IMG/VR virus record: IMGVR_UViG_3300003332_000015
Span: 18,576-82,575 of that record
Reading direction: 5' to 3' (one strand)
Source: a virus
Lineage: Duplodnaviria; Heunggongvirae; Uroviricota; Caudoviricetes
Length of the DNA: 64,000 bases
The notes under the pieces are model-generated. The model searched no databases, was not told the DNA's origin, and saw nothing but the letters and a program-made list of their open reading frames with translations. Every line of letters begins with the position of its first letter. The stretch's first letter is position 1. This document shows positions 1 through 64,000 of the stretch, one piece after another. Both the position numbers and the translations under genes were made by a program.

Positions 1-1814
1 GGAAAAGAATAATATGAAAACTCTAAATACCCTGGTGATAAATTAGGAAACTCTAATGTTTCGTTTATAGTAATAGTTACATCATCACCTACAAAAACTG
101 TTTCATCATTAATAGTATTTGCTGGTATAGTACCAACAGCCACATTATAATTACCATCTGTTGATAATTGATTATCAGAAATTTCTTTTCTATATATTTC
201 ATTAGATAAATAGTTTAATGTACCTAACTTTCTACTAAATAATTCTAGTCTATCAGCGGCTAATAATACTTTTGAATAAATTCTAAATTCATCTATTTTA
301 CCAACGAAGAAATTACTTGCATCAGCTGAACCAATATATAAATCATCAGTTGTTGTAAAAGTTCCTATACCAGATACATCAACACTGTCTTGTTCAACTG
401 AATCTACAAAAAGCTTCAATGTAGCACCTTGAGTAAAAGAAACGGATAACATGAACTCACCAGCTTCGAACGTTGCTAGTGCCATTGTATAACTTGCTGT
501 AGCTGAACCTGATCCACCTGTTACAGTTACATCGATAGAAGTATTTGATGTATTATAAAAAACATTTATATACCCATTAATATAAGCCATTGAAGGATCT
601 GTAACAATTTGAGTTCCTGGTGTTATCCAAAAATTCCATTCACGATCATCATCATCAAGTGTCATACCTGCTACTAGTGCCTCAGTATCTGTTCCATTCC
701 AACCAATAGTTTTACCTGATACTCCATCTTCAATAGTAAAAGTTCCTAACATATTTGCTTCAAAATTTCCATAGTTATCATTAAAAGTAGTAGTGTTTAT
801 ATCCTCAAAGGATACATGAAAATCAACATCAGTCATTAATGCTTGATTGTCTATATTGAAAAAACTTTTTGTTCCTGTACCAACTACAATATATTTAAAT
901 AGACTGCTTAATATTGTTATTAAAGGAGGATCTTCTATAGGAGTTGCATTGTCAATAAATCTATAATTATCTGTTACTGAAGCATATGTTTTTAATAAAG
1001 GAATTGTATATTGTTCAGCAACTGTTCCTTGTGCTATATTTTCTGCAACACTATACTGATTAGCAAATCCTTGATTACCCATTGGTAATGATAAGTTGAT
1101 TCCTATATGTGGTATGTTAGTAACTTTTCTACCGTACTCAACTCCCGCTGATAAGTAAGCTAAATAGTCAGCAGTTATTAAAACATCTTCAAGGGCTCCG
1201 TTTTGTAGTAGGTTACCTATTTGATATTCAATAGCTAAATGTTGAGTTGGTTTAATAACTATGTCTTGATCTAAATACCAAACTTTATCTGAATCTAAAT
1301 ATAAAAGAGGGTCAGCATCTAATGCCGCTGAAAAGTCTTGATATTCATTATAGTGTAATATTGAAGTAAGTCCTGTAAAAGGAGTTGCAATATCATGAGT
1401 TGATAAATTTAGAAAAGTTGCTGTATGATCAATAGCTCTTGCAAGTGTTAATGAGTCTTGAAATAAAATATATGTTTCACCATCTTTAGGAACTAATTTA
1501 AATAGATAATTGTAAAAAGTATATGTTGCTTTACTCTTAATCTTAAAAACAATTGAATCAACTTCTTGTCTTATATAATCTATATCTTCTTTAAGAATTA
1601 AGTTTGGTGAATACCCAAGAGATTTAGATAAATCAATTAACTCATTTATATCTGTATACTGATCAGTTTGAAATAATCTTTTTTTAAGTTCTATTTGAAC
1701 TTTAACTAATTCTAATTCATCTGATACAGCATCTAAAAAATCTTCCCATAGTGGTTGGTTCTTAACCATATTAGGTGTGAAATTTTTAAGATCTATTGTA
1801 GCTGTTGTTGCCAT
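1..1814 (-). CDS. Baseplate wedge/tail protein with LamG (concanavalin A-like) domain; partial, runs off the window start
   Basis: Not in the ORF track. I translated it from ATG 1814 (AGGA SD upstream): MATTATIDLKNFTPNMVKNQPLWEDFLDAVSDE..., open to position 1. Contains LYIGSADASNFFVGKIDEFRIYSKVL (LamG signature) and follows the gp6-like gene. Confidence 0.6.
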   Translation of the reverse strand, partial: MATTATIDLKNFTPNMVKNQPLWEDFLDAVSDELELVKVQIELKKRLFQTDQYTDINELIDLSKSLGYSPNLILKEDIDYIRQEVDSIVFKIKSKATYTFYNYLFKLVPKDGETYILFQDSLTLARAIDHTATFLNLSTHDIATPFTGLTSILHYNEYQDFSAALDADPLLYLDSDKVWYLDQDIVIKPTQHLAIEYQIGNLLQNGALEDVLITADYLAYLSAGVEYGRKVTNIPHIGINLSLPMGNQGFANQYSVAENIAQGTVAEQYTIPLLKTYASVTDNYRFIDNATPIEDPPLITILSSLFKYIVVGTGTKSFFNIDNQALMTDVDFHVSFEDINTTTFNDNYGNFEANMLGTFTIEDGVSGKTIGWNGTDTEALVAGMTLDDDDREWNFWITPGTQIVTDPSMAYINGYINVFYNTSNTSIDVTVTGGSGSATASYTMALATFEAGEFMLSVSFTQGATLKLFVDSVEQDSVDVSGIGTFTTTDDLYIGSADASNFFVGKIDEFRIYSKVLLAADRLELFSRKLGTLNYLSNEIYRKEISDNQLSTDGNYNVAVGTIPANTINDETVFVGDDVTITINETLEFPNLSPGYLEFSYYSF

Positions 1815-1826
1815 TTATGGTTTCCT

Positions 1827-3545
1827 TTACTGTACTATATATTCAGTAGTTACATCTGTTATTTCTTCTACTCTGAATATTTGATTTCTTGTTTTTAGTT
1901 CAATATTAATTTCATCATTTTTATAATAAGTCTTAACAGTATAATCACTAAATGTACCTGATATACCACTTACTATAACAAGAACTCCTTCGCCAGTTAC
2001 ATAGTTAATTGAAGAACCAGTTAGGTCATATCCTGCTTCAGCTGTAAAGCCTCCAAGACCATCGTCAACTCCAATTTTTACATATCCTAAAGCTAATTCT
2101 TGTATATAAATTGAAATAGATTCTTTTTCAATATCATAAATATCTAAATTTATATCCCCTAAGTAAGTATCACTTAAAGTTGAATAACTTATTAAATCTA
2201 AATATGAAGTATGATATTCAATACCATCAATGGATTTAATATAACCTTTCCATTCTACTTCATACATTGGTTGTTTAAAATCCATATTGTCTAAACTATA
2301 TCTTTCTGTAACTCCATCAATAATAGCTGTTTTAACTATTGATAAAATTTTTGTAGGATCTTTGATAAATGCTTGTACATGAAAAGCTAAGTAAATAAAA
2401 TCTGTATCAATAAAACTTACTATATCTGTAGGAGGTTTATCTTCTTTAATACTTGTTATTACTTCTGTTTTTTGTGTGTTATCTAGTTGTTCCCCTAAAG
2501 GAGTGAAAGCAGATACACGAACGAAATTTTCTTCTGTTGGTATGTATGTCCATAAGTCAACATTATTATCTAAGTTATATTCGTATGCACCCCAAACAGT
2601 TGCTTTTAATATATAAGGACTTTCAGCTAATTTAACTCTATAATCTTTTTTAGCAACCGCTTTATCCCCTGCTTGAAAAGTATCAACACCATTTGTTCTG
2701 ATATCTTCTAAATCTTCTTCTTCTTTTCCACCTTCAATGTTAGAAGTGTTTGTACAATAAATATCTATTTGAGCTGCATCTATATCATATATAGTTGAAT
2801 CAACTGTAGTTACTATATTTATACCTAAAACATTTCCAGTTACACCTAATGTTTCAATATACTTAAAAGCAACAGAATCTCCTGACTGTAATTTAGTACC
2901 AAAAATATCATTACCAAAAGTAATATCTATACCGTCAAAATTTAATTTATTTTTTAAAGTATAAACAGTATCAGTTGAAGCAGCTGCATTTAAGTCATCA
3001 ACTTCAGTCCATAAAGCTCCATTAACCCATACTTCATAATATACGTTTTCTATAATACTATTTGTAATTGAGATCTCTTCGTATATGTCACCATTAGCAA
3101 CATAATTAAAAGTTTTTGGTTCACCTTGAACTACTGGTAAATCTATATAATCATCTGTTATTGTAATGTTCGTAGTTATTGTTGAAGTAAACTTTTTAGT
3201 ACCATCTGAAAATATAGTCCATTTTGGGAAAGGAACTATTTTAACAGGAGGGGCATCAAAAGTAGGAGAAGTACTTACTCTTACATAACCAAGTCCTCCT
3301 AGTTTCCTATGAGCTGAATACTGCATAAATTGTGATTGTGAAACTAAAGAACTTTTTTCAGTTGCTAAGTCCCATCTTGTATTACGTGTTAAGAATTCAT
3401 CATAAGCTGCTAGTTCAGCTATTGCTTCTGAAACTGAATCTAATAATCTACTATTTGTACTGAAGAATAATACATCAGCCCATGAGGCTTTTGCTCTAAG
3501 CCCTGATATTAATCTACCTTTTACTGAATCAAAATCGAATTGCAT
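1827..3545 (-). CDS. Baseplate wedge subunit (T4 gp6 / baseplate J-like)
   Basis: 572 aa with SNIEGGKEEEDLEDIRTN...FQAGDKAVAKKDY, typical of gp6/J; baseplate gene context. Confidence 0.85.
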   Translation of the reverse strand: MQFDFDSVKGRLISGLRAKASWADVLFFSTNSRLLDSVSEAIAELAAYDEFLTRNTRWDLATEKSSLVSQSQFMQYSAHRKLGGLGYVRVSTSPTFDAPPVKIVPFPKWTIFSDGTKKFTSTITTNITITDDYIDLPVVQGEPKTFNYVANGDIYEEISITNSIIENVYYEVWVNGALWTEVDDLNAAASTDTVYTLKNKLNFDGIDITFGNDIFGTKLQSGDSVAFKYIETLGVTGNVLGINIVTTVDSTIYDIDAAQIDIYCTNTSNIEGGKEEEDLEDIRTNGVDTFQAGDKAVAKKDYRVKLAESPYILKATVWGAYEYNLDNNVDLWTYIPTEENFVRVSAFTPLGEQLDNTQKTEVITSIKEDKPPTDIVSFIDTDFIYLAFHVQAFIKDPTKILSIVKTAIIDGVTERYSLDNMDFKQPMYEVEWKGYIKSIDGIEYHTSYLDLISYSTLSDTYLGDINLDIYDIEKESISIYIQELALGYVKIGVDDGLGGFTAEAGYDLTGSSINYVTGEGVLVIVSGISGTFSDYTVKTYYKNDEINIELKTRNQIFRVEEITDVTTEYIVQ

Positions 3546-3549
3546 ATTA

Positions 3550-3944
3550 TTACACCTTTGCCTTTATCTTTTCTTCTACAACTACATGAGTTTTTAAATC
3601 TACAGAGTAAACCTCTAAATAAATATACCAATATTTACCTTCGTAATTTGGTTCTACCTCTAGTTTTTCAATTGCTAAAAATGGTTGGTAGTCTTGGTAT
3701 AGTCCATCTCTAATTGCCATTTTTAAACTGTCTGAACTTAGAGTATTCATTGGCTTTGCAAGTAAGGGAGTTAAGTAACCACCTCTATTTGGTGACCTTA
3801 CTAAGTCTGCTTTAAAAGAAGCTAACCAATGTTTCAAAGATTGATTAAGTGCTTCTTCACCCCATACTTGTTTTATAGCACCATCTTCTTGTATAGTACC
3901 TAAGTAGTCATGATAACGTATTTTTCTATTTTTTTTAATCCCAT
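3550..3944 (-). CDS. gp25-like baseplate wedge/sheath initiator; 5' end has a frame problem
   Basis: The frame of ORF 3550..3837 stays open upstream (RYHDYLGTIQEDGAIKQVWGEEALNQSLKHW...SPNRGG), a gp25-like pattern. The only ATG (3944) is one base out of frame across an A8 run. Confidence 0.7.
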
Positions 3945-3947
3945 TAT

Positions 3948-3960
3948 ATTATATTAGTAA
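3948..3960 (-). promoter_or_regulatory. Putative late promoter TTACTAATATAAT
   Basis: Exact motif upstream of the gp25/gp6 operon. Confidence 0.7.
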
Positions 3961-3966
3961 AAAAAA

Positions 3967-4329
3967 TTACTCTCCTAAAACTTTAGTTTGTCCAGCATTT
4001 GTTATTGTTACTTTAACAGTTAGTGAACAAGCCCCTCCTCCACTTAATACACCAGGAATTAATGGGATTGTTACTTCGTCATCTACTCGTAAAGGAGTAT
4101 TTCCTTCAACTCTATTTTTTAAAGATGTTGCTGGCATATAACCAACACCAGCTGAGGTTGTTGTACAGGTACCATCACTTGCTCCTATAGGTACAGTAAC
4201 TTGTGTATTATTTTTATAAATAAACTGTCCTCCTGCTTTAACTTTTGTAGACGGCGTTTCAGTGAAAGAAGCTGACCCCGCTACATCTAAACTCAAAGTA
4301 CACCCTTCTACAGCAACCTCTTTACCCAT
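3967..4329 (-). CDS. Probable baseplate spike-tip protein (PAAR/gp5.4-like)
   Basis: Small Gly/Thr/Cys-rich protein directly after gp5; TKVKAGG...PLRVDD...ITNAGQTKV pattern of spike tips. No literal PAAR motif. Confidence 0.55.
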   Translation of the reverse strand: MGKEVAVEGCTLSLDVAGSASFTETPSTKVKAGGQFIYKNNTQVTVPIGASDGTCTTTSAGVGYMPATSLKNRVEGNTPLRVDDEVTIPLIPGVLSGGGACSLTVKVTITNAGQTKVLGE

Positions 4330-4916
4330 TACTGTAATACCTCAAAATTTCCACCATTTATAGTAACACTTGTTGTACCCATAGTTATATCATTTCCATT
4401 TTTATCTTTTAATTTAGTACCCGAACTATCTATAGTTATTTTATTACCAGAAGACTCAGATAAATATACATAACCATTACTGTCTATTATGTAGTAAGTA
4501 CCTGAATTATGAATAAAACCATTATCTCCTGTTTGCCTATTATAAAAAGATATTGATCCATCATTCAATAATGTGAAATCAACATTTGGATATTCTGTAT
4601 CAGTCATTTCACTTACTGTATCGAGTTTAGTTTTTATTGCATCATAGTCAAACAATCCTTCAATCATTATTCCATGTACATAATAAAAAGTACGAAATTT
4701 ATCGTCTGTTAATATAAGTATTTTACTGCCCACTGTAGGTGGATGAAAGTCATATTCTTTATCTGTCATACCTGTTGTTATAAAAGGTTTTGCCCATGGT
4801 AATAAGTCTTCACTCATGTCATTAAATTCAGGTAAAATTTTAATTTTAATTTTACCCTTTTTATCAGGATCATTTATATCTATTACTTCAGCATAGTGTC
4901 TATTTAATTTTATCAT
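4329..4916 (-). CDS. Baseplate central spike (gp5/gpV OB-fold plus short beta-helix)
   Basis: AEVIDINDPDKKGKIKIKI...LPWAKP...PPTVGSKILI OB-fold motif; C-terminal beta repeats. Confidence 0.8.
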   Translation of the reverse strand: MIKLNRHYAEVIDINDPDKKGKIKIKILPEFNDMSEDLLPWAKPFITTGMTDKEYDFHPPTVGSKILILTDDKFRTFYYVHGIMIEGLFDYDAIKTKLDTVSEMTDTEYPNVDFTLLNDGSISFYNRQTGDNGFIHNSGTYYIIDSNGYVYLSESSGNKITIDSSGTKLKDKNGNDITMGTTSVTINGGNFEVLQ

Positions 4917-4929
4917 ATTATTTTCCTTA

Positions 4930-6126
4930 TTATAAAAGTTTAGGAGTTAATAAATAACTAGAAGGGACTTGAATATATTTTCTTCCTAAAACTAATTTAC
5001 TATAAGCTCTATTACCTTGTCCTTCCCATATATGTTCACACTCAATAATTATATATTTACCTGAAAAGTTTTTAGATAACTGTTCACCTTCCTGTTGAAC
5101 AGTATATACATTAAGCTGTACAGTTTTACCAGCATGATATTTTGGATTCATTGGTTGCAGTATTAAAAAAGTATCTATAAACTGCCCTTCTCTTTGTTCA
5201 TGAGTATGAAACCCTTGTGTATTTTCACTATCCTTTGTTTCATCGTGTGGCATTGGTTCATAAGAAAAATTAAAATCAGTTATATTATCTTGATACTCAT
5301 TTATAATGGGAGTACTTAAATTCGACTTAGGAGGGTAATCAATTAAAGCGTCTTTATCTTCTACTAAATCTCCAGTAGAAATATCAATTGAGAATAATTT
5401 TCTATTTTGTAATTTCCAAAAATGTTTATAATTAGTTTTCCATTTCTTTATTTGAGTAGTATAATTACTTACATCAACTTCTGTTTCTAAATTACCAGGT
5501 ACTACTTTATACTCGATAGTTTCAACTACTCCTTCATCTAACATAGATTGTAAATTTCTAAAATGAAAAATATTATCAGTTGTTACATAAGCATAAAAAG
5601 GAGTATTGTTTGCATTGACTGAAAAAGCAAATGGTAATAGTCCTTCCTGTATAAACTTTGCATCGGTAATTAAAGGTTGATACCATATATCTTCGTTACC
5701 TGTATCATTAATATCTAAAGAGTTAAATGAATACTTTCCTAATAACTTTTTAATTGCTTTTGATATACGGTCTTTGTGTGCTTCACTTCTAATACTTTGT
5801 TGGTTAAACCATTCATGATTCATAAATAAGTCTATATTACCACTTATATATCCTGGTAATTCAGGAGAGTCCATGTAGTCATACAATACTCTATAAGTAG
5901 ACTCATTTATAGTTTTTTCATCTCCAAAACTTATTTTCCATTTTGATCCAATAGTAGTTTGTAAATATTCTTGCATTAAACCAGTACCATCATGTAAAGT
6001 CATATTAGCTGTTGCATACAATTTGTTAATATTATCAATAATAGAAAAAGAATAGTCCTGTGGATCTATTTCAAGTAGTTTATTATTGATTGTTATGTTT
6101 GCTATGTGTATATCATTTAATCTCAT
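4930..6126 (-). CDS. Baseplate hub (gp27/gpD-like)
   Basis: Position before gp5; C-terminal AGKTVQL...FSGKYIIIECEHIW motif of hub proteins. Confidence 0.65.
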   Translation of the reverse strand: MRLNDIHIANITINNKLLEIDPQDYSFSIIDNINKLYATANMTLHDGTGLMQEYLQTTIGSKWKISFGDEKTINESTYRVLYDYMDSPELPGYISGNIDLFMNHEWFNQQSIRSEAHKDRISKAIKKLLGKYSFNSLDINDTGNEDIWYQPLITDAKFIQEGLLPFAFSVNANNTPFYAYVTTDNIFHFRNLQSMLDEGVVETIEYKVVPGNLETEVDVSNYTTQIKKWKTNYKHFWKLQNRKLFSIDISTGDLVEDKDALIDYPPKSNLSTPIINEYQDNITDFNFSYEPMPHDETKDSENTQGFHTHEQREGQFIDTFLILQPMNPKYHAGKTVQLNVYTVQQEGEQLSKNFSGKYIIIECEHIWEGQGNRAYSKLVLGRKYIQVPSSYLLTPKLL

Positions 6127-6129
6127 ATA

Positions 6130-6441
6130 TTATACTCTATATTTATAATAAAAATTTTCTAAATCAGAACTACTAGGTAATGATAATTCCTCACCAGGAA
6201 CTTTATTTTGTATAAGACCAATACTATTTAACCATAGTATAAAATCATCAAATTCAGATATACCATATCTTTTATTCATCATAACATCAATTCTTAAAAT
6301 GTCAGGTGTTTGCAAGGAGTATATATCTGAACTATCAGTATGAGTAAACTTTTGGATAGGTATAGTAAATATATCTTTATAAGTTTCACCTTTATCTGTT
6401 TTAAATACTGTATCTTGTGCTAAATCATAACGTGATCTCAT
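6130..6441 (-). CDS. Baseplate gp53/tail X-like (LysM-like) protein
   Basis: DILRIDVMMNKRYG...FILWLNSI...PGEELSLPS pattern and synteny. Confidence 0.55.
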   Translation of the reverse strand: MRSRYDLAQDTVFKTDKGETYKDIFTIPIQKFTHTDSSDIYSLQTPDILRIDVMMNKRYGISEFDDFILWLNSIGLIQNKVPGEELSLPSSSDLENFYYKYRV

Positions 6442-7113
6442 TTATACTCCTCCTACTCTTGGTTGAGGTGGTCCATTAAATGTTGTTGATAAAATATTCT
6501 TTGTTGCTGTATAAACTGAAATAACATCTAAAGAAATTTTACCCCATATAGGATAATCGTTTTCGTCTGTCTCACTACTAAATGTTGGTTCAGCTTTTTT
6601 AACTATTGCATTACGAATATTTATTATATTCCCTATTTCTACACCAATTATTTGTGTAGTTGCTTTATCACTTTTATCTCCAAAAGCTGCTAATACACTT
6701 GGACCAGGTGCTACTAAGTTACCAGCCTTTCCTTCACTAGGAAGTGGTAATTTAGACAATTCTATCATAGGTAAATATACCTGTTCATAAGCATCAGGAT
6801 TAGTCTTATCAATGTAAAATCCTATTGTTATAGAACTAACTGATAAAGGATCTGTTCCTGTCCATACTTGCATACCAAGTTGTTTAAACTGTCCTGAAAA
6901 ACCAACTCCAGTAACATCTCTTGATACTGCACCAAGTACATCTATAATTTTACTATTTCCTCCACCTAAGAAAGGTTCAAAACTAGAGGATAAAGAAAGT
7001 GTTATATCCGACTCTATAATTAATTGTTGTTCCGGTAGTATTTGTGTTCCACCTACAGAAATTCTAATTTCTTTACCTTTAGGTATTTTCATTCCTTGTG
7101 TACCAAATGCCAT
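6442..7113 (-). CDS. Tail tube initiator / baseplate tube cap (gp48/gp54-like)
   Basis: Follows the tape measure gene; WTGTDPLS...FSSETDENDYPIWGKISL motif. Confidence 0.5.
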   Translation of the reverse strand: MAFGTQGMKIPKGKEIRISVGGTQILPEQQLIIESDITLSLSSSFEPFLGGGNSKIIDVLGAVSRDVTGVGFSGQFKQLGMQVWTGTDPLSVSSITIGFYIDKTNPDAYEQVYLPMIELSKLPLPSEGKAGNLVAPGPSVLAAFGDKSDKATTQIIGVEIGNIINIRNAIVKKAEPTFSSETDENDYPIWGKISLDVISVYTATKNILSTTFNGPPQPRVGGV

Positions 7114-8840
7114 TATAATACCTCTGTTGTTAAGTTGTTCATTATACTATGTGGTGTATATCTTGATACAAAATTCTGTTGTAATACAGTACCACCACCT
7201 GCTATTGTTTCTGGTTTATTTGCAATACTGCTTAGTATGTCTTTTATACTAGTTAATAAATTTTCACTTCTAGAATCTTTAATTGAACTAACATTACCTT
7301 GTGTTGATTTATCAATAAGTCCTATAGGGTTCTTACTAGCAAATATTGTATCATCAGGATGAGTTTCTATTATACTTCCATCAGGTCTTAATATTGCATC
7401 ATTTACAGGACGTGTTAAATAACTCAATGGATTTACAGTAGGAGTACCTAAAGCTGCATTGTACCCTGAATCTGATTTAGCTTTACTTACAAAACTTTCA
7501 TCAATTTCAGGTGTTTCGTATCCTGTTATCCAACCAAACATTGATCCAAATATGTCACCAATTTTATTAAAGAAATCTTTCACAGGTTGTATAAGATCAT
7601 TAACAAAACCAATAGGGTCATCTATAAAGTCAATGAACCCTTGTTTAATATCTTGAAAGATACTTGATACTTTATCTATAATATTTTTAATTAAATTAAT
7701 ACCAAAACCAATAGGATCGTCTATAAAAGATTTTACTCCTTCAATTACACTACTAAATATTTGAGTTACAGTATCACCAATAGAAGTGAATATAGGAGAT
7801 ATCTTAGACCATAAGTTTTTAGCAAAATCAGCAACAGCCCCCATTTCAGATTTAAATTGATCCCATCCTTCTTTAAAACCTTCTGCTAACATTCCTGGTA
7901 ATTCTATAAACCAGTTACCAAGTGTAAAAGCGGCTTTTTTAATTCCACCCCAAAAAACATCTTTAAACCAAATACCTAATTTGTCCATTGCCTTTGCTAT
8001 TTTTTCACCACCGATAAATCCAAGTATACCGCCAATAGCTGCCCCTAAAAGACCACCTACTAAAGTACCTATTCCTGGTGCAACAAGTGTTCCAATACCA
8101 GCACCCATTAGTGCCCATTTACCCATTCCTTTAAAGGCATTCTTCCAACCTTTTCCAGTTCCACCAAGTACTCCACCTATAACAGCAGACAACTTAGATG
8201 TACCCCATTCACCAGCCATACTATATGCTTTGAAACCATCAATAGCCATCCATATCAAACTACCAACGATCATTCCTATTGCTCCTGCTTTCATTAACAT
8301 AGGACCAAGTTTTGCTAGTCCCGCCATCGCTCCTCCACCTAATAACATAGGTAAAAATCCTTTTAACTTATCTAAAAATCCACCTTCTTCTTGTCCTTCT
8401 AAAAGAGTGTCAGCTATGTATACTGCTTCAGGATTAGTTTTTAACATATTAGATCTAGTTGGTTTTCTTTTCTTTTTAATACCAAACATACTACCAAGTG
8501 AAGTAAACATTGTACCCATTTGGTCAAATGGTTTAGTTATAAAACTTGTATCACCTAAAAAAGTATCTTCAACAAAAGATTTAGTTTGAGATCCAAAATC
8601 TTTAACTGATTCAGAAAATTTTTTATTACTCTTAATAGTTTCTTTATCTTCTTTAGTTTTTGGAGTTGGTTTTGTTTTACCTTCCTCTATTTTCTTAAGA
8701 GATGTCTCTTGTTTTTTATTAGATTTTTCTGACTTCTTTAGTGTACCTGTTAGAAATTGAGTCTGTTCAAATATTTCAGTAAGCACATCAACTGCATCTT
8801 TCTCTACTTTGACTGGAGTTAAAATTGGTATATCTGACAC
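7113..8840 (-). CDS. Tape measure protein
   Basis: Gly/Ala-rich hydrophobic helices, amphipathic W/F repeats, DAILRPDG...THPDDTIFASK C-terminus; position in the tail module. Confidence 0.75.
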   Translation of the reverse strand: MSDIPILTPVKVEKDAVDVLTEIFEQTQFLTGTLKKSEKSNKKQETSLKKIEEGKTKPTPKTKEDKETIKSNKKFSESVKDFGSQTKSFVEDTFLGDTSFITKPFDQMGTMFTSLGSMFGIKKKRKPTRSNMLKTNPEAVYIADTLLEGQEEGGFLDKLKGFLPMLLGGGAMAGLAKLGPMLMKAGAIGMIVGSLIWMAIDGFKAYSMAGEWGTSKLSAVIGGVLGGTGKGWKNAFKGMGKWALMGAGIGTLVAPGIGTLVGGLLGAAIGGILGFIGGEKIAKAMDKLGIWFKDVFWGGIKKAAFTLGNWFIELPGMLAEGFKEGWDQFKSEMGAVADFAKNLWSKISPIFTSIGDTVTQIFSSVIEGVKSFIDDPIGFGINLIKNIIDKVSSIFQDIKQGFIDFIDDPIGFVNDLIQPVKDFFNKIGDIFGSMFGWITGYETPEIDESFVSKAKSDSGYNAALGTPTVNPLSYLTRPVNDAILRPDGSIIETHPDDTIFASKNPIGLIDKSTQGNVSSIKDSRSENLLTSIKDILSSIANKPETIAGGGTVLQQNFVSRYTPHSIMNNLTTEVL

Positions 8841-8866
8841 ATTTTTTTCCTTATATTACTATATAT

Positions 8867-8879
8867 ATTATATTAGTAA
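8867..8879 (-). promoter_or_regulatory. Putative late promoter
   Basis: Exact motif upstream of tape measure; overlaps the HNH stop codon. Confidence 0.7.
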
Positions 8880-9506
8880 TTTTTTGTCCTGTAATGTTTT
8901 TTTTACTTTCTCAGATATTTTTCTTTTAGTTTCTTCAGAATGTTTTTTATCTTTCATTCCTTTACTTTTACTAGGGTTCTCTTTATGAGATTTTGACATT
9001 TTTCTTTTAGTTTCAATATTATGAGTATTTCCATAATTAGCATTATTTTTTCCTTTTTGAGTTATAGACATTTTTTTTCTAGTCTCATCACTACGCTTTT
9101 GACCTCTATTAGATTCTGCTCTTTTTCTTCTAGTTTCAACAGATTGCTTTATTTTTATTTTTCTACCTTTATTTGCTTTCCCTATTTTCTTTTTAGTTTC
9201 TTCAGTGTGTTTCATTTCTTTTTTTAACTGTTCATATTGTTTAGATGTTAACTTATTTTTATATTTAGTAAATCCACACATCATATAAAAAGCTTGAGTC
9301 ATTTGTTTTCCGTAAACTTTCCATAACATTAAGTGGGCTATATAATGCTCACGTGCTGTTAAAATAATTAAGTTTTCATCTTCATCAGAACCGCCCAAAC
9401 TTTTGTGTATAATATGATGATTTTCTGTGTAAACATTTTTTGGGATTGTTCTTAATTTTCTTGAAGATATAAAATTGTCGTATCTGATTTTATAAAGGTT
9501 ATTCAT
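8868..9506 (-). CDS. Free-standing HNH homing endonuclease with NUMOD3 repeats
   Basis: ENHHIIHKSLGGSD...LTAREHYIAHLMLWK HNH core; HTEETKKKI / RSDETRKKMS NUMOD3 repeats. Confidence 0.9.
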   Translation of the reverse strand: MNNLYKIRYDNFISSRKLRTIPKNVYTENHHIIHKSLGGSDEDENLIILTAREHYIAHLMLWKVYGKQMTQAFYMMCGFTKYKNKLTSKQYEQLKKEMKHTEETKKKIGKANKGRKIKIKQSVETRRKRAESNRGQKRSDETRKKMSITQKGKNNANYGNTHNIETKRKMSKSHKENPSKSKGMKDKKHSEETKRKISEKVKKTLQDKKLLI

Positions 9507-9552
9507 TAGAAACTCCTATAATTTTTAACTTTTAAGAGTCGGGAAACTCTAC

Positions 9553-9565
9553 ATTATATTAGTAA
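9553..9565 (-). promoter_or_regulatory. Putative late promoter
   Basis: Exact motif between RNA element 1 and the HNH leader. Confidence 0.7.
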
Positions 9566-9575
9566 AAGAAGAATT

Positions 9576-9634
9576 AAAGGTTAGATATAGGGAGTTATTC
9601 TATATCAGCAGGTTCCCGCCTGTTGTCCCTTTTT
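9576..9634 (-). ncRNA. Putative structured cis/trans RNA element, copy 1 (three-way junction with two pairing loops)
   Basis: Minus strand: AAAGG GAC AACAGG[CGGGAA]CCTGCT GATATAG[AATAACTCC]CTATATC TAA CCTTT. The loops are complementary to leader hairpin loop TTCCCG (9540-9545) and to the RBS GGAGTT (9511-9516). Confidence 0.7.
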
Positions 9635-9641
9635 ATTTAAT

Positions 9642-9770
9642 TTATTTTTTATTTTTTTCCTTCATAACTTTTTTTAAATAGTTTAGTCTATTTCTAATAA
9701 TATGACTAGGCATCTTCATATAGTCTTCATAAGTATCAGAAAAACTACTATAACAAAGAGTACTAATCAT
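9642..9770 (-). CDS. Small 42-aa ORF; probable tail-chaperone T-like extension
   Basis: Hand-translated MISTLCYSSFSDTYEDYMKMPSHIIRNRLNYLKKVMKEKNKK. Its frame is open upstream across the end of 9784..10740. Confidence 0.55.
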   Translation of the reverse strand: MISTLCYSSFSDTYEDYMKMPSHIIRNRLNYLKKVMKEKNKK

Positions 9771-9783
9771 TTGATTAAAAATA

Positions 9784-10740
9784 TTAAGGGTCCATGGACG
9801 GTAAGAAATCCATAAATCGAAAAAGGAAACTCCGAGTTATGTCTTCACCTGTTAAAGGTGATTTCACTTTGATTTCATGTTCTATACCAAACTTCACATT
9901 ATCTTTTAAGTAAGTATTATAGTCTTTCCATACTGTTAAAGGTATTGTAGAATACTCTTCAATAGCTTCTTCAGCACTAACATCAACTTCATCAATTTGA
10001 CTTATTAATTGTATCTGTTGTTGCCTAGCAAAAAACTTTAATCTTTCAATTTGATACTTTTTAAACTTTCTCATTTTAGAAGGAGATATCTTATAATCTA
10101 AAGGTTTCCCTTGTTCCATAAGAAATTCATTATGTTTTAATTGTTGTTCTAATTCAGAGTATTCATCTTCCTCTTCAATAAACTTATCTTCAGTTAATTC
10201 TTTTGCTATTAAAGTTTGTCCTATCCTAGGTAAAATAAAACCGTATGTTCTACCATCAGACTCATCAGTAATAGTTATAGGAGTATTTAAACTAGATAAC
10301 ATTTTAGTTTTTATTTGAGAAGTTCTTATTGATACTACTAATTTTTCACCACCAGTAGATAGAGCATCTTGTCTTTTTTTAGATACTGTTTTAAGTTCTT
10401 CTTCTGTTGGCATATAAGGATACTCTAAGTAATCTTGCCAAAAGTTAAAATAAATGTTTAACATTATTTCTTCTATGTCTTGTTCATGTAAAGTACTAGC
10501 ATCAACATCCTCATAAATCATGTTATTTAATACTGTTAGTAATGATTCAAGAATAGTGTCCTCAGTAGACATTGCTAGATCAAGAGCATCTTGTCCTGAA
10601 TAGTTTCTTACATGTATTTTAGAAGGATAACCTAGTTGACCATTAGAACTTAATTTAATAGGTAAATAACTTTTAGGTATCCCTTTACTTTTTTCTTTTT
10701 TAATTACTTTTTTTTCATCTCCAACAAAAATATCACTCAT
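9784..10740 (-). CDS. Baseplate hub assembly / tail assembly chaperone (T4 gp26/gp51-like)
   Basis: PIKLSSNGQLGY...IHVRNYSGQDALDL and LHEQDIEEIMLNI pattern; lies between tube genes and tape measure. Confidence 0.6.
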   Translation of the reverse strand: MSDIFVGDEKKVIKKEKSKGIPKSYLPIKLSSNGQLGYPSKIHVRNYSGQDALDLAMSTEDTILESLLTVLNNMIYEDVDASTLHEQDIEEIMLNIYFNFWQDYLEYPYMPTEEELKTVSKKRQDALSTGGEKLVVSIRTSQIKTKMLSSLNTPITITDESDGRTYGFILPRIGQTLIAKELTEDKFIEEEDEYSELEQQLKHNEFLMEQGKPLDYKISPSKMRKFKKYQIERLKFFARQQQIQLISQIDEVDVSAEEAIEEYSTIPLTVWKDYNTYLKDNVKFGIEHEIKVKSPLTGEDITRSFLFRFMDFLPSMDP

Positions 10741-10761
10741 TTTTATATCCTTTATTTATTT

Positions 10762-11301
10762 TTATACTATAGGTATTGGTACAGCACTACTTCTAATTAT
10801 TTGATCAACTGTAAAATTGCATATTACAGTTTTATTTTCACTTGTATCATATGTTAAATCTATATTTTCAATTCCTGTTATCATCATATTCATAAATCTA
10901 TATGAATATGTACTTTCACCATTAGTAGGAATTAATATATCTGATCTCGTATATTTAAAGAAAGTTACTGTTGCTTGTTTAACATAACTTCCGCCTGTTT
11001 TAAATTTACGAGTCTTTTGATCATAAATATTACCCATCCATTTTTCCATAAATTTCATAACAGTGAAATCAGCTGTTTCATTAAACTCTATAGAAAAGTC
11101 CTCTTCAGGTTCAAATTTCATTAGTACTTTATGACCACTATTTCTAGTTTCTGTTTCAAATTTTAAAAGAGGTATAGTAGTACTTTTAATGAGAAATCTA
11201 ATACTAGGTTCATCATCAAAATAAAATTCCCATAAATTAGGATTCCAATATTCTTTCTGTAATTCAAACAATGTTTCATTAATAGGTTTAAAAAATGCCA
11301 A
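10762..11301 (-). CDS. Tail tube-like protein (gp19/gp54 paralog)
   Basis: NPNLWEFYF...IKSTTIP...FMEKWMGNIY...IENIDLTYD tube fold pattern; TTG start with AGGAGG SD. Confidence 0.6.
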   Translation of the reverse strand: MAFFKPINETLFELQKEYWNPNLWEFYFDDEPSIRFLIKSTTIPLLKFETETRNSGHKVLMKFEPEEDFSIEFNETADFTVMKFMEKWMGNIYDQKTRKFKTGGSYVKQATVTFFKYTRSDILIPTNGESTYSYRFMNMMITGIENIDLTYDTSENKTVICNFTVDQIIRSSAVPIPIV

Positions 11302-11318
11302 AATAAAACCCTCCTATT

Positions 11319-11331
11319 ATTATATTAGTAA
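11319..11331 (-). promoter_or_regulatory. Putative late promoter inside RBS-occluding hairpin
   Basis: Exact motif flanked by AACCCTC/GAGGGTT. Confidence 0.7.
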
Positions 11332-11379
11332 TAATACAGAGGGTTCAAAACTTTTTATATAAACTTGTTTAAATAAACT

Positions 11380-11790
11380 TTATAACATGTTACTTGCTTT
11401 TTCTAAATACTCACATACACCCATTAAAATCTCTTCACGTATAGTATTATCAACTAGTAGATCTTCAACTCCCATATCAACTGCAAAACCTATATCTTGA
11501 GCTAAGTCATATGGAGACATAGGACCATAAAGTGCTAAGTTAGAAATTCCTGTAGATATTGGACTAAGTTTTCTAATATCAAAATTCTCATCTAATATTT
11601 TTATCTTGTCACCTTTCTCAAGAATGGTATTCCCAATAGGAGTGTCTTGTGTAATCTCAATAGTAAGACTATCTTCTTTCTTTTTATCTTTCTTACCAAC
11701 TTTTTTCTTACACGATACACAATACCCAGTCTGTATTAGATACTTACTACCACAGTCAGGACATTTTGCTGTTTTACTTGCTTCTCTCAT
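11380..11790 (-). CDS. Hypothetical protein: CxxC..CxxC zinc ribbon plus shared ILExGDKI module
   Basis: CPDC/CVSC; LTIEITQDTPIGNTILEKGDKIKILDE at 11587-11667. Confidence 0.6.
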   Translation of the reverse strand: MREASKTAKCPDCGSKYLIQTGYCVSCKKKVGKKDKKKEDSLTIEITQDTPIGNTILEKGDKIKILDENFDIRKLSPISTGISNLALYGPMSPYDLAQDIGFAVDMGVEDLLVDNTIREEILMGVCEYLEKASNML

Positions 11791-11801
11791 AATATTTTTC
11801 C

Positions 11802-12323
11802 TTAAATTATGTTATCATCTAATGCTAAGAAACCAAAAGTTACATTAACAATAATTGGATCACCACTACTATAATCAAAACTAATGTCTCCAACTGTCAT
11901 TGGAAAACAACCTTTAAAATTCCAACTACCAAAACCTGGTATAGGAATATTCTCTGGAGTAACTGCCCAAACTGTCATGTTTACTCTGTTGTTTGAAAGT
12001 ACATTATCAGGAGCAATAACTCCTGTATAACTATTTGCTACTTTATTTTTCCAAGCTACTAACCCTTTATATACAAGCCAGTTTCTATCAACTCTTAAAT
12101 CAAAACTAAATTCATTCGGTGCTTCAATCTTACCAGAAGGTTTTGTGATCTTCTGTGTTTTATGATGAACCTCATAAGTACTCGTCCCTGTTGCAGGAAC
12201 AGTAAAGTTTTGAATTCTTAAAAGAGTAGAAGTAATGTCGTCTATAAATGCTATAGGTTCAATTGATACATCAAATAAATTCGATAGTGCATCATCCCCC
12301 ATTTGATAAATTTTATCTACCAT
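11802..12323 (-). CDS. Tail tube protein (gp19-like)
   Basis: RIQNFTVP...FSFDLRVD...WNFKGCFPMTVGDISFDYSSGDPI motif; downstream of the sheath. Confidence 0.8.
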   Translation of the reverse strand: MVDKIYQMGDDALSNLFDVSIEPIAFIDDITSTLLRIQNFTVPATGTSTYEVHHKTQKITKPSGKIEAPNEFSFDLRVDRNWLVYKGLVAWKNKVANSYTGVIAPDNVLSNNRVNMTVWAVTPENIPIPGFGSWNFKGCFPMTVGDISFDYSSGDPIIVNVTFGFLALDDNII

Positions 12324-13264
12324 TAGTATATCTCCTTATTCTGTATATTAATATTAGTAAAAATTTCATCAAAAGGAATATTTTTATTTTGTTTTATTCT
12401 TAAAAAAGTATAATCCTTTAATTCATTACTACTCATAATTTTATTTTGTCGTTCTTGGTCTTTCTTTTTAAGTTGACCTTTTGCTGTAAAATGGTATGAC
12501 TCATCCCATTCCATAATTAATTTTAAATCATTATTAACATAATCTAAAAAATATCTATCTTTAGTACAGTACTCTTTACCTTTATTTCCGTATTGTCCAT
12601 TGGTGTTTAATCTTTCATCAAAGTAATCAAAAAATTCACAAGCGTAATGATTAAAACGTCCACCACCTTTAAGGTTAAGTTTTCGTTCCTTAGCTTTTTT
12701 TATACCCGATATTTCCTCATAAGTTTTACCTTTTTTGGCTTTACTCATTTTAAGTTTTATTTCTTGTGCTTTTTCAGAACCATACTCTTCTTCCATAGAT
12801 ACACCTTTTCTTTTAGTGTTTCTACCAAAAAGAGTTTTGGAAATTTTATTACGAACCTCTAATTTTTTAGCTGAATTATTTTTACCTTTTTGTCTTTCAG
12901 ACTGTTTTCTTTTAAATTCTTCTGTGTGTTTAGGGACTTTTATTAATCCTTGTTCCCTTAAACTAGTTTTATATTCTTCAGTACAAATTCTTGAACAAGT
13001 TTTATAATATCCTATTTTATAACTTTCATATACTACATTACCTTGACCACAAATTAAACATTTTTTATTTGTTTTTATATCATTAAGTATACAATAAATT
13101 CTCTCACCTATTCTTGATTCACTAGATAAAAAATGAGTTTCTTTATAAATTTCTTTTAGTCTTTCTTCAAAATTATTTCGTAAATATTTAGGGAGACCTG
13201 CATTGATACTCCCTGTTCGAGTAAAAGTATGTTTATCTGTTAAAAGAAACTCTTTAATAGTCAC
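12323..13264 (-). CDS. Putative homing endonuclease (N-terminal Zn/helical domain, NUMOD3, C-terminal Vsr/DUF559-like PD-(D/E)xK domain)
   Basis: ERIYCILND...CLICG...CSRIC; HTEEFKRKQS; YFLDYVN..LIMEWDESYH...KDQERQ...FLRIK. Inserted between sheath and tube. Confidence 0.7.
   Translation of the reverse strand: MTIKEFLLTDKHTFTRTGSINAGLPKYLRNNFEERLKEIYKETHFLSSESRIGERIYCILNDIKTNKKCLICGQGNVVYESYKIGYYKTCSRICTEEYKTSLREQGLIKVPKHTEEFKRKQSERQKGKNNSAKKLEVRNKISKTLFGRNTKRKGVSMEEEYGSEKAQEIKLKMSKAKKGKTYEEISGIKKAKERKLNLKGGGRFNHYACEFFDYFDERLNTNGQYGNKGKEYCTKDRYFLDYVNNDLKLIMEWDESYHFTAKGQLKKKDQERQNKIMSSNELKDYTFLRIKQNKNIPFDEIFTNINIQNKEIY
12351..12360 (-). promoter_or_regulatory. Putative late promoter (core TTACTAATAT)
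   Basis: Upstream of tail tube, inside the 3' end of the endonuclease gene. Confidence 0.6.
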
Positions 13265-13267
13265 TTA

Positions 13268-14809
13268 CTATACGCCTATGACTTCACTCAAAATGGTGGT
13301 CTGTCCCACATTTACGAATTCAAGTACTATTCTTTCTGAATAAGGTGTTACTTGTATTCCAAGTGTATAAACAAATTTTCTAGCTGCTCTAGCTGCTCCG
13401 TCATTATTGTTTAAATCACATTGGATAATATAATCTGATAAAAGACCCGATGCTAAAATAGGATCCATTAAAGTTTCACCTTTTGAAACAGCTAGTCTTC
13501 TATGTAATTCGTCATTAAGTTTTACTATTTGATAAGTAAGTACACCTTTTAACATGTTAGAAATAATATAATCAAAAAGTCTTGCATGAGCAATCCAACT
13601 TGTATCTGATAATGAAAGAGGTGATTGTGCTGTTCTTTGTGATGTTATCATAACACCATAACTTGCATACTGTACAATAGGATTTATTCCAGCTTCATCT
13701 AATGATTGTAGAGTTGCCTCACTAGGATCGTATTCCATCTGTACAATACCAGCACCTAATTGTCCACCATGTTTATTTTCATCGATCCATGCTGGAGCAC
13801 CACCATTAAATATATTTGTCATCTGTGCATATTTTACACCAACTCTTCCAATTAAAGAAGTCCAAAAGTATGAGTTGTTATAAGTGTCTTTTACTTTTGC
13901 ATGATTCCAATAAAAAGCTAATCCTTTATTATTTATACTAAAACCATCTTTAGTTGTAATAGAAGATGCCGCATCTGAACCTGCTGGTAAAGCTAAAATA
14001 TAAGAAGCATACTTTTGGTATGTACTTCTTAATGTATCAAACAAAGCTTCTACACCAGCTATTGCTGTAGGATCCATAAATATGTCTGCTTTATATGTAT
14101 TTGACTGTTGAAAAAATGCCCAACCTAATGTTAACTCAGTTATTGTAATTGTTGCACCTCTGGCTCCATCTGAAAAAGCAACTTCAGCAGTGTCGTCAGT
14201 AAAAGATGTTATTGCTGATAGTGGATTAACTACTGCTTGAATATAATCATCACCATCTAATACATCTAATATATATATATTTTTTCCAAATCCATCTTTT
14301 GCTCCTACTACTAAAGACACATCATATGTTTCTATTAATACACTATCTTTATATAACTTTATAGTAAAAACCGAATTAGTATCATTATAAGATACTAATA
14401 CACCTAAGTCATCTACATATGGACTAGCTGCTGCAATAACGAAATGGTCTGTTACTAATGGAAAAGTAAAATCTTCAATTGTTGAAGGATCTTCACCTGC
14501 ACCAAAAACTGCTGATCCAGCATCAGATACTAAAACTCCACCTAATAATGCTGTTGCATCGTAAGGAGCTGATATCCATAAACCTGACTGTTTGTTATAC
14601 TGTATTGCTTCCCATACATCAGGGTAAGCTACAGATGGTTTACCAAATAAATCAATTATTCTTTTTTCTTGACCGGCATCTACGAAGATAGGAGTAGCTC
14701 CCCCTTTCCCGGCTCTTATTGTCATTGCACCAACAGATCCTTCTGTACCAATTACGGTAGAAGACTTGTCTATTTTGTCAACTGTTAATCTCCAACTATT
14801 TGAAGGCAT
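13268..14809 (-). CDS. Tail sheath protein (gp18-like)
   Basis: LDEAGINPIV...QRTAQ..LSDTSWIAHARL...YIIQCDLNNN...IQVTPYSERIVLEF C-terminal sheath motifs. Confidence 0.9.
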   Translation of the reverse strand: MPSNSWRLTVDKIDKSSTVIGTEGSVGAMTIRAGKGGATPIFVDAGQEKRIIDLFGKPSVAYPDVWEAIQYNKQSGLWISAPYDATALLGGVLVSDAGSAVFGAGEDPSTIEDFTFPLVTDHFVIAAASPYVDDLGVLVSYNDTNSVFTIKLYKDSVLIETYDVSLVVGAKDGFGKNIYILDVLDGDDYIQAVVNPLSAITSFTDDTAEVAFSDGARGATITITELTLGWAFFQQSNTYKADIFMDPTAIAGVEALFDTLRSTYQKYASYILALPAGSDAASSITTKDGFSINNKGLAFYWNHAKVKDTYNNSYFWTSLIGRVGVKYAQMTNIFNGGAPAWIDENKHGGQLGAGIVQMEYDPSEATLQSLDEAGINPIVQYASYGVMITSQRTAQSPLSLSDTSWIAHARLFDYIISNMLKGVLTYQIVKLNDELHRRLAVSKGETLMDPILASGLLSDYIIQCDLNNNDGAARAARKFVYTLGIQVTPYSERIVLEFVNVGQTTILSEVIGV

Positions 14810-14848
14810 TGTATATTTCTCCTTTACTAATATTTTTTATATTGTGTT

Positions 14849-14861
14849 ATTATATTAGTAA
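14849..14861 (-). promoter_or_regulatory. Putative late promoter
   Basis: Exact motif upstream of the sheath. Confidence 0.7.
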
Positions 14862-14876
14862 ACAAATTGTTAATTT

Positions 14877-15578
14877 TTAGAAGTCTAACTCAACTTCATC
14901 AGTTAAATGATTAATTACAAATTCTAAAGCTTCATCATAATTATCAGTATCAAAATTATATGCTGAAGCAAAATTAAATACTAATGTTTCTGGTATAGTG
15001 ATATCTGTATTTGCTATTAAATTAAATGTTTCTATCTCTATATCTAAAGAAGAAGAATGTATCTTATTTCTTTCTAACCAATCGTTCTCATTATATTGTG
15101 GTTCAAATGACATTCCTGTATAACTTAAATGAGCTGCATATGAAACATCTTCGACATCAACAGTTACATAAGGTGCTAAAATAGTTTTATTATTTGCATC
15201 CCATGTTACATTTGTAAAAGCATATTTATTATCAAAAGAAGTGTGTGACCAAAAAGATACATCATAACTTAAAACCATTGGAGCAAATCTTATTTTAGTT
15301 TCTAAAGCATCAATATAAACACCAGTACTATAAGCTCCAGGATGCCATCTTGAGGCATGACCTAAGTCTATATCTTTGAGTTTAAAATTTAAAAATGGTA
15401 ATTCTAAATTACCTTTGTTTTGATCACTTCGTTTTCTAAAAGCATACTCATTAGAAGAGTATATAACACGAGTTTGGTCTCCTCCAAAAAACATATTTGC
15501 AAAATGTGTTATTAAAGTAAGATCAACCGCATATATAGTATTTAAAAAACTAGGATCATCATAATATCTTTGTGCCAT
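14877..15578 (-). CDS. Probable tail completion/terminator (gp15-like)
   Basis: Precedes the sheath; LELPFLNF...FAPMVLSYDVSFW pattern. Confidence 0.5.
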   Translation of the reverse strand: MAQRYYDDPSFLNTIYAVDLTLITHFANMFFGGDQTRVIYSSNEYAFRKRSDQNKGNLELPFLNFKLKDIDLGHASRWHPGAYSTGVYIDALETKIRFAPMVLSYDVSFWSHTSFDNKYAFTNVTWDANNKTILAPYVTVDVEDVSYAAHLSYTGMSFEPQYNENDWLERNKIHSSSLDIEIETFNLIANTDITIPETLVFNFASAYNFDTDNYDEALEFVINHLTDEVELDF

Positions 15579-15596
15579 TGTTTACCTTAAAATAAT

Positions 15597-15935
15597 TTAT
15601 ATTCTTACCTTATCAAGAGTATAAATAAAATGAGCTATTAATTCTTCTTTAGCTTCTTTTATCATATCATTTATATTTCTATGACCAAATTCTTTAGCAT
15701 CTGCATCAGTAAAATTTTGTTTTGTCTTATATGAATACTGACCAAAAGCTAACATAATATTCTGTATATGTTCAACAACAGAAACATTGTTATCATCATA
15801 CATTAAATAAATAAATTCTTCTTTAAGTTTTTTTGATTCTGTAAGAATTTTTATTTTGTCCCCAGGTTCAAGAATGTTTTCACCTATTTTAATTTCTTGT
15901 GTTATTTCAATTAAATCTTTATCAACTTTTCTCAT
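15597..15935 (-). CDS. Small late protein with N-terminal ILExGDKI module
   Basis: LIEITQEIKIGENILEPGDKIKILTE; late-promoter motif and AAGGAG upstream. Confidence 0.65.
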   Translation of the reverse strand: MRKVDKDLIEITQEIKIGENILEPGDKIKILTESKKLKEEFIYLMYDDNNVSVVEHIQNIMLAFGQYSYKTKQNFTDADAKEFGHRNINDMIKEAKEELIAHFIYTLDKVRI

Positions 15936-15950
15936 TATAATCTCCTTACT

Positions 15951-15959
15951 ATATTAGTA
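15951..15959 (-). promoter_or_regulatory. Putative late promoter (core TACTAATAT)
   Basis: Upstream of 15597..15935. Confidence 0.6.
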
Positions 15960-16490
15960 TTTAAATATTGTGTATCCTACACTAACAGAAAAAGTAATAT
16001 CTAAATTATAATAGATACCTATATTAAACTTTTCTAATATAATAGTATTTATACCTATTCCTATTGTTGGTAAGGAGTAAATTCCATCAGGATTATTATG
16101 TTTATAAGTTAGCATAGGACTAAGAGATATAATCTCTGTTTTCATAAACTCTTTTAATTCTTTAGATAAGTCTGTAATACGTTTTTCAAGTACTTCTATA
16201 TTTGGTAATAACTTGTCATCAATACGTGTTGTAAGAGCATCTATGGTGTCTTGCTGTGTCAATGTGATGTCATACACTACATCATACTCTTCTTGTAATG
16301 TCTTATTATTGTCTAATGACTCACTTAAATTATCTTCAGCTTCCAAATATAAATTAGTCATTATGATGTAAGCATTTTTAAGATCAAAATAATCATTAGG
16401 TACACTTAATTCATACTCACCAATATTAATAACTTCTTGTGTAAATACAAAAGAAGTTAAAAATATAAATAAAATTAAAAATTTTTTCAT
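15954..16490 (-). CDS. Secreted coiled-coil protein with C-terminal beta-strand anchor (possible non-lipoprotein outer spanin)
   Basis: Signal-peptide-like MKKFLILFIFLTSFVFTQE, heptad coiled coil, terminal amphipathic beta strands ending ...FSVSVGYTIFKY. Confidence 0.45.
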   Translation of the reverse strand: MKKFLILFIFLTSFVFTQEVINIGEYELSVPNDYFDLKNAYIIMTNLYLEAEDNLSESLDNNKTLQEEYDVVYDITLTQQDTIDALTTRIDDKLLPNIEVLEKRITDLSKELKEFMKTEIISLSPMLTYKHNNPDGIYSLPTIGIGINTIILEKFNIGIYYNLDITFSVSVGYTIFKY

Positions 16491-17080
16491 TATTGATTCT
16501 TATAACTGTCGTAAACAGAAAGACCAGTTCTTCTATATACTTCATCAGAAAAATCTTTCCATTGATCTTTGTCTTGAATATCTGTTATAAATTGTGTCCA
16601 ACCCATATCAAGTAAAGCATCCCATGCAACATCGTTATCTAATAAAACAGCTTCAAGTCTTTTAACATTACCAGCAGCTATATCAGTTATAACATAACCA
16701 CTAAATCCTGAATTCCATTTAGCTTTTTCTTTTAGTATTTTAACTTTGTCACCTTTTTCTAAAATAAAACTACCAATTTTTATGTCTTCGGTAATTGTTA
16801 TTAAATCTTCTTTTTTAATTTCTTTTTCAATTCTCATTATCTTTTCCTCCCACGGCATTCTTGGAAATGTATCTTTATAATCGACTACTTCATCCCACTC
16901 ACAATTTCTTTTTAAAAACGATAGAATAAGTCCTTTATTCCTATTTGCTTTTAAATCAATTACTGCTTTTCTTATTACTTTAGTATCATTACAATCAAAA
17001 TTGTATACTCTTCCATTAATATTTAATTTAAGTGAGTAATCTGTATAGACTAAAATATCTACATTAAATGGACTATCCAT
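16490..17080 (-). CDS. Hypothetical protein with internal ILExGDKV module and probable internal start at 16837
   Basis: LITITEDIKIGSFILEKGDKVKILKE; GGAGG (16846-16850) lies 8 nt before ATG 16837. Confidence 0.6.
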   Translation of the reverse strand: MDSPFNVDILVYTDYSLKLNINGRVYNFDCNDTKVIRKAVIDLKANRNKGLILSFLKRNCEWDEVVDYKDTFPRMPWEEKIMRIEKEIKKEDLITITEDIKIGSFILEKGDKVKILKEKAKWNSGFSGYVITDIAAGNVKRLEAVLLDNDVAWDALLDMGWTQFITDIQDKDQWKDFSDEVYRRTGLSVYDSYKNQ

Positions 17081-17426
17081 CTATGTTCTTCTTTAGTATA
17101 TCAGCAACAGTCTTTTTTCTATTTGCCTGTTGATCTTCAATACTTTTAGTACTATCTTTTACACTGTCAACTTTTGCTTTACTTACTTTCAGTATTTTTT
17201 TATGTTCAATACTTTTTTCTTTAATAAGTTGAACTTCCTTACTCATTGCTTGTCTAATTTCTTTAGATGTTTCTACTTCTTTCTTAGCATCTTTAATCTT
17301 TTGTTTAGCCTTCTTTACATCTTCAGAATCTAACAAAGATAGATTATTCTTAACATACATAATCCCTAAAATAGAAACTATGATAAGACTTATTACTTCA
17401 ATAATTTTAATAATAGTTTTCTTCAT
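17073..17426 (-). CDS. N-terminal TM plus coiled coil (inner-spanin-like)
   Basis: IIEVISLIIVSILGIMYV TM helix followed by a Lys-rich coiled coil; ATG directly abuts the late-promoter motif. Confidence 0.5.
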   Translation of the reverse strand: MKKTIIKIIEVISLIIVSILGIMYVKNNLSLLDSEDVKKAKQKIKDAKKEVETSKEIRQAMSKEVQLIKEKSIEHKKILKVSKAKVDSVKDSTKSIEDQQANRKKTVADILKKNIDG

Positions 17427-18099
17427 ATTATATTAGTAACAAGATTAACTTTTTTAGGTCTACCAAATGTCCATCCATTATTTAAATAATTTTGTAAATC
17501 AGTTAGTTTAACAATCTTTCCAATACAATCTTTATTTATATATCGTCTCCCTTTATTTACAGCAGGTTTCCTTCTCTTACTTTCTGACATATGTCTTTTA
17601 CTTTCAGAACTCCGCTTTTTACCTTTAAGAGCTATAGATAACCTTTGTCTTGTCATAGTCTTGTCATATCACTAACTATTCTTCCTTTCTGAGATTCTGA
17701 TATCTTATGTTTATGTTCTTCACTCATATGTTTATTATAGTAATGATGATTTTTACCTTTTTTAGCTTCTGATATTTTTTTACGTGTTTCAATAGTACAT
17801 GGTGGTTTATCTTGACGTAACCTAGCGTGCTGTTTAGAGGTTAACTTAGGAGAATATTTTACATTTTTTGACATAAACATAAAAGCATAAGTCATTGACC
17901 CTCCATAAATCTTCCAAAGAATTAGATGAGCAATGAAATGTTCTCTTGCTGTAAGACGAATTATATTTTCAGGTTCATCACTTCCACCTAAAGCTCTAGG
18001 TATGATATGGTGTTTTTCTGTATAAGTATCTTTTGGGATTTTTCTTAATTTTCTTGAATCGATAAATTTGTCGTATCTAATTTTATGAATAGAATTCAT
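17423..18099 (-). pseudogene. HNH-NUMOD3 homing endonuclease split by an 11-bp tandem duplication
   Basis: HNH core in 17653..18099 and NUMOD3/C-terminal tail in 17423..17656; GTCTTGTCATA is duplicated at 17647-17668. Confidence 0.8.
17427..17439 (-). promoter_or_regulatory. Putative late promoter, leaderless
   Basis: Exact motif abutting ATG 17426. Confidence 0.7.
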
Positions 18100-18152
18100 T
18101 GTACTAACCTTTTTAATTTTTAAGTCACTTCAATGACTGTTAATATATTATT

Positions 18153-18210
18153 AAAAGTTAGGGGAGAAGGTTAATCTCCCCAACAGGTTGAAGCCTGATG
18201 TCCCCATTTT
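18153..18210 (-). ncRNA. Putative structured RNA element, copy 2
   Basis: GGGGAC ATCAGG[CTTCAA]CCTGTT GGGGAGA[TTAACCT]TCTCCCC TAAC. The loops are complementary to leader loop TTGAAG (18128-18133) and to the RBS AAGGTTA (18105-18111). Confidence 0.7.
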
Positions 18211-18223
18211 TTACTTTTTTTAA

Positions 18224-18817
18224 TTATTCTGTTGACGCTACTTCTGCAGGTTCACTTGTTGCAGGTTCAGTTTCAAGCGGAAAGACTTGAATTTTATCAC
18301 CAGGTTCTAAAATAAAATCTGTATCTGGTAATCTTACTTCCTGTTCAACATCAATGATGATTGCATCAGCATCAAAAGCTGCTTGAGCTGATTCTAAACC
18401 AGGATCTTTTATTTCGTCCTCTTCTTCTTTCACTTTGTCCTTGTCTTCTAACATTTTGTCTTTCTCCTCGATTGACTCATCTTTACTTAATTTTTTAGAA
18501 ATAGTTGTCATTGCTTTATCCAACTCTTTCATAAATTCATTAGCTATTTTATCATCTGATGTAGCAAGACCTTTTAATAGTTGAAGTCCTTTCATCTGGG
18601 ATTCATTATCACCACCAAAATTACCTTGCATATCTTTTACTATTTTTTTAGTATCTACTTTTTCTTTTATTTTTTCCATCTTTTCTCTCCATTGTGTATA
18701 ACAGACAGCAACTCTTTGTTCCTGTGAATCAAACTCTTTATTTTTAGTTAATGTACTTATACATCGACTTATAAAATCTTTTTCTTTTTCAGCTTTATTA
18801 GGTTTTGGTAAAGGCAT
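18224..18817 (-). CDS. Putative head/scaffold-associated protein with C-terminal ILEPGDKI module
   Basis: N-terminal MPLPKPNKAEKEKDFISRC...QRVAVCYTQW motif that I recall from phage head proteins; IIIDVEQEVRLPDTDFILEPGDKIQV at 18278-18361. Confidence 0.55.
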   Translation of the reverse strand: MPLPKPNKAEKEKDFISRCISTLTKNKEFDSQEQRVAVCYTQWREKMEKIKEKVDTKKIVKDMQGNFGGDNESQMKGLQLLKGLATSDDKIANEFMKELDKAMTTISKKLSKDESIEEKDKMLEDKDKVKEEEDEIKDPGLESAQAAFDADAIIIDVEQEVRLPDTDFILEPGDKIQVFPLETEPATSEPAEVASTE

Positions 18818-18821
18818 AATT

Positions 18822-19004
18822 TTATCCTATTAAATTTCTTTGCATCGTATTTATAAATTGACTCATAAATTCTTTATCATTAGGTAATACATCTAAAACT
18901 GCTTGTGCAAATTGTGATCCACCGTTAGGATTCCTCATAAGAAGTTTTACCATATTTTGCATAATAATATCATCTTCTTTTAGACTTTTCTTTATTACTT
19001 TCAT
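18822..19004 (-). CDS. Small hypothetical late protein
   Basis: Coupled ORF; begins MKVIKKSLKE (basic leader plus L-x-E). Confidence 0.5.
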   Translation of the reverse strand: MKVIKKSLKEDDIIMQNMVKLLMRNPNGGSQFAQAVLDVLPNDKEFMSQFINTMQRNLIG

Positions 19005-20806
19005 TACATAAATTTCCTTAATATACCTATTAAAATTTTAATTATTGGTTTTGGTATTGGTAATGAGTCTGATCTATTTTCCATTTGATCTAACATATAA
19101 GTATAATAAGCTTTATTAGCTATAAAATACTTTGTCATTAAACCAGCTGGAGTATCTACTACAATACCACCATCTTTTTCCACTGAGTGTACTACATCAC
19201 CAAATATATTTTTTATTCTTGGTATCAGAGTTTTAACAAATAATTTAGGAGGTTGTTTAAATTCTCCTCCACTTCTTTTCTCTAACATAATAGCTAGATT
19301 CTGTGTCATTACTCCCCATATAGGATCTCGACCTACTTCTACTTGCATTTGTGTAAATGCACCGATAATAGATTTAGGAGAACCAAAAGTTGCTACTAAT
19401 TTATACATACCACTATTTTGTTTTCTAGCAGCTATTCCACCTGTTTTATCTCCAAAGAAAGTCCATGCTACTGCACGACTTTCAAACTTACCTTGATCCC
19501 AAGAAGCACCTACTGCTTTTTGGTATGAGTCTCTGAAATTAGAATATAGAGCATCTTGCTCTTGTTTTGATAAATCATAGTATTTAAAACTTTCATTAAG
19601 TACATGAGAATATTTAATATTATAAAGTCCATCAATAATACTATCTATATAAACAGATTCATTAAGAGGAGGTTCTGTTGAAATTATAAATCTTTTAGCT
19701 GTTTTAATTTCACCTGTTTTCCATCTAGGAATAGATGTTCCCATTGTACCAATATCTTCTTTCCATTCACCACCTGACCAAATACCGTCATGCCATATTC
19801 CACCAGAAAAAATACCACCTAGAAAATTACCGTAACTCCAATCTCCACCACTAAAATTTCCTTTGTGCCATTTACCTTTTTTCCATATACCATTTAACCA
19901 AACATCACCGTACCATTGACCTGATACCCAAGTACCCTTATTCCAAATAAATTCTTTATCTTCTGATATAATAATTTCAGCTTCTTCTACTTTAGCTTTC
20001 ACAAACCAAGGAAAATCTTTTTGAAAATCTTTAAGACTATACCCTTCAGGGGTATCAATAGACTTTACAGTACCTTTAAAATAGTCTAATAAAATTTCAG
20101 CTTCATCTGCTCTTGACTGTACTTTACCCATGTCCTTTGCAGGTATCCATCCACCATTAGGTAGTTTTTTACCTGTAGAAATTACACCGTCACTTCCTAC
20201 TTCATAGTCAATAATTTTACCGTCATAATCAGTTTTAGCATATTCAAAAGGAATAGCAGTATCATAAGCATATGAAACTACAACATTACCATCATGATTA
20301 CCGGTAAATATAATTCCTCTTACCCCTCGAATACTACATATACCATTTTTTACATAAGAATCAACAAAATTATTATAAGCAACGTCTGCTGAGTAAGATG
20401 GTTCATCTAATGTTTTCTCTAACATCTTTGACCAATTAAATATATTTCTAGGTAAATCAATAGTATCATGATAAATCCTATAATGATCAATTAACTGGTC
20501 ATTCAATGTATATTTATCACCAAAAACAGATTTCGAAATATTATAATCAAAAATAAGTAAATTTTTAGGGTTAATACGACACTTTAATAATGTATCACCA
20601 TAGTGTGTCATATTACTTTTTAGTTGTGAAGAAAGATCATATGTTAAATAAAATCCTTTTCCATACATTGATCCATACCCAGGTTTAAATCCAGTATCAA
20701 TAATTCCTAGAGCATCTCCCATACTTGTTCTATGATAAGCAAGTAAATAATTACTATGATATGTTATGGATTCTTTTAATACTGTTCCAAAATCTATTTT
20801 TCTCAT
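19004..20806 (-). CDS. Multidomain protein: HYE-clade ADP-ribosyltransferase-like domain, Trp/Gly pentapeptide repeats, unknown C-terminal domain
   Basis: AYHRT...GFKPGYGSMYGKGFYLT PARP/toxin-like motif; WxxGxW repeats (~19760-19960); LKES and two LNES linkers; own late promoter. Confidence 0.55.
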   Translation of the reverse strand: MRKIDFGTVLKESITYHSNYLLAYHRTSMGDALGIIDTGFKPGYGSMYGKGFYLTYDLSSQLKSNMTHYGDTLLKCRINPKNLLIFDYNISKSVFGDKYTLNDQLIDHYRIYHDTIDLPRNIFNWSKMLEKTLDEPSYSADVAYNNFVDSYVKNGICSIRGVRGIIFTGNHDGNVVVSYAYDTAIPFEYAKTDYDGKIIDYEVGSDGVISTGKKLPNGGWIPAKDMGKVQSRADEAEILLDYFKGTVKSIDTPEGYSLKDFQKDFPWFVKAKVEEAEIIISEDKEFIWNKGTWVSGQWYGDVWLNGIWKKGKWHKGNFSGGDWSYGNFLGGIFSGGIWHDGIWSGGEWKEDIGTMGTSIPRWKTGEIKTAKRFIISTEPPLNESVYIDSIIDGLYNIKYSHVLNESFKYYDLSKQEQDALYSNFRDSYQKAVGASWDQGKFESRAVAWTFFGDKTGGIAARKQNSGMYKLVATFGSPKSIIGAFTQMQVEVGRDPIWGVMTQNLAIMLEKRSGGEFKQPPKLFVKTLIPRIKNIFGDVVHSVEKDGGIVVDTPAGLMTKYFIANKAYYTYMLDQMENRSDSLPIPKPIIKILIGILRKFM

Positions 20807-20834
20807 TATTAATTAAACCTTTAAAATTCTTGTT

Positions 20835-20847
20835 ATTATATTAGTAA
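20835..20847 (-). promoter_or_regulatory. Putative late promoter
   Basis: Exact motif upstream of the ART-like gene. Confidence 0.7.
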
Positions 20848-20854
20848 TCAAACT

Positions 20855-21655
20855 TTACTTTTTCTTCTTTTGTTTTTGCCATTGTTTAAGAGCTGCTTGT
20901 CTTAATTTTTCTCTAGTTTCTTTAGATACAATTTTACCTTTATTTGATTTTGATATTTTAAAACGTGTTTCCTTTGTTATAACTCTTCCTTTACTTATTT
21001 CACTTATTCTTTTCTTTTTCTTATCAGCTACATCTTTACCATATCTTTCTTCATATGAAATACCTTTTTGTGATTTACTTATTTTCTTTTTTGATTTATC
21101 AGAATGATGTTTACCTGTCATACCAGGACTAGGATTATCTTTTTTAGAATCACTTATTTTCTTTTTAGTTTCTTCTTATCGAGGTCTCCCTTTTAAAGAA
21201 CTACTAACTTTTTCTTTCCACTTTTTAGCACCTTCTTTGCCCATTGTCTCGATATGTGTTTTACCTTTTTGTATTTTACTAAGATGATTTTTAACTTCTT
21301 TAGAACGTATTTTTCCTCTATTTGAATCACCAATTTTTTTCTTATGTTCTTCGCTCATTTCTATACTTTCTTTTAATCTTTGGTATTGTTTAGATGTTAA
21401 AGTATTAATATGTCTACCGTCTTGTGATAGTAACCAAAAAGCATATGTCATTTGTTTTCCATAAGCTTTCCACAAAATTAGGTGAGCGATATAGTGTTCT
21501 CTTGCTGTTAAGATTATAAGATTTAAAGGTTCATTAGAGCCACCCAAGGATCTTGGGAGAATATGATGTTCTTCTGTATAAAAATTTTTTGATCTTTTTC
21601 TAATAGGACGTGATTGGATAAATTTGTCGTAGCGGATTTTATGAATATTCTTTAT
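20855..21655 (-). pseudogene. Decayed HNH-NUMOD3 endonuclease
   Basis: One reading frame IKNIHKIRYDKFIQSR...EEHHILPRSLGGSN...AREHYIAH. ATA (21655) stands in place of ATG after AGGAG, and there is an in-frame TAA at 21176-21178 inside RPR*EETKKKIS. Confidence 0.85.
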
Positions 21656-21698
21656 GTGTGACTCCTGTAATTTTTAATGGTACTCTAATACCTTTTAC

Positions 21699-21711
21699 AT
21701 TATATTAGTAA
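21699..21711 (-). promoter_or_regulatory. Putative late promoter
   Basis: Exact motif between RNA element 3 and the HNH leader. Confidence 0.7.
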
Positions 21712-21721
21712 GAAAAAATAA

Positions 21722-21782
21722 AAAGAGTTAGGAGGAATGGAGTCACCAATTCCTCCGAACAAGTTAGAGCTTGTTTCTCTTT
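21722..21782 (-). ncRNA. Putative structured RNA element, copy 3
   Basis: AAAGAG A AACAAG[CTCTAA]CTTGTT C GGAGGAAT[TGGTGACTCC]ATTCCTCC TAA CTCTTT. The loops are complementary to leader loop TTAGAG (21683-21688) and to the RBS GGAGTCAC (21658-21665). Confidence 0.7.
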
Positions 21783-23265
21783 ACTTAAATTGATATTCTC
21801 TTAACATTTGAAAAGCTCTTGTTTGCCAAGCTGAATCTGGTCGACCTGCTTCATGAGCTGCAAGTCTAAAAATTAGTATATAATTAAAAGATCTATAATC
21901 CATTTCTGATAATGCAGGAAGAGCTGCTGTAGCAAACTCAAAAACATCATCTCTCATACTATCGGTTATTTCAGTAATTTCGGCATACATATTATATAAT
22001 GAATCTTTTATTAAAGCTAATGATTCTTCTTTAGTCCAATTTAATGTATAAGTAACACCTTTTAATCTTTGTTCTATAGCTGAATTTAAAGTTAATAAAT
22101 TTGATATAAAAATAATTTTTGATTCAAAATCGAAATCTTCATCTATAACAATATCAGTTCCATAAACTTTAATTGGATTAATAACACTTATTCTTCTTAC
22201 TGGTTTCATATCAAGTACTTTTTTAAGTAAGTTAACCATTGCCTCATCTTTAAAAACTGAATCATTATCATCAAAAATAACTATTTCATCTTTTCTATTC
22301 TGATAAAGAGCATTTATAAATCCAGTATAACCACCCATTTTTTGATCAACTTTTACAGGTTTAACACCTTCTTCTTTTAAGACTCTTTCTACTGTTTCAG
22401 TTTTTCCAGTACCAGGCTTCCCATGTAATAATAAACCAGGTAATACTTTTGATCCTTGTGCTAATAAACGAACATCAGCTTCAATATTCTCCATTATAAT
22501 TACTGGTCCTGTTTTAAAAGAAGCTTCATAAATAGCTTGAAGAGCAGGATCTTTTAATGTAGCTGTAACAGGTGTACCAACTTGAACAGTAACACCAGGT
22601 ACTGAAGCTGTATTAACTTGTATTTTACCGTTTTTAGAGAGTTCCTTTACATAATAAGTTAACTTACCAGCATTTAATGTTTTTCCTGATCTATATTTAG
22701 TTTGAAAAAATGTTGTAATAGTTATTGCTTTACTGTGATAATCATATCTACCATCTTTAAGGTCTTGTACATCCTGTGGATTATCATCAAACCATGCCAT
22801 AAGCATATCAGTTATCTTTACTGCTTCATGTAGTTTACCACTTCTATTTGTAGATTCTTCGTATCTTAAGTATTCACCAGTAATTATGTCAACTACTTGA
22901 TCAATAGTTTGTACTATATTAAAACCATTAAGATCAATATTTTGATCAGGAGTTAAACTATCTTCTTCACTATATAAATCAATAGACTGTAATACTTCAC
23001 TACCTGTTATCATGAAATTAAATCTAATAGCCCCTGTTCCCATAAACCCAAAATAAGATTGGAATTTACCATAAGCATCTGTAAACATCTCAGGAATAGG
23101 AGAAATACCAATTGGTATACCTACTCTTCTTGAAATTACAGCAGCTGCTTTCTGTGCTACAAATAAAGATTTACCTTTTCTGAAAGAAGCCTCTTGTAGC
23201 ATAAAGTGATCTTCTAATTCTTTTATATCACTTTTTTCAAATACTTCGTTATTAATTAATCGCAT
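21781..23265 (-). CDS. AAA+ ATPase
   Basis: Walker A GKPGTGKT, Walker B IVIFDDND, sensor IIFISN; own late promoter. Confidence 0.85.
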   Translation of the reverse strand: MRLINNEVFEKSDIKELEDHFMLQEASFRKGKSLFVAQKAAAVISRRVGIPIGISPIPEMFTDAYGKFQSYFGFMGTGAIRFNFMITGSEVLQSIDLYSEEDSLTPDQNIDLNGFNIVQTIDQVVDIITGEYLRYEESTNRSGKLHEAVKITDMLMAWFDDNPQDVQDLKDGRYDYHSKAITITTFFQTKYRSGKTLNAGKLTYYVKELSKNGKIQVNTASVPGVTVQVGTPVTATLKDPALQAIYEASFKTGPVIIMENIEADVRLLAQGSKVLPGLLLHGKPGTGKTETVERVLKEEGVKPVKVDQKMGGYTGFINALYQNRKDEIVIFDDNDSVFKDEAMVNLLKKVLDMKPVRRISVINPIKVYGTDIVIDEDFDFESKIIFISNLLTLNSAIEQRLKGVTYTLNWTKEESLALIKDSLYNMYAEITEITDSMRDDVFEFATAALPALSEMDYRSFNYILIFRLAAHEAGRPDSAWQTRAFQMLREYQFK

Positions 23266-23290
23266 ATTATATACCTCATCCTCTAATTAT

Positions 23291-23303
23291 ATTATATTAG
23301 TAA
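23291..23303 (-). promoter_or_regulatory. Putative late promoter
   Basis: Exact motif upstream of the AAA ATPase. Confidence 0.7.
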
Positions 23304-23678
23304 TTAGTTTTTGCTTTTCTTTTTCTTTTTTATAGTTGGCTTAAAATTATCTTTACCTATCTTTTTATCTAGTAGTACATCTAACCTACTATAAAATCTC
23401 CAACATATTCCTATATAAAATATAGAAGCCATTGTAAGTAGTTCTAAAGTATTCCAAATCAAATCATAAGTAATAATTATACTTCTTTGGTATATAAAAC
23501 TTAATACTAATAAACAAAAAGAAGCTAGTATATTTTTTGAGTGATCTGTTTTAACTGCTTCCCATAACTTCCCAACTATAGATACAAAACCTAATGACAT
23601 AAAAGCAATAGTTGCTATTGGAAGCATAAAGTTTAAAAATTTTAAAATTTGATCTTTAAATTCTATTAAAAATTCCAT
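23304..23678 (-). CDS. Small membrane protein (about 3 TM; holin-like candidate)
   Basis: Three hydrophobic segments and a Lys-rich C-terminal tail. Confidence 0.45.
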   Translation of the reverse strand: MEFLIEFKDQILKFLNFMLPIATIAFMSLGFVSIVGKLWEAVKTDHSKNILASFCLLVLSFIYQRSIIITYDLIWNTLELLTMASIFYIGICWRFYSRLDVLLDKKIGKDNFKPTIKKKKKSKN

Positions 23679-24388
23679 TATAATATTGCCCCTTGTATAT
23701 CTTGTTGAAGTTTTAGATATATTTCATCTTTTAAAATAAAAAATGATCCTTTGTTTAAACTAGTATTTAAAGTTCTTGAAATAGTAAATCTTTGTAATTC
23801 TACTAAATTTGAAATACCAAATTCAATTCTATCAATATCTCTTTTAGACGTAATAGCATGGTCTATATTTCTTCTGAAAGATTTTTTTTCATTATCTAAT
23901 TTACGAAAAACACCTATTAGTAATTGACGCATATTCTTTCTATGTAAAATATAAAAATATAATGGTTGACTAAAAGATACAGATGTTTCAACATTATAAT
24001 CTGTAACATCTTCTGTTCTTTTTACATTATATTGAGGGAACTTTTTATTTATCTCAGCTATAGTTTGTAAAAATTCACGCCCATGTCCCTCTAAAGAATT
24101 TAAAACTTGTAAAAAATAAACATGTACCATTTCATGTATTAAAATATCTCTTAATGTTTCAACAGATACATCAAAAAAAGTTGATAATGTTAATTTAGTA
24201 ATATTAATAGTCTCACTAGGTTGTCCTCTTCTATAAGTATAAGAAACTCGTCCCATTGCGTTTTTTAATTTACTCCATTTTAATGGAAAATCTAAATTTA
24301 AATCATTATTAAAAATTTCAGTGTTTAACTCTTTAAACTCTTGATAGATATCAAATTTAGTATTATTTGCTAATTCGATATATTTCAT
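23678..24388 (-). CDS. SprT-like zinc metalloprotease
   Basis: LKWSKLKNAMG...ILIHEMVHVY...GHGREF. Confidence 0.85.
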   Translation of the reverse strand: MKYIELANNTKFDIYQEFKELNTEIFNNDLNLDFPLKWSKLKNAMGRVSYTYRRGQPSETINITKLTLSTFFDVSVETLRDILIHEMVHVYFLQVLNSLEGHGREFLQTIAEINKKFPQYNVKRTEDVTDYNVETSVSFSQPLYFYILHRKNMRQLLIGVFRKLDNEKKSFRRNIDHAITSKRDIDRIEFGISNLVELQRFTISRTLNTSLNKGSFFILKDEIYLKLQQDIQGAIL

Positions 24389-25356
24389 TTAATAAGACCT
24401 TTATCTTTTAATTTTTTAGTTAACATAGAAGCCATTGGATTATTCCAAAATGATATTTGACGTAAAAGTCCATAAAGATGTTTATCAAGAAAAGCATCTC
24501 CATGAATTTTATCCCACTGTTTTGGTTTAATTGTTTGAGGGTATATACTACCATCAATTTGTGTTAAATTCCATGCAAAACCTTGCCAATTAAAACTTGG
24601 ACTTGTACTTGAAACTTGAATATTACTAACTTCTAAAATATCTTTAATATCTTTTCCTGTTATTTTACTTTCACCAAATGTATCAAGCCATTGATGAAAC
24701 TCTAAAATTTTAATTTGTAATTCATATACCTCAGCACCATTATGTGATAATGCCCAATTATCATCTGGGTTAGCTACTTGGTAGTCATGATCAAGATCAT
24801 CAGGATAAGGGGTTACTGTAGTAAGAAAAGAAAATGTTACACTATCATCAGCTTCTGAAATGAAACAATCAATTAGTTTTACTTGAGTATTCTCTGAACC
24901 CATAAGTGCTGTACGATGTTTTCTAAATCCCATAGTAAAATCTGATATAGTTCCTACATCCTTTAAGTCCGCTAAAGTAACAAACTCTAATAAATTACTA
25001 TTAAATTGAATAGTACTCTCAAATTTCTTAGTAAATGTTTTATCATCAATAAACTTATCACCTGCTAAATCAATTGGAATAACTAAAGAGCCTTTAACAT
25101 TTCCATTAAAGTCAATAAGATCTTGTGGTGGTGTCATAACTGTATATCTTTTAGTATTATGTGTTAGTGCTGTTCCACTAAAGACCGTTGATACCATAGG
25201 GGATTTTTTAATCCTATATGTAGTTACCATCATATCTCTGTAAGAATCATAAAAAACTAAATATATTTTATAGCTACTAATTACTGCTCTAGAAATTTTT
25301 ATAGATTTCAAATTTTCTAAACCTAGTTGTTTTTTTAACTGTAGTCCTGTTGTCAC
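24385..25356 (-). CDS. Hypothetical protein, possible Cys-less SWIM-like C-terminus
   Basis: IQVSSTSPSFNWQG...P...DKHL spacing resembles CxC...CxH SWIM proteins of large phages. Confidence 0.35.
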   Translation of the reverse strand: MTTGLQLKKQLGLENLKSIKISRAVISSYKIYLVFYDSYRDMMVTTYRIKKSPMVSTVFSGTALTHNTKRYTVMTPPQDLIDFNGNVKGSLVIPIDLAGDKFIDDKTFTKKFESTIQFNSNLLEFVTLADLKDVGTISDFTMGFRKHRTALMGSENTQVKLIDCFISEADDSVTFSFLTTVTPYPDDLDHDYQVANPDDNWALSHNGAEVYELQIKILEFHQWLDTFGESKITGKDIKDILEVSNIQVSSTSPSFNWQGFAWNLTQIDGSIYPQTIKPKQWDKIHGDAFLDKHLYGLLRQISFWNNPMASMLTKKLKDKGLIK

Positions 25357-25359
25357 TTT

Positions 25360-25863
25360 TTAAGCTCCCTCATACTGAGTAATAAGATCTTGTACTTCTA
25401 CAGGTAAAGGCATATTATAAGGAGAACATTGAAATTCTCTACTTGTTATATGTCTTATTGAAACAGTTGCAATTAATTCAGATACTCTTAATATAAATAA
25501 GTAAGGTGCTGAATGTACGTCATCATAAATTTTATGAATAAGTATATCACCCTTTTCAATATTATCAGTAAATTTAGCATAACCTGATATAGGTAATATT
25601 TCATATAAAAATAAATTTTCAGTAGTAGCAGGTGCTTCAGTAACATTTTGTCTTAATCTAGTATATGGTATTTTTTCTGGTAAGTCTAAAGAAAGTGTTA
25701 TTACATCATCACTAATTAAAGTTATTGTTTCATCATCATACATATCAACATCGGTTTTTAATCTAATTACTTGTCCTTCAAAACCTGATTGTTCAATTTT
25801 ATAATCTCTTAATTTACGTCTTACACTTACTTGAGCTTTTGAAATTTTGTCTTGTATTCCCAC
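25360..25863 (-). CDS. Probable neck/head-closure protein (gp14-like)
   Basis: Late promoter; EILPISGYAKFTDNIEKGDILI beta-barrel head-closure pattern. Confidence 0.4.
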   Translation of the reverse strand: MGIQDKISKAQVSVRRKLRDYKIEQSGFEGQVIRLKTDVDMYDDETITLISDDVITLSLDLPEKIPYTRLRQNVTEAPATTENLFLYEILPISGYAKFTDNIEKGDILIHKIYDDVHSAPYLFILRVSELIATVSIRHITSREFQCSPYNMPLPVEVQDLITQYEGA

Positions 25864-25890
25864 GAGATTTCCTCATTACTATTCTTATTA

Positions 25891-25902
25891 CTATATTAGT
25901 AA
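25891..25902 (-). promoter_or_regulatory. Putative late promoter
   Basis: TTACTAATATAG variant. Confidence 0.65.
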
Positions 25903-25925
25903 CAAGTTAATAAATTTTATGTCAT

Positions 25926-25953
25926 AAAAAAACCCTCCAGTAAAGGAGGGTTT
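25926..25953 (-). terminator. Intrinsic terminator after hsp20
   Basis: AAACCCTCC/GGAGGGTTT 9-bp stem plus T run on the minus strand. Confidence 0.8.
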
Positions 25954-25956
25954 AAT

Positions 25957-26385
25957 TTATTTAATGTTAATCGTTTTCGATTTCATCTCTTCTTTCGCAG
26001 GTACTTCAATTAGTAACATTCCATCTTTTAATGCTACATTAATTTTATCTAATTGATAACGGCTTATCGGTACATAAAATTTTCTTCTTACTGAAGAATG
26101 TTTTATTCCTTGTTGAAGAATAGTGTATCCTTCTTTTAGTCCTTCTTTTAAAGGATCAATATTTAAAAATAAATAATCACCTTCAGATTTAAGACTAATC
26201 TCATCTTTTGAGATTCCTGCTACTGCCAATTTAATAATCATGTCTTTTGATTCGTCATTTAAAACGACATCACATGGAGGAAAATTTCCAGTATAAATTG
26301 GGGTATTTGTTGGAAACCTTACTGAATCCAAATCTTCAAAAATTGCATTAAAAAAATCTAATGCATTGTCTAAGTTAGCTACCAT
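25957..26385 (-). CDS. Small heat-shock protein (Hsp20/alpha-crystallin)
   Basis: FPPCDV...IKLAVAGISKDEI...QQGIKHSSVRRKF...ALKDGMLLIEVP. Confidence 0.9.
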   Translation of the reverse strand: MVANLDNALDFFNAIFEDLDSVRFPTNTPIYTGNFPPCDVVLNDESKDMIIKLAVAGISKDEISLKSEGDYLFLNIDPLKEGLKEGYTILQQGIKHSSVRRKFYVPISRYQLDKINVALKDGMLLIEVPAKEEMKSKTINIK

Positions 26386-26435
26386 TTTGGTACACTCCTT
26401 AATAAAATATATTTAGACCCTCATACGAGGCGTCT

Positions 26436-27323
26436 TTATTTTCTTGTGGTTCCAAACCACCACCCATCTAAAGGTAGTTCCTGTGCATCAATTCTTTTAT
26501 TAACTACACCGTTTGTTATTCCTTTTTTACCTTTATTTTTACTAGGTTTACCTAGCTTACCTAAAGATATTTTATTTCCTATTTCTTGTTTTTCTTTTTC
26601 AGTTCTATTATTCCATATTTTCTGACTACCATTAGAAATATTTAGTCGATTTTGTTTACTACGTACAACACCTTTTGCATTTTGTTTACCTTTCATACCT
26701 TTACTTCTAAGTTTAGACAATCTATCCCTTTCCTGTTTAGACGTGTTAATCCATTGTAATTTTGCAGCTTTACTAATTTTATTTCTTCTTATTTTTTCTA
26801 CAATAGGATTAACAACCTTATTCAACTGTGCAATAGACATTCTATTTTTTTGTTCCTCAGTACGTGGTAAATTCTTTCTATTACGTTGTGCTTTTTGTTG
26901 TACATCTTTTTCTTTAAAAGGAGAGTTAATAGAAGCCCATTTCTTTTTTCGAGTCTTCATTTCCTTTCCAAGTTCTACTCCATATATCTCCTCATAAGTT
27001 TTACTTTTTTTTAAAAAAGACAAATATTTTATACTTTCCTCTCTTAGTTTAGAATATTGTCTAGAAGTTAATCTATAGTTATATCTATTAAACCCTTGCA
27101 TCATATAAAAAGCTTGAGCCATTTTCCCACCATAAACTTTCCAAAGAATCATATGAGCTATAAAATGTTCTCTTGCCGTTAATATAATTATATTTTCTTT
27201 TAAGTCATTTCCACCAAGAGACCTTGGAAGAATATGATGATTTTCTGTATAAGTATCTTTTGGGATTGTTCTTAGTTCCCGTGACTTAATAAATTTATTA
27301 TACTTATCTTTATATATCTCCAT
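26436..27323 (-). CDS. Free-standing HNH-NUMOD3 homing endonuclease (leaderless)
   Basis: ENHHILPRSLGG...LTAREHFIAH; RTEEQKNRMS repeats; ATG directly after TACTAATATAAT. Confidence 0.9.
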   Translation of the reverse strand: MEIYKDKYNKFIKSRELRTIPKDTYTENHHILPRSLGGNDLKENIIILTAREHFIAHMILWKVYGGKMAQAFYMMQGFNRYNYRLTSRQYSKLREESIKYLSFLKKSKTYEEIYGVELGKEMKTRKKKWASINSPFKEKDVQQKAQRNRKNLPRTEEQKNRMSIAQLNKVVNPIVEKIRRNKISKAAKLQWINTSKQERDRLSKLRSKGMKGKQNAKGVVRSKQNRLNISNGSQKIWNNRTEKEKQEIGNKISLGKLGKPSKNKGKKGITNGVVNKRIDAQELPLDGWWFGTTRK

Positions 27324-27335
27324 ATTATATTAGTA
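27324..27335 (-). promoter_or_regulatory. Putative late promoter, leaderless
   Basis: TACTAATATAAT abutting ATG 27323. Confidence 0.7.
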
Positions 27336-27362
27336 TAGATATTTGGAAAAGATAGGACTAAA

Positions 27363-27908
27363 TTAATTAACAGGTTTCCTTAATGGATTTCTAATCTTAG
27401 CTCTTACCTCTGGAGGATGGTTAGCTCTATCTTCGACAGATAAAGCTCTCATCTCACTTCTCATATTATAAGACAATTGAGACAAAATATTATCCCATTT
27501 TTTCCATATATCAATTAAGTTACTATATAACTTTAATTCTTCTTTTATAGCAAAAACTTGTGCATTCTTATTCATATATTCAGTTTTAAAACGTACTTTA
27601 GTTTCAGCTTCTAATTCATTCTTTGATAACCATTTACTAGCTGCTAAATTATTATCATTAAACTCTCTACGTATTGAAACAAACTTTTCATTCCACCACA
27701 TTTTAAAATTTTCTTCAATAGTAAATACTTCAGCTTTCTTTCTACTATACTCAGCTGATAATGTAAACAAAATTGCACCATAATTTGCTAAACCTTCGTT
27801 TATCATCTGTGGTGTTATTACATCGTGATTTATTATCTCAGTATATTTCTTGTATTCAGTAATAATTTTATTAACATTTTGAATGTACTCTTGTAATTCT
27901 TTAGTCAT
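27363..27908 (-). CDS. UvsY-like recombination mediator (tentative)
   Basis: All-helical with KWLSKNELEAE...WKKWDNILSQLSYNMRSE pattern; class-2 promoter upstream. Confidence 0.4.
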   Translation of the reverse strand: MTKELQEYIQNVNKIITEYKKYTEIINHDVITPQMINEGLANYGAILFTLSAEYSRKKAEVFTIEENFKMWWNEKFVSIRREFNDNNLAASKWLSKNELEAETKVRFKTEYMNKNAQVFAIKEELKLYSNLIDIWKKWDNILSQLSYNMRSEMRALSVEDRANHPPEVRAKIRNPLRKPVN

Positions 27909-27925
27909 TTAAGAAACTCCTATAT

Positions 27926-27937
27926 TACTATAATAAT
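27926..27937 (-). promoter_or_regulatory. Putative class-2 (middle) promoter ATTATTATAGTA
   Basis: Upstream of the UvsY-like gene. Confidence 0.55.
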
Positions 27938-27965
27938 AATTTTTTAAACTTTTTTAAATGTTTTA

Positions 27966-28376
27966 TTAGTCTATACGTGTTTTTCCACTAAAGATTTTTT
28001 CATCCTCTAATTGTTCTTGAGTCTTAATAACTTTAGTAGGTTTTTTCTTTTTTTCTTTTTCTTCTTCATCATCTTTTGTTTTTTTAGTAATACTTTTGTT
28101 AATACCAAAAGAATCAGAACTTTGTATAGATGCTTCTATAAAATCATCAGCACTTAATTCAGATGTAATAAAGTTAGAAATATTATATTCATCACTTACT
28201 CCCATCATTTTATAAACTAAATCTTTAGTATAAGCATACTCTTTTTGTGTAAAATCTTCTAAAGTAACATCTAATTCTTCAGAAACAATAGTCTTTGCTG
28301 TTTCCCAATGTTTTGTTAATTCCTCTTCTGATTTATCTGTTTCCTTCATTAATGCTGTTATATATGGGCTTATCAT
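27966..28376 (-). CDS. Hypothetical, probably head-associated protein
   Basis: PYITALMKETDKSEEELTKHWETAK...YAYTKDLVYKMMG motif, acidic/basic tail; late operon. Confidence 0.45.
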   Translation of the reverse strand: MISPYITALMKETDKSEEELTKHWETAKTIVSEELDVTLEDFTQKEYAYTKDLVYKMMGVSDEYNISNFITSELSADDFIEASIQSSDSFGINKSITKKTKDDEEEKEKKKKPTKVIKTQEQLEDEKIFSGKTRID

Positions 28377-28377
28377 C

Positions 28378-29088
28378 TTAACTTACTCCTCTACCTAATA
28401 ATATTTCTAATTTTCCAACTATCTCATGTTCATTATAAACTTGTATCATATTAAACTCTTTATAATAAGTTTCAGGATTAAGTAATTCAATATCAGTATA
28501 TAACCCACTGCCTTCTAAATATAGTCTAAATTGTATAATAACTCTGTCTCCTGACAGTCTAAAATAATCATCAAATATTCTTAATTCAAACTGTATATAT
28601 AAAGTATGTTCGTCTATTGGATAATCATCAATTTCGTTAGTATTATATTTATGATCTGAAACTTCTATAGTATCAAATATGCCTACTTGTGATAAAATTT
28701 GATTATCTAAGTATTCCATTAATTCATTAATTTTAGTTTCAGTAAAAAATATTTGTTCTTCTTTAATTATAATTTTATTACCTATTAACCAAACATTAGA
28801 CCATACCCAAATAAAAGGATCTGTTCCATCTTTAGCTGTTTCAATCATATCTTTATATTTTTTATTACGTGATGTGGCTGGCTCTGATTCAGCGTCTTTT
28901 ACTTTTAACTTCATTAAAAATTTAGCAAAAGTTTCTTCTGTACCTCTAAAACGAATAGGTTTTTTGTTAAGTACTTTAGTACCGTCTTTTTTTTCTATAG
29001 CTAAAATACGGAATTGAGTTGGTCCCTCTATCATAATTTTTGCTTTAATTAAAAAAGGTAATTCTTCATTAACTAATATTTTTCTCAT
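28378..29088 (-). CDS. Hypothetical late protein
   Basis: Late promoter and GAGGA SD upstream; begins MRKILVNEE. Confidence 0.55.
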   Translation of the reverse strand: MRKILVNEELPFLIKAKIMIEGPTQFRILAIEKKDGTKVLNKKPIRFRGTEETFAKFLMKLKVKDAESEPATSRNKKYKDMIETAKDGTDPFIWVWSNVWLIGNKIIIKEEQIFFTETKINELMEYLDNQILSQVGIFDTIEVSDHKYNTNEIDDYPIDEHTLYIQFELRIFDDYFRLSGDRVIIQFRLYLEGSGLYTDIELLNPETYYKEFNMIQVYNEHEIVGKLEILLGRGVS

Positions 29089-29101
29089 TATTTGTTCCTC
29101 T

Positions 29102-29114
29102 ATTATATTAGTAA
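29102..29114 (-). promoter_or_regulatory. Putative late promoter
   Basis: Exact motif overlapping the upstream stop codon. Confidence 0.7.
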
Positions 29115-29336
29115 CTGTAATTCTGCGAATTGTTCAACTGTAAAATCATATTTACCAAACAATACAACAGTATTACTATCTATAAATTTGAATCTATCTA
29201 CAAATTCATAAAAATTTGAATCATCACATTCAGCATACCACTCTTTATGTGTTCTATTATAATATATAGTGTAGTGATCAAAAATGAATTTTACTTCTTC
29301 TTCAAATTCTATTTCTATATCTAAATCGTTAATCAT
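29103..29336 (-). CDS. Hypothetical protein
   Basis: Coupled ORF; its last codons (LLI*) spell the next late promoter. Confidence 0.5.
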   Translation of the reverse strand: MINDLDIEIEFEEEVKFIFDHYTIYYNRTHKEWYAECDDSNFYEFVDRFKFIDSNTVVLFGKYDFTVEQFAELQLLI

Positions 29337-30018
29337 CTTTAAGTATACCTCTTTGAAGTAAAATATCTATTAATCTAATAGTATGCTTAGGAAAAAAAGG
29401 AATAGCCCCAGGATTAGTCTCAGGACTAGGCATTACTCCACTATATTGTCTTCCAAATAAATGTCCATGTTTATGAAATGCCCAAACATCCCTAAAATAA
29501 AAATCAGCATTGATACCATTAACTTTTGAGTTATAGTCACCTACATCTAAGTACTTAGCTCTTTTACGATGTTTAGCAACTAACTCTCTATACAACTGTA
29601 GTCTTTCTTTATTAGTAGAACCTCTTCTATCAGCTCTCCTCTTCATTATTCTACGTGTTTTTTTATATATTTGTTTTATTTGACTTTGTGGTGGGGAATC
29701 TTCCCATTTCCTACCACTACCTAATCTATAAACCCAAGCTGTACTATTAACAGATAAAACATCTAACTCTAATACACTGTCATATTCATGACGATATTTT
29801 CTTTGTACTCCGCCAGTATGTTTATTATATGGATAATACTGTGGATATGATTGAGTCTCTATAATAAACTTAATTTGAGGTCTAGTTTTATCTTTAACAT
29901 TTATTATTTTTTGTTCCTTTATAATAACCTTTATTAAGACATCACGTTTCATATAATCTATTCTATTACTAAAATATTTTTGAGTTAATAACGCAACTTC
30001 TTTGATTGTGAAGGACAT
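29329..30018 (-). CDS. Hypothetical basic protein, possible degenerate SWIM-like paralog of 24385..25356
   Basis: NADFYF...PSPETNP...FPKH C-terminal pattern. Confidence 0.35.
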   Translation of the reverse strand: MSFTIKEVALLTQKYFSNRIDYMKRDVLIKVIIKEQKIINVKDKTRPQIKFIIETQSYPQYYPYNKHTGGVQRKYRHEYDSVLELDVLSVNSTAWVYRLGSGRKWEDSPPQSQIKQIYKKTRRIMKRRADRRGSTNKERLQLYRELVAKHRKRAKYLDVGDYNSKVNGINADFYFRDVWAFHKHGHLFGRQYSGVMPSPETNPGAIPFFPKHTIRLIDILLQRGILKDD

Positions 30019-31092
30019 TTAAACTACCTCTGTCTTTATTAAATTTATTTCTTTACAGTAAGTACTAATATCGTTTTCTCTAATACGAATAAATTTAAAT
30101 TGTGGTAAAAATTGTTCAATTCTATTTTGTCTAATAATATCTTTTTCTTTTAGTTTATCTTGTTTAAAATGTCCTTCTTCATCCCATTCGATAATTAATT
30201 TTTTATCAAAATTAATATAGTCTGGCCAATAACCTAATTCTTCAATTAAGTATTCACCATTTCCATATACAGCATATCTACCTTTAGTATTTAAAATCTT
30301 ATCTAGTAATTGAAAAAATTCACAAGCTTTTTTATTGTATGCTGGAAATCCAATTTGATAGTTATTCTTAATTTCTTTAGCTCTTTGTATAGTAGCAATT
30401 CTACTTAAATATTCTTTTTGTTCTTTACTTCTTATTTTATTAGTATTTCCTTCACTAATTTTATTGGAAGTTTCCAATGCTTTTTCTTTACCATACCTAT
30501 CTATATAATTTTTATTTCTGAATTCCTGCCATTCTTCATAATAAACTTTATTGTTATTCTGCATAATTTTAGCAGCTTTTTCTTTACGTTTATATAATGT
30601 ATCTATACTACCTTTCCAAGTAACTCCTTTTTTAGATTGTGAAAGAGTTACTTTCATTTTTTCCGCTTTATTAACACCATATCTTTCTTCCCAAGTTTTA
30701 CCTTTATATTTTTTACTTATAATAGATTTACTTACTTTAACTTTAGACTCTTTTGAATTCTTTCTACCTTTCCCTCTAATAGAATTATGTTGTTTTTTAC
30801 ATGAGTTTAAAAAACAAGTTTTACTATACCCATACTTCATTGTTTTATATTGTAGTTTATTTGTATCACAAATAGGGCAGTATAATTGAATTTCTATATC
30901 ATTTAATATACAATAAATTCTTTCAAATAAAGAGGAATCGTCACTTAAAAAAGATGTATAAAAATACAAACTATTTTTAATTTCTAATCTATTATATATA
31001 AATTCTTTTAAATTACCTTTAAGTCGCCCTTTTATATCATAAGCATTATTAGTAATCCAAGTATATAATTGTTTTTTACTATAATTAATCAT
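30019..31092 (-). CDS. Putative homing endonuclease, paralog of 12323..13264
   Basis: ERIYCILND...CPIC...KTC; YWPDYIN..LIIEWDEEGHF...KDIIRQ...FIRIRE. Confidence 0.7.
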   Translation of the reverse strand: MINYSKKQLYTWITNNAYDIKGRLKGNLKEFIYNRLEIKNSLYFYTSFLSDDSSLFERIYCILNDIEIQLYCPICDTNKLQYKTMKYGYSKTCFLNSCKKQHNSIRGKGRKNSKESKVKVSKSIISKKYKGKTWEERYGVNKAEKMKVTLSQSKKGVTWKGSIDTLYKRKEKAAKIMQNNNKVYYEEWQEFRNKNYIDRYGKEKALETSNKISEGNTNKIRSKEQKEYLSRIATIQRAKEIKNNYQIGFPAYNKKACEFFQLLDKILNTKGRYAVYGNGEYLIEELGYWPDYINFDKKLIIEWDEEGHFKQDKLKEKDIIRQNRIEQFLPQFKFIRIRENDISTYCKEINLIKTEVV

Positions 31093-31826
31093 TATTTCCT
31101 TACTATACTAATTTTAGGATACTTAGCCCATTTTTCTGTAACTCTTTTGTAAAGTTCATCTGCTCTATCAATAAAAGCATCACCATTAACTTCATCAGGC
31201 ATATTAGTATTCATTTGATTTCTTAAATCTCCAAAATATTGTAATATGTAAGATTGAGCTAATTGAATAACATCCTCTTGAAATCTATAATCTACATTAG
31301 CCCAGTCTTCACTATACTTTGCCCATGTTACACTTATAGTTCCCATTGTATTTGTATACCCTGTTATCTTTCTATTAGGATAATCAATTATCTTTTTAAA
31401 TGCTTGATAAGTAGCTTTATTAGAACCTTGATAAGAACGTTCATCATACAGTGCTTGTGTCATACCATAATCGTTTTCTGTACCCCAAACACCAAGACTT
31501 CCTGTTCCACCACCTTGCTTAATATTAATTTCATTTATAAGAGGATTACCACTTTTTTGTGCTGTTGAAAAAGCTGCTGTATTTAAGCTAACATTAAGTA
31601 CTCCCCAAGTATCATCATCAGGAAATGGAATATCAAAAGTAGTAGTAACTTGATAAGAAGAAAACTCTTTTAATGGAAATCTTTTAAAGTATATATCTTT
31701 AATCGCTGGTAAAATAAATAATTCCTTTATATCAGTAGATGTAACTTTAAAATCAGCCTCTGTTAAGACAGGGTAACCGATACATGTCATTATTCTTCTG
31801 TATATAGTATCTGGTAATGTTAACAT
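31092..31826 (-). CDS. Probable neck/head-tail adaptor (gp13-like)
   Basis: RRIMTCIGYPV N-terminus and VIQLAQSYILQYFGDLR...VNGDAFIDRA C-terminus, as in T4-like neck proteins. Confidence 0.55.
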   Translation of the reverse strand: MLTLPDTIYRRIMTCIGYPVLTEADFKVTSTDIKELFILPAIKDIYFKRFPLKEFSSYQVTTTFDIPFPDDDTWGVLNVSLNTAAFSTAQKSGNPLINEINIKQGGGTGSLGVWGTENDYGMTQALYDERSYQGSNKATYQAFKKIIDYPNRKITGYTNTMGTISVTWAKYSEDWANVDYRFQEDVIQLAQSYILQYFGDLRNQMNTNMPDEVNGDAFIDRADELYKRVTEKWAKYPKISIVRK

Positions 31827-31850
31827 TATTATAGTCCTTTCACTTAGTAT

Positions 31851-31863
31851 ATTATATTAGTAA
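31851..31863 (-). promoter_or_regulatory. Putative late promoter
   Basis: Exact motif upstream of the neck gene. Confidence 0.7.
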
Positions 31864-32622
31864 TTAAAATAACTTTCTTAGGGGTTTATAACTATGTATT
31901 CTATGATTTGCAATATTAAAATATTTTTTATTGTCATCAATTCCAATAAAATTTCTATTTAAATATTTACAAGCTACTCCAGTAGTCCCTGATCCCATTG
32001 TAAAATCTAGTACAGTATCTCCTTCATTTGTATAAGTCTTAATTAGAAATTTCATAAGTTTTTCAGGCTTTTGAGTAGTGTGTAAATTCATACCTTTTTT
32101 TAAAGTATCTCTTGATATTTTTAATACTTGTGTAGGATATCTAAAACCATTATCATTATACTCATAAACTTTTTTAGTATTACTATCAACAAGTCCTCCT
32201 AATTTACCTTTAAGAACTTTATTTGTAATTTTTCCATGTTGTCTTGGTTGCATCTGTGGATTATAAGTACATTGTTTATTATAGAATATACAAACTTCTT
32301 CTACTGTTTTACCTGCTCTTCTTTTAGCTTGTAATACATTTGTTAATCTTTCTTTTTCCCAATACCAATTATACTTAAATTCTTTTAAATTTGAACAGAT
32401 CAAAACACTTGTAAAAGGTTGTCCTGCTATTAAGACAATAGCTCCATCAGGTTTAACTAATTTATGTAGTCTTTTCCACATTTTATCTAAAGGGATTACT
32501 TCGTCCCAAGGGCAAGCTGTTGTACCATAAGGAGGATCACAAATAATAGCATCAACTATAATACCTTCTTTTATTAATTTATCCATTTCTTGAAGAGCTT
32601 CACCATTTATAAGTTTAATCAC
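31864..32622 (-). CDS. DNA methyltransferase, N6-adenine/N4-cytosine beta class
   Basis: DPPY motif IV, HTTQKP, VLDFTMGSGTTG motif I; likely GTG start at 32622. Confidence 0.92.
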   Translation of the reverse strand: MIKLINGEALQEMDKLIKEGIIVDAIICDPPYGTTACPWDEVIPLDKMWKRLHKLVKPDGAIVLIAGQPFTSVLICSNLKEFKYNWYWEKERLTNVLQAKRRAGKTVEEVCIFYNKQCTYNPQMQPRQHGKITNKVLKGKLGGLVDSNTKKVYEYNDNGFRYPTQVLKISRDTLKKGMNLHTTQKPEKLMKFLIKTYTNEGDTVLDFTMGSGTTGVACKYLNRNFIGIDDNKKYFNIANHRIHSYKPLRKLF

Positions 32623-32842
32623 CCTTATCCGCCAAATAGAATACAACTGACATTAGTGCAAATGAAGCACCTACTGACCTCATAAGTCCTACACTCATTC
32701 CATCTATTTTTTTAAAAATAGTTATTGCTTCTAAGAATATAGAAATATCCCAATTTAGAAAACTAAAAAATAGACCAAAAATAGCACAATACATAAAATA
32801 ATTAACTACAAATATAAAAAATACACTTATTATTTTAAACAA
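32615..32842 (-). CDS. Small membrane protein
   Basis: Two hydrophobic segments; overlaps the MTase start. Confidence 0.45.
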   Translation of the reverse strand: MFKIISVFFIFVVNYFMYCAIFGLFFSFLNWDISIFLEAITIFKKIDGMSVGLMRSVGASFALMSVVFYLADKGD

Positions 32843-32856
32843 TTAATTTATCTCCT

Positions 32857-33834
32857 TTATAAATTTACCCTTTTTCTTTTCTTATGTATTAGTGGGGGAG
32901 TAAATAAAGGTTCTGATTGCTGTGATATATTCACGTTCTCCTCAATCGAAACATCAGTACCTAATCTTTTAGACATTGTATTAGCTATAGTTTTTTTTAT
33001 TTGTTTTACTTGTTTAGACTTTTTAACTGGTTTTCTTTTTTTAACAGGTTGTATTTTCTTTTCAATAGTGAGTAATTTTTTAGGAATAACTTTTGGTTTC
33101 GATTCAATAGCTATATTTCCTGCAACCATTAAAAGTACAGCAAAAGGGTCAAATACGATAACAAGTAATATAATTAGTAGTCTTGCTGAATTATCATAAT
33201 TAGTTTCAGCATTGTCTTCACCATACATTAAAATTGCTATATATTTTATAGGTCCAACATTTGCTTCAAAAGAATTAATTTCATTTACTAATTGTAGTTT
33301 ATCGTTTTCATAAATTTCTATTAAATCCTCTGATTCATTTATTTCATTCTTTAATAATAATCTTTCTTCTAACTGTTCGGCTCTTTGTTCAAGTCCTTTT
33401 GTTACTACACCTAGTTCAATATATTTGTTAATAGACTCATCCAATAGTATAATAGTATTGTTAGCTTGTTCTATACGTTTAATTTCTCTTTGTATGGATA
33501 AGTCAATACGTTCTATTTTATTTTCAATTGTTATTATTGGAGTATCTTGAGCTATGTAAGCTTTCGCTAAATAACCATAAATTCCAATAGATGATATTAA
33601 AATAAGGATAGTTACAGCAAATAGTAAATAACCTTTTAAAAGTTTTGAACTTTTTTTCCAAAATTGGTATAACCATAGAGTTGATACTATCTTAGCAAAC
33701 TCCATTGAGGAACCCATAATGGTAGCTCCTAAAATTGCACCTGAAAATATTGTTCTAATTCCTGCAATAGAAAAAACTGCTGATATAATTGATAGTACAA
33801 CAGCTGCTATAATTGATAATATTCCTATAAACAT
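32857..33834 (-). CDS. Multi-pass membrane protein with long coiled coil
   Basis: Three N-terminal TM helices, a coiled coil and a C-terminal TM (LLIILLVIVFDPFAVLL). Confidence 0.7.
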   Translation of the reverse strand: MFIGILSIIAAVVLSIISAVFSIAGIRTIFSGAILGATIMGSSMEFAKIVSTLWLYQFWKKSSKLLKGYLLFAVTILILISSIGIYGYLAKAYIAQDTPIITIENKIERIDLSIQREIKRIEQANNTIILLDESINKYIELGVVTKGLEQRAEQLEERLLLKNEINESEDLIEIYENDKLQLVNEINSFEANVGPIKYIAILMYGEDNAETNYDNSARLLIILLVIVFDPFAVLLMVAGNIAIESKPKVIPKKLLTIEKKIQPVKKRKPVKKSKQVKQIKKTIANTMSKRLGTDVSIEENVNISQQSEPLFTPPLIHKKRKRVNL

Positions 33835-33847
33835 TGAGACTCCTTTA

Positions 33848-33859
33848 TACTATAATAAT
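33848..33859 (-). promoter_or_regulatory. Putative class-2 promoter ATTATTATAGTA
   Basis: Upstream of the membrane protein/MTase operon. Confidence 0.55.
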
Positions 33860-33891
33860 ATTTTAGTGTCATTTTTTTAATAAAATATCAT

Positions 33892-33922
33892 AAAAAAACC
33901 CTCCTCAAACTGAGGAAGGTTT
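33892..33922 (-). terminator. Intrinsic terminator after the major capsid gene
   Basis: AAACC-TTCCTCA/TGAGGAG-GGTTT stem followed by a T run on the minus strand. Confidence 0.75.
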
Positions 33923-33944
33923 ATATTAAAATACGAAATGATTT

Positions 33945-35354
33945 TTAAAGGTTATTTAATTTCATTCTTACAAGATAATTAGAATTAAGTACTTTTGAAT
34001 CACCGAAGTGGAAAAGACCCTTTTCTGAATATCCTCTAGCATACTCTAAAGTTGTTGATTCATAAAGTGGAATCAATGAACCGAATAGAATAGCCATATC
34101 AGCTGATTCGTTTGGATTTCTCCAGATACCTAACATCTCATCAGCAGGAATAATACTTGTTGGTGCCTGATATACAGGTTTTCCTAAGAAAGTACCAATT
34201 CTATAAATTCCAATTTCTGGTTGTAATCCAGTTGCATCGAACTTATCATGTAATGTTAAGTATGAACAAGCATCTACACCAGCAACAATAACATTTACTC
34301 CACCTCTTTGAACTGCATTGTAAATAGTTTTACCAGCAGCAGCAATAGTACGAGTAAGTGACTGTGCGTGAGCGATTTCACTATCAGCACCAGCAGCAGC
34401 AAAGTCTGCATTAAAAGTAACAAGTGCATTCTTTAAAGAATGTCTATAAGCCATTTTAACAGCAGCGAAATCTAATGATTTCTTTAACTCGTCAGCAGCT
34501 CCAGCAACAAGTGAACTTTCTACATCTATGTCTAAAGTTGTTCCAAGTAATAACTCAGTCATCTTTGTCCATGAAACATAAAGTGGGTGTGGTTTAGCTC
34601 TTAACTGATAATCTCTTAACTGTAGTTCAACAGACTGAATTTCTCCAGTAGTTGCTTCAGAATCAAAATTGTAAGCCATTAATACTACGTCACCACCACC
34701 TATAGCGGGATTAAAAGTAATCTGTGTTACACCAGTATCATAATTAACTGATCCAGCTGAAAGTAATGTACCTACGATATTCCCAGCACCATCATCAACA
34801 GCAACTGGTTCTTCGTTTACAAAGATTTTAACTGAAAATGGTCTAAGAGGAGCATTTGCTACTGTTAAATCATAAACTGTTTGTGCGCCAGCATCTGTCA
34901 TTTCTTCTTCTTCAACTTCTGATGAGTATCTATAAGAAGGACTTTCGTGTGTTACTGTATCTATTGTAGCACCTCTTTTAGAAGCTGAGTAAACAGGACT
35001 TAAATAGTAAACGCTATCTCTAGCTGTTACCATTGGATAATCACTGAATATTTCACCTCTAACACTATTAGGATAACCTAATCTTACAATTCTTAATACA
35101 TTTTCAGGTGTTGTCTGAAAAGCATTTGAAATCTGTGTTTCTGTTAGTGCTTGTAAATGTTGTGCTTGATTCTCTAGAACAATAGCAGCACCTATAGCTT
35201 TGTTCTCATCTTTATCTCTAAGTTCTTTTAGACCTTCACCTACGCCTTTTTCTTTAGACCAAATCTCAAAGAGTTCGTTTCCTCTTTGTTTTCTTTCTGA
35301 AAGTAACTCAGCTCTTTCTTCAAGAACTACTTTCTCTTCCATTTTTTTACGCAT
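33945..35354 (-). CDS. Major capsid protein (T4 gp23-like HK97 fold)
   Basis: AIVLENQ...LRIVRLGYPNS...YPM...VYYL; IQSVELQL...LRAKPHPLYVSWT...; start refined to ATG 35354 (AGGAG SD). Confidence 0.92.
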   Translation of the reverse strand: MRKKMEEKVVLEERAELLSERKQRGNELFEIWSKEKGVGEGLKELRDKDENKAIGAAIVLENQAQHLQALTETQISNAFQTTPENVLRIVRLGYPNSVRGEIFSDYPMVTARDSVYYLSPVYSASKRGATIDTVTHESPSYRYSSEVEEEEMTDAGAQTVYDLTVANAPLRPFSVKIFVNEEPVAVDDGAGNIVGTLLSAGSVNYDTGVTQITFNPAIGGGDVVLMAYNFDSEATTGEIQSVELQLRDYQLRAKPHPLYVSWTKMTELLLGTTLDIDVESSLVAGAADELKKSLDFAAVKMAYRHSLKNALVTFNADFAAAGADSEIAHAQSLTRTIAAAGKTIYNAVQRGGVNVIVAGVDACSYLTLHDKFDATGLQPEIGIYRIGTFLGKPVYQAPTSIIPADEMLGIWRNPNESADMAILFGSLIPLYESTTLEYARGYSEKGLFHFGDSKVLNSNYLVRMKLNNL

Positions 35355-35495
35355 TATTACACTCCTAAATGCTTTATAAAATTTATGTTTTTTTATAAGA
35401 GTGTGGTGAATTTCAACTTTCCACAATTCTTTTTTTTTCTATATACTTTTTAATATCTTATTTATAAAATATTACGCTTTTTTCATTTTATTTAT

Positions 35496-35508
35496 ATTGT
35501 ATTAGTAA
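35496..35508 (-). promoter_or_regulatory. Putative late promoter of major capsid gene
   Basis: TTACTAATACAAT variant about 140 nt upstream of ATG 35354. Confidence 0.6.
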
Positions 35509-35527
35509 CTGTTTAAAAAAAGGTTAC

Positions 35528-35818
35528 TTACATCATACTTGTATCAGCAAAAATATCATATGGCTCAATATCATTAAGTATATTCTTATAAGTTTCAACT
35601 ATTTGAATTAAATTTTGTTCAGTATTATCAAAACCTCTAGGTCCTTCAAACCATTGAATTATAGATTGAGTTATATTATCAAACTCAGTATCATATACTT
35701 TTCCAGTATCTACTCTACCTGACTCAATTATTAAAGCAATTCGATCACCTGCTTCTAATACTGTTTCACCAACTGTCACTTCTTCTTTTATTTTAATTAA
35801 ATTTTTGTTATTTTTCAT
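35528..35818 (-). CDS. Small late protein with N-terminal VLEAGDRI module
   Basis: LIKIKEEVTVGETVLEAGDRIALIIE. Confidence 0.65.
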   Translation of the reverse strand: MKNNKNLIKIKEEVTVGETVLEAGDRIALIIESGRVDTGKVYDTEFDNITQSIIQWFEGPRGFDNTEQNLIQIVETYKNILNDIEPYDIFADTSMM

Positions 35819-35830
35819 TATATTTCCTTT

Positions 35831-36241
35831 TTATATAAAAGAGAGTTGTTTAGCTTTAACTGCAAAATAGAAATACATACCTGAAGATGTAAGAACAATT
35901 ACATCATCATTAACTTCATCATACTGTTCAATTTGATCTATATCATTCCAAGCTATACCAACTTCAAATGATTTTGTTCCATAATAAAAATGTCCCATAT
36001 TTTTAGTTTCATACCAATCAATTTTGAATGGTTTATCAAACTTAATATAAGTACCTTTACCACTTCCTATATTATATTCAGTAGCTCCAACAGTATACTT
36101 TTCTATCACAGATTTAAAAGTTTCAATATCCATAGGTTTTAACTGTTCATTAATTAAACGTATTTTATCACCTTTTTCAAGAATAATATCACCTACTTTA
36201 ACTTCACTTTTAATTTCTATTAATTCGTTTTTCTTTCTCAT
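35831..36241 (-). CDS. Small late protein with N-terminal ILEKGDKI module
   Basis: LIEIKSEVKVGDIILEKGDKIRLINE; start refined to ATG 36241 (AAGGA SD). Confidence 0.65.
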   Translation of the reverse strand: MRKKNELIEIKSEVKVGDIILEKGDKIRLINEQLKPMDIETFKSVIEKYTVGATEYNIGSGKGTYIKFDKPFKIDWYETKNMGHFYYGTKSFEVGIAWNDIDQIEQYDEVNDDVIVLTSSGMYFYFAVKAKQLSFI

Positions 36242-36268
36242 TATAGTTCCTTTAAATATGAGCATACT

Positions 36269-36297
36269 AAAACTCTTTTGTCTTAAGACAAAAGAGT
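36269..36297 (-). terminator. Palindromic hairpin / terminator
   Basis: ACTCTTTTGTC-TTAA-GACAAAAGAGT perfect inverted repeat followed by TTT on the minus strand. Confidence 0.65.
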
Positions 36298-36320
36298 AAA
36301 AGTCTACTAATATTCTTTAT

Positions 36321-36599
36321 TTACGCTGAAGCTCTATTAGCTACAATAACAATTACATCATCAACTGCGATAACATAAGTAGTGTCTTCAGTAATAGTTA
36401 CTTTCCCAGCCGCTGGGAAAGTAATTACTGCGTCTCCAGTTACATCAACACCAGCTCTTAAAATCTGTACAACAGCAGCAAGGTCGTAATCAACTTGAAA
36501 GTCAATTGTAATTGCCCCATCTGTATCATCTTGTGCAACGGCAACATACTTGTAGCCGAATGAAACTCCGTTTGTAGGGCGAGTTTGAATTACACTCAT
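36321..36599 (-). CDS. Probable capsid decoration protein
   Basis: Small beta-rich Ala/Val/Thr/Asp protein in the head operon with a strong AAGGAG SD. Confidence 0.5.
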   Translation of the reverse strand: MSVIQTRPTNGVSFGYKYVAVAQDDTDGAITIDFQVDYDLAAVVQILRAGVDVTGDAVITFPAAGKVTITEDTTYVIAVDDVIVIVANRASA

Positions 36600-36623
36600 T
36601 GTATTTCTCCTTTAAATTCTAAA

Positions 36624-37352
36624 TTATAAATCTATAGGCTTAGTCATATCAAAAGTTGCTATAACATTTTGATTATGAATAAGTTCTACTTCATCTTGAT
36701 ATGAATTAAAATAAATTCTATATTTTTTATTATATGAGTCAAAAGCTTGCTCATCATAATGGCTTTCTTTAATTAGTTTTTTTTTTTCAGAAACTAATAT
36801 AATTTTATCACCTTTCTCAAGTATAATATCTGTACCTGGTATTGGTGTGTCTTCCTCAACTGTGATAATTTCTTCGTCTTTTTTAGAATCTTTATCATCT
36901 TTAGCATCGTCTTTAGCGTCTGCTTTACGATCATTATCTTTTTTCTTATCATCAGCTTTCTGTTTAGCTTTTTCTTTTTCTCTATCATCTGCTTTGTCTG
37001 TATTAGCAGCCGTTGCTTCTTTTTTCTTATCGTCTTTTTTGTCAGGATCATCATCATCTTTTTTATCAGAATCTTTTTTATCCTTATCATCTTTATCTTT
37101 ATCATCTTTTTTGTCATCTTTTTTGTCATCTTTTTTGTCATCAGCTTCATCGATAACAACTTTTTTAGTATCAGAATCCTCACGAATACCCATACCGTTT
37201 AACATGTCAACAACTTCATCAAAAGCAATATTATAAATCTGTGCTACCATAGAGGAAGCATCTTTAAAATTAAGACCATCTTCTTGTACAAAATCTAAAA
37301 AAGCCTCTTTAACATCTTTATCAAAAGATTTTTCTTTAATTATTTTTCTCAT
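36624..37352 (-). CDS. Scaffold/prohead core-like protein with DDKK repeats and ILEKGDKI module
   Basis: Lies between protease and capsid; Asp/Lys low-complexity core; IITVEEDTPIPGTDIILEKGDKIILVSE at 36786-36869. Confidence 0.6.
   Translation of the reverse strand: MRKIIKEKSFDKDVKEAFLDFVQEDGLNFKDASSMVAQIYNIAFDEVVDMLNGMGIREDSDTKKVVIDEADDKKDDKKDDKKDDKDKDDKDKKDSDKKDDDDPDKKDDKKKEATAANTDKADDREKEKAKQKADDKKKDNDRKADAKDDAKDDKDSKKDEEIITVEEDTPIPGTDIILEKGDKIILVSEKKKLIKESHYDEQAFDSYNKKYRIYFNSYQDEVELIHNQNVIATFDMTKPIDL
37102..37137. repeat. 12-bp tandem repeat (TCATCTTTTTTG x3) encoding (KKDD)n
   Basis: Read directly from the sequence. Confidence 0.9.
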
Positions 37353-37353
37353 C

Positions 37354-38922
37354 TTAGTTCCATCCCTTTCTAATTTTTAAAGGAGAAGATTTGTATTTAG
37401 AAACAATAGTTTGTTTTTCTTCTGCACTCTCTTTAATAATTGGTTTAACCTTAATTGGAGATACATAATCTTCAACTAAATCTCTTAAATTAAGATAAGT
37501 TTTCTGTGCTTCAAATACTGTTCTACACTTCATAATTTCTGATTTAATACTAACTATTTTTGGATTAGCTATTTTAAGGTCTTCATAGTAGTATTGAACA
37601 CTATCTGATTTAAAGTTATTAGCAACTTCTTCTACGACTTCATCTTTTTTCTTGTCATCTTTATCTTTGTCGTCTTTTTTATCAGAGTCCTTATCATCTT
37701 TTTTGTCGTCTTTTTTGTCGTCTTTTTTGTCGTCTTTTTTATCAGGATCTTTTTTATCTTCAGCTTCTTTTTGAAGTTTAAGATTTTCTTTCTTAAGAAG
37801 AATAAGTTCCTTTCTAAGTCTATCTACTTCAGTTTCCTGAGTTTCAGCATAAACAAGTAACTCTTTATACTCTTTAGCAGAAGCCATTGTATTCTTTTCT
37901 GCTAATGCTATTTTATACATTTCAGTTATTTTCTTTTCACGAAGTTTAATATCGTCCAGCATCTCTTTTGCTTTGTCATATTTCTTTTCGATTAAGTCAA
38001 TATTTTTCTGTATATCTAATTTTTCTTTTTTAGTTTCCTCATCTTTGACTTTAACTTCTTCTTTAAGAGTATCAACTTCACCAGCTTTTTCAGCTAACGA
38101 ATAAATTTCTTCATTAAGTGTTTTAATTCCTTCTGTAGCTTCTGTGATATACTCACTAGCAATATCCTCCATACCATCACAGTATTCAAGAATTTCATTA
38201 TAAGCATACACTTTCTCTTTTAAAGAATCAGTTTCATTAACTGCTTTAAAAAGTTGTTTAACACCTAATCTAAGATTTTTCTCTTCTATGGTTAACTTTT
38301 TAGTTTTACTTTTTTCCATAATTGGTTCCCTATCCTTTGTCTCCTTTTTAATATTGTCAATTACAACTTCTTTAATTTCTTCTTTAGTTTTAATTGACTC
38401 CTTTGTTAAATATACTTGATAACTAGGATCAAGAACAAAGTCAAAATATCTTTCTAATTCATAAGATTCAGTAATAATGTTTTTATTTTCATCTACTTCT
38501 CCATAACCTGAAGAAGAAACACCTAAACCGATACCTCTACTTATAATTTTTTCTAATTTAATTTCAAAAGCTTCATCTACAATGTATACATCAGCATACA
38601 GTATACCTTCTTTTATATGAGGATTTTCAGCAACACCAACAATTCTGTCTACTGATCCCGAATCTTCTGGATGATCCTTAAGAGAAAAAGTTTTTTTATT
38701 TTCTTTTACTACTTTTTCACCAAGTGACTCTAAGTAAGTACGTCCATTTAAATTCTCTTCATTAAGTTTCCAAACTGGTACTTCATAAAAAGAAATGGCT
38801 TGATATGTTTTACCTTCTGCTTCTACTATCTTTTTAGTAGGTTTACTATGTTCTGTTAAAGGTAGAACATTGTTGTTCCAGTCTTTAGCGAAATTTTCTA
38901 TTAAATGGAGTTTTTCACTCAT
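37354..38922 (-). CDS. Prohead protease (gp21-like) fused to coiled-coil scaffold
   Basis: NEENLNGRTY...SLKDHP...LGVSSSGYG...FDFVLDPS protease motifs followed by a long coiled coil. Confidence 0.88.
   Translation of the reverse strand: MSEKLHLIENFAKDWNNNVLPLTEHSKPTKKIVEAEGKTYQAISFYEVPVWKLNEENLNGRTYLESLGEKVVKENKKTFSLKDHPEDSGSVDRIVGVAENPHIKEGILYADVYIVDEAFEIKLEKIISRGIGLGVSSSGYGEVDENKNIITESYELERYFDFVLDPSYQVYLTKESIKTKEEIKEVVIDNIKKETKDREPIMEKSKTKKLTIEEKNLRLGVKQLFKAVNETDSLKEKVYAYNEILEYCDGMEDIASEYITEATEGIKTLNEEIYSLAEKAGEVDTLKEEVKVKDEETKKEKLDIQKNIDLIEKKYDKAKEMLDDIKLREKKITEMYKIALAEKNTMASAKEYKELLVYAETQETEVDRLRKELILLKKENLKLQKEAEDKKDPDKKDDKKDDKKDDKKDDKDSDKKDDKDKDDKKKDEVVEEVANNFKSDSVQYYYEDLKIANPKIVSIKSEIMKCRTVFEAQKTYLNLRDLVEDYVSPIKVKPIIKESAEEKQTIVSKYKSSPLKIRKGWN
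37694..37741. repeat. 12-bp tandem repeat (TCRTCTTTTTTG x4) encoding (KKDD)n
   Basis: Read directly; same unit as 37102-37137. Confidence 0.9.
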
Positions 38923-38943
38923 TAGTTTACCACCTTCCTTATT

Positions 38944-38955
38944 ATTATATTAGTA
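38944..38955 (-). promoter_or_regulatory. Putative late promoter
   Basis: TACTAATATAAT upstream of the protease. Confidence 0.7.
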
Positions 38956-38984
38956 GTAGGAAAATAAAAAAGTTTTCATTATTT

Positions 38985-40814
38985 CTAATCTACTAATTGT
39001 TTATCATTTTCTAAATCATCAACTTCTTGTTTAAACATATCTAATATAATTTTTTCTTTATAATTAATTGATCTATCGTTAGAATTATAAAAGTGTCTAG
39101 TTGTTCTTACACCTTCAGTAAAGTTTAATTCTTTTGTAGTATTAAAATATATATCCCTTATAAGGTCATCACTTATTCTTTCGACATACTTAGGAGCATC
39201 CTCTGATATAACATTTTTCTTGTCTCTCATGTAGTTATTAAAGAAACCACCTTTATCTCCAGAATCGTCATCTTTAGGTATTGCATCAACACTAGCATCT
39301 ACCCATGCTTCTACATCCTCAGATGATATAAAAGATAATTGACTAAATACTTGTTTAACTACTTCTGGTGGTAATGCTTCATCTCTACCTAAACCAATAG
39401 CAGTACCAATATTATCTAGTACATCTTTAGCAAGTCGTAAAGTATCGTTTTTAGCACTTATTCTATCTCTACTTTCTTCTACTTCTGGAAAATTCATAGA
39501 TAATTCAAATGGTTCTTCATAATCAAAATCACCAGTAGCCGCAAAATGTAGTCGTACCATTTCTGTTAATGCTTTAAGTATTGTTGACTGTATTCTAAAT
39601 ACTGCTCTTGAAAAAGGTTTATGTTGTCTTAGTAGTGCTTGTCCACTAGTACCAAAACTTCCTTTATCAACTATTAAATAACCTTTAGGAACTCTAGTAC
39701 CCATTATTAATTCATCTCTTAAATATTCTACATCAGCAATTTGATCTAAATTTAAATTAGGGTCAATTTGTGTAAAGTTAAGTTGTCCTGATGCTGTCCA
39801 TATTTCAGAATTAATAACAAATTCTTCCGATCCTGCTTGTGTATTTGCTAAATTATGATATTCTTCTCTTGCTTCATCCACTGCTTCCCATGCTGATGCA
39901 GGGTCAGTATCCCTATCTATTTCAACTTCAAAATGTTTAATAGGAAAGTTAGAACCTCTTGCTAAAGCCATTAAATTTTTAGATGATTGTAATTGTCTAA
40001 AAGGGCCTAAAGAGTTAATCATTAATGAACGACCAAAAGGCCAAAATTCTGATTGTTGAGTTTGTAATCTAAAGTGAGACATATACCAAGGTGGTATAAT
40101 TAAATCACCGTCTAATTCAAACCCGAATAAATATGTTTTAAAGAAATCAGCTAAACTACCTGCGTCTTTTTCATTAAATTGATCTAACATTTTTTGTATT
40201 TTTTTATTTTTATTAGAATAATTTTTCATTGCTTTATTCTTATTCATCTTTTTGTTAGCTTCACTTGCTTTAAATTCAAATCTATCTTTTACTGAAAAAA
40301 CATCTAAAGCAACAAAATCCTGTATACCTGTTCCTGCTTCAACTGGTGTAATACGAAAAGCATCACCATATAAACAAACATCCCAAGCTAAATTTCTAAT
40401 TTCTTCAGCATCTATTTTAAGGCGAGTAAATAGTTCATCTATATACTTTTTAACTTTTGTATCTTTTGCATCAACTAGTATTACTGTTTCACCTTGATCA
40501 GCTTGTGGTGTTTCATCAGCAAAAAGATCGACAGTCATAGAGAAAATAGAGTTGTTATACCAAGCAAACTGTAGTGATGAGTATCTATTAAAACGATTTT
40601 TTAAGGAGTTTGAGTCTTCAAAAACATCTGATAACCATAGTTTATATAACTTGTCTAAATCAGGAGGTAAACTTATATTTTTAGGGGTTGTTTTTTTACC
40701 GGGATCTTTTTTAGCAGGTACAACAGTTGACTGTTGAGATACCTTACTTGTTTCCATTCCAATACCAAATAGATTTTTTAATCTATTGGTAAATGTTTTA
40801 TTTGATTGTGCCAT
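38985..40814 (-). CDS. Portal protein (gp20-like)
   Basis: FWPFGRSLM...FRQLQSSKNLMALARGS...DVEYLRDELIMGTRVPKGYL...F.RAVFRIQ. Confidence 0.92.
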   Translation of the reverse strand: MAQSNKTFTNRLKNLFGIGMETSKVSQQSTVVPAKKDPGKKTTPKNISLPPDLDKLYKLWLSDVFEDSNSLKNRFNRYSSLQFAWYNNSIFSMTVDLFADETPQADQGETVILVDAKDTKVKKYIDELFTRLKIDAEEIRNLAWDVCLYGDAFRITPVEAGTGIQDFVALDVFSVKDRFEFKASEANKKMNKNKAMKNYSNKNKKIQKMLDQFNEKDAGSLADFFKTYLFGFELDGDLIIPPWYMSHFRLQTQQSEFWPFGRSLMINSLGPFRQLQSSKNLMALARGSNFPIKHFEVEIDRDTDPASAWEAVDEAREEYHNLANTQAGSEEFVINSEIWTASGQLNFTQIDPNLNLDQIADVEYLRDELIMGTRVPKGYLIVDKGSFGTSGQALLRQHKPFSRAVFRIQSTILKALTEMVRLHFAATGDFDYEEPFELSMNFPEVEESRDRISAKNDTLRLAKDVLDNIGTAIGLGRDEALPPEVVKQVFSQLSFISSEDVEAWVDASVDAIPKDDDSGDKGGFFNNYMRDKKNVISEDAPKYVERISDDLIRDIYFNTTKELNFTEGVRTTRHFYNSNDRSINYKEKIILDMFKQEVDDLENDKQLVD

Positions 40815-40838
40815 AATTACCCTTTCTTACACTTAGAT

Positions 40839-40850
40839 ATTATATTAGTA
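40839..40850 (-). promoter_or_regulatory. Putative late promoter inside RBS-occluding hairpin
   Basis: TACTAATATAAT upstream of the portal. Confidence 0.7.
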
Positions 40851-40868
40851 CAAGAAAGGGTTCAAATG

Positions 40869-41081
40869 TTAGTAATATTTTTTATGTACTTTTTTAGTAA
40901 AATTGAAAGGGTTATTACGTATAAAACCTTCTGGGATAACTACTGAAGTAGATCCTATAACTTGTATCATACTCATTTTACCACATTCAGGACACTTTAA
41001 TTTTTTAGGATTACTATTAACCATTGGTATGTCAATTTCTTTTAATGTTCCATCTTCTTCACATTTATATTCATATTTCAC
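40869..41081 (-). CDS. FmdB-like zinc-ribbon protein
   Basis: YEYKCEEDG...CPECG. Confidence 0.75.
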   Translation of the reverse strand: MKYEYKCEEDGTLKEIDIPMVNSNPKKLKCPECGKMSMIQVIGSTSVVIPEGFIRNNPFNFTKKVHKKYY

Positions 41082-42061
41082 TCTTCAACTCCTATCAGTT
41101 CTTTTAGCTTTGTTACTATGTTAGTAGGAGTTTTTTTTACTTTAAAATATTGTTTTAAATAATCTGAGATAGAATTAGTTTTTATAACTGTATCTTCTGT
41201 ATCAGTTTCACTGTCAACAATAATTTTTTCTTTAAACCATTCGTGTAAAAAAACATTCTTTTTAATATATTTTTTTACAATAGTATCTTCATCAGGAGCA
41301 TTGTGTACAGTTAATAAAGAATATGTACTATCAAACTTAATATCATCAGGATATGTAACAGAGTAATAATCTAAAAAGATAGGAATAGGTATTAAACCCT
41401 CTTTTTTAGTTTCAAGATTAACTATATTCAATGTTGGTTTAATTCCAGCTTCATCTTTACGTGTTATAGTATTAATACCTACATATTCCAAATCATCAGT
41501 AGGTATATGGTAATGTCCCATACGAATTTTAGTATTTAACATATCTAAAGATATTTCTTCACCAAATCCATTTTTATGAAAGAAGTGACCAAAAGTATAG
41601 TCATAGTCTGTTTCACTTTTACCAATTAAATTTATTAAATACTTTTCATAATATTCAGACATTTTTAAATTATCAAACTTACCATCAGGAATACTAGGTA
41701 AGAATAAACATTTTAAATCTTTAATGTGTATAACCTGTGGTTCATATATAATTTCCATATTAGGTAATTCTTGTAAAGGATCAACAGCATAACAATCTTT
41801 ACTTCTATTATACTCATGTAAACCATTACCGACTAACATGTACATTTTTTTAAATTTTAACTTACTGAAAAAATTTATCGCTAAAGCATTCTCTTTTGGT
41901 GAAGGTTTTTTTCTATGGAAGAAATCACCTACATGTACAAAATAGTTATTTTCATTATTAAAACTCTGACTAGCGAACCAATCAAAGTATTGTTCTTTTA
42001 CTGATAAAAAGGGTTCCTCATCTCTTGTATGATCATCCCCTGCAATAATTAAATCTGACAT
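41078..42061 (-). CDS. Recombination nuclease subunit (gp47/Mre11/SbcD-like)
   Basis: IAGDDH, HVGDFFH, VGNGLHE, FGHF, MGHYH metallophosphoesterase motifs. Confidence 0.85.
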   Translation of the reverse strand: MSDLIIAGDDHTRDEEPFLSVKEQYFDWFASQSFNNENNYFVHVGDFFHRKKPSPKENALAINFFSKLKFKKMYMLVGNGLHEYNRSKDCYAVDPLQELPNMEIIYEPQVIHIKDLKCLFLPSIPDGKFDNLKMSEYYEKYLINLIGKSETDYDYTFGHFFHKNGFGEEISLDMLNTKIRMGHYHIPTDDLEYVGINTITRKDEAGIKPTLNIVNLETKKEGLIPIPIFLDYYSVTYPDDIKFDSTYSLLTVHNAPDEDTIVKKYIKKNVFLHEWFKEKIIVDSETDTEDTVIKTNSISDYLKQYFKVKKTPTNIVTKLKELIGVEE

Positions 42062-42071
42062 TTACTCTCCT

Positions 42072-42725
42072 TCAAGCAGTAACTTTGTAATATAACTTTT
42101 CTATTTTATCTAGTTTAAGTTTTATAGAAGCTGCTGTATAACCTACAAACTCACCAATCTCTCTTAATTTGTAACCTTGAGATCTATATTTAACTATTTG
42201 TTTTTGAGTTTCATCTAAATACTTATTAATAAAGTCCTCAAAATTTACAGTGTAAATATGATCATCTTCTTTTCCACTAACATTCTGTATATAGTCATGC
42301 ATGAACTCAGCATGATCAACACCTTCTGACATAGTATTTTTAGCAAATACATAACTCTCATTTAAACCAATAAACTTTTTATGAGAGTCTTTACTATCTA
42401 ATTCAAAATACAAAAATCTTTCTTTTTTTGTATAACGATAATTAATTTCATTTCTTATGAAATTATTAAAGTGTACATAAAAATAAAATTTGTTAGGATC
42501 TTTAATTTTATCTATTTTAATAAAGTCTAAAGCCTTTTTAAATAAAACATAAGAGTCTTGTACAAAATCTTCCAAGTCCTCATGACCAAAACCAATTCTA
42601 AATAACATAGTTTTATGTTTACCTATTAGTGGTTGGTACTTTTCCCATAACTGACATTCAGCTAACTCAACTTCTCTTTTGTTAGTACTTTCTTTAATCT
42701 TTTGTATTAAACAGTAATCACTCAT
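42072..42725 (-). CDS. Phage RNA polymerase sigma factor (sigma70/ECF-like regions 2 and 4)
   Basis: LWEKYQPLI...DLEDFVQDSYVLFKKAL...F; LDETQKQIVKYRSQGYKLREIG HTH. Confidence 0.85.
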   Translation of the reverse strand: MSDYCLIQKIKESTNKREVELAECQLWEKYQPLIGKHKTMLFRIGFGHEDLEDFVQDSYVLFKKALDFIKIDKIKDPNKFYFYVHFNNFIRNEINYRYTKKERFLYFELDSKDSHKKFIGLNESYVFAKNTMSEGVDHAEFMHDYIQNVSGKEDDHIYTVNFEDFINKYLDETQKQIVKYRSQGYKLREIGEFVGYTAASIKLKLDKIEKLYYKVTA

Positions 42726-42775
42726 TTTTTTTGTTTTACTCCTTAAAATAGATAATAATATGTAGAGGGTAAACC

Positions 42776-43216
42776 CTACACTTTTTTTGCATGTTCAGTC
42801 AACTCATCCTTGGTCATTTTCTTTACAGAAATTGAATCTTTTCCAGTACCAGTATCTTTCTTATGTAGTGCAATAAGTTTATTACCTTCTGGTAATTTTT
42901 TCAATTCAGCTGCTACTACTGTAACAATTTTAAGAAAATCATCATTTGACAATTTGTTAAAAATCTCAGATGCTGGAATTGTTGTTTGAGTCTTACCCTG
43001 AGTATAAACAATTTTCTTCTTTTGTTCAAGAAAATACTGTTCAGGTTTTACACCATTTTTAAATAAGTAGTTAATCAAAGTATCCATACCAAGTTTCACT
43101 TTCTCTTTAATTTCATCTAAGTGTATAAGTGATGCATACACTTCTTCCAATGATAATACAGTAACTTCTTTTTCTATGAAATTACTAATCCGCATCATCT
43201 CCGCTTTCTTACTCAT
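42776..43216 (-). CDS. Hypothetical protein
   Basis: Coupled ORF in the small-gene array. Confidence 0.6.
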   Translation of the reverse strand: MSKKAEMMRISNFIEKEVTVLSLEEVYASLIHLDEIKEKVKLGMDTLINYLFKNGVKPEQYFLEQKKKIVYTQGKTQTTIPASEIFNKLSNDDFLKIVTVVAAELKKLPEGNKLIALHKKDTGTGKDSISVKKMTKDELTEHAKKV

Positions 43217-43518
43217 TTAATTTTCTCCTCTAAATCTTTTATTGTTATATTAAAATGTTTATAACTTAAACTTGGTCCATTACTACAATAAGTATAACTT
43301 TTGAAAGTTTCACGTTCACCAACCTCAACATTAACAGGTGTAAACGGTATATAATTATATATCGTTTTAGTATATTTTTTTAATTTTGAAGTAAACTTTT
43401 TGGCTTCAGTTTTAGTCAAAAAACCAATACCATTTTCTTTTGAAAGAAGAACACGATATCGCTCTCCATACCAATTATCTGATATGTAAAAACTAACTGT
43501 TAAAACTATGTCTTTCAT
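43213..43518 (-). CDS. Hypothetical protein
   Basis: AAGGAGG SD upstream. Confidence 0.65.
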   Translation of the reverse strand: MKDIVLTVSFYISDNWYGERYRVLLSKENGIGFLTKTEAKKFTSKLKKYTKTIYNYIPFTPVNVEVGERETFKSYTYCSNGPSLSYKHFNITIKDLEEKIK

Positions 43519-43676
43519 ATTTCCTCCTTTTTCTTTTTCAATACAATCTTACCAACTTCTTTAACTTTTCCATTTTGAATAGTTAATTTAGAATAACTTG
43601 TGCCACTGTCATTAAGTACAACAGCGACAACATTATCTTTACTTTTATTAGTTACTTTAGAAGTTTGTGCTTTCAT
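43515..43676 (-). CDS. Hypothetical 53-aa protein (below ORF-track cutoff)
   Basis: MKAQTSKVTNKSKDNVVAVVLNDSG...KKKKEEI; fills the gap and overlaps the next start by ATGA. Confidence 0.6.
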   Translation of the reverse strand: MKAQTSKVTNKSKDNVVAVVLNDSGTSYSKLTIQNGKVKEVGKIVLKKKKEEI

Positions 43677-43677
43677 T

Positions 43678-43908
43678 TTAATCACCACTCTCTTCAGTTT
43701 GGTATACTTGATGATCTCCTAAATCAAGTTCTTCAATAGTCCAGTTTCCAACTACTGTATTAGGGTACTTTTCTAAACATAATCCTAAAGCAACACTTTC
43801 TGTTTCAGCTTTAACAATACAACCATATGATTGGTATGCACCATATCCAAATGTATCATAATAATTTCCTGTATAAAGTTTCATTTCATCCATTACAATA
43901 CCTTCCAA
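43678..43908 (-). CDS. Hypothetical protein
   Basis: Small acidic ORF in the early array. Confidence 0.55.
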   Translation of the reverse strand: MEGIVMDEMKLYTGNYYDTFGYGAYQSYGCIVKAETESVALGLCLEKYPNTVVGNWTIEELDLGDHQVYQTEESGD

Positions 43909-44204
43909 TCTTTACCAGGTTCTTTGTACTTCATATAAGTACAACCAGCATTCCAAGTTGCCCAATCAAGTGGTTCAAAAGCATTTTCTCCATCATCCAT
44001 CAAATGCTGTGTCATCCATCCACTGTAGTATAACTCATTATCGTCGTCATATAAACGAATTGGAATTATCATATCAGGAGTTTTTTCTGAGATTTTTTCA
44101 ACTCCTTCCAAGTGGTCAACTGTTATACACCAATGTGCTTTTACATAGTGTGTTCTAACTTCTTCGTTAGTTTCTAAATTATCTAAAGTTGCTTGTATGT
44201 CCAT
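43893..44204 (-). CDS. Hypothetical protein (RLYDDD.ELYYSG...PLD...AGCT type)
   Basis: GGGAGG SD; motif that I recall from small phage proteins. Confidence 0.6.
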   Translation of the reverse strand: MDIQATLDNLETNEEVRTHYVKAHWCITVDHLEGVEKISEKTPDMIIPIRLYDDDNELYYSGWMTQHLMDDGENAFEPLDWATWNAGCTYMKYKEPGKDWKVL

Positions 44205-44213
44205 ATTCCCTCC

Positions 44214-44588
44214 CTATTCTATTACTGACATCATATGAGTGAAAACAGCTTTTGTTTCACATCCAATATAATATTGTATCATTTTAAGTGTTACAGACTT
44301 ACTTGTATAGTAATGTCCAGCCATCCATTTTTTCATACAGTTGAATTTTGAGAAATATGTCTGTAAAGTTGAACGATTAATATGATGTATTTCTTCTAAA
44401 TAATCTGTAAGTTTATCATAATTTATATAATCTTCAGATTTAATCCATTCTTCCTGTCTGTATACCTCTTCCATTGGTATACACTTTGTTGATTTTGATC
44501 TGATGTTTCGTTTTTTAATATTTTGTGAAATACATGATGCTGAAACATTCCATCTTTTTGCTAAACTACCTTGATTAATTACTTCCAT
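44214..44588 (-). CDS. Putative helix-turn-helix DNA-binding protein
   Basis: QGSLAKRWNVSASCISQNI HTH; AAGGAG SD. Confidence 0.55.
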   Translation of the reverse strand: MEVINQGSLAKRWNVSASCISQNIKKRNIRSKSTKCIPMEEVYRQEEWIKSEDYINYDKLTDYLEEIHHINRSTLQTYFSKFNCMKKWMAGHYYTSKSVTLKMIQYYIGCETKAVFTHMMSVIE

Positions 44589-44654
44589 TATTTTCTCCTT
44601 AAAATTAAAGTTTAAACAGGGGGTTAATTACTGACTCCTAATTTAATCTGTAAT

Positions 44655-44879
44655 TTAACAAGGAGGTAAATTACCACCATATCCACAAAAATCACACATT
44701 ATTCCTTCACAATTTCTACATGTTAACATTTGTTCGGGAAAATCTTTTATCATATGTAAGTGTTCTTCAGACTCTTCTTTATCTGATGTTCCCCAAGGAT
44801 TTACAATTGTACTTGCAGTAAGTATATCCTTTTCTACTTCTTCTATGTACTGTTCCATTGTTACTGTATTTGTTTCCAT
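44655..44879 (-). CDS. Hypothetical early protein with Cys cluster
   Basis: AAGGAG SD before ATG 44879; CRNC..CDFC. Confidence 0.55.
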   Translation of the reverse strand: METNTVTMEQYIEEVEKDILTASTIVNPWGTSDKEESEEHLHMIKDFPEQMLTCRNCEGIMCDFCGYGGNLPPC

Positions 44880-44909
44880 TCTGTTCTCCTTTATATTTAA
44901 CATACTTAT

Positions 44910-44938
44910 ATTATAGTACATTACTACAAAGAACACAA
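44910..44938 (-). promoter_or_regulatory. Host sigma70-type early promoter
   Basis: TTGTGT - 17 nt - TATAAT with upstream A tracts (44941-44962). Confidence 0.75.
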
Positions 44939-44963
44939 GGTTTTTTTTAAATTTTTTTAAAAA

Positions 44964-47693
44964 TTATACTTTTATTTCACTTCCAAAGCCCCAAACTTCC
45001 CCTTTCCTGTAATAATCTGAAGATTCTACATCTAATAGTAGTGGAATTCCTTTTGCTTCCGGTATTGCTTCTTCAAATATACGTTTTGCTTCTGTATATA
45101 TAATGTGAGCTTCAGATCGATGTGTATACAATACTATTGAATCATGTACATTCCCAACAACTCTACTTTTATAATTATTTGCTTTTATGAATAGAATGAG
45201 TTCAGATATAAGTTTATTCATTAAAACAGCTTCAAAATTTTGAACAGGAGAGTTTAAAGAGATATTCTGTAAGTTTTTAAAAATACTTCTATAATCTGAC
45301 TTCCCTCTGTGTAATAGTCTTGGTAAGCGACGTATTGCTCCGAATCCTGATCGAATATAACCATTGGACTCAGCAAATTCAATTGTCTCATCAATCCAAG
45401 TTTTTAAACCTGAATATGTTTCAAAATGCTTTGTACGTATATCATTAGCAACTACCCAATAATAAACAAATTCATCATTATCATTCTCATTTAATAATCC
45501 TCTAAAAAATGTTAATCGTTTTCTTAACTGATTTTTAGTTATATAGTCTTTACATTCCTGTAGTGACCAATTCTGTGTTAATACACTTTTTGCAAAGTTA
45601 TAAGCAGTAGCACCAAACTCTAACTGGAAATTAATAGATTTTGCTTTAAATCTTACAGCTTTAATTTCTGATTCACCTTTACGTGATAAGAATTCTTCAA
45701 GTGTAATATCATTCTTTAAAACTTTTTGTGCTGTCATACTATGTAAATCACCACCAAGTTCTATAAATGCTTCTCTCATATACTCATCACCACTATATAT
45801 TGCACCTATACGTAATTGAAAACCAGCGGCATCTATTTCATCTATTGTATAATCATTATTTGGTGGAATAAATATTCTTCTTAAAATTTTAGCTTTTTTA
45901 GAGTGTTTAGGGTTGTTTTGCATATTAGGGTTTCTACTCCAATTTCTATGTGAATTAGCTAACATAGCTCCAAAAGTAGAATGTACTCTATCATCATATT
46001 TTCTATATTGCCAAAAACCTGACCCTAACTCTTTATTACCTATAAAAGTTTTATATATTGTTGATATTTCTCTATACTCTAATAGTATTGTCATTTCTTT
46101 TTCATAACCATGAGTTTTCCAAAAATGTAAATGAGGTTCACCGGTAAGTAATAATTTTTTTTGAAAATGTTTTTTATCCGGTCTTGCTATAGACTCATTT
46201 AAACATTTCAATACTTTATTAATAGAAGATTCTTTTGGTTTAGTTTTACCTCTATCATTGTCAGTATAATTAAGTAAATCAAACAGTATTGCAATATCTT
46301 GTTCACTATTCCAATTTATAGAATTATGTTTAACTTTAAATATATCATCCATCTTAATTATAATTTCTTCAATTTCTTTTTTTGTCTCTATTGATATTTT
46401 TTCAAGTTCATCCCAATCAATTATCATACCTTCTAATTCAATATCAAGAAAAGCTCTTACTGATGGCATAGTCTTGTCAAAGAAGTAATCTTTGACACTA
46501 TGCTCACTAGGAAAATTAATATCAGTATTTTGCATAACATTTAATTGAGCTTCATAAATTTGGAATGTCATAATAGGATCCATAGTAGCATAAGGGAATC
46601 TTATATCATAAGGAATCTTTCCGTAATCTTTTTTTGATTTAGGATGTTTATCTTTATATTTTTCTAAATCATTATCATAACCACCGAATTGAGTATACAA
46701 CCATACATCAGATTTTAAACTAGATCTTTGTAATTCATTTACAACATGAGAACCATTCCAAGTATCATAGTAAATGTAAATATTTTCACGTTTTACATGA
46801 GCTTTTAAAATCATAAATTTTGCATCAAACTTTCCATTCTGTAAAATACCTAATTTATTTTTAAAGAAATTATTTAATAAAGATTTATCTTTTATATTAC
46901 CAAAATCAATATGATAACCAGTTACACCATCAAAACTAACAGTAAGACAAATTATTTTTGTTTCTTTATTCCATGGATCTAAACCATTACCTTCAATTTT
47001 TGGGTTCTTCCATCCTGTTTCAATATCCCATGCCATTTTTATAAGTTCATCACTTGTATTTTCAATAAGCCATTTATCACCATCAAGTATATCAATAAGA
47101 TTTAATATAGGTTTTCTTTTAGGTTTTACTACAAAACTATAAGCTTCATTAAATTGTTTTAAAGCAAAAAAGTAAGGCCAAGTATCAATACAAAAATAAT
47201 TATTTTCACTTCCTTTTATCCATCCTTCATAACTGTCTATAGGAAAAACATATGACTTTAATTCAGGTAAGTACAAATGACTTTGATTAAAAATAAAATC
47301 ATAAAAACCATCTATTTCAAAATCATCACTTTCAGTAAGTGCATATAAAGAACGAGGATCAGCAATAATTTTAGAGTGTGGTTTTATATATTTTTTAAAA
47401 TCAATATGATTATAAGTATAAAATTTAATTAAACCTGTTTTCAAATCTCTTTGTTCAGGTTTAAAAGGAAAAGTTGATATTATATTAATAGTCGGAGTTA
47501 CTTTATGCTTAGATATAACTTCCTTTTCTATTTGCTTTATTATATGTTGATAAAAAGAAGAGTTATATGGTTTATCTAATACAAGCCATATATCGGGATT
47601 CTCATGTGTAAAATATACAACAGGATTTTTTAAAACTTTAGTTGCTCTTTTTATTTCTATATTTTTCTTTATTGGTGCATTAAAAAATTCCAT
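44964..47693 (-). CDS. polA: DNA polymerase family A with 3'-5' exonuclease and degenerate N-terminal UDG-like domain
   Basis: MAWDIETG exo I, LQNGKFD, DEIDAAGFQLR motif A, RFKAKSINFQLEFG motif B, NVHDSI motif C. Confidence 0.95.
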   Translation of the reverse strand: MEFFNAPIKKNIEIKRATKVLKNPVVYFTHENPDIWLVLDKPYNSSFYQHIIKQIEKEVISKHKVTPTINIISTFPFKPEQRDLKTGLIKFYTYNHIDFKKYIKPHSKIIADPRSLYALTESDDFEIDGFYDFIFNQSHLYLPELKSYVFPIDSYEGWIKGSENNYFCIDTWPYFFALKQFNEAYSFVVKPKRKPILNLIDILDGDKWLIENTSDELIKMAWDIETGWKNPKIEGNGLDPWNKETKIICLTVSFDGVTGYHIDFGNIKDKSLLNNFFKNKLGILQNGKFDAKFMILKAHVKRENIYIYYDTWNGSHVVNELQRSSLKSDVWLYTQFGGYDNDLEKYKDKHPKSKKDYGKIPYDIRFPYATMDPIMTFQIYEAQLNVMQNTDINFPSEHSVKDYFFDKTMPSVRAFLDIELEGMIIDWDELEKISIETKKEIEEIIIKMDDIFKVKHNSINWNSEQDIAILFDLLNYTDNDRGKTKPKESSINKVLKCLNESIARPDKKHFQKKLLLTGEPHLHFWKTHGYEKEMTILLEYREISTIYKTFIGNKELGSGFWQYRKYDDRVHSTFGAMLANSHRNWSRNPNMQNNPKHSKKAKILRRIFIPPNNDYTIDEIDAAGFQLRIGAIYSGDEYMREAFIELGGDLHSMTAQKVLKNDITLEEFLSRKGESEIKAVRFKAKSINFQLEFGATAYNFAKSVLTQNWSLQECKDYITKNQLRKRLTFFRGLLNENDNDEFVYYWVVANDIRTKHFETYSGLKTWIDETIEFAESNGYIRSGFGAIRRLPRLLHRGKSDYRSIFKNLQNISLNSPVQNFEAVLMNKLISELILFIKANNYKSRVVGNVHDSIVLYTHRSEAHIIYTEAKRIFEEAIPEAKGIPLLLDVESSDYYRKGEVWGFGSEIKV

Positions 47694-47706
47694 TAATTCC
47701 CTTATA

Positions 47707-48690
47707 CTAAAATGCTATATCATCATCAAAAGTTGCTGTATTATCTTTTGCATATTTAAGTTCATTAATAGAACCATTTAAAAGTTCAGTTGCTTGCTGT
47801 GGGTGCATACTACCACCTCCAGCTAAAACATGCCCATTAATAATTTCAAAGTTATTAACATTAAATGGGTCTCTTGCTCTAACAGAAAGTTTACCATTTA
47901 TTTCTTCTTTGAATTTAGCAAAAGTATTAACATTTATAACATAACTTATATCTGTATATTTTTCAAGGAGCATTGAACATACTAAACTTATTTTAGATTT
48001 TCCTTCATATATTAAAAAACTAAAACCTTTTTCATCAACACGCTTTTGCATACGTTCCTCAGCAATTCTAAACTGAGTAGTTTCTTTTTGTATTGCTTGC
48101 TGTATTAACATGAGTTCATAATCATCAAAATAAAATTCTTTTGATTTTTCTTCTTTTAATTTAAATAATTGTCTATCAATAAAAGATTCATATTTATGCC
48201 ATCCAGTTTTATTATAAGAAATAGACTCCCATAATACTCTATTTAAATTTTGAGCTTCTTCCCATAATGGATCTGTTTTTTTCCATAAATCATAAGTATC
48301 AATTAATGTTACCATTTGTTTTACTTTAATAGGAACTCTTTTCTTTTTAGTTATATAATCATAAAACAATTTAGTTCCACTTCTCTTCATATCAATAAAA
48401 CAATTAGGGTCATCGGTTAACTGTAAAGAAGGTTCGTGATGATCAAATATTTTATAAGAGTCAAAATGTTTTATTATGTAATTATAAAAATCACCATAAG
48501 GTGAAAAATCAGTAAGTATTAAATTCTTATAATTAGTTGGGAAAGTTGGTTTTCCATCTTCATCAAATTCATCATCATACGAAATAAGATGAAATTTATC
48601 TATAGCAAAATTATAATATTTAGAAAGTATTAAACTACCTACACCATCTAAATCTATATTATGTGAAATTAGTAATAAATCTTTTTTCAT
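47707..48690 (-). CDS. DHH-family phosphoesterase
   Basis: SHNIDLDG, LTDFS, FDHH, GHVLAGGG. Confidence 0.88.
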   Translation of the reverse strand: MKKDLLLISHNIDLDGVGSLILSKYYNFAIDKFHLISYDDEFDEDGKPTFPTNYKNLILTDFSPYGDFYNYIIKHFDSYKIFDHHEPSLQLTDDPNCFIDMKRSGTKLFYDYITKKKRVPIKVKQMVTLIDTYDLWKKTDPLWEEAQNLNRVLWESISYNKTGWHKYESFIDRQLFKLKEEKSKEFYFDDYELMLIQQAIQKETTQFRIAEERMQKRVDEKGFSFLIYEGKSKISLVCSMLLEKYTDISYVINVNTFAKFKEEINGKLSVRARDPFNVNNFEIINGHVLAGGGSMHPQQATELLNGSINELKYAKDNTATFDDDIAF

Positions 48691-49115
48691 TAGAAAAACT
48701 TCCCTATATCTTTTGTTTTATATTTATATTTACTCCAATCAAAATGAAGTAATTCTTTCATAGCAAATAACTTTTCATATGCAACAGGGATAAGAGTTGT
48801 CTTCAAATTTATATTTGGTAATATACTTAAAAAGTATTTAAAATCAACAGGTGCTTGTAATTTAGATAATTCAATATTAAGTAATTCTTTATTTTCTACA
48901 TTATCTATTCTATGTATAAAAACCCAAGGTTGATTTTGTGCTACCAAACAATCATAAACAGTATTACCTTTTATAATAACATTATCTTCATCTACCAATA
49001 TAGGGTAAATTTGTCCATACTTCATAATACTCTTTTGTAGTTTTCTTCGTGATAGAGTATTATACTTTTTTACTGTTCCACTTTTAGTTATTTTTTCTAT
49101 TTCTATGCGCTCCAT
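48690..49115 (-). CDS. ParB/sulfiredoxin-like N-terminal domain protein (degenerate catalytic motif)
   Basis: LQKSIMKYGQIYPILVDEDNVIIKGNTV. Confidence 0.7.
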   Translation of the reverse strand: MERIEIEKITKSGTVKKYNTLSRRKLQKSIMKYGQIYPILVDEDNVIIKGNTVYDCLVAQNQPWVFIHRIDNVENKELLNIELSKLQAPVDFKYFLSILPNINLKTTLIPVAYEKLFAMKELLHFDWSKYKYKTKDIGKFF

Positions 49116-49954
49116 ACAACACCTCTATTCTCCCAAATCTTTGTTAAATTATATTCTAAGTCATGAAAAATAGAAGCATTAAAAAGATTTCTTTCCTTCC
49201 AAGATTTAATACCTTCTACCATATTAATATTTAAATAATTTTCATTAAAGAATTCTTTTGGTACTGGATCCTTAATATTAAAACTTTTTAAAGTCGCATA
49301 ATTCTGTAAATAGTAAAGTTTGTTACTTATACCACCATGTACCCATGAAGTTGAATCAGCACTATAAAAAGGATAATTTAAAAATACTTTATTATTTGTT
49401 TGTCCTAGTGCATGTAACTTTCTTTTATATTTAAAATTTAAAGCAAATATTTCATCAAGTGTTGGTTTAAGATTAAACTTCTCTCCTGCCATCCCACCTA
49501 TCATTACAAATTCATATTTTTCAAGTAACTCTTCTAAATATGGAAGAGTATATGTAACTGCATGATAAACAGGAATAGGATTTAAACCAGCTTCTTCCAT
49601 AATTCTACAATTCTCTTTTGTTTTTATAATACTTTGTTCAACAGTATTATTTTTGTCTGCTTTTACGTCTAACTGTATATAGTTCCAAAGATCATCTTTA
49701 AACTCATGTAGTAACTCTATGTAAGCATCAACATCAATTTCTGTATTACGTGTCCAAGCTCCATATGCACCTGAATCTAAAAATAAATTTTTATTATTAT
49801 CAGTAGTAATTTTCATCATTTTTCTAAATAACTCAAATTTAGGTTTCTTTAATTTAAAATTATAAAAACTAAAAAAAGTTGATAAAAAATTAATATGCTC
49901 ATGTGGAGCTACATGAGGGTGCATAGATTCATAACTTGCTAAAAATAATTTCAT
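49103..49954 (-). CDS. dpdA: TGT-like DNA 7-deazaguanine transglycosylase (DpdA-like)
   Basis: LFLDSGAY, YIQLDV, PIPVYH, IGGM, KLHALG, YSADSTSW TGT-barrel motifs; sits next to queC/folE/queE/queD. Confidence 0.75.
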   Translation of the reverse strand: MKLFLASYESMHPHVAPHEHINFLSTFFSFYNFKLKKPKFELFRKMMKITTDNNKNLFLDSGAYGAWTRNTEIDVDAYIELLHEFKDDLWNYIQLDVKADKNNTVEQSIIKTKENCRIMEEAGLNPIPVYHAVTYTLPYLEELLEKYEFVMIGGMAGEKFNLKPTLDEIFALNFKYKRKLHALGQTNNKVFLNYPFYSADSTSWVHGGISNKLYYLQNYATLKSFNIKDPVPKEFFNENYLNINMVEGIKSWKERNLFNASIFHDLEYNLTKIWENRGVVWSA

Positions 49955-50652
49955 TGTTTACCCTTAATATGATCTTGATAATAATTATAAACAGACACTA
50001 TTAAATCTTCTTCTTTACTATCACGACCGTATGAATTATCTGCAATTAAAGGTAATACATTTTTTTCAATATAAGGAATTGGTTTATAATGTTTTATAAA
50101 ACCTTCAGCAGCAAAAGTTACCCATTTACGAAAGCAAGGTTTACAGTTCCAACATTCATGACCATCTTCTGTAGGTTCATAACAAGAGAAAGAACTATCA
50201 TAAACTTCTTCTAAACTACCACCCTGATCCATATACATATGTAATAATTCTGATTTAGTATAATTTTTATAATCTAAATTAATCTTTAATTTTTTACCAT
50301 CTGGTAACCACCATTGTGGTGTATAAAGATAATTTAGTAAATGTTCAGTCATTGTCGCAAAAAGAAAACTCTTATCAAGTACTCTATCCCCTGCTGTAGC
50401 TCCTAAACAAATTTCTTCTCCATAATAAGAAGCAATCATTATTAGATATAAATTACGGAGAGGGATTATTTTGTCATCTCTCTCGAATTTTGATAAATCT
50501 AATTTTTCAATAATAACATCATTTGGTAATTTTGAAATTTCTTGTTTTGAGTATCTTCCATTTATATCAATGTATAATTTAATATCAGGCTTCCATATCT
50601 TATCTATTAACCAGGAATCCATTCCACCACTATACAGTAACACTTTCTTCAT
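49951..50652 (-). CDS. queC: 7-cyano-7-deazaguanine (preQ0) synthase
   Basis: LLYSGGMDS PP-loop, IPLRNL, TKSE, SCY..ECWNCKPC zinc site. Confidence 0.92.
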   Translation of the reverse strand: MKKVLLYSGGMDSWLIDKIWKPDIKLYIDINGRYSKQEISKLPNDVIIEKLDLSKFERDDKIIPLRNLYLIMIASYYGEEICLGATAGDRVLDKSFLFATMTEHLLNYLYTPQWWLPDGKKLKINLDYKNYTKSELLHMYMDQGGSLEEVYDSSFSCYEPTEDGHECWNCKPCFRKWVTFAAEGFIKHYKPIPYIEKNVLPLIADNSYGRDSKEEDLIVSVYNYYQDHIKGKQ

Positions 50653-50665
50653 TTTAGTTCTCCTA

Positions 50666-50680
50666 TACTATTATAATAAT
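50666..50680 (-). promoter_or_regulatory. Putative class-2 promoter ATTATTATAATAGTA
   Basis: Upstream of queC. Confidence 0.55.
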
Positions 50681-50693
50681 AAAAAAATCATCT

Positions 50694-51311
50694 TTATTTA
50701 ATCATATTATAAAATTCATTTCTTGTTGATAAGTTCTCTCTAAAAGCACCTCTAAGATCTGATGTTTTCATTTGAGCTTCTTTATGTTCTTTAACACCTC
50801 TCATTACCATACAAAGATGTGTTGCTTCTATGTGTACTGCAACTCCAAGGGGATTAAGTTTTTCAGTAATATAATCTGCTATCTGACAGGTAAGCTCTTC
50901 CTGTATTTGTGGTCTTTTCATAAACCATTTAACTATTCTCGCTAACTTACTTATACCAACTACTTTATCTCCAGGTATATAAGCTATGTAAGCATTTCCT
51001 GTAAAAGGAACCCAATGATGAGAACACATACTTTTAACTTCTATAGGACCTAAAAATACCATTTCATCATATTCTCTAGTGTTCGGGAATACAGTCATAT
51101 TCGGTTCAGTACTATAGTTACCTGCAAATAACTCATTAACATACATTTTTGCAATACGCTTTGGTGAACCTTCCATTTGAGGATCTGTTTTATCGAAACG
51201 AAGGATATCTACTATATCACTAAATTTCTTTTCTAACTCAAAAATCATTTTGTTTTTCTGTTCTTCATTTAAAACAACATTTTCATTTGCCATAATTTTT
51301 TCTACCATCAT
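50694..51311 (-). CDS. folE: GTP cyclohydrolase I
   Basis: SPKRIAKMY, SMCSHHWVPF, GISKLAR, QIQEELT, HLCMVMRGV. Confidence 0.97.
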   Translation of the reverse strand: MMVEKIMANENVVLNEEQKNKMIFELEKKFSDIVDILRFDKTDPQMEGSPKRIAKMYVNELFAGNYSTEPNMTVFPNTREYDEMVFLGPIEVKSMCSHHWVPFTGNAYIAYIPGDKVVGISKLARIVKWFMKRPQIQEELTCQIADYITEKLNPLGVAVHIEATHLCMVMRGVKEHKEAQMKTSDLRGAFRENLSTRNEFYNMIK

Positions 51312-51315
51312 TCTA

Positions 51316-52011
51316 CTAAACTCCTCTTTTATTATCAAATAATATTGTATGTAATCTTAATGATAAATTGTACCCACCTTGTACAATTATATCTATATAC
51401 CTTTTTGCTAATCGAATTGAATTATCACCTTCTATCGAAATTGGTTGAAAGTAAACTTTACTTGATCGAACACCCAAACTATCTATAAATATTTTAGTAT
51501 TAGTAAAATCATGTATACTATTAAATAATATTTTGACTATATAATCAAACTTTGGATTTTGTATAGTTTGAATCTGTTCAAGTAAATAATAACCAGGAAC
51601 ACTTACACCATCATCTTGATCAATATTATTTTTAGGTGAAATATTAAAAATAACATTTTCATACTCAAAATATTTTTCATCCATTAATTCTAAAGAACCA
51701 TTAGTTTCAATTTCAAAAAACTTATTAGGAAACATATCAATTAGTTTAAAAATTAAAGTTTGATATTTACCTAGTAGGGGTTCTCCTCCTGTAAAAACAA
51801 TATGACCTTCAAATACATGTACAAGATTTATTATTTCATCTTCAGTATATGATAATGTTTCTTCTTTTGAATCAACAGCATATCTTGAATCACAAAGTGT
51901 ACATCTTAAATTACAACCATAAAATCTAATAAATAATGAGTTTGTCCCTTGATACTTACCTTCACCTTGAATACCAACAAAAGCTTCCTCAGCTAATAAA
52001 TATGTATCCAC
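51316..52011 (-). CDS. queE: 7-carboxy-7-deazaguanine synthase (radical SAM)
   Basis: IQGEG, FIRFYGCNLRCTLCDS, VFTGGEP, IETNG, ISPK, LSLRLH. Confidence 0.95.
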   Translation of the reverse strand: MDTYLLAEEAFVGIQGEGKYQGTNSLFIRFYGCNLRCTLCDSRYAVDSKEETLSYTEDEIINLVHVFEGHIVFTGGEPLLGKYQTLIFKLIDMFPNKFFEIETNGSLELMDEKYFEYENVIFNISPKNNIDQDDGVSVPGYYLLEQIQTIQNPKFDYIVKILFNSIHDFTNTKIFIDSLGVRSSKVYFQPISIEGDNSIRLAKRYIDIIVQGGYNLSLRLHTILFDNKRGV

Positions 52012-52014
52012 TAT

Positions 52015-52476
52015 TTACTCCTTTATAAAAAATGTACAACTATCGGAAGGATCACTTTCATTTGAAATTGCTGATCCTGTTGCTGTTTCCCATACACGAA
52101 CAGATACTTTAAAATTTTTATTATTATTTAAAAATTTGTCTACCACTAGAGCATGAACTACTCTTGCCATATTCTCAGCAGTACAATTCTTATTCATGAT
52201 AATAACTCTTTTAAACTTATCAAGAAAAAATTCTAGTATCTCTGGTTCCTCTTTACTCCAAAAGACACAAGAGTGATCGAAGTGATCTATAAATTCTTTA
52301 ATAGGTTTAAGTTGTTTAAAATCTAAAACCATTCCATTTTGTTGTATTGGCCCTGTTATAAGTATTTCCCATGTATAACTATGCCCGTGAATGTTATGTT
52401 TACACCTTTCTGATATTGCTTCTCTAACAATATGAGCTGTTTCGGTAATATACGTCTTTACTATTGATCCTGTCAT
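52015..52476 (-). CDS. queD: 6-carboxy-5,6,7,8-tetrahydropterin synthase
   Basis: TAH...CKHNIHGHSY, MVLDF, FDH, TAENMA, VWET. Confidence 0.95.
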   Translation of the reverse strand: MTGSIVKTYITETAHIVREAISERCKHNIHGHSYTWEILITGPIQQNGMVLDFKQLKPIKEFIDHFDHSCVFWSKEEPEILEFFLDKFKRVIIMNKNCTAENMARVVHALVVDKFLNNNKNFKVSVRVWETATGSAISNESDPSDSCTFFIKE

Positions 52477-52808
52477 TCTTTGTACTCCTTTATTCTTTTT
52501 TCCCAATTATCTTTAACTAAATTAAACTCTTCTTCTTCTAATCCTTCTTCTAAAATTTCTATTCTTTCTACATAAACAATATGAAGCTTTGTCATATCAA
52601 CAGGCTCTTGGTATTCTTCAATTACTAAAGAATAAGGAATAAAAATAAAACCTTTTATATAACTATGTGCCATACCACCATTTATGGTCATCCTTTTTTT
52701 AACTGACTTATATAGAATTGATTCAGGATCAGGATATTCTGACATAATTTTTCCTTTCATAGAACTAGGAAACTTTTTTCTTACAATAGGAAATATTATA
52801 TCACTCAA
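52473..52808 (-). CDS. Hypothetical protein
   Basis: Coupled ORF. Confidence 0.55.
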   Translation of the reverse strand: MSDIIFPIVRKKFPSSMKGKIMSEYPDPESILYKSVKKRMTINGGMAHSYIKGFIFIPYSLVIEEYQEPVDMTKLHIVYVERIEILEEGLEEEEFNLVKDNWEKRIKEYKE

Positions 52809-53238
52809 CTTTGTACTCCTTTAAAATTTTACTTACTATTTCATATAATTTTCTATGCATATAATTTTGTACTGTGAATATAGAACATATTTTATATCTA
52901 TCTATTTCAGGATAATTTATAATTGGAACTATCGAGGAACAAGATAATTTTTTTATATCAAACTCTTTTTTTACATTAGTACTTTTATATAAAAATAAAT
53001 GTAAATCTTTATTTGACCTATATTTAAATGTACCTAAATCAAGTAGATCTGTAGGTTTTAAAATAATACCCGATTCCTCTTTAAGTTCCCTTAAAGCTGC
53101 TGATTTATGATTTTCTATATTAAACCATACCCAACCTTTAAATATATCATAACTATGATATTTACCCATACCAGTTGTATGACCAATAAGTATATCTTTA
53201 AAATCAGTTATAATTACTCCTGCACTTACCTTTTTCAT
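52801..53238 (-). CDS. Nudix hydrolase
   Basis: KG...E...AALRELKEESGI Nudix box. Confidence 0.88.
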   Translation of the reverse strand: MKKVSAGVIITDFKDILIGHTTGMGKYHSYDIFKGWVWFNIENHKSAALRELKEESGIILKPTDLLDLGTFKYRSNKDLHLFLYKSTNVKKEFDIKKLSCSSIVPIINYPEIDRYKICSIFTVQNYMHRKLYEIVSKILKEYKVE

Positions 53239-53246
53239 TTGTTTCC

Positions 53247-53864
53247 TTAATTGTGTATATCAATCATAATAGCAAAATAATTTTCTATATCTTCAGGAAT
53301 TGAGTAATTACATTCTTTTATATTGAAAACATTAGTATCAAAACTAAAATTCTGTTTATATAAATTACTGGCTTTTTGTAAACAATATCCATACATATAC
53401 CAATTATCATATTTAGTACCATCCTCTTTTTCTTTTTGTAACCAATCTTTAGCTTCCATTTCCGCTTTTTTTGCATCATCAAGAGTTTGATTCCATTCTT
53501 GTACTATTGTAGTACAATTAGATAAAGGAACAATATCAAATATTTCACCTTCCTCTGGTAAGCTATAATGATCTGAATAAGGATGATTTCCTTCCCCTCC
53601 CAAACTTTCCCATAATTCTATAAATTGTGTTTGTAAAGAATCAATTGTTGATTGTGTAGTAAAACCATGTTCATTTGGAATAATAAAGGATTTAGCTTCT
53701 TCCATAAATTCCTTATACATTGGAGATAATGTTTGTGACCATCTTCCTCCAACCATATACCAATCCCAAACATCGTCTTTATACCTATCCAAAAATTCTT
53801 TTGCTTTATGTAAAGTTTCTGTTTTATTATTAGCTTTAACTAATAAAATAATTCCTTTGTGCAT
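53247..53864 (-). CDS. Hypothetical protein (WDWYMVGGRWS type)
   Basis: AAGGGAG SD; conserved-looking W-rich motif. Confidence 0.6.
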   Translation of the reverse strand: MHKGIILLVKANNKTETLHKAKEFLDRYKDDVWDWYMVGGRWSQTLSPMYKEFMEEAKSFIIPNEHGFTTQSTIDSLQTQFIELWESLGGEGNHPYSDHYSLPEEGEIFDIVPLSNCTTIVQEWNQTLDDAKKAEMEAKDWLQKEKEDGTKYDNWYMYGYCLQKASNLYKQNFSFDTNVFNIKECNYSIPEDIENYFAIMIDIHN

Positions 53865-53867
53865 TTT

Positions 53868-55697
53868 TTATCTCCCTTTAAATATATCTTTCCATTTACC
53901 TTTTGCTATTGACTCTTTATTAAAAATGGAACTATCTAAATCCTTTTTTCTTTTTAAAGCTTCATCTAATCTTACATCTAAAGAATCAGTAAAAATCATA
54001 TTGTGTAATATTACTGGATCATTCTGTTTAAAACGATGAAACCTTTTCATAAATTGAGCAGATGTAGTATAGTCATAACTTCTACTAAAATTTATTATTC
54101 TTTTACATTCAACTATATTAACAGCAGTACGCAATACAGTTGAAGAAGTTATAAGTAACATTCTATCAGGATCATTTTTAAATAATTCTAATTGTTCATT
54201 TCTAAATTGAACCTTATCAACACCAGGAGGAACATTTTGACCATGTATAACTATAGGGTTATACTCTTTATATATCTCTGCTAAAGTGTCTAATGTCAAT
54301 GGGTGAAAATCAGCGATAGTAACTTTTAAACCTTCACCTAAATACTTTTTAAGTAAAGCATCTACAATTTCCATTTTTCCATGATCTTTTACAAAATTAA
54401 AATTATTAACTAATTTATATAAATCTTTAGATTTACTAGGATCTATTTTCCCTACTAGTAAAGAAGCATTTTCATAAGCTTGAGAAATATAAGGAAAAGA
54501 ATTAAATACACTTCTTGGTATTATTCTTCCTTCCTTTTCTCTAAGTACAGTTATTCTATAATTAATTAACTTTTCATATATGTCTTTTTGCTTTTTTGTC
54601 ATTTCAGCAAAAGTATCTACAATATATAATGCAGGTAAATCTAATATTTCATCTGATGTATATCTTGTAACCCATTTAGAAAAAATTATTTCCCATTTTT
54701 TAACTTTCTCTGGGTATAAATAATTTATTTTATACTTACTAAATCTTCCACCTAAATTAGCAATATCTTCTAACCATTCAAAATAGTTAGATGGTAGTAT
54801 TCCTCCATCAAGAAAAAGCATTTGTGTAAATATTTCTTCAAAGCTATTAGGTGTTGGTGTTCCTGTTAATAAATAACGATATTTAAAATAACTCTTATGT
54901 AAATTAATAAGATACCTTTGTCGAGACTTAGTATTTTTAATCGAGTGTGATTCATCAATTACTATAGCTAAGTTCTCTCCCATCCAATCAAAAGGAATAG
55001 TTGGTTTTCTATATTTTTTAACTTTCTTTTTATGTGTTTTTGCATAGTAATCGTCTGACAAAGTAACAAAATGTCTATAAGTCATAATAACAACTTTAAA
55101 TTGTTTTCCTGTTTCAAAAGGATCTCTATTATTTGTTGCTGTTGAAATAATAATATAATCATTTGTTTTAGCAAACAAAGAAAACATCTTTAATTCTTCT
55201 CGCCAATTATATACACCTTCTGGTGGTGTAACTACTATCACACCTTCTAAACTATCTTTTATAAACCAATGATTTAAAACTGAAATTGTGACATACGTTT
55301 TCCCACTACCCATTCCTAAAAAGAATGCATATCGATTTTGACTTATACCTTTTTTTATACACTCAATTTGAAAATCCTCGTAAGGATGTTTTCCTTTTAT
55401 TGGAGGTGATAATAAACAATCTTCATTTAATTTAACTCTTTTAAATTGTGTTTCAAGTTCTCCATAATTATTTTTATTTAGTAAAACTGATTCCCAATTA
55501 ACAGTATTAACTATATCAACATTTTCTAGTTTATCATATACTTCTATAAGTTTTTTAGGGGTTCCTATCCATCTAGTATAACTCGAGTCATATTTCATTT
55601 TAGCATTTTTTACTATTTCTAAACATTCATGAAAAGCTACACCATTAAATTTGACGAAGTATTTTGAAGTCATATTGTCGAAACCTATACTAACCAT
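53868..55697 (-). CDS. SNF2/SF2 helicase
   Basis: GMGSGKT, IVIDESH, LLTGTP, C-terminal RFHRFKQ motif VI. Confidence 0.92.
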   Translation of the reverse strand: MVSIGFDNMTSKYFVKFNGVAFHECLEIVKNAKMKYDSSYTRWIGTPKKLIEVYDKLENVDIVNTVNWESVLLNKNNYGELETQFKRVKLNEDCLLSPPIKGKHPYEDFQIECIKKGISQNRYAFFLGMGSGKTYVTISVLNHWFIKDSLEGVIVVTPPEGVYNWREELKMFSLFAKTNDYIIISTATNNRDPFETGKQFKVVIMTYRHFVTLSDDYYAKTHKKKVKKYRKPTIPFDWMGENLAIVIDESHSIKNTKSRQRYLINLHKSYFKYRYLLTGTPTPNSFEEIFTQMLFLDGGILPSNYFEWLEDIANLGGRFSKYKINYLYPEKVKKWEIIFSKWVTRYTSDEILDLPALYIVDTFAEMTKKQKDIYEKLINYRITVLREKEGRIIPRSVFNSFPYISQAYENASLLVGKIDPSKSKDLYKLVNNFNFVKDHGKMEIVDALLKKYLGEGLKVTIADFHPLTLDTLAEIYKEYNPIVIHGQNVPPGVDKVQFRNEQLELFKNDPDRMLLITSSTVLRTAVNIVECKRIINFSRSYDYTTSAQFMKRFHRFKQNDPVILHNMIFTDSLDVRLDEALKRKKDLDSSIFNKESIAKGKWKDIFKGR

Positions 55698-55714
55698 TTT
55701 ACACCTTTTTCATA

Positions 55715-55729
55715 TACTATTATAATAAT
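55715..55729 (-). promoter_or_regulatory. Putative class-2 promoter ATTATTATAATAGTA
   Basis: Upstream of the SNF2 helicase. Confidence 0.55.
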
Positions 55730-55752
55730 AAAATTATCTCATTTTTTAAATT

Positions 55753-56739
55753 TTATCTTCTTTTTATTTTAGGTGGCCTAAAAAAGTCGTCTTGATATTT
55801 ATAATGTTCTGATATAAATTTTTGTTTTAATATATAGTCAAATACTCTTGAGTCAAATGTTCTTATTTTAAAACCTAAAGATTCATATAATCTTTTTAAA
55901 TAAGAAGGTCTATACTTACCTTTAGTTACAAATTGTTTAAAATAAGATTGGTCAACAGGAATAAAAGATACTAACTGATAGTTTAATCTCAGTCTTGATC
56001 TGTTGTCACTAAAATCTTTTTTCCATTTATCAGTTAAAATGTTTGTATACCTAATATTTTCAATTAAGTCATATATATCTTTATATGCTTCTATTAACTC
56101 AATAACTTTTTTAGTAGGGACTCTAGGAATACCAATAGGTATATCATCTGACTTATCCCCTTTGATTGCTTTATACATTGAAACTTTATTGTTAGTTGGG
56201 AAAAAATTATATTTGTTATTAAACTTTATACCATCAAATACTTGTTTTTTCATAAACTGATGAATAGGTCTTTTATTGTATTCTATTAATCGAGACCAAT
56301 CTAAATCTTCACTAACTAATAAAATTGAGTCATTAAAAGAAATTTCTTTTAATATATTTGGTACTAAATCATCTGCTTCAAATCCAGTACCGTATATAAC
56401 TTTTATATTAGAATCGTAGTTCATTAAAATAAGTCTTAAATAGTCCAAACTACGATAAAATGGTTTGGATCTTTTTTTACGTGACACCTTATAAGTAGGG
56501 TCAATCATACGTTGTCTCATATTCTGTTTTGATGTTGCATTATCAAAGACACACCATACAGTACCATACTCACCTAGAAAATCTCTAATAAGTTTTTTAA
56601 TGGAAATAATACTTCCGTATATACCTCCAGTCACAATTTTTTTACCTTTAACTTCATAGGTCAAGTCTTCATGTGTAGAGTAATTTTTATAATAGAGTAA
56701 ATTTGTATCTATAATAATGTGATCATATTTTTTATTCAT
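55753..56739 (-). CDS. 5'-3' exonuclease / T4 RNase H-like flap nuclease
   Basis: IIIDTN, CVFD, FEADD, VSEDLDW, KAIKGDKSDDIPIG. Confidence 0.92.
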   Translation of the reverse strand: MNKKYDHIIIDTNLLYYKNYSTHEDLTYEVKGKKIVTGGIYGSIISIKKLIRDFLGEYGTVWCVFDNATSKQNMRQRMIDPTYKVSRKKRSKPFYRSLDYLRLILMNYDSNIKVIYGTGFEADDLVPNILKEISFNDSILLVSEDLDWSRLIEYNKRPIHQFMKKQVFDGIKFNNKYNFFPTNNKVSMYKAIKGDKSDDIPIGIPRVPTKKVIELIEAYKDIYDLIENIRYTNILTDKWKKDFSDNRSRLRLNYQLVSFIPVDQSYFKQFVTKGKYRPSYLKRLYESLGFKIRTFDSRVFDYILKQKFISEHYKYQDDFFRPPKIKRR

Positions 56740-56760
56740 TTAGTTTTATTCCATATTTAA

Positions 56761-58203
56761 TTATTTAACACTAATACGATCTAAGAATCTAACTCCTACA
56801 TCCTTTTTTACTATATAAAAAGTTTGTGATGGAGATTCACCTTTCTTTAAAGCCCCAAGTGAAAACTCATTAGCTCCTATTAAGGAACCATTCATAATAA
56901 TTTCAGCTCCGTTAAAGGATTTAGTTTCATTAGCACTATGGAAATGTCCCATATTAACATAATCAAAATACATATTAGCTTGACCAAGTGTACCTGCTAA
57001 TAATGATATATCTCTTGACAAATTACCTGGTACAGAGTTTAATCCATTTCCACCTCTAACCATGTCACCATGTGTACTTAGAAAGTTAACACCATTTATT
57101 TCATGTATTAAAAAGAAAGACTCAGGTAAAATAAAATCCATGATATCTTTTGTTTCTCGTTTTATAAACTCATAAAGAATATATTCAAAATTAAGAACTT
57201 GTTTATGTTTAAAATAAGGTTTAACTTTTAGACGGGAATGATTACCAACTAAACCTATTCCTTTTATTTTTTTAAAATATTTAGATAAATTACGTATATG
57301 TTGAGAAATGTAATTAGCTAATTCAATAGTTGCTTTTATTATACCTCTCTCATTGTTCTCTGCTAAGTCATGTAAGTTCCCTGAAATCATATCTCCTAAA
57401 AACAATAAGTTTATAACATCTACTTTTAAATAAAGTGAATTCTCTGTAATTACTTTAAATAGTTGATCAATTCTTTTTTTAGCAATAGAGATACTGTATT
57501 CGTTTAAATTGTGCATTTCAGCTCTATTAACTATTTCATCATAATGCCAATCAGAAAGTAGAGCAACCGCTTCATAACCTAGCTTAGGATACTTTACTTC
57601 TCCATGATTAAACCGTGATGGTTTATACTGAACTACTATAGAATCCAATATATTAAGTACTTTATCATTATAGTAGTCATTGTCTTTATAATATTTTAAT
57701 TCTTTTTTAGTAACTTGTAATTCTTTTTGTAATGCAAGAACTTTTTTATCGTTTTGAACATGAAACAGATTAACTTTATATAGATCCTGTAACACTTTTT
57801 CCAAATTTTTAATTTTTAATGTAAATAGTTTAACAGGAAATTTATTCTCAGTTGCTATTTGTACTAAATCAGTATATTTTAATGTCGTACGTCTTTCTTG
57901 TATTTCATATTCAAGAATATCTAATAAAGTAGTTTCGCCAATATATGAATATTTCTCAAGTAATTCTATTCGATCATCTTCTTTTAATTTAGAATCAAGT
58001 AAAATATTGTCTTCCTTTACTTCTTGACCTGTTTCTTTCATATACTCATTATAATATCTTCTTACTTGTTTATAATAAGAATCGTAATTTGACTTTGAGT
58101 ATGTTCTTGTTATAAACAAATCATACATATCTTGTGTTATTAAAGAATATGAGTCATAATCATTTTCCTTTAATTTTTCTATAATCCAATCTTTTGCTTT
58201 CAT
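56761..58203 (-). CDS. Calcineurin-like metallophosphoesterase with N-terminal helical region
   Basis: LSDWH, LGDMISG, GNH, THGD, GHFH. Confidence 0.85.
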   Translation of the reverse strand: MKAKDWIIEKLKENDYDSYSLITQDMYDLFITRTYSKSNYDSYYKQVRRYYNEYMKETGQEVKEDNILLDSKLKEDDRIELLEKYSYIGETTLLDILEYEIQERRTTLKYTDLVQIATENKFPVKLFTLKIKNLEKVLQDLYKVNLFHVQNDKKVLALQKELQVTKKELKYYKDNDYYNDKVLNILDSIVVQYKPSRFNHGEVKYPKLGYEAVALLSDWHYDEIVNRAEMHNLNEYSISIAKKRIDQLFKVITENSLYLKVDVINLLFLGDMISGNLHDLAENNERGIIKATIELANYISQHIRNLSKYFKKIKGIGLVGNHSRLKVKPYFKHKQVLNFEYILYEFIKRETKDIMDFILPESFFLIHEINGVNFLSTHGDMVRGGNGLNSVPGNLSRDISLLAGTLGQANMYFDYVNMGHFHSANETKSFNGAEIIMNGSLIGANEFSLGALKKGESPSQTFYIVKKDVGVRFLDRISVK

Positions 58204-58217
58204 GTTTAAAGTTACCT

Positions 58218-58490
58218 TTAATAAGTTTTATGCTGTGTCTTATGTTCAACATTATTTTTTTGAAATCCATTACGCCAATGTGTTTTATATTGAGCTCTTC
58301 TTCTATCAGCTCGATTTGGTTTATTACTACGAGGAGTAAGATGATTATTAAACTCAGTGTCTAAAGCTTCATCTAAATTTCTAAATTCACCATAATTATT
58401 TTGTAATGTTTGTAATTTTTGAGGAGAATTTTTAGTTAAATACTTTAGTTCTTCATTTGAGATATATAAAAAGTTATTTATCTTATACAT
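58218..58490 (-). CDS. Hypothetical protein
   Basis: AAGGA SD; ORF in operon. Confidence 0.5.
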   Translation of the reverse strand: MYKINNFLYISNEELKYLTKNSPQKLQTLQNNYGEFRNLDEALDTEFNNHLTPRSNKPNRADRRRAQYKTHWRNGFQKNNVEHKTQHKTY

Positions 58491-58509
58491 TTTTATAGTC
58501 CTTATTTAA

Positions 58510-59076
58510 TTAAATTTCTGTTACTAAAACAGCTTTACGAATAAACACATTCCACTTTTCATTTTTTGGTAATGTACTTATATCCCTTAAAAATTTTATT
58601 ACAGGTATTTTAGTTCTATACCTGAAATACCTTTTATCTTCCATATTCTTAATTAAAATTTCATCTCTTGCTATAACTACTTTATCAATAATCCAAGTTA
58701 CTTCACTTTCTACATAGTATCCTTTATTACTTAAAGAATCAAAACTAATCTCACCACTTGTTACTAACTCATTCAAAGTTAGAACATCAGCGATAATTTC
58801 TTTTTTGGTAGTTTGTTGTAATGTAGGAAAAAATAAAGATAACTCTTGTTTAATATTATAAATATTAACTTTTGGTTTTTCATTAAAATTAAGTTTATAA
58901 GTTACAATAGATATTTTTTCATCATAGTTATGACTATCATGTTTATAAACAGTTACAGTATCATTAGCAATTGTATAGGATGCCATAATAGGTAACTTAT
59001 TACAAAAATTCATAAATTTTTTATTGAAAATTAATATAAAATTTTCTATATCAATTCTTTCTTTCTCTATTAACAT
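58510..59076 (-). CDS. Hypothetical protein
   Basis: AAGGA SD; ORF in operon. Confidence 0.6.
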   Translation of the reverse strand: MLIEKERIDIENFILIFNKKFMNFCNKLPIMASYTIANDTVTVYKHDSHNYDEKISIVTYKLNFNEKPKVNIYNIKQELSLFFPTLQQTTKKEIIADVLTLNELVTSGEISFDSLSNKGYYVESEVTWIIDKVVIARDEILIKNMEDKRYFRYRTKIPVIKFLRDISTLPKNEKWNVFIRKAVLVTEI

Positions 59077-59088
59077 AAGTAAATCCTT

Positions 59089-60204
59089 TTAGTCGAGGTC
59101 GTCTGCTAACATTATAATTGCAATAGATCTTGATGTTTGTGATTCACCAATAACATTAAAAGCAGGTTCATTAACATCTATCTTAATTCTTATGAAATCA
59201 TCTTTAATAGATGTAACAGCTTTAGCTAAATATTTTCTTGCAAACCATAAACCTGCACCAACTAGCTCGGTAGAACATTCTTTTAAACCAATTTGTCTAT
59301 TACCTTGATTTTCGCTTTTTGATTCTATAGACAGTATATTATCATCTAATACACTCATATACATTTGTTCGTTTCTTAAATCTTTTACAAATACTTCAAA
59401 GAAATTTAGTATTTCGAGTAAAGCTTGTTTCTCTACTACTATTTGAGTATCATGATCATATTTATCTATATAGTCTTGATCTTTAATTGGAGGAACTCTT
59501 AAATTATCGATTTGTGTTGAAGCAATATGTAAAAGTTCATCTTCACCAAATGTAAAGTATAAGTCATCAGTATCATCGTTATGGTACATTTTACAGGTAT
59601 GTTCTTCTGATCCTGTTAAAATAACACGTAATACATTTGCTGAAATTTGTATGTCAGGAAAAGTTTCATCTACTGTATAAGCCTCAAATACAGCTGCTCC
59701 ATCAGAAGCTACTATAGCATTATCAAAAAGTTGTATACCTGCAAAGTTTTCATTAAAATCGTCAGCACCCATATAACTTTGTGCAGTTTTTAAATTTTCT
59801 ATAAGTTCTGAATGTATGTTAAATACTTCGAAATCGTCTTTGTTAACATCAGGGTAATCGGAAGCTTCTGAAAAACATGGTATCTTAAATTTTTCATCTC
59901 CATTATAAAATTCATAATCTGTTGACATATATAGTTCTTCATATTGTTTAGCTAAAGTTAAAAATAGTCTAGTATTAAACCACATATTTTCAAAATCATC
60001 TTTAGTATCATTTTCAAACTCAAAGTCAAAAGCAAGGTGTCCTAGTATACCTTCAGCAGCTGCTGAATATTCTCCATTTCCAAAGTATACTATAGATTGT
60101 TCAAAGTCAAAGTATATTGATTCCTCAACTCTTGTTCCACCTTTTTTATCAAACATTTCTATAATTTTAGAAAAAGTTCTAAAATTCTTAGTTTTGATAA
60201 TCAT
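59089..60204 (-). CDS. Sliding clamp, bacterial beta (DnaN)-like
   Basis: 371 aa with three repeated domains; ENFAGIQL...IVASDG, LWFARKYLAKAV..IKDD.IRIKI patterns of DnaN. Confidence 0.65.
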   Translation of the reverse strand: MIIKTKNFRTFSKIIEMFDKKGGTRVEESIYFDFEQSIVYFGNGEYSAAAEGILGHLAFDFEFENDTKDDFENMWFNTRLFLTLAKQYEELYMSTDYEFYNGDEKFKIPCFSEASDYPDVNKDDFEVFNIHSELIENLKTAQSYMGADDFNENFAGIQLFDNAIVASDGAAVFEAYTVDETFPDIQISANVLRVILTGSEEHTCKMYHNDDTDDLYFTFGEDELLHIASTQIDNLRVPPIKDQDYIDKYDHDTQIVVEKQALLEILNFFEVFVKDLRNEQMYMSVLDDNILSIESKSENQGNRQIGLKECSTELVGAGLWFARKYLAKAVTSIKDDFIRIKIDVNEPAFNVIGESQTSRSIAIIMLADDLD

Positions 60205-60232
60205 TTATTATCTCCTTATTTTCTGCTTTATT

Positions 60233-60243
60233 CTATATTAGTA
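60233..60243 (-). promoter_or_regulatory. Putative late promoter
   Basis: TACTAATATAG upstream of the clamp. Confidence 0.5.
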
Positions 60244-60288
60244 GTCAAAATTTGTTACTAATACAAAATATAAGTATTAGTCTTATAT

Positions 60289-60300
60289 TACTATAATAAT
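60289..60300 (-). promoter_or_regulatory. Putative class-2 promoter ATTATTATAGTA
   Basis: Upstream of the clamp operon. Confidence 0.55.
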
Positions 60301-60320
60301 AAAAAAATGGAGTTTTTTAA

Positions 60321-60734
60321 GTGATTCACAAAATAAAATCGATTTTAGTAGAAGCTAAGAATACTAGATACTATAAGTATTATATAAATAATAACTTCAG
60401 TGATGGTTATTCTCTTAAAAAAGATGACATGTATTTATTATTATGTAAGTATGTACAATCAACTATGACATCAAAAATTTATAACTTATTAAGTAAATTT
60501 CAAAAATTCTTATTAGATGTAGATAAACAAGAGATATATGTTATAAAAATAGAATCACAAACAGATAAATTATCAAAATCAATAAAACAAATTCCTTTAA
60601 AAAATTTAAATAAAATTAAAAAAGCACAAATAAAAGAAAATTTAAAAAAGAGTAAAAAATTATTATTATATAGTAATATAAACACCAATGAGAGGTTAAA
60701 TCAAAAATTAATTGATAGATACGAAAGACTCTAA
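60321..60734 (+). CDS. Hypothetical basic protein
   Basis: GGAG SD before GTG; first plus-strand gene. Confidence 0.55.
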   Translation: MIHKIKSILVEAKNTRYYKYYINNNFSDGYSLKKDDMYLLLCKYVQSTMTSKIYNLLSKFQKFLLDVDKQEIYVIKIESQTDKLSKSIKQIPLKNLNKIKKAQIKENLKKSKKLLLYSNINTNERLNQKLIDRYERL

Positions 60735-62334
60735 TTATATATTATGTAAAAGGTTTCCCTATATCTCAGGGCTCAATTTTACCAATCGTTCTTTTTCTAT
60801 TAAGACAGAAAAAAGTTGGGTATATATACATGCTCGCAAAAATATCTCAACAAAGCGTTTATATAACCATTTTACAGGAGAATGTACAATAGGGCTTAAT
60901 CCTTTTGATACATCGAAAATACTTATTATAGATATTGATAAACGTTCTCAAAAAAAATCAATCCTTACTAAAGATATTTTACAACAACTTATTACAGACT
61001 TTGGTAAACCTTTTTATTATGAAGAAAGTGATGAGACAAATATACATGTCTACTTTTTATTAAAAGATTATATAAATGTATCTGGTGCTAAATTTTTAGA
61101 AAAATATTATAAATATAAACATAATTATGTTATTGAACCTATTTATGAAAACAAAGCCATAAGAATACCATTCTCAAAACAGTATCAGGAAAAAGCTTTT
61201 AATGGTAATAGTTTACAAATCACAAATATAAAACAGTTAGTAACAACTTTTGAATCGCAAAATGAATACATATGTAAGATACCTTCTTGGTTAATTCCTT
61301 TTAATAAAGAAGGAACAGCTATTAAAAAATCTCGTGATTTAGGTAATAGACTTTCAAACTATGATTTATCTATCTCGTATTCATATGGTAGAGGCACTAG
61401 ACATTACAATCAAATTAAAATAGCGTTCTATTGTGTAAATAATAAAATGTCCGAACAGCACTTTAGAAATTTATGTGAGCATTTAAACGATGGTTCTTCT
61501 AAAGATATGAAATTAGATGTAGTTAAAAGAAATAAAATTATGAGTTCTGTATGGGAATGGAGTAATAACCATTTTAAAGAACTAAAAAATAATAATAATT
61601 TGATTACCTCTGATTTTGAAAAATATTTAAAAACTTTTAATTTTTATGATGTAGAACAATTTGAGTATGACAGTAGTAATTGGTCTAAAATAAATACAGT
61701 TATAAAATATTTTTATAAAGCTTATAAGGTTGGAAAATTAGGTGGAGTAAAAGAAAAACAATTTATAACAGATTGTATTGTTCTATTAGAGACTATTAAT
61801 AGTAAAAGAATTTATGATAGTAAAACACATGCTAGTTATGAAGACAGTTTTGGAAATAAGTTTAAAAAATTAGATGGTGGTACATTATTTAATTCAAAGT
61901 TTAGAAATGACATAGCAAAGTTTTTGAAGATTAAGAATATAAATAAGGTATGGAAATTCCTTGTTAAGATAAAAGCAGTACAAGCTATTAATATTAAGGG
62001 ATATACTTATTCTTATAAAAAATTTAGGTGGGCTGAACATTTTATTATTCATTCAAGTTCTTATTTATTAAGAAGAATGCAAAGACATTATAAACAAATA
62101 AATTTAAAATATTTTAAAAAAGGTACAAGTACATATATTAATAACTATAGTAAATATTATAAGAGTATTAATAATGTATATATTTTTAAGTTTCCTCCTT
62201 ATAAATTATGTTTAAACGTTTTTTATGAAACACACATATTAACAGATGGAATACTTAGTGATAGACTGGAAAAAGTAAGAAGATGGAAACTAAGTAAGCA
62301 GGGATTACCAAATAAAGTACCAATATTCATTTAA
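60712..62334 (+). CDS. AEP-superfamily primase/replication-initiator-like protein
   Basis: LIIDID motif I, NIHVYF motif II, AIRIPF, then GTRH..KIAFYC PriCT-like region and a basic C-terminus. Confidence 0.55.
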   Translation: MIDTKDSNYILCKRFPYISGLNFTNRSFSIKTEKSWVYIHARKNISTKRLYNHFTGECTIGLNPFDTSKILIIDIDKRSQKKSILTKDILQQLITDFGKPFYYEESDETNIHVYFLLKDYINVSGAKFLEKYYKYKHNYVIEPIYENKAIRIPFSKQYQEKAFNGNSLQITNIKQLVTTFESQNEYICKIPSWLIPFNKEGTAIKKSRDLGNRLSNYDLSISYSYGRGTRHYNQIKIAFYCVNNKMSEQHFRNLCEHLNDGSSKDMKLDVVKRNKIMSSVWEWSNNHFKELKNNNNLITSDFEKYLKTFNFYDVEQFEYDSSNWSKINTVIKYFYKAYKVGKLGGVKEKQFITDCIVLLETINSKRIYDSKTHASYEDSFGNKFKKLDGGTLFNSKFRNDIAKFLKIKNINKVWKFLVKIKAVQAINIKGYTYSYKKFRWAEHFIIHSSSYLLRRMQRHYKQINLKYFKKGTSTYINNYSKYYKSINNVYIFKFPPYKLCLNVFYETHILTDGILSDRLEKVRRWKLSKQGLPNKVPIFI

Positions 62335-62350
62335 AAAATTGCTAAAAAAT

Positions 62351-62365
62351 ATTATTATAATAGTA
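62351..62365 (+). promoter_or_regulatory. Putative class-2 promoter ATTATTATAATAGTA
   Basis: Upstream of the SSB gene on the plus strand. Confidence 0.55.
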
Positions 62366-62442
62366 TACGGTGTTACCGTTAAAAAATTAAACTCGTGGTA
62401 CGAGTAAAAAAAATTCTTATCGTTTATAGGAGAAAAAGAATT

Positions 62443-63861
62443 ATGAGTGTAGACAGAGATGCTTTATTTAAACAAGCAAAAAGTCAAAGAAAGGAAGACC
62501 AGAAAAATGAGAATCGTGACGGTGGTGGTAACTTTACCATGTTTACCGATTACGCCGCTTTAGAAACTGATCAGTTTAAACTTTTCAGATTTTTAGGATT
62601 ACCAATGTCAATTTCAGGTGACGATCCATTTTCACCAAAACTTGTTAATATTTCAATGATATCAGGTGATGATGATAAAAAGTTTAGATGTGTTTGGCCT
62701 GATAGAAGTGAAAGATCAGATTGGATACTTTGGAAGATCTTCTCAAAAGTACTTGCGTATAATTGGGATGCTGAAAAAGAAGAAAGGAATTATAACCATA
62801 GATTAACGCATCCTTCCATTTTTAATAAAGTTCGTAAGAATGGGAAAGTAGATAACATCTATGAAAAAGGTTGGGAGCCAGCAAAGTTTATTATTTGGAA
62901 TGTAATTGATAAAAGTCCAAAAGTGTATGATTGGCATAAAGAAAATAAGAAGACTCTCATTCTTTCAAAAAAAGCATCTGTTAGTAGAGATGGTAACAAT
63001 GTATTTTATGAACCAGGAGTTCCATTAAGTGTTTATAATATAATTCTTGATGAAGTTGTTGAAGTAAATGGTGACTGGGAAAAGTATGATATATTTGTAC
63101 AGAAAAAGAAAAGTGATCCTTGGTATAATGTTTATCATTCAGTTGATGATCTTAAAAAAGTTGTTGCAAAAAATGATTGGTTAATAGAAGAAGAACTGGA
63201 TGAGAAAGGTAATGTTGTAACTGAAGGTGGTTTTAAACCAGCTCTTTACGATACCGGTTTTGATATGATAAAATCTTTACAACCGTTAACACCAGAAGAA
63301 CAAGCTTGGGAACAGCATAATATTTCTAATCTATATCCTATTACTACTTATTCAAAAATTTATAATCGTCTTAAATTAACTATCAACCAGATAGATGCTG
63401 CTTTCGGTACAAAGTATCTTGAAGAACTTGAGTATCTAAAAGATAAAGAAGTTAAAGAAAAGAAAGAACAGGACAAAGCAACACAAAATTCTACACCAAC
63501 TGAAACTCATGTTGCAGAAAAGAAAGCAGTTCCTGGTTTTGAAGCTTCAACTCCTAAGGAAGAAGTTAAAGAGGAAGTTAAAGAGGAAGCTGCCCCTGTA
63601 AGAAGAAGACCAAAAGCTCCTGAACCTGAAGTTAAAGGTTTTGATTTAGATACAATTGTAAAAACACTCGACTTTAAATCTATGTCAACACTAACTGATG
63701 AACAAAGGAAACTTATTGTTGGTTATGATGAGGATAAAGAATCATTTATATATGATACTAAAGAAACAGTATATGAATGTTTAAATGCTGATGAAGGTTG
63801 TAAAATGCAATCACCGGAAAGTTTTAGTAACTGTCCTGCTTGTGGTGCGGCTTTTGTGTAA
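62443..63861 (+). CDS. Single-stranded DNA-binding protein (gp32-like) with C-terminal zinc finger
   Basis: FKLFRFLG, IIWNVID, DIFVQKK, acidic/Pro linker, CLN..C..CPAC; start refined to ATG 62443 (AGGAG). Confidence 0.7.
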   Translation: MSVDRDALFKQAKSQRKEDQKNENRDGGGNFTMFTDYAALETDQFKLFRFLGLPMSISGDDPFSPKLVNISMISGDDDKKFRCVWPDRSERSDWILWKIFSKVLAYNWDAEKEERNYNHRLTHPSIFNKVRKNGKVDNIYEKGWEPAKFIIWNVIDKSPKVYDWHKENKKTLILSKKASVSRDGNNVFYEPGVPLSVYNIILDEVVEVNGDWEKYDIFVQKKKSDPWYNVYHSVDDLKKVVAKNDWLIEEELDEKGNVVTEGGFKPALYDTGFDMIKSLQPLTPEEQAWEQHNISNLYPITTYSKIYNRLKLTINQIDAAFGTKYLEELEYLKDKEVKEKKEQDKATQNSTPTETHVAEKKAVPGFEASTPKEEVKEEVKEEAAPVRRRPKAPEPEVKGFDLDTIVKTLDFKSMSTLTDEQRKLIVGYDEDKESFIYDTKETVYECLNADEGCKMQSPESFSNCPACGAAFV

Positions 63862-63883
63862 AATGATTTATTAAATAAAGTAA

Positions 63884-63916
63884 AGGACTAGGATTATTAT
63901 CTCCTAGTCTTTTTTT
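63884..63916 (+). terminator. Intrinsic terminator after SSB
   Basis: AGGACTAGG/CCTAGTCTT stem plus T run. Confidence 0.8.
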
Positions 63917-63919
63917 GTC

Positions 63920-63932
63920 TTACTAATATAAT
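63920..63932 (+). promoter_or_regulatory. Putative late promoter, leaderless
   Basis: Exact motif on the plus strand abutting ATG 63933. Confidence 0.7.
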
Positions 63933-64000
63933 ATGAAAGAAGCACAAACGAATACAGTATTTAATAATAGTTTAAAAAAGAAAGGTTTTTCTCATAAGAT
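63933..64000 (+). CDS. 5' end of a leaderless late gene (partial)
   Basis: ATG directly after TTACTAATATAAT; open to the window end. Confidence 0.45.
   Translation, partial: MKEAQTNTVFNNSLKKKGFSHK

What the first reader, a model, noticed from the sequence alone, without database searches (positions are those of the whole stretch)
9506..9634. Two-loop RNA element matched to its own HNH nuclease leader (copy 1; three copies with full covariation)
Seen in sequence: three HNH-NUMOD3 genes (starts 9506, 18099, 21655) share one upstream layout on the coding strand: [outer stem - hairpin A with 6-nt loop - hairpin B - TAAC] - late promoter - [small hairpin C with 6-nt loop] - TTAAAAATTA - RBS - start. 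The loop sequences differ in every copy, yet the complementarity holds. Loop A vs loop C: CGGGAA/TTCCCG, CTTCAA/TTGAAG, CTCTAA/TTAGAG. Loop B vs the RBS: AACTCC/GGAGTT (extends to AACTCC(C)TATA/TATAGGAGTT), TAACCTT/AAGGTTA, GTGACTCC/GGAGTCAC. Stems also covary (CAGG/CCTG vs CAAG/CTTG; three different B stems). Established: T4 I-TevI, e, soc and gene 49 use a simple hairpin on read-through transcripts to hide the RBS, and a late promoter frees it. Inference: this is a more elaborate double kissing-loop/pseudoknot version (order A-B-A'-B'), with copy-specific codes that would make each RNA-nuclease pair orthogonal. It could act in cis on read-through mRNA, or as a processed ~60-nt antitoxin-like sRNA in trans. 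A protein-bound guide role against the matching DNA is a more speculative option. I do not recognise this architecture as described.
Basis: partly seen in the sequence, partly recalled or inferred. Interest (0 to 1): 0.9.

Follow-up and report, generated by a model that had tools for sequence, protein, structure and literature searches.

The report
Two-contact RNA lock on homing endonucleases
In front of selfish DNA-cutting enzyme genes of this vent phage, and of many other uncultured T4-like phages, sits a small three-armed RNA whose two loops match a downstream hairpin loop and the gene's own ribosome landing site, most likely keeping the enzyme untranslated on long read-through transcripts.

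Summary
The genome has four copies (three in the window). I found 38 or more copies in all, on about 30 phage contigs.

Architecture on the coding (minus) strand:
- An outer stem P1 closes hairpins A and B into a three-way junction (junction strands GA and (C)UAA).
- A phage late promoter follows (TAATATAAT here, canonical T4 TATAAATA elsewhere).
- Then come hairpin C, an A-rich linker, the SD and the start codon.

Evidence for the two contacts:
- **Loop A / loop C:** the 6-nt loops are perfectly Watson-Crick complementary in every copy. There are 22 or more different codes, and 204 of 204 cells pair.
- **Blind test:** a search pattern holding no information on loop C recovered 28 matches, each with the exact complement downstream.
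- **Loop B / start region:** loop B pairs with the SD or start codon (-13 to +6).

An empty site in a relative shows that the RNA and the nuclease gene insert as one cassette. The same leader precedes HNH, GIY-YIG and Vsr-like nuclease genes.

Best reading (about 0.6): a cis-acting translational lock on read-through RNA, released on transcripts from the internal late promoter. This is the T4 I-TevI/mobE logic in a new, bipartite tertiary form. A c4-like trans RNA remains possible.

There was no Rfam match, and two full-text searches found no paper describing it. Other agents of this scan have already noted the same kind of leader on other DNA.

The parts
9504..9632 (-). Copy 1 leader, from the P1 5' strand to the ATG. 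P1 9632-9628 / 9580-9576. J1 GA 9627-9626. Hairpin A 9625-9606 (loop CGGGAA 9618-9613). Hairpin B 9605-9585 (loop AATAACTCC 9599-9591). J3 CUAA 9584-9581.
   Evidence: Read. CM R1 gives 108.6 bits.
9553..9564 (-). Late-promoter motif TACTAATATAAT of copy 1, between the junction and hairpin C.
   Evidence: The motif ACTAATATAAT occurs 23 times in the genome, 17 of them on the gene strand before structural genes. The equivalent position holds the canonical T4 late TATAAATA in L242 and most IMG/VR copies.
9535..9550 (-). Copy 1 hairpin C (AGAGT / ACTCT). Its loop TTCCCG (9545-9540) is the exact complement of loop A.
9511..9516 (-). Copy 1 Shine-Dalgarno region GGAGTT, complementary to AACTCC in loop B. 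The A-rich linker is 9534-9517.
8868..9506 (-). HNH-NUMOD3 homing endonuclease gene 1 (212 aa). Its last codons LLI* are the late promoter of the downstream tape-measure gene.
   Evidence: Pfam NUMOD3 6.6e-20 and HNH. Promoter overlap seen. Empty site in relative L141.
18097..18210 (-). Copy 2 leader. Hairpin A 18200-18181 (loop CTTCAA 18193-18188). Hairpin B 18180-18162 (loop TTAACCT 18174-18168). UAAC 18160-18157. Degenerate promoter about 18150-18141. Hairpin C 18138-18123 (loop TTGAAG 18133-18128). SD AGGTTA 18110-18105.
   Evidence: R1 gives 88.4 bits.
17653..18099 (-). HNH-NUMOD3 homing endonuclease gene 2 (148 aa).
21653..21782 (-). Copy 3 leader. P1 21782-21777 / 21727-21722. Hairpin A 21775-21758 (loop CTCTAA 21769-21764). 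Hairpin B 21756-21731 (loop TGGTGACTCC 21748-21739). Promoter 21710-21699. Hairpin C 21692-21679 (loop TTAGAG 21688-21683). SD GGAGTCAC 21665-21658.
   Evidence: R1 gives 88.3 bits.
20855..21655 (-). HNH-NUMOD3 gene 3, decayed: ATA in place of the start codon and one in-frame TAA.

Best explanation
The element is the regulatory front end of a mobile homing-endonuclease cassette.

- **On read-through RNA (lock closed).** RNA that reads in from upstream genes folds into a compact three-way junction (P1, hairpin A, hairpin B). The 6-nt loop of A forms a kissing complex with the 6-nt loop of the downstream hairpin C. This holds the junction against the leader, so that loop B can pair with the Shine-Dalgarno or start-codon region 12-19 nt beyond C. 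Together the two short helices block 30S binding, so the nuclease is not translated from the abundant polycistronic late transcripts.
- **On RNA from the cassette's own promoter (lock absent).** The late promoter lies between the junction and hairpin C. RNA started there lacks A and B, begins at or inside hairpin C and has a free ribosome-binding site. Nuclease output is therefore set by that promoter alone, wherever the cassette lands.

Shown: the structure, both complementarities with covariation, the promoter position and the cassette boundaries. Inferred: repression of translation, action in cis and the transcription start site.
For: 1. **Structure.** P1, A, B and C all covary, and 19 of 23 pairs change on both sides. 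The MFE fold reproduces the junction plus C in most copies.
2. **Kissing helix.** 6 of 6 positions covary. 66 of 66 and 204 of 204 cells are Watson-Crick. The complementarity stops exactly at the loop borders.
3. **Blind test.** A pattern describing only GGACA, the frame of stem A and CTAAC found 35 matches in IMG/VR. In 28 of them the exact reverse complement of loop A lies 16-43 nt downstream, in a hairpin loop (chance is about 0.03 per match). The 7 without it are unrelated sequence.
4. **Loop B target.** It lies at -13 to +6 of the start codon in 28 copies and follows unusual SDs: AGGTTA, GGATA, GAGGC, AGAGGTA, and start regions GAATCAT and ATGATTA. The cognate B:SD duplex energy (-5.8 to -14.2 kcal/mol) equals or beats anti-SD:SD (-3.4 to -8.2) in the 10 copies computed.
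5. **Promoter position.** The genome's recurrent late motif, or canonical TATAAATA, always lies between CTAAC and hairpin C and often overlaps the P1 3' strand.
6. **Precedent in the same phage.** The simple version of the device (a stem around the late promoter with the SD in the 3' arm) occurs at three genes, one of them a sixth HNH paralogue.
7. **Known paradigm.** It is described for I-TevI, I-TevII, I-TevIII, segB and Aeh1 mobE, and for T4 soc, e, 39, 25 and 26 (PMC2988022).
8. **Cassette.** Relative L141 has the empty site, so the junction is part of the insert.
9. **Against trans or orthogonal use.** Identical codes occur twice in one genome. In the TATAAATA copies no U-tract separates the junction from the promoter.
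Against: - There are no expression, probing or reporter data. The host is uncultured.
- The A-B-A'-B' order is a pseudoknot-type tertiary fold that no tool here can model.
- All neighbouring genes are late genes on the same strand. The early-versus-late timing logic of T4 therefore does not transfer directly. The benefit would have to be dose control or insulation.
- In 6 of the 11 HNH-clade copies an upstream start codon opens a frame that runs through the whole leader into the nuclease ORF. If that frame is used, ribosomes would melt the lock.
- In the AT-rich copies P1 is followed by a U-rich tract. This could terminate transcription and yield a free 3'-end RNA.
- Copy 3 keeps a perfect lock on a decayed gene.
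Confidence: 0.6

Rival explanations
1. c4-like trans regulator. The three-way junction is released (by termination at the U-rich tract after P1, or by processing) as a roughly 60-75-nt RNA. It binds the 5' leader of the promoter-started nuclease mRNA at loop C and the SD. It would thus act like the c4 antisense RNA of phages P1/P7, which is co-transcribed with its target.
For: - The junction is a self-contained fold closed by P1.
- Two exposed loops match two target sites, one of them the RBS.
- In the AT-rich and HNH-clade copies P1 is followed by 6-9 T in 10-12 nt.
- c5 and L245 have a promoter-like motif just upstream of P1.
- Within this genome the four loop A codes share at most 4 of 6 pairs with non-cognate loop C.
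- c4 precedent: Citron and Schuster 1990, as cited in PMC8198154. Details of its two loops are from my own knowledge.
Against: - Most IMG/VR copies have no U-tract. The P1 3' strand runs directly into, or overlaps, TATAAATA.
- Two cassettes with the same code coexist in L362 and in L357, so there is no sign of selection for orthogonality.
- No match to Rfam C4, RF01695.
- No processing signal is known.
Confidence: 0.17
2. A regulated switch or protein platform. The invariant junction strands (GA, CUAA) and the invariant A-rich linker would bind a phage or host factor (a RegA-like translational repressor, the nuclease itself, an RNase), or sense upstream translation. Such a signal would open or close the lock, or direct cleavage that separates the nuclease mRNA from the upstream message.
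For: - GA, CUAA and YUAAAA-N-YUAAAA are nearly invariant in 38 copies. No covarying partner was found. A TAAC:GTTA pairing is contradicted, because GTTA changes to ACTA, CCTA or ATTA while TAAC stays.
- The P1 5' strand begins 0-10 nt after, or overlaps, the upstream stop codon. Terminating ribosomes would therefore melt P1.
- RNase E processing and autorepression are known layers of control for T4 endonuclease genes (PMC2988022).
Against: - Nothing points to a particular ligand or protein.
- The downstream nucleases belong to unrelated folds, so autoregulation by a common protein domain is unlikely (NUMOD3 is present in only some).
- The conserved junction may simply fix the geometry of the two arms.
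Confidence: 0.12
3. The leader is coding, or the complementarity acts at the DNA level. One version is an N-terminal extension of the nuclease. The other is an inverted repeat used in DNA, such as an operator or homing-site mimic.
For: - 6 of the 11 HNH-clade leaders are open in frame with the nuclease ORF, with upstream ATG/GTG and, in L241 and L147a, a good SD.
- No G-U pair occurs in 204 kissing cells.
- I-TevI binds an operator overlapping its late promoter (PMC2988022).
Against: - The open frames are three different frames relative to the RNA, so there is no conserved peptide. Five copies have stops 3-10 codons upstream of the start codon.
- The complementary 6-mers sit exactly in the loops of two hairpins whose stems covary independently. 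That is expected for RNA, not for a protein-bound DNA repeat 70-90 bp apart.
Confidence: 0.04

Closest known systems
RBS-sequestering hairpins with an internal late promoter in T4-family phages. They control I-TevI, I-TevII, I-TevIII, segB and Aeh1 mobE, and the late genes soc, e, 39, 25 and 26 (review PMC2988022).
   Same: - The target genes are homing endonucleases of T4-like phages.
- The inhibitory sequence lies upstream of a late promoter, and the SD lies downstream.
- Only read-through RNA can form the block.
- The phage studied here also uses the simple form at three genes.
   Different: - The known cases are one contiguous stem that contains the SD.
- Here the inhibitor is a separately folded three-way junction. 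It touches the leader at two separate sites: a 6-bp loop-loop kiss and a 5-9-bp loop-to-SD/start helix. This gives a crossing (pseudoknot-type) topology.
- The whole device travels with the cassette across unrelated nuclease families.
c4 antisense RNA of phages P1 and P7 (Rfam C4, RF01695; Citron and Schuster 1990, cited in PMC8198154).
   Same: - A small folded RNA is encoded upstream of its target, on the same strand and in the same transcription unit.
- Two loop sequences are complementary to two downstream sites that include a ribosome-binding site.
- The loop and target letters differ between relatives but stay matched.

The last two points are from my own knowledge of c4.
   Different: - c4 is processed and acts in trans in a lysogeny immunity circuit (icd-ant).
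- There is no Rfam C4 match here.
- No promoter lies between c4 and its target, unlike this late promoter.
- The targets here are lytic-phage nuclease genes.
Fully complementary 6-7-nt loop-loop kissing complexes (HIV TAR-TAR*, ColE1 RNA I-RNA II) and two-site kissing regulators such as OxyS-fhlA. All are from my own knowledge.
   Same: - All six loop nucleotides of two hairpins are Watson-Crick complementary.
- A second contact covers the RBS.
   Different: - Those complexes form between two molecules, or are artificial.
- Here both partners are normally on one RNA and are conserved as a cis module of a mobile gene.
Fold-back inhibition of IS10/IS50 transposase mRNAs ('protection from outside activation'; from my own knowledge).
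   Same: A mobile element blocks translation of its own enzyme on transcripts that enter from outside. Its own promoter gives a translatable RNA.
   Different: In IS10/IS50 the block is simple secondary structure in a transposon. There is no junction and no kissing loop.
Rfam int-alpA motif (RF02996), named by another agent of this scan as an anti-SD leader design.
   Same: The design is said to share a hairpin loop matching the SD (not verified by me).
   Different: No match to RF02996 at E<=1 in the window or in six external copies.

Membership tests
T4-type translational control of homing endonuclease / late genes (inhibitory RNA upstream of a late promoter) | The controlled gene is a homing endonuclease or late gene of a T4-like phage. 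| tested here: met
   The genes are HNH + NUMOD3 and resemble Mob-type HEs of T4-like phages. Canonical TATAAATA is present in relatives.
T4-type translational control of homing endonuclease / late genes (inhibitory RNA upstream of a late promoter) | A late promoter lies between the inhibitory sequence and the SD, so promoter-started RNA lacks the inhibitor. | tested here: met
   The motif lies between CTAAC and hairpin C in all copies inspected. The transcription start itself is inferred, not mapped.
T4-type translational control of homing endonuclease / late genes (inhibitory RNA upstream of a late promoter) | The inhibitory sequence base-pairs with the SD/start region. | tested here: met
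   Loop B is complementary to -13..+6, with covariation.
T4-type translational control of homing endonuclease / late genes (inhibitory RNA upstream of a late promoter) | The block is a single contiguous hairpin stem that contains the SD. | tested here: not met
   The pairing is loop-to-linear plus a separate loop-loop kiss. The complementarity ends at the loop borders.
T4-type translational control of homing endonuclease / late genes (inhibitory RNA upstream of a late promoter) | Translation is repressed on long RNA and allowed on late RNA. | not testable with these tools
   No RNA data exist for this uncultured phage.
c4 antisense RNA (Rfam RF01695) | Match to the family covariance model. | tested here: not met
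   cmscan of all 4227 Rfam families at E<=1 gave no hit in window 8000-23000 or in L005, L145, L147, L241, L242 and L245.
c4 antisense RNA (Rfam RF01695) | Two loops complementary to two downstream sites, including an RBS, on the same strand. | tested here: met
c4 antisense RNA (Rfam RF01695) | Released as a small RNA that acts in trans. | not testable with these tools
   No RNA runs are listed.
Rfam int-alpA (RF02996) | Match to the family covariance model. | tested here: not met
Self-cleaving ribozymes or group I intron fragments (three-way junction or pseudoknot RNAs common near phage nuclease genes) | Match to the Rfam hammerhead, twister, pistol, hatchet or Intron_gpI models. | tested here: not met
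   No Rfam hit at E<=1. The junction strands GA/CUAA do not fit the hammerhead core (my own knowledge).

The most novel reading that the evidence does not exclude
The lock may be an addressable RNA code and not just a passive cis block. In this reading the three-way junction is released as a c4-like RNA. Its 6-nt 'address' (loop A) and anti-SD loop would let one cassette, or one phage, silence matching nuclease cassettes in trans. That could include cassettes of a co-infecting relative, making this a natural, portable and reprogrammable two-input riboregulator used in conflicts between mobile nucleases. A related option is that upstream translation, which ends on P1, or translation through the leader opens the lock. 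That would couple nuclease dose to expression of the host gene.
Probability: 0.12. Interest if true: 0.85.

Novelty: new variant of a known kind. Interest (0 to 1): 0.68.

Why it matters
- **A new RNA family.** It is a well-defined, abundant and so far uncatalogued structured RNA: 38 or more copies found here, no Rfam model, and no paper found in two full-text searches. Its tertiary contacts are proven unusually cleanly by covariation.
- **A portable regulatory module.** It shows that selfish nuclease genes of at least three unrelated folds share one portable RNA front end. It extends the classic T4 hairpin/late-promoter trick to a bipartite kissing design.
- **Practical annotation use.** The motif marks homing-endonuclease cassette borders, late promoters and true start codons in uncultured T4-like phages. 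Gene callers currently run ORFs through the leader.
- **A template for synthetic biology.** Its loop codes are a natural template for orthogonal two-contact riboregulators.
- **A simple test.** The hypothesis can be tested with reporter fusions and compensatory loop swaps.

Tried and rejected
- **Near and distant BLAST** of the locus and of two external leaders against GenBank phages: no match.
- **Promoter-based pattern scans** gave only chance hits. These were CTAAC..CTAATATAAT..TTAAAA in IMG/VR, and CTAATATAA..TTAAAAGTTAAAA in IMG/VR and JGI metagenomes.
- **CM R1 on 165 loci of other Mob-like HNH genes:** no copies. The element is confined to a subclade of HNH genes plus other nuclease families.
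- **Closest HNH homologues without a leader:** P0006, P0007, P0008 and P0016 abut their upstream genes. For P0042 no DNA was available.
- **The search for related loci with P0011:** nothing.
- **TAAC pairing with GTTA of the linker:** rejected, because there is no covariation.
- **Hairpin B as an ordinary intrinsic terminator:** only copy 2 passes the scan. CTAAC interrupts the stem and the T-run.
- **A conserved leader peptide:** rejected, because the open frames are three different frames.
- **RNA evidence:** no RNA holder is listed for the locus. Laying contigs of two hydrothermal-vent DNA runs added nothing on the leader. It showed only that L145/L146 comes from the same sample as the window.
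- **Two papers not held:** Gibb and Edgell 2007 and 2009.
Full report
**1. What is there**

All genes of this part of the window lie on the minus strand. The window is bases 18576-82575 of a 146.6-kb, 29% GC virus record. The only listed holders are hydrothermal-vent metagenomes. The record has myovirus tail genes and a family-B-like DNA polymerase.

Three HNH-NUMOD3 genes sit at 8868-9506, 17653-18099 and 20855-21655. They resemble the Mob-type free-standing homing endonucleases of T4-like phages at about 37% identity. The third is decayed, with ATA in place of ATG and an in-frame TAA.

**2. Anatomy, refined**

Read 5' to 3' on the coding strand, each leader has these parts in order:
- The P1 5' strand.
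- GA.
- Hairpin A: a 7-bp stem with a central mismatch and a 6-nt loop.
- 0-1 nt.
- Hairpin B: a 5-8-bp stem and a 7-18-nt loop.
- (C)UAA.
- The P1 3' strand.
- The late promoter.
- Hairpin C: a 4-5-bp stem in the window's copies (up to 9 bp elsewhere) and a 6-nt loop.
- An A-rich linker of the form YUAAAA-N-YUAAAA.
- The SD, then the start codon.

The 'GGACA' and 'CTAAC' boxes are therefore the closing G-C pair of P1, the two junction strands and the first pair of stem A. The minimum-free-energy fold reproduces the three-way junction plus hairpin C in most copies.

The promoter motif TTACTAATATAAT(A) is a genuine recurrent signal of this phage. ACTAATATAAT occurs 23 times, 17 of them on the gene strand, in front of sheath, tape-measure and other structural genes.

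**3. More copies**

A covariance model (R1) finds exactly four copies in the genome. The fourth precedes a fifth HNH paralogue outside the window, with loops TTGCCA/TGGCAA. Two other HNH paralogues lack the element:
- One has the promoter abutting its ATG.
- The other has the classic T4 device: a 9-bp stem around the promoter with the SD in the 3' arm.

The nearest protein homologues led to seven external copies on ENA and Logan contigs: L145, L147 (two), L241, L242, L245 and L246. Their loop A / loop C pairs are:
- CTGTAA/TTACAG
- CTGTTA/TAACAG
- TTGCCA/TGGCAA
- TGCCAG/CTGGCA
- TTGGTG/CACCAA

In L242 the promoter between the two halves is the canonical T4 late promoter TATAAATA.

**4. A blind test**

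I searched IMG/VR with a pattern that encodes only GGACA, the frame of stem A and CTAAC. It carries nothing about loop C or the start region.
- Of 35 matches, 28 have the exact reverse complement of their own loop A 16-43 nt downstream, inside a hairpin loop.
- The seven without it are plainly unrelated sequence.
- Chance for a given 6-mer in such a window is about 3%.

R1, built without these sequences, scores them at E 1e-7 to 1e-12 and finds four more. The running total is 38 copies with 22 or more distinct loop codes.

**5. Statistics**

| Test | Result |
|---|---|
| 11 copies, cells paired | 99.2%, against 72.4% shuffled and at most 51.5% slid |
| 11 copies, pairs changed on both sides | 19 of 23 |
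| 38 copies, cells paired | 99.1% |
| 38 copies, kissing helix | 100% Watson-Crick (204 cells), 2-4 pair types at each of its six positions, no G-U |
| Non-cognate loop A / loop C | 0-5 of 6 pairs shared |
| Loop B vs start region, 10 copies | summed runs 63 vs 34.7+-2.7, 0 of 5000 shuffles |
| Loop B vs start region, 28 copies | summed runs 156 vs 105.5+-4.4, 0 of 3000 shuffles |

The complementarity between loop A and loop C ends exactly at the loop borders.

The loop B target lies between -13 and +6 of the start codon. It tracks odd SDs (AGGTTA, GGATA, GAGGC, AGAGGTA) or the start codon itself (GAATCAT, ATGATTA). The cognate B:SD duplex is as stable as, or more stable than, anti-SD:SD in the ten copies computed.

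**6. The RNA belongs to the mobile cassette**

Relative L141 (64% identical tail sheath) has the two flanking genes of copy 1 separated by only 27 nt. There is no hairpin and no nuclease gene there. The whole stretch from P1 to the nuclease stop is therefore one insertion.

The last codons of nuclease 1 (LLI*) are themselves the late promoter of the downstream tape-measure gene. This arrangement is known from T4 (PMC2988022).

The same leader precedes other nuclease families:
- GIY-YIG/NUMOD3 genes.
- DUF559/MTES_1575 (Vsr-like) genes with zinc fingers.
- A DUF723 gene.

A role that depends on the HNH protein is therefore unlikely. Five large phage contigs carry 1-3 copies each.

**7. Mechanism**

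The best-supported reading is a cis-acting translational lock on read-through RNA.
- The junction is encoded wholly upstream of the late promoter, so only RNA entering from upstream carries it.
- On such RNA, loop A can dock on loop C. This is a fully paired 6-nt kiss of the TAR-TAR* type (my own knowledge).
- Loop B can then cover the SD or start codon.
- RNA started at the internal promoter lacks A and B. With the T4 late start about 6 nt after TATAAATA (my own knowledge), the RNA would begin at or within the 5' arm of hairpin C. The RBS is then free.

This is the logic established for I-TevI, I-TevII, I-TevIII, segB and Aeh1 mobE (PMC2988022). The same phage uses the simple form at three genes.

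Because J2 is 0-1 nt, A and B may stack into one rod with a contact at each end. The conserved 12-19-nt A-rich linker would run along the rod. This geometry is my inference and is untested.

**8. Rivals and open points**

A c4-like trans RNA is the main rival. Points for it:
- The junction is self-contained.
- In the AT-rich copies P1 is followed by a U-rich tract.
- Two copies have a promoter-like motif before P1.

Points against it:
- Most copies run from P1 straight into TATAAATA without a U-tract.
- Two cassettes with the same code coexist in L362 and in L357.
- There is no Rfam C4 match.

The invariant junction strands and linker have no covarying partner. A TAAC:GTTA pairing is contradicted. 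They may make tertiary contacts or bind a factor.

Six of the 11 HNH-clade leaders are open in frame with the nuclease ORF, in three different frames. This rules out a conserved peptide but is not explained.

The early-versus-late logic of T4 does not transfer directly, because the neighbours are themselves late genes. Dose control or insulation from the very strong structural-gene transcripts is the likely benefit (inference).

**9. Novelty**

No Rfam family matches at E<=1. Two full-text searches returned no paper describing such a leader, and one of them returned no paper at all. Other agents of this scan have already reported the same kind of leader on other genomes:
- e1-5319496: 'two-contact RNA lock', 41 or more copies.
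- e1-5433528: a three-way junction with linker GACAA.
- Also e1-1835446, e1-5319480 and e1-5385914.

I could not align their sequences, but the descriptions fit. This window therefore adds a new, AT-rich, HNH-linked branch with the promoter placed inside the element. It also adds a blind covariation test and an empty-site comparison.

I class it as a new variant of a known kind of control. It is structurally new, its function is inferred, and it is of clear interest to RNA and phage biologists.

Noticed in passing
window 20855-21655 (-): The third HNH-NUMOD3 gene is decayed. It has ATA at the start-codon position and one in-frame TAA near residue 160. Its leader is nevertheless intact, with the longest loop B:SD match (8 nt).
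   Followed up: partly
window about 11329 and about 40849 (-); G000:C1 about 5881 (-), seen in L006: The classic T4-type device occurs at three genes: a 5-9-bp stem flanking the late promoter, with the SD in the 3' arm. One of these genes is a sixth HNH paralogue (duplex -14.5 to -19.6 kcal/mol, z -2.8 to -3.7). Relative L144:5701 has one too.
   Followed up: partly
window 8866-8878 (-): The last codons and stop of nuclease 1 (TTA CTA ATA TAA) are the late-promoter motif of the downstream tape-measure gene. The relative with the empty site (L141:14815-14860) has no promoter there.
   Followed up: partly
whole genome, e.g. window 14857, 17435, 20843, 23299, 29110, 31859, 38952: The late-promoter-like motif TTACTAATATAAT(A) recurs before structural and other genes. 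ACTAATATAAT occurs 23 times, 17 of them on the gene strand.
   Followed up: partly
G000:C1 93-146 kb, minus-strand reading (outside the window), e.g. 103147, 120617, 130941: A second recurrent motif is CATTAATATAATAATA-N3-TTTTTAA-N-TTTTTTAAAT. It is probably the reverse complement of early-type promoters placed directly before plus-strand genes.
   Followed up: no
L012-L087 subset (e.g. L013:1418-1500, L017, L054, L086); alignment A4: About 18 distant Mob-like HNH genes of IMG/VR T4-like phages carry a different conserved leader. After TATAAATA comes a covarying hairpin (GTAGTT-CGCGGAA-N6-TTCCC-AACTAC), then CTCTAAC, then the SD. 8 of 11 pairs show double changes. There was no convincing Rfam match (one chance-level SCARNA7 hit, 20 bits against a 65-bit threshold, E 0.42). 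The shared CTCTAAC box hints at kinship with the element studied here.
   Followed up: partly
L005:1300-1455, L147:1501-1640 and 2985-3112, L241:32-184, L242:40-192, L246:55-207: Gene callers extend the nuclease ORF through the whole RNA leader. The leader is stop-free in frame in 6 of 11 copies, in three different frames, and some copies have a good upstream SD plus start codon.
   Followed up: partly
L362 (G001:C1:21965-25079): Three endonuclease cassettes with this leader lie in tandem within 3.1 kb. The two outer ones share the loop code CTCTAA and the middle one has TTCCTG. The downstream genes include a GIY-YIG gene (Pfam) and one with an HNH-like N-terminus (MNYEKIYY...; not tested against Pfam).
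   Followed up: partly
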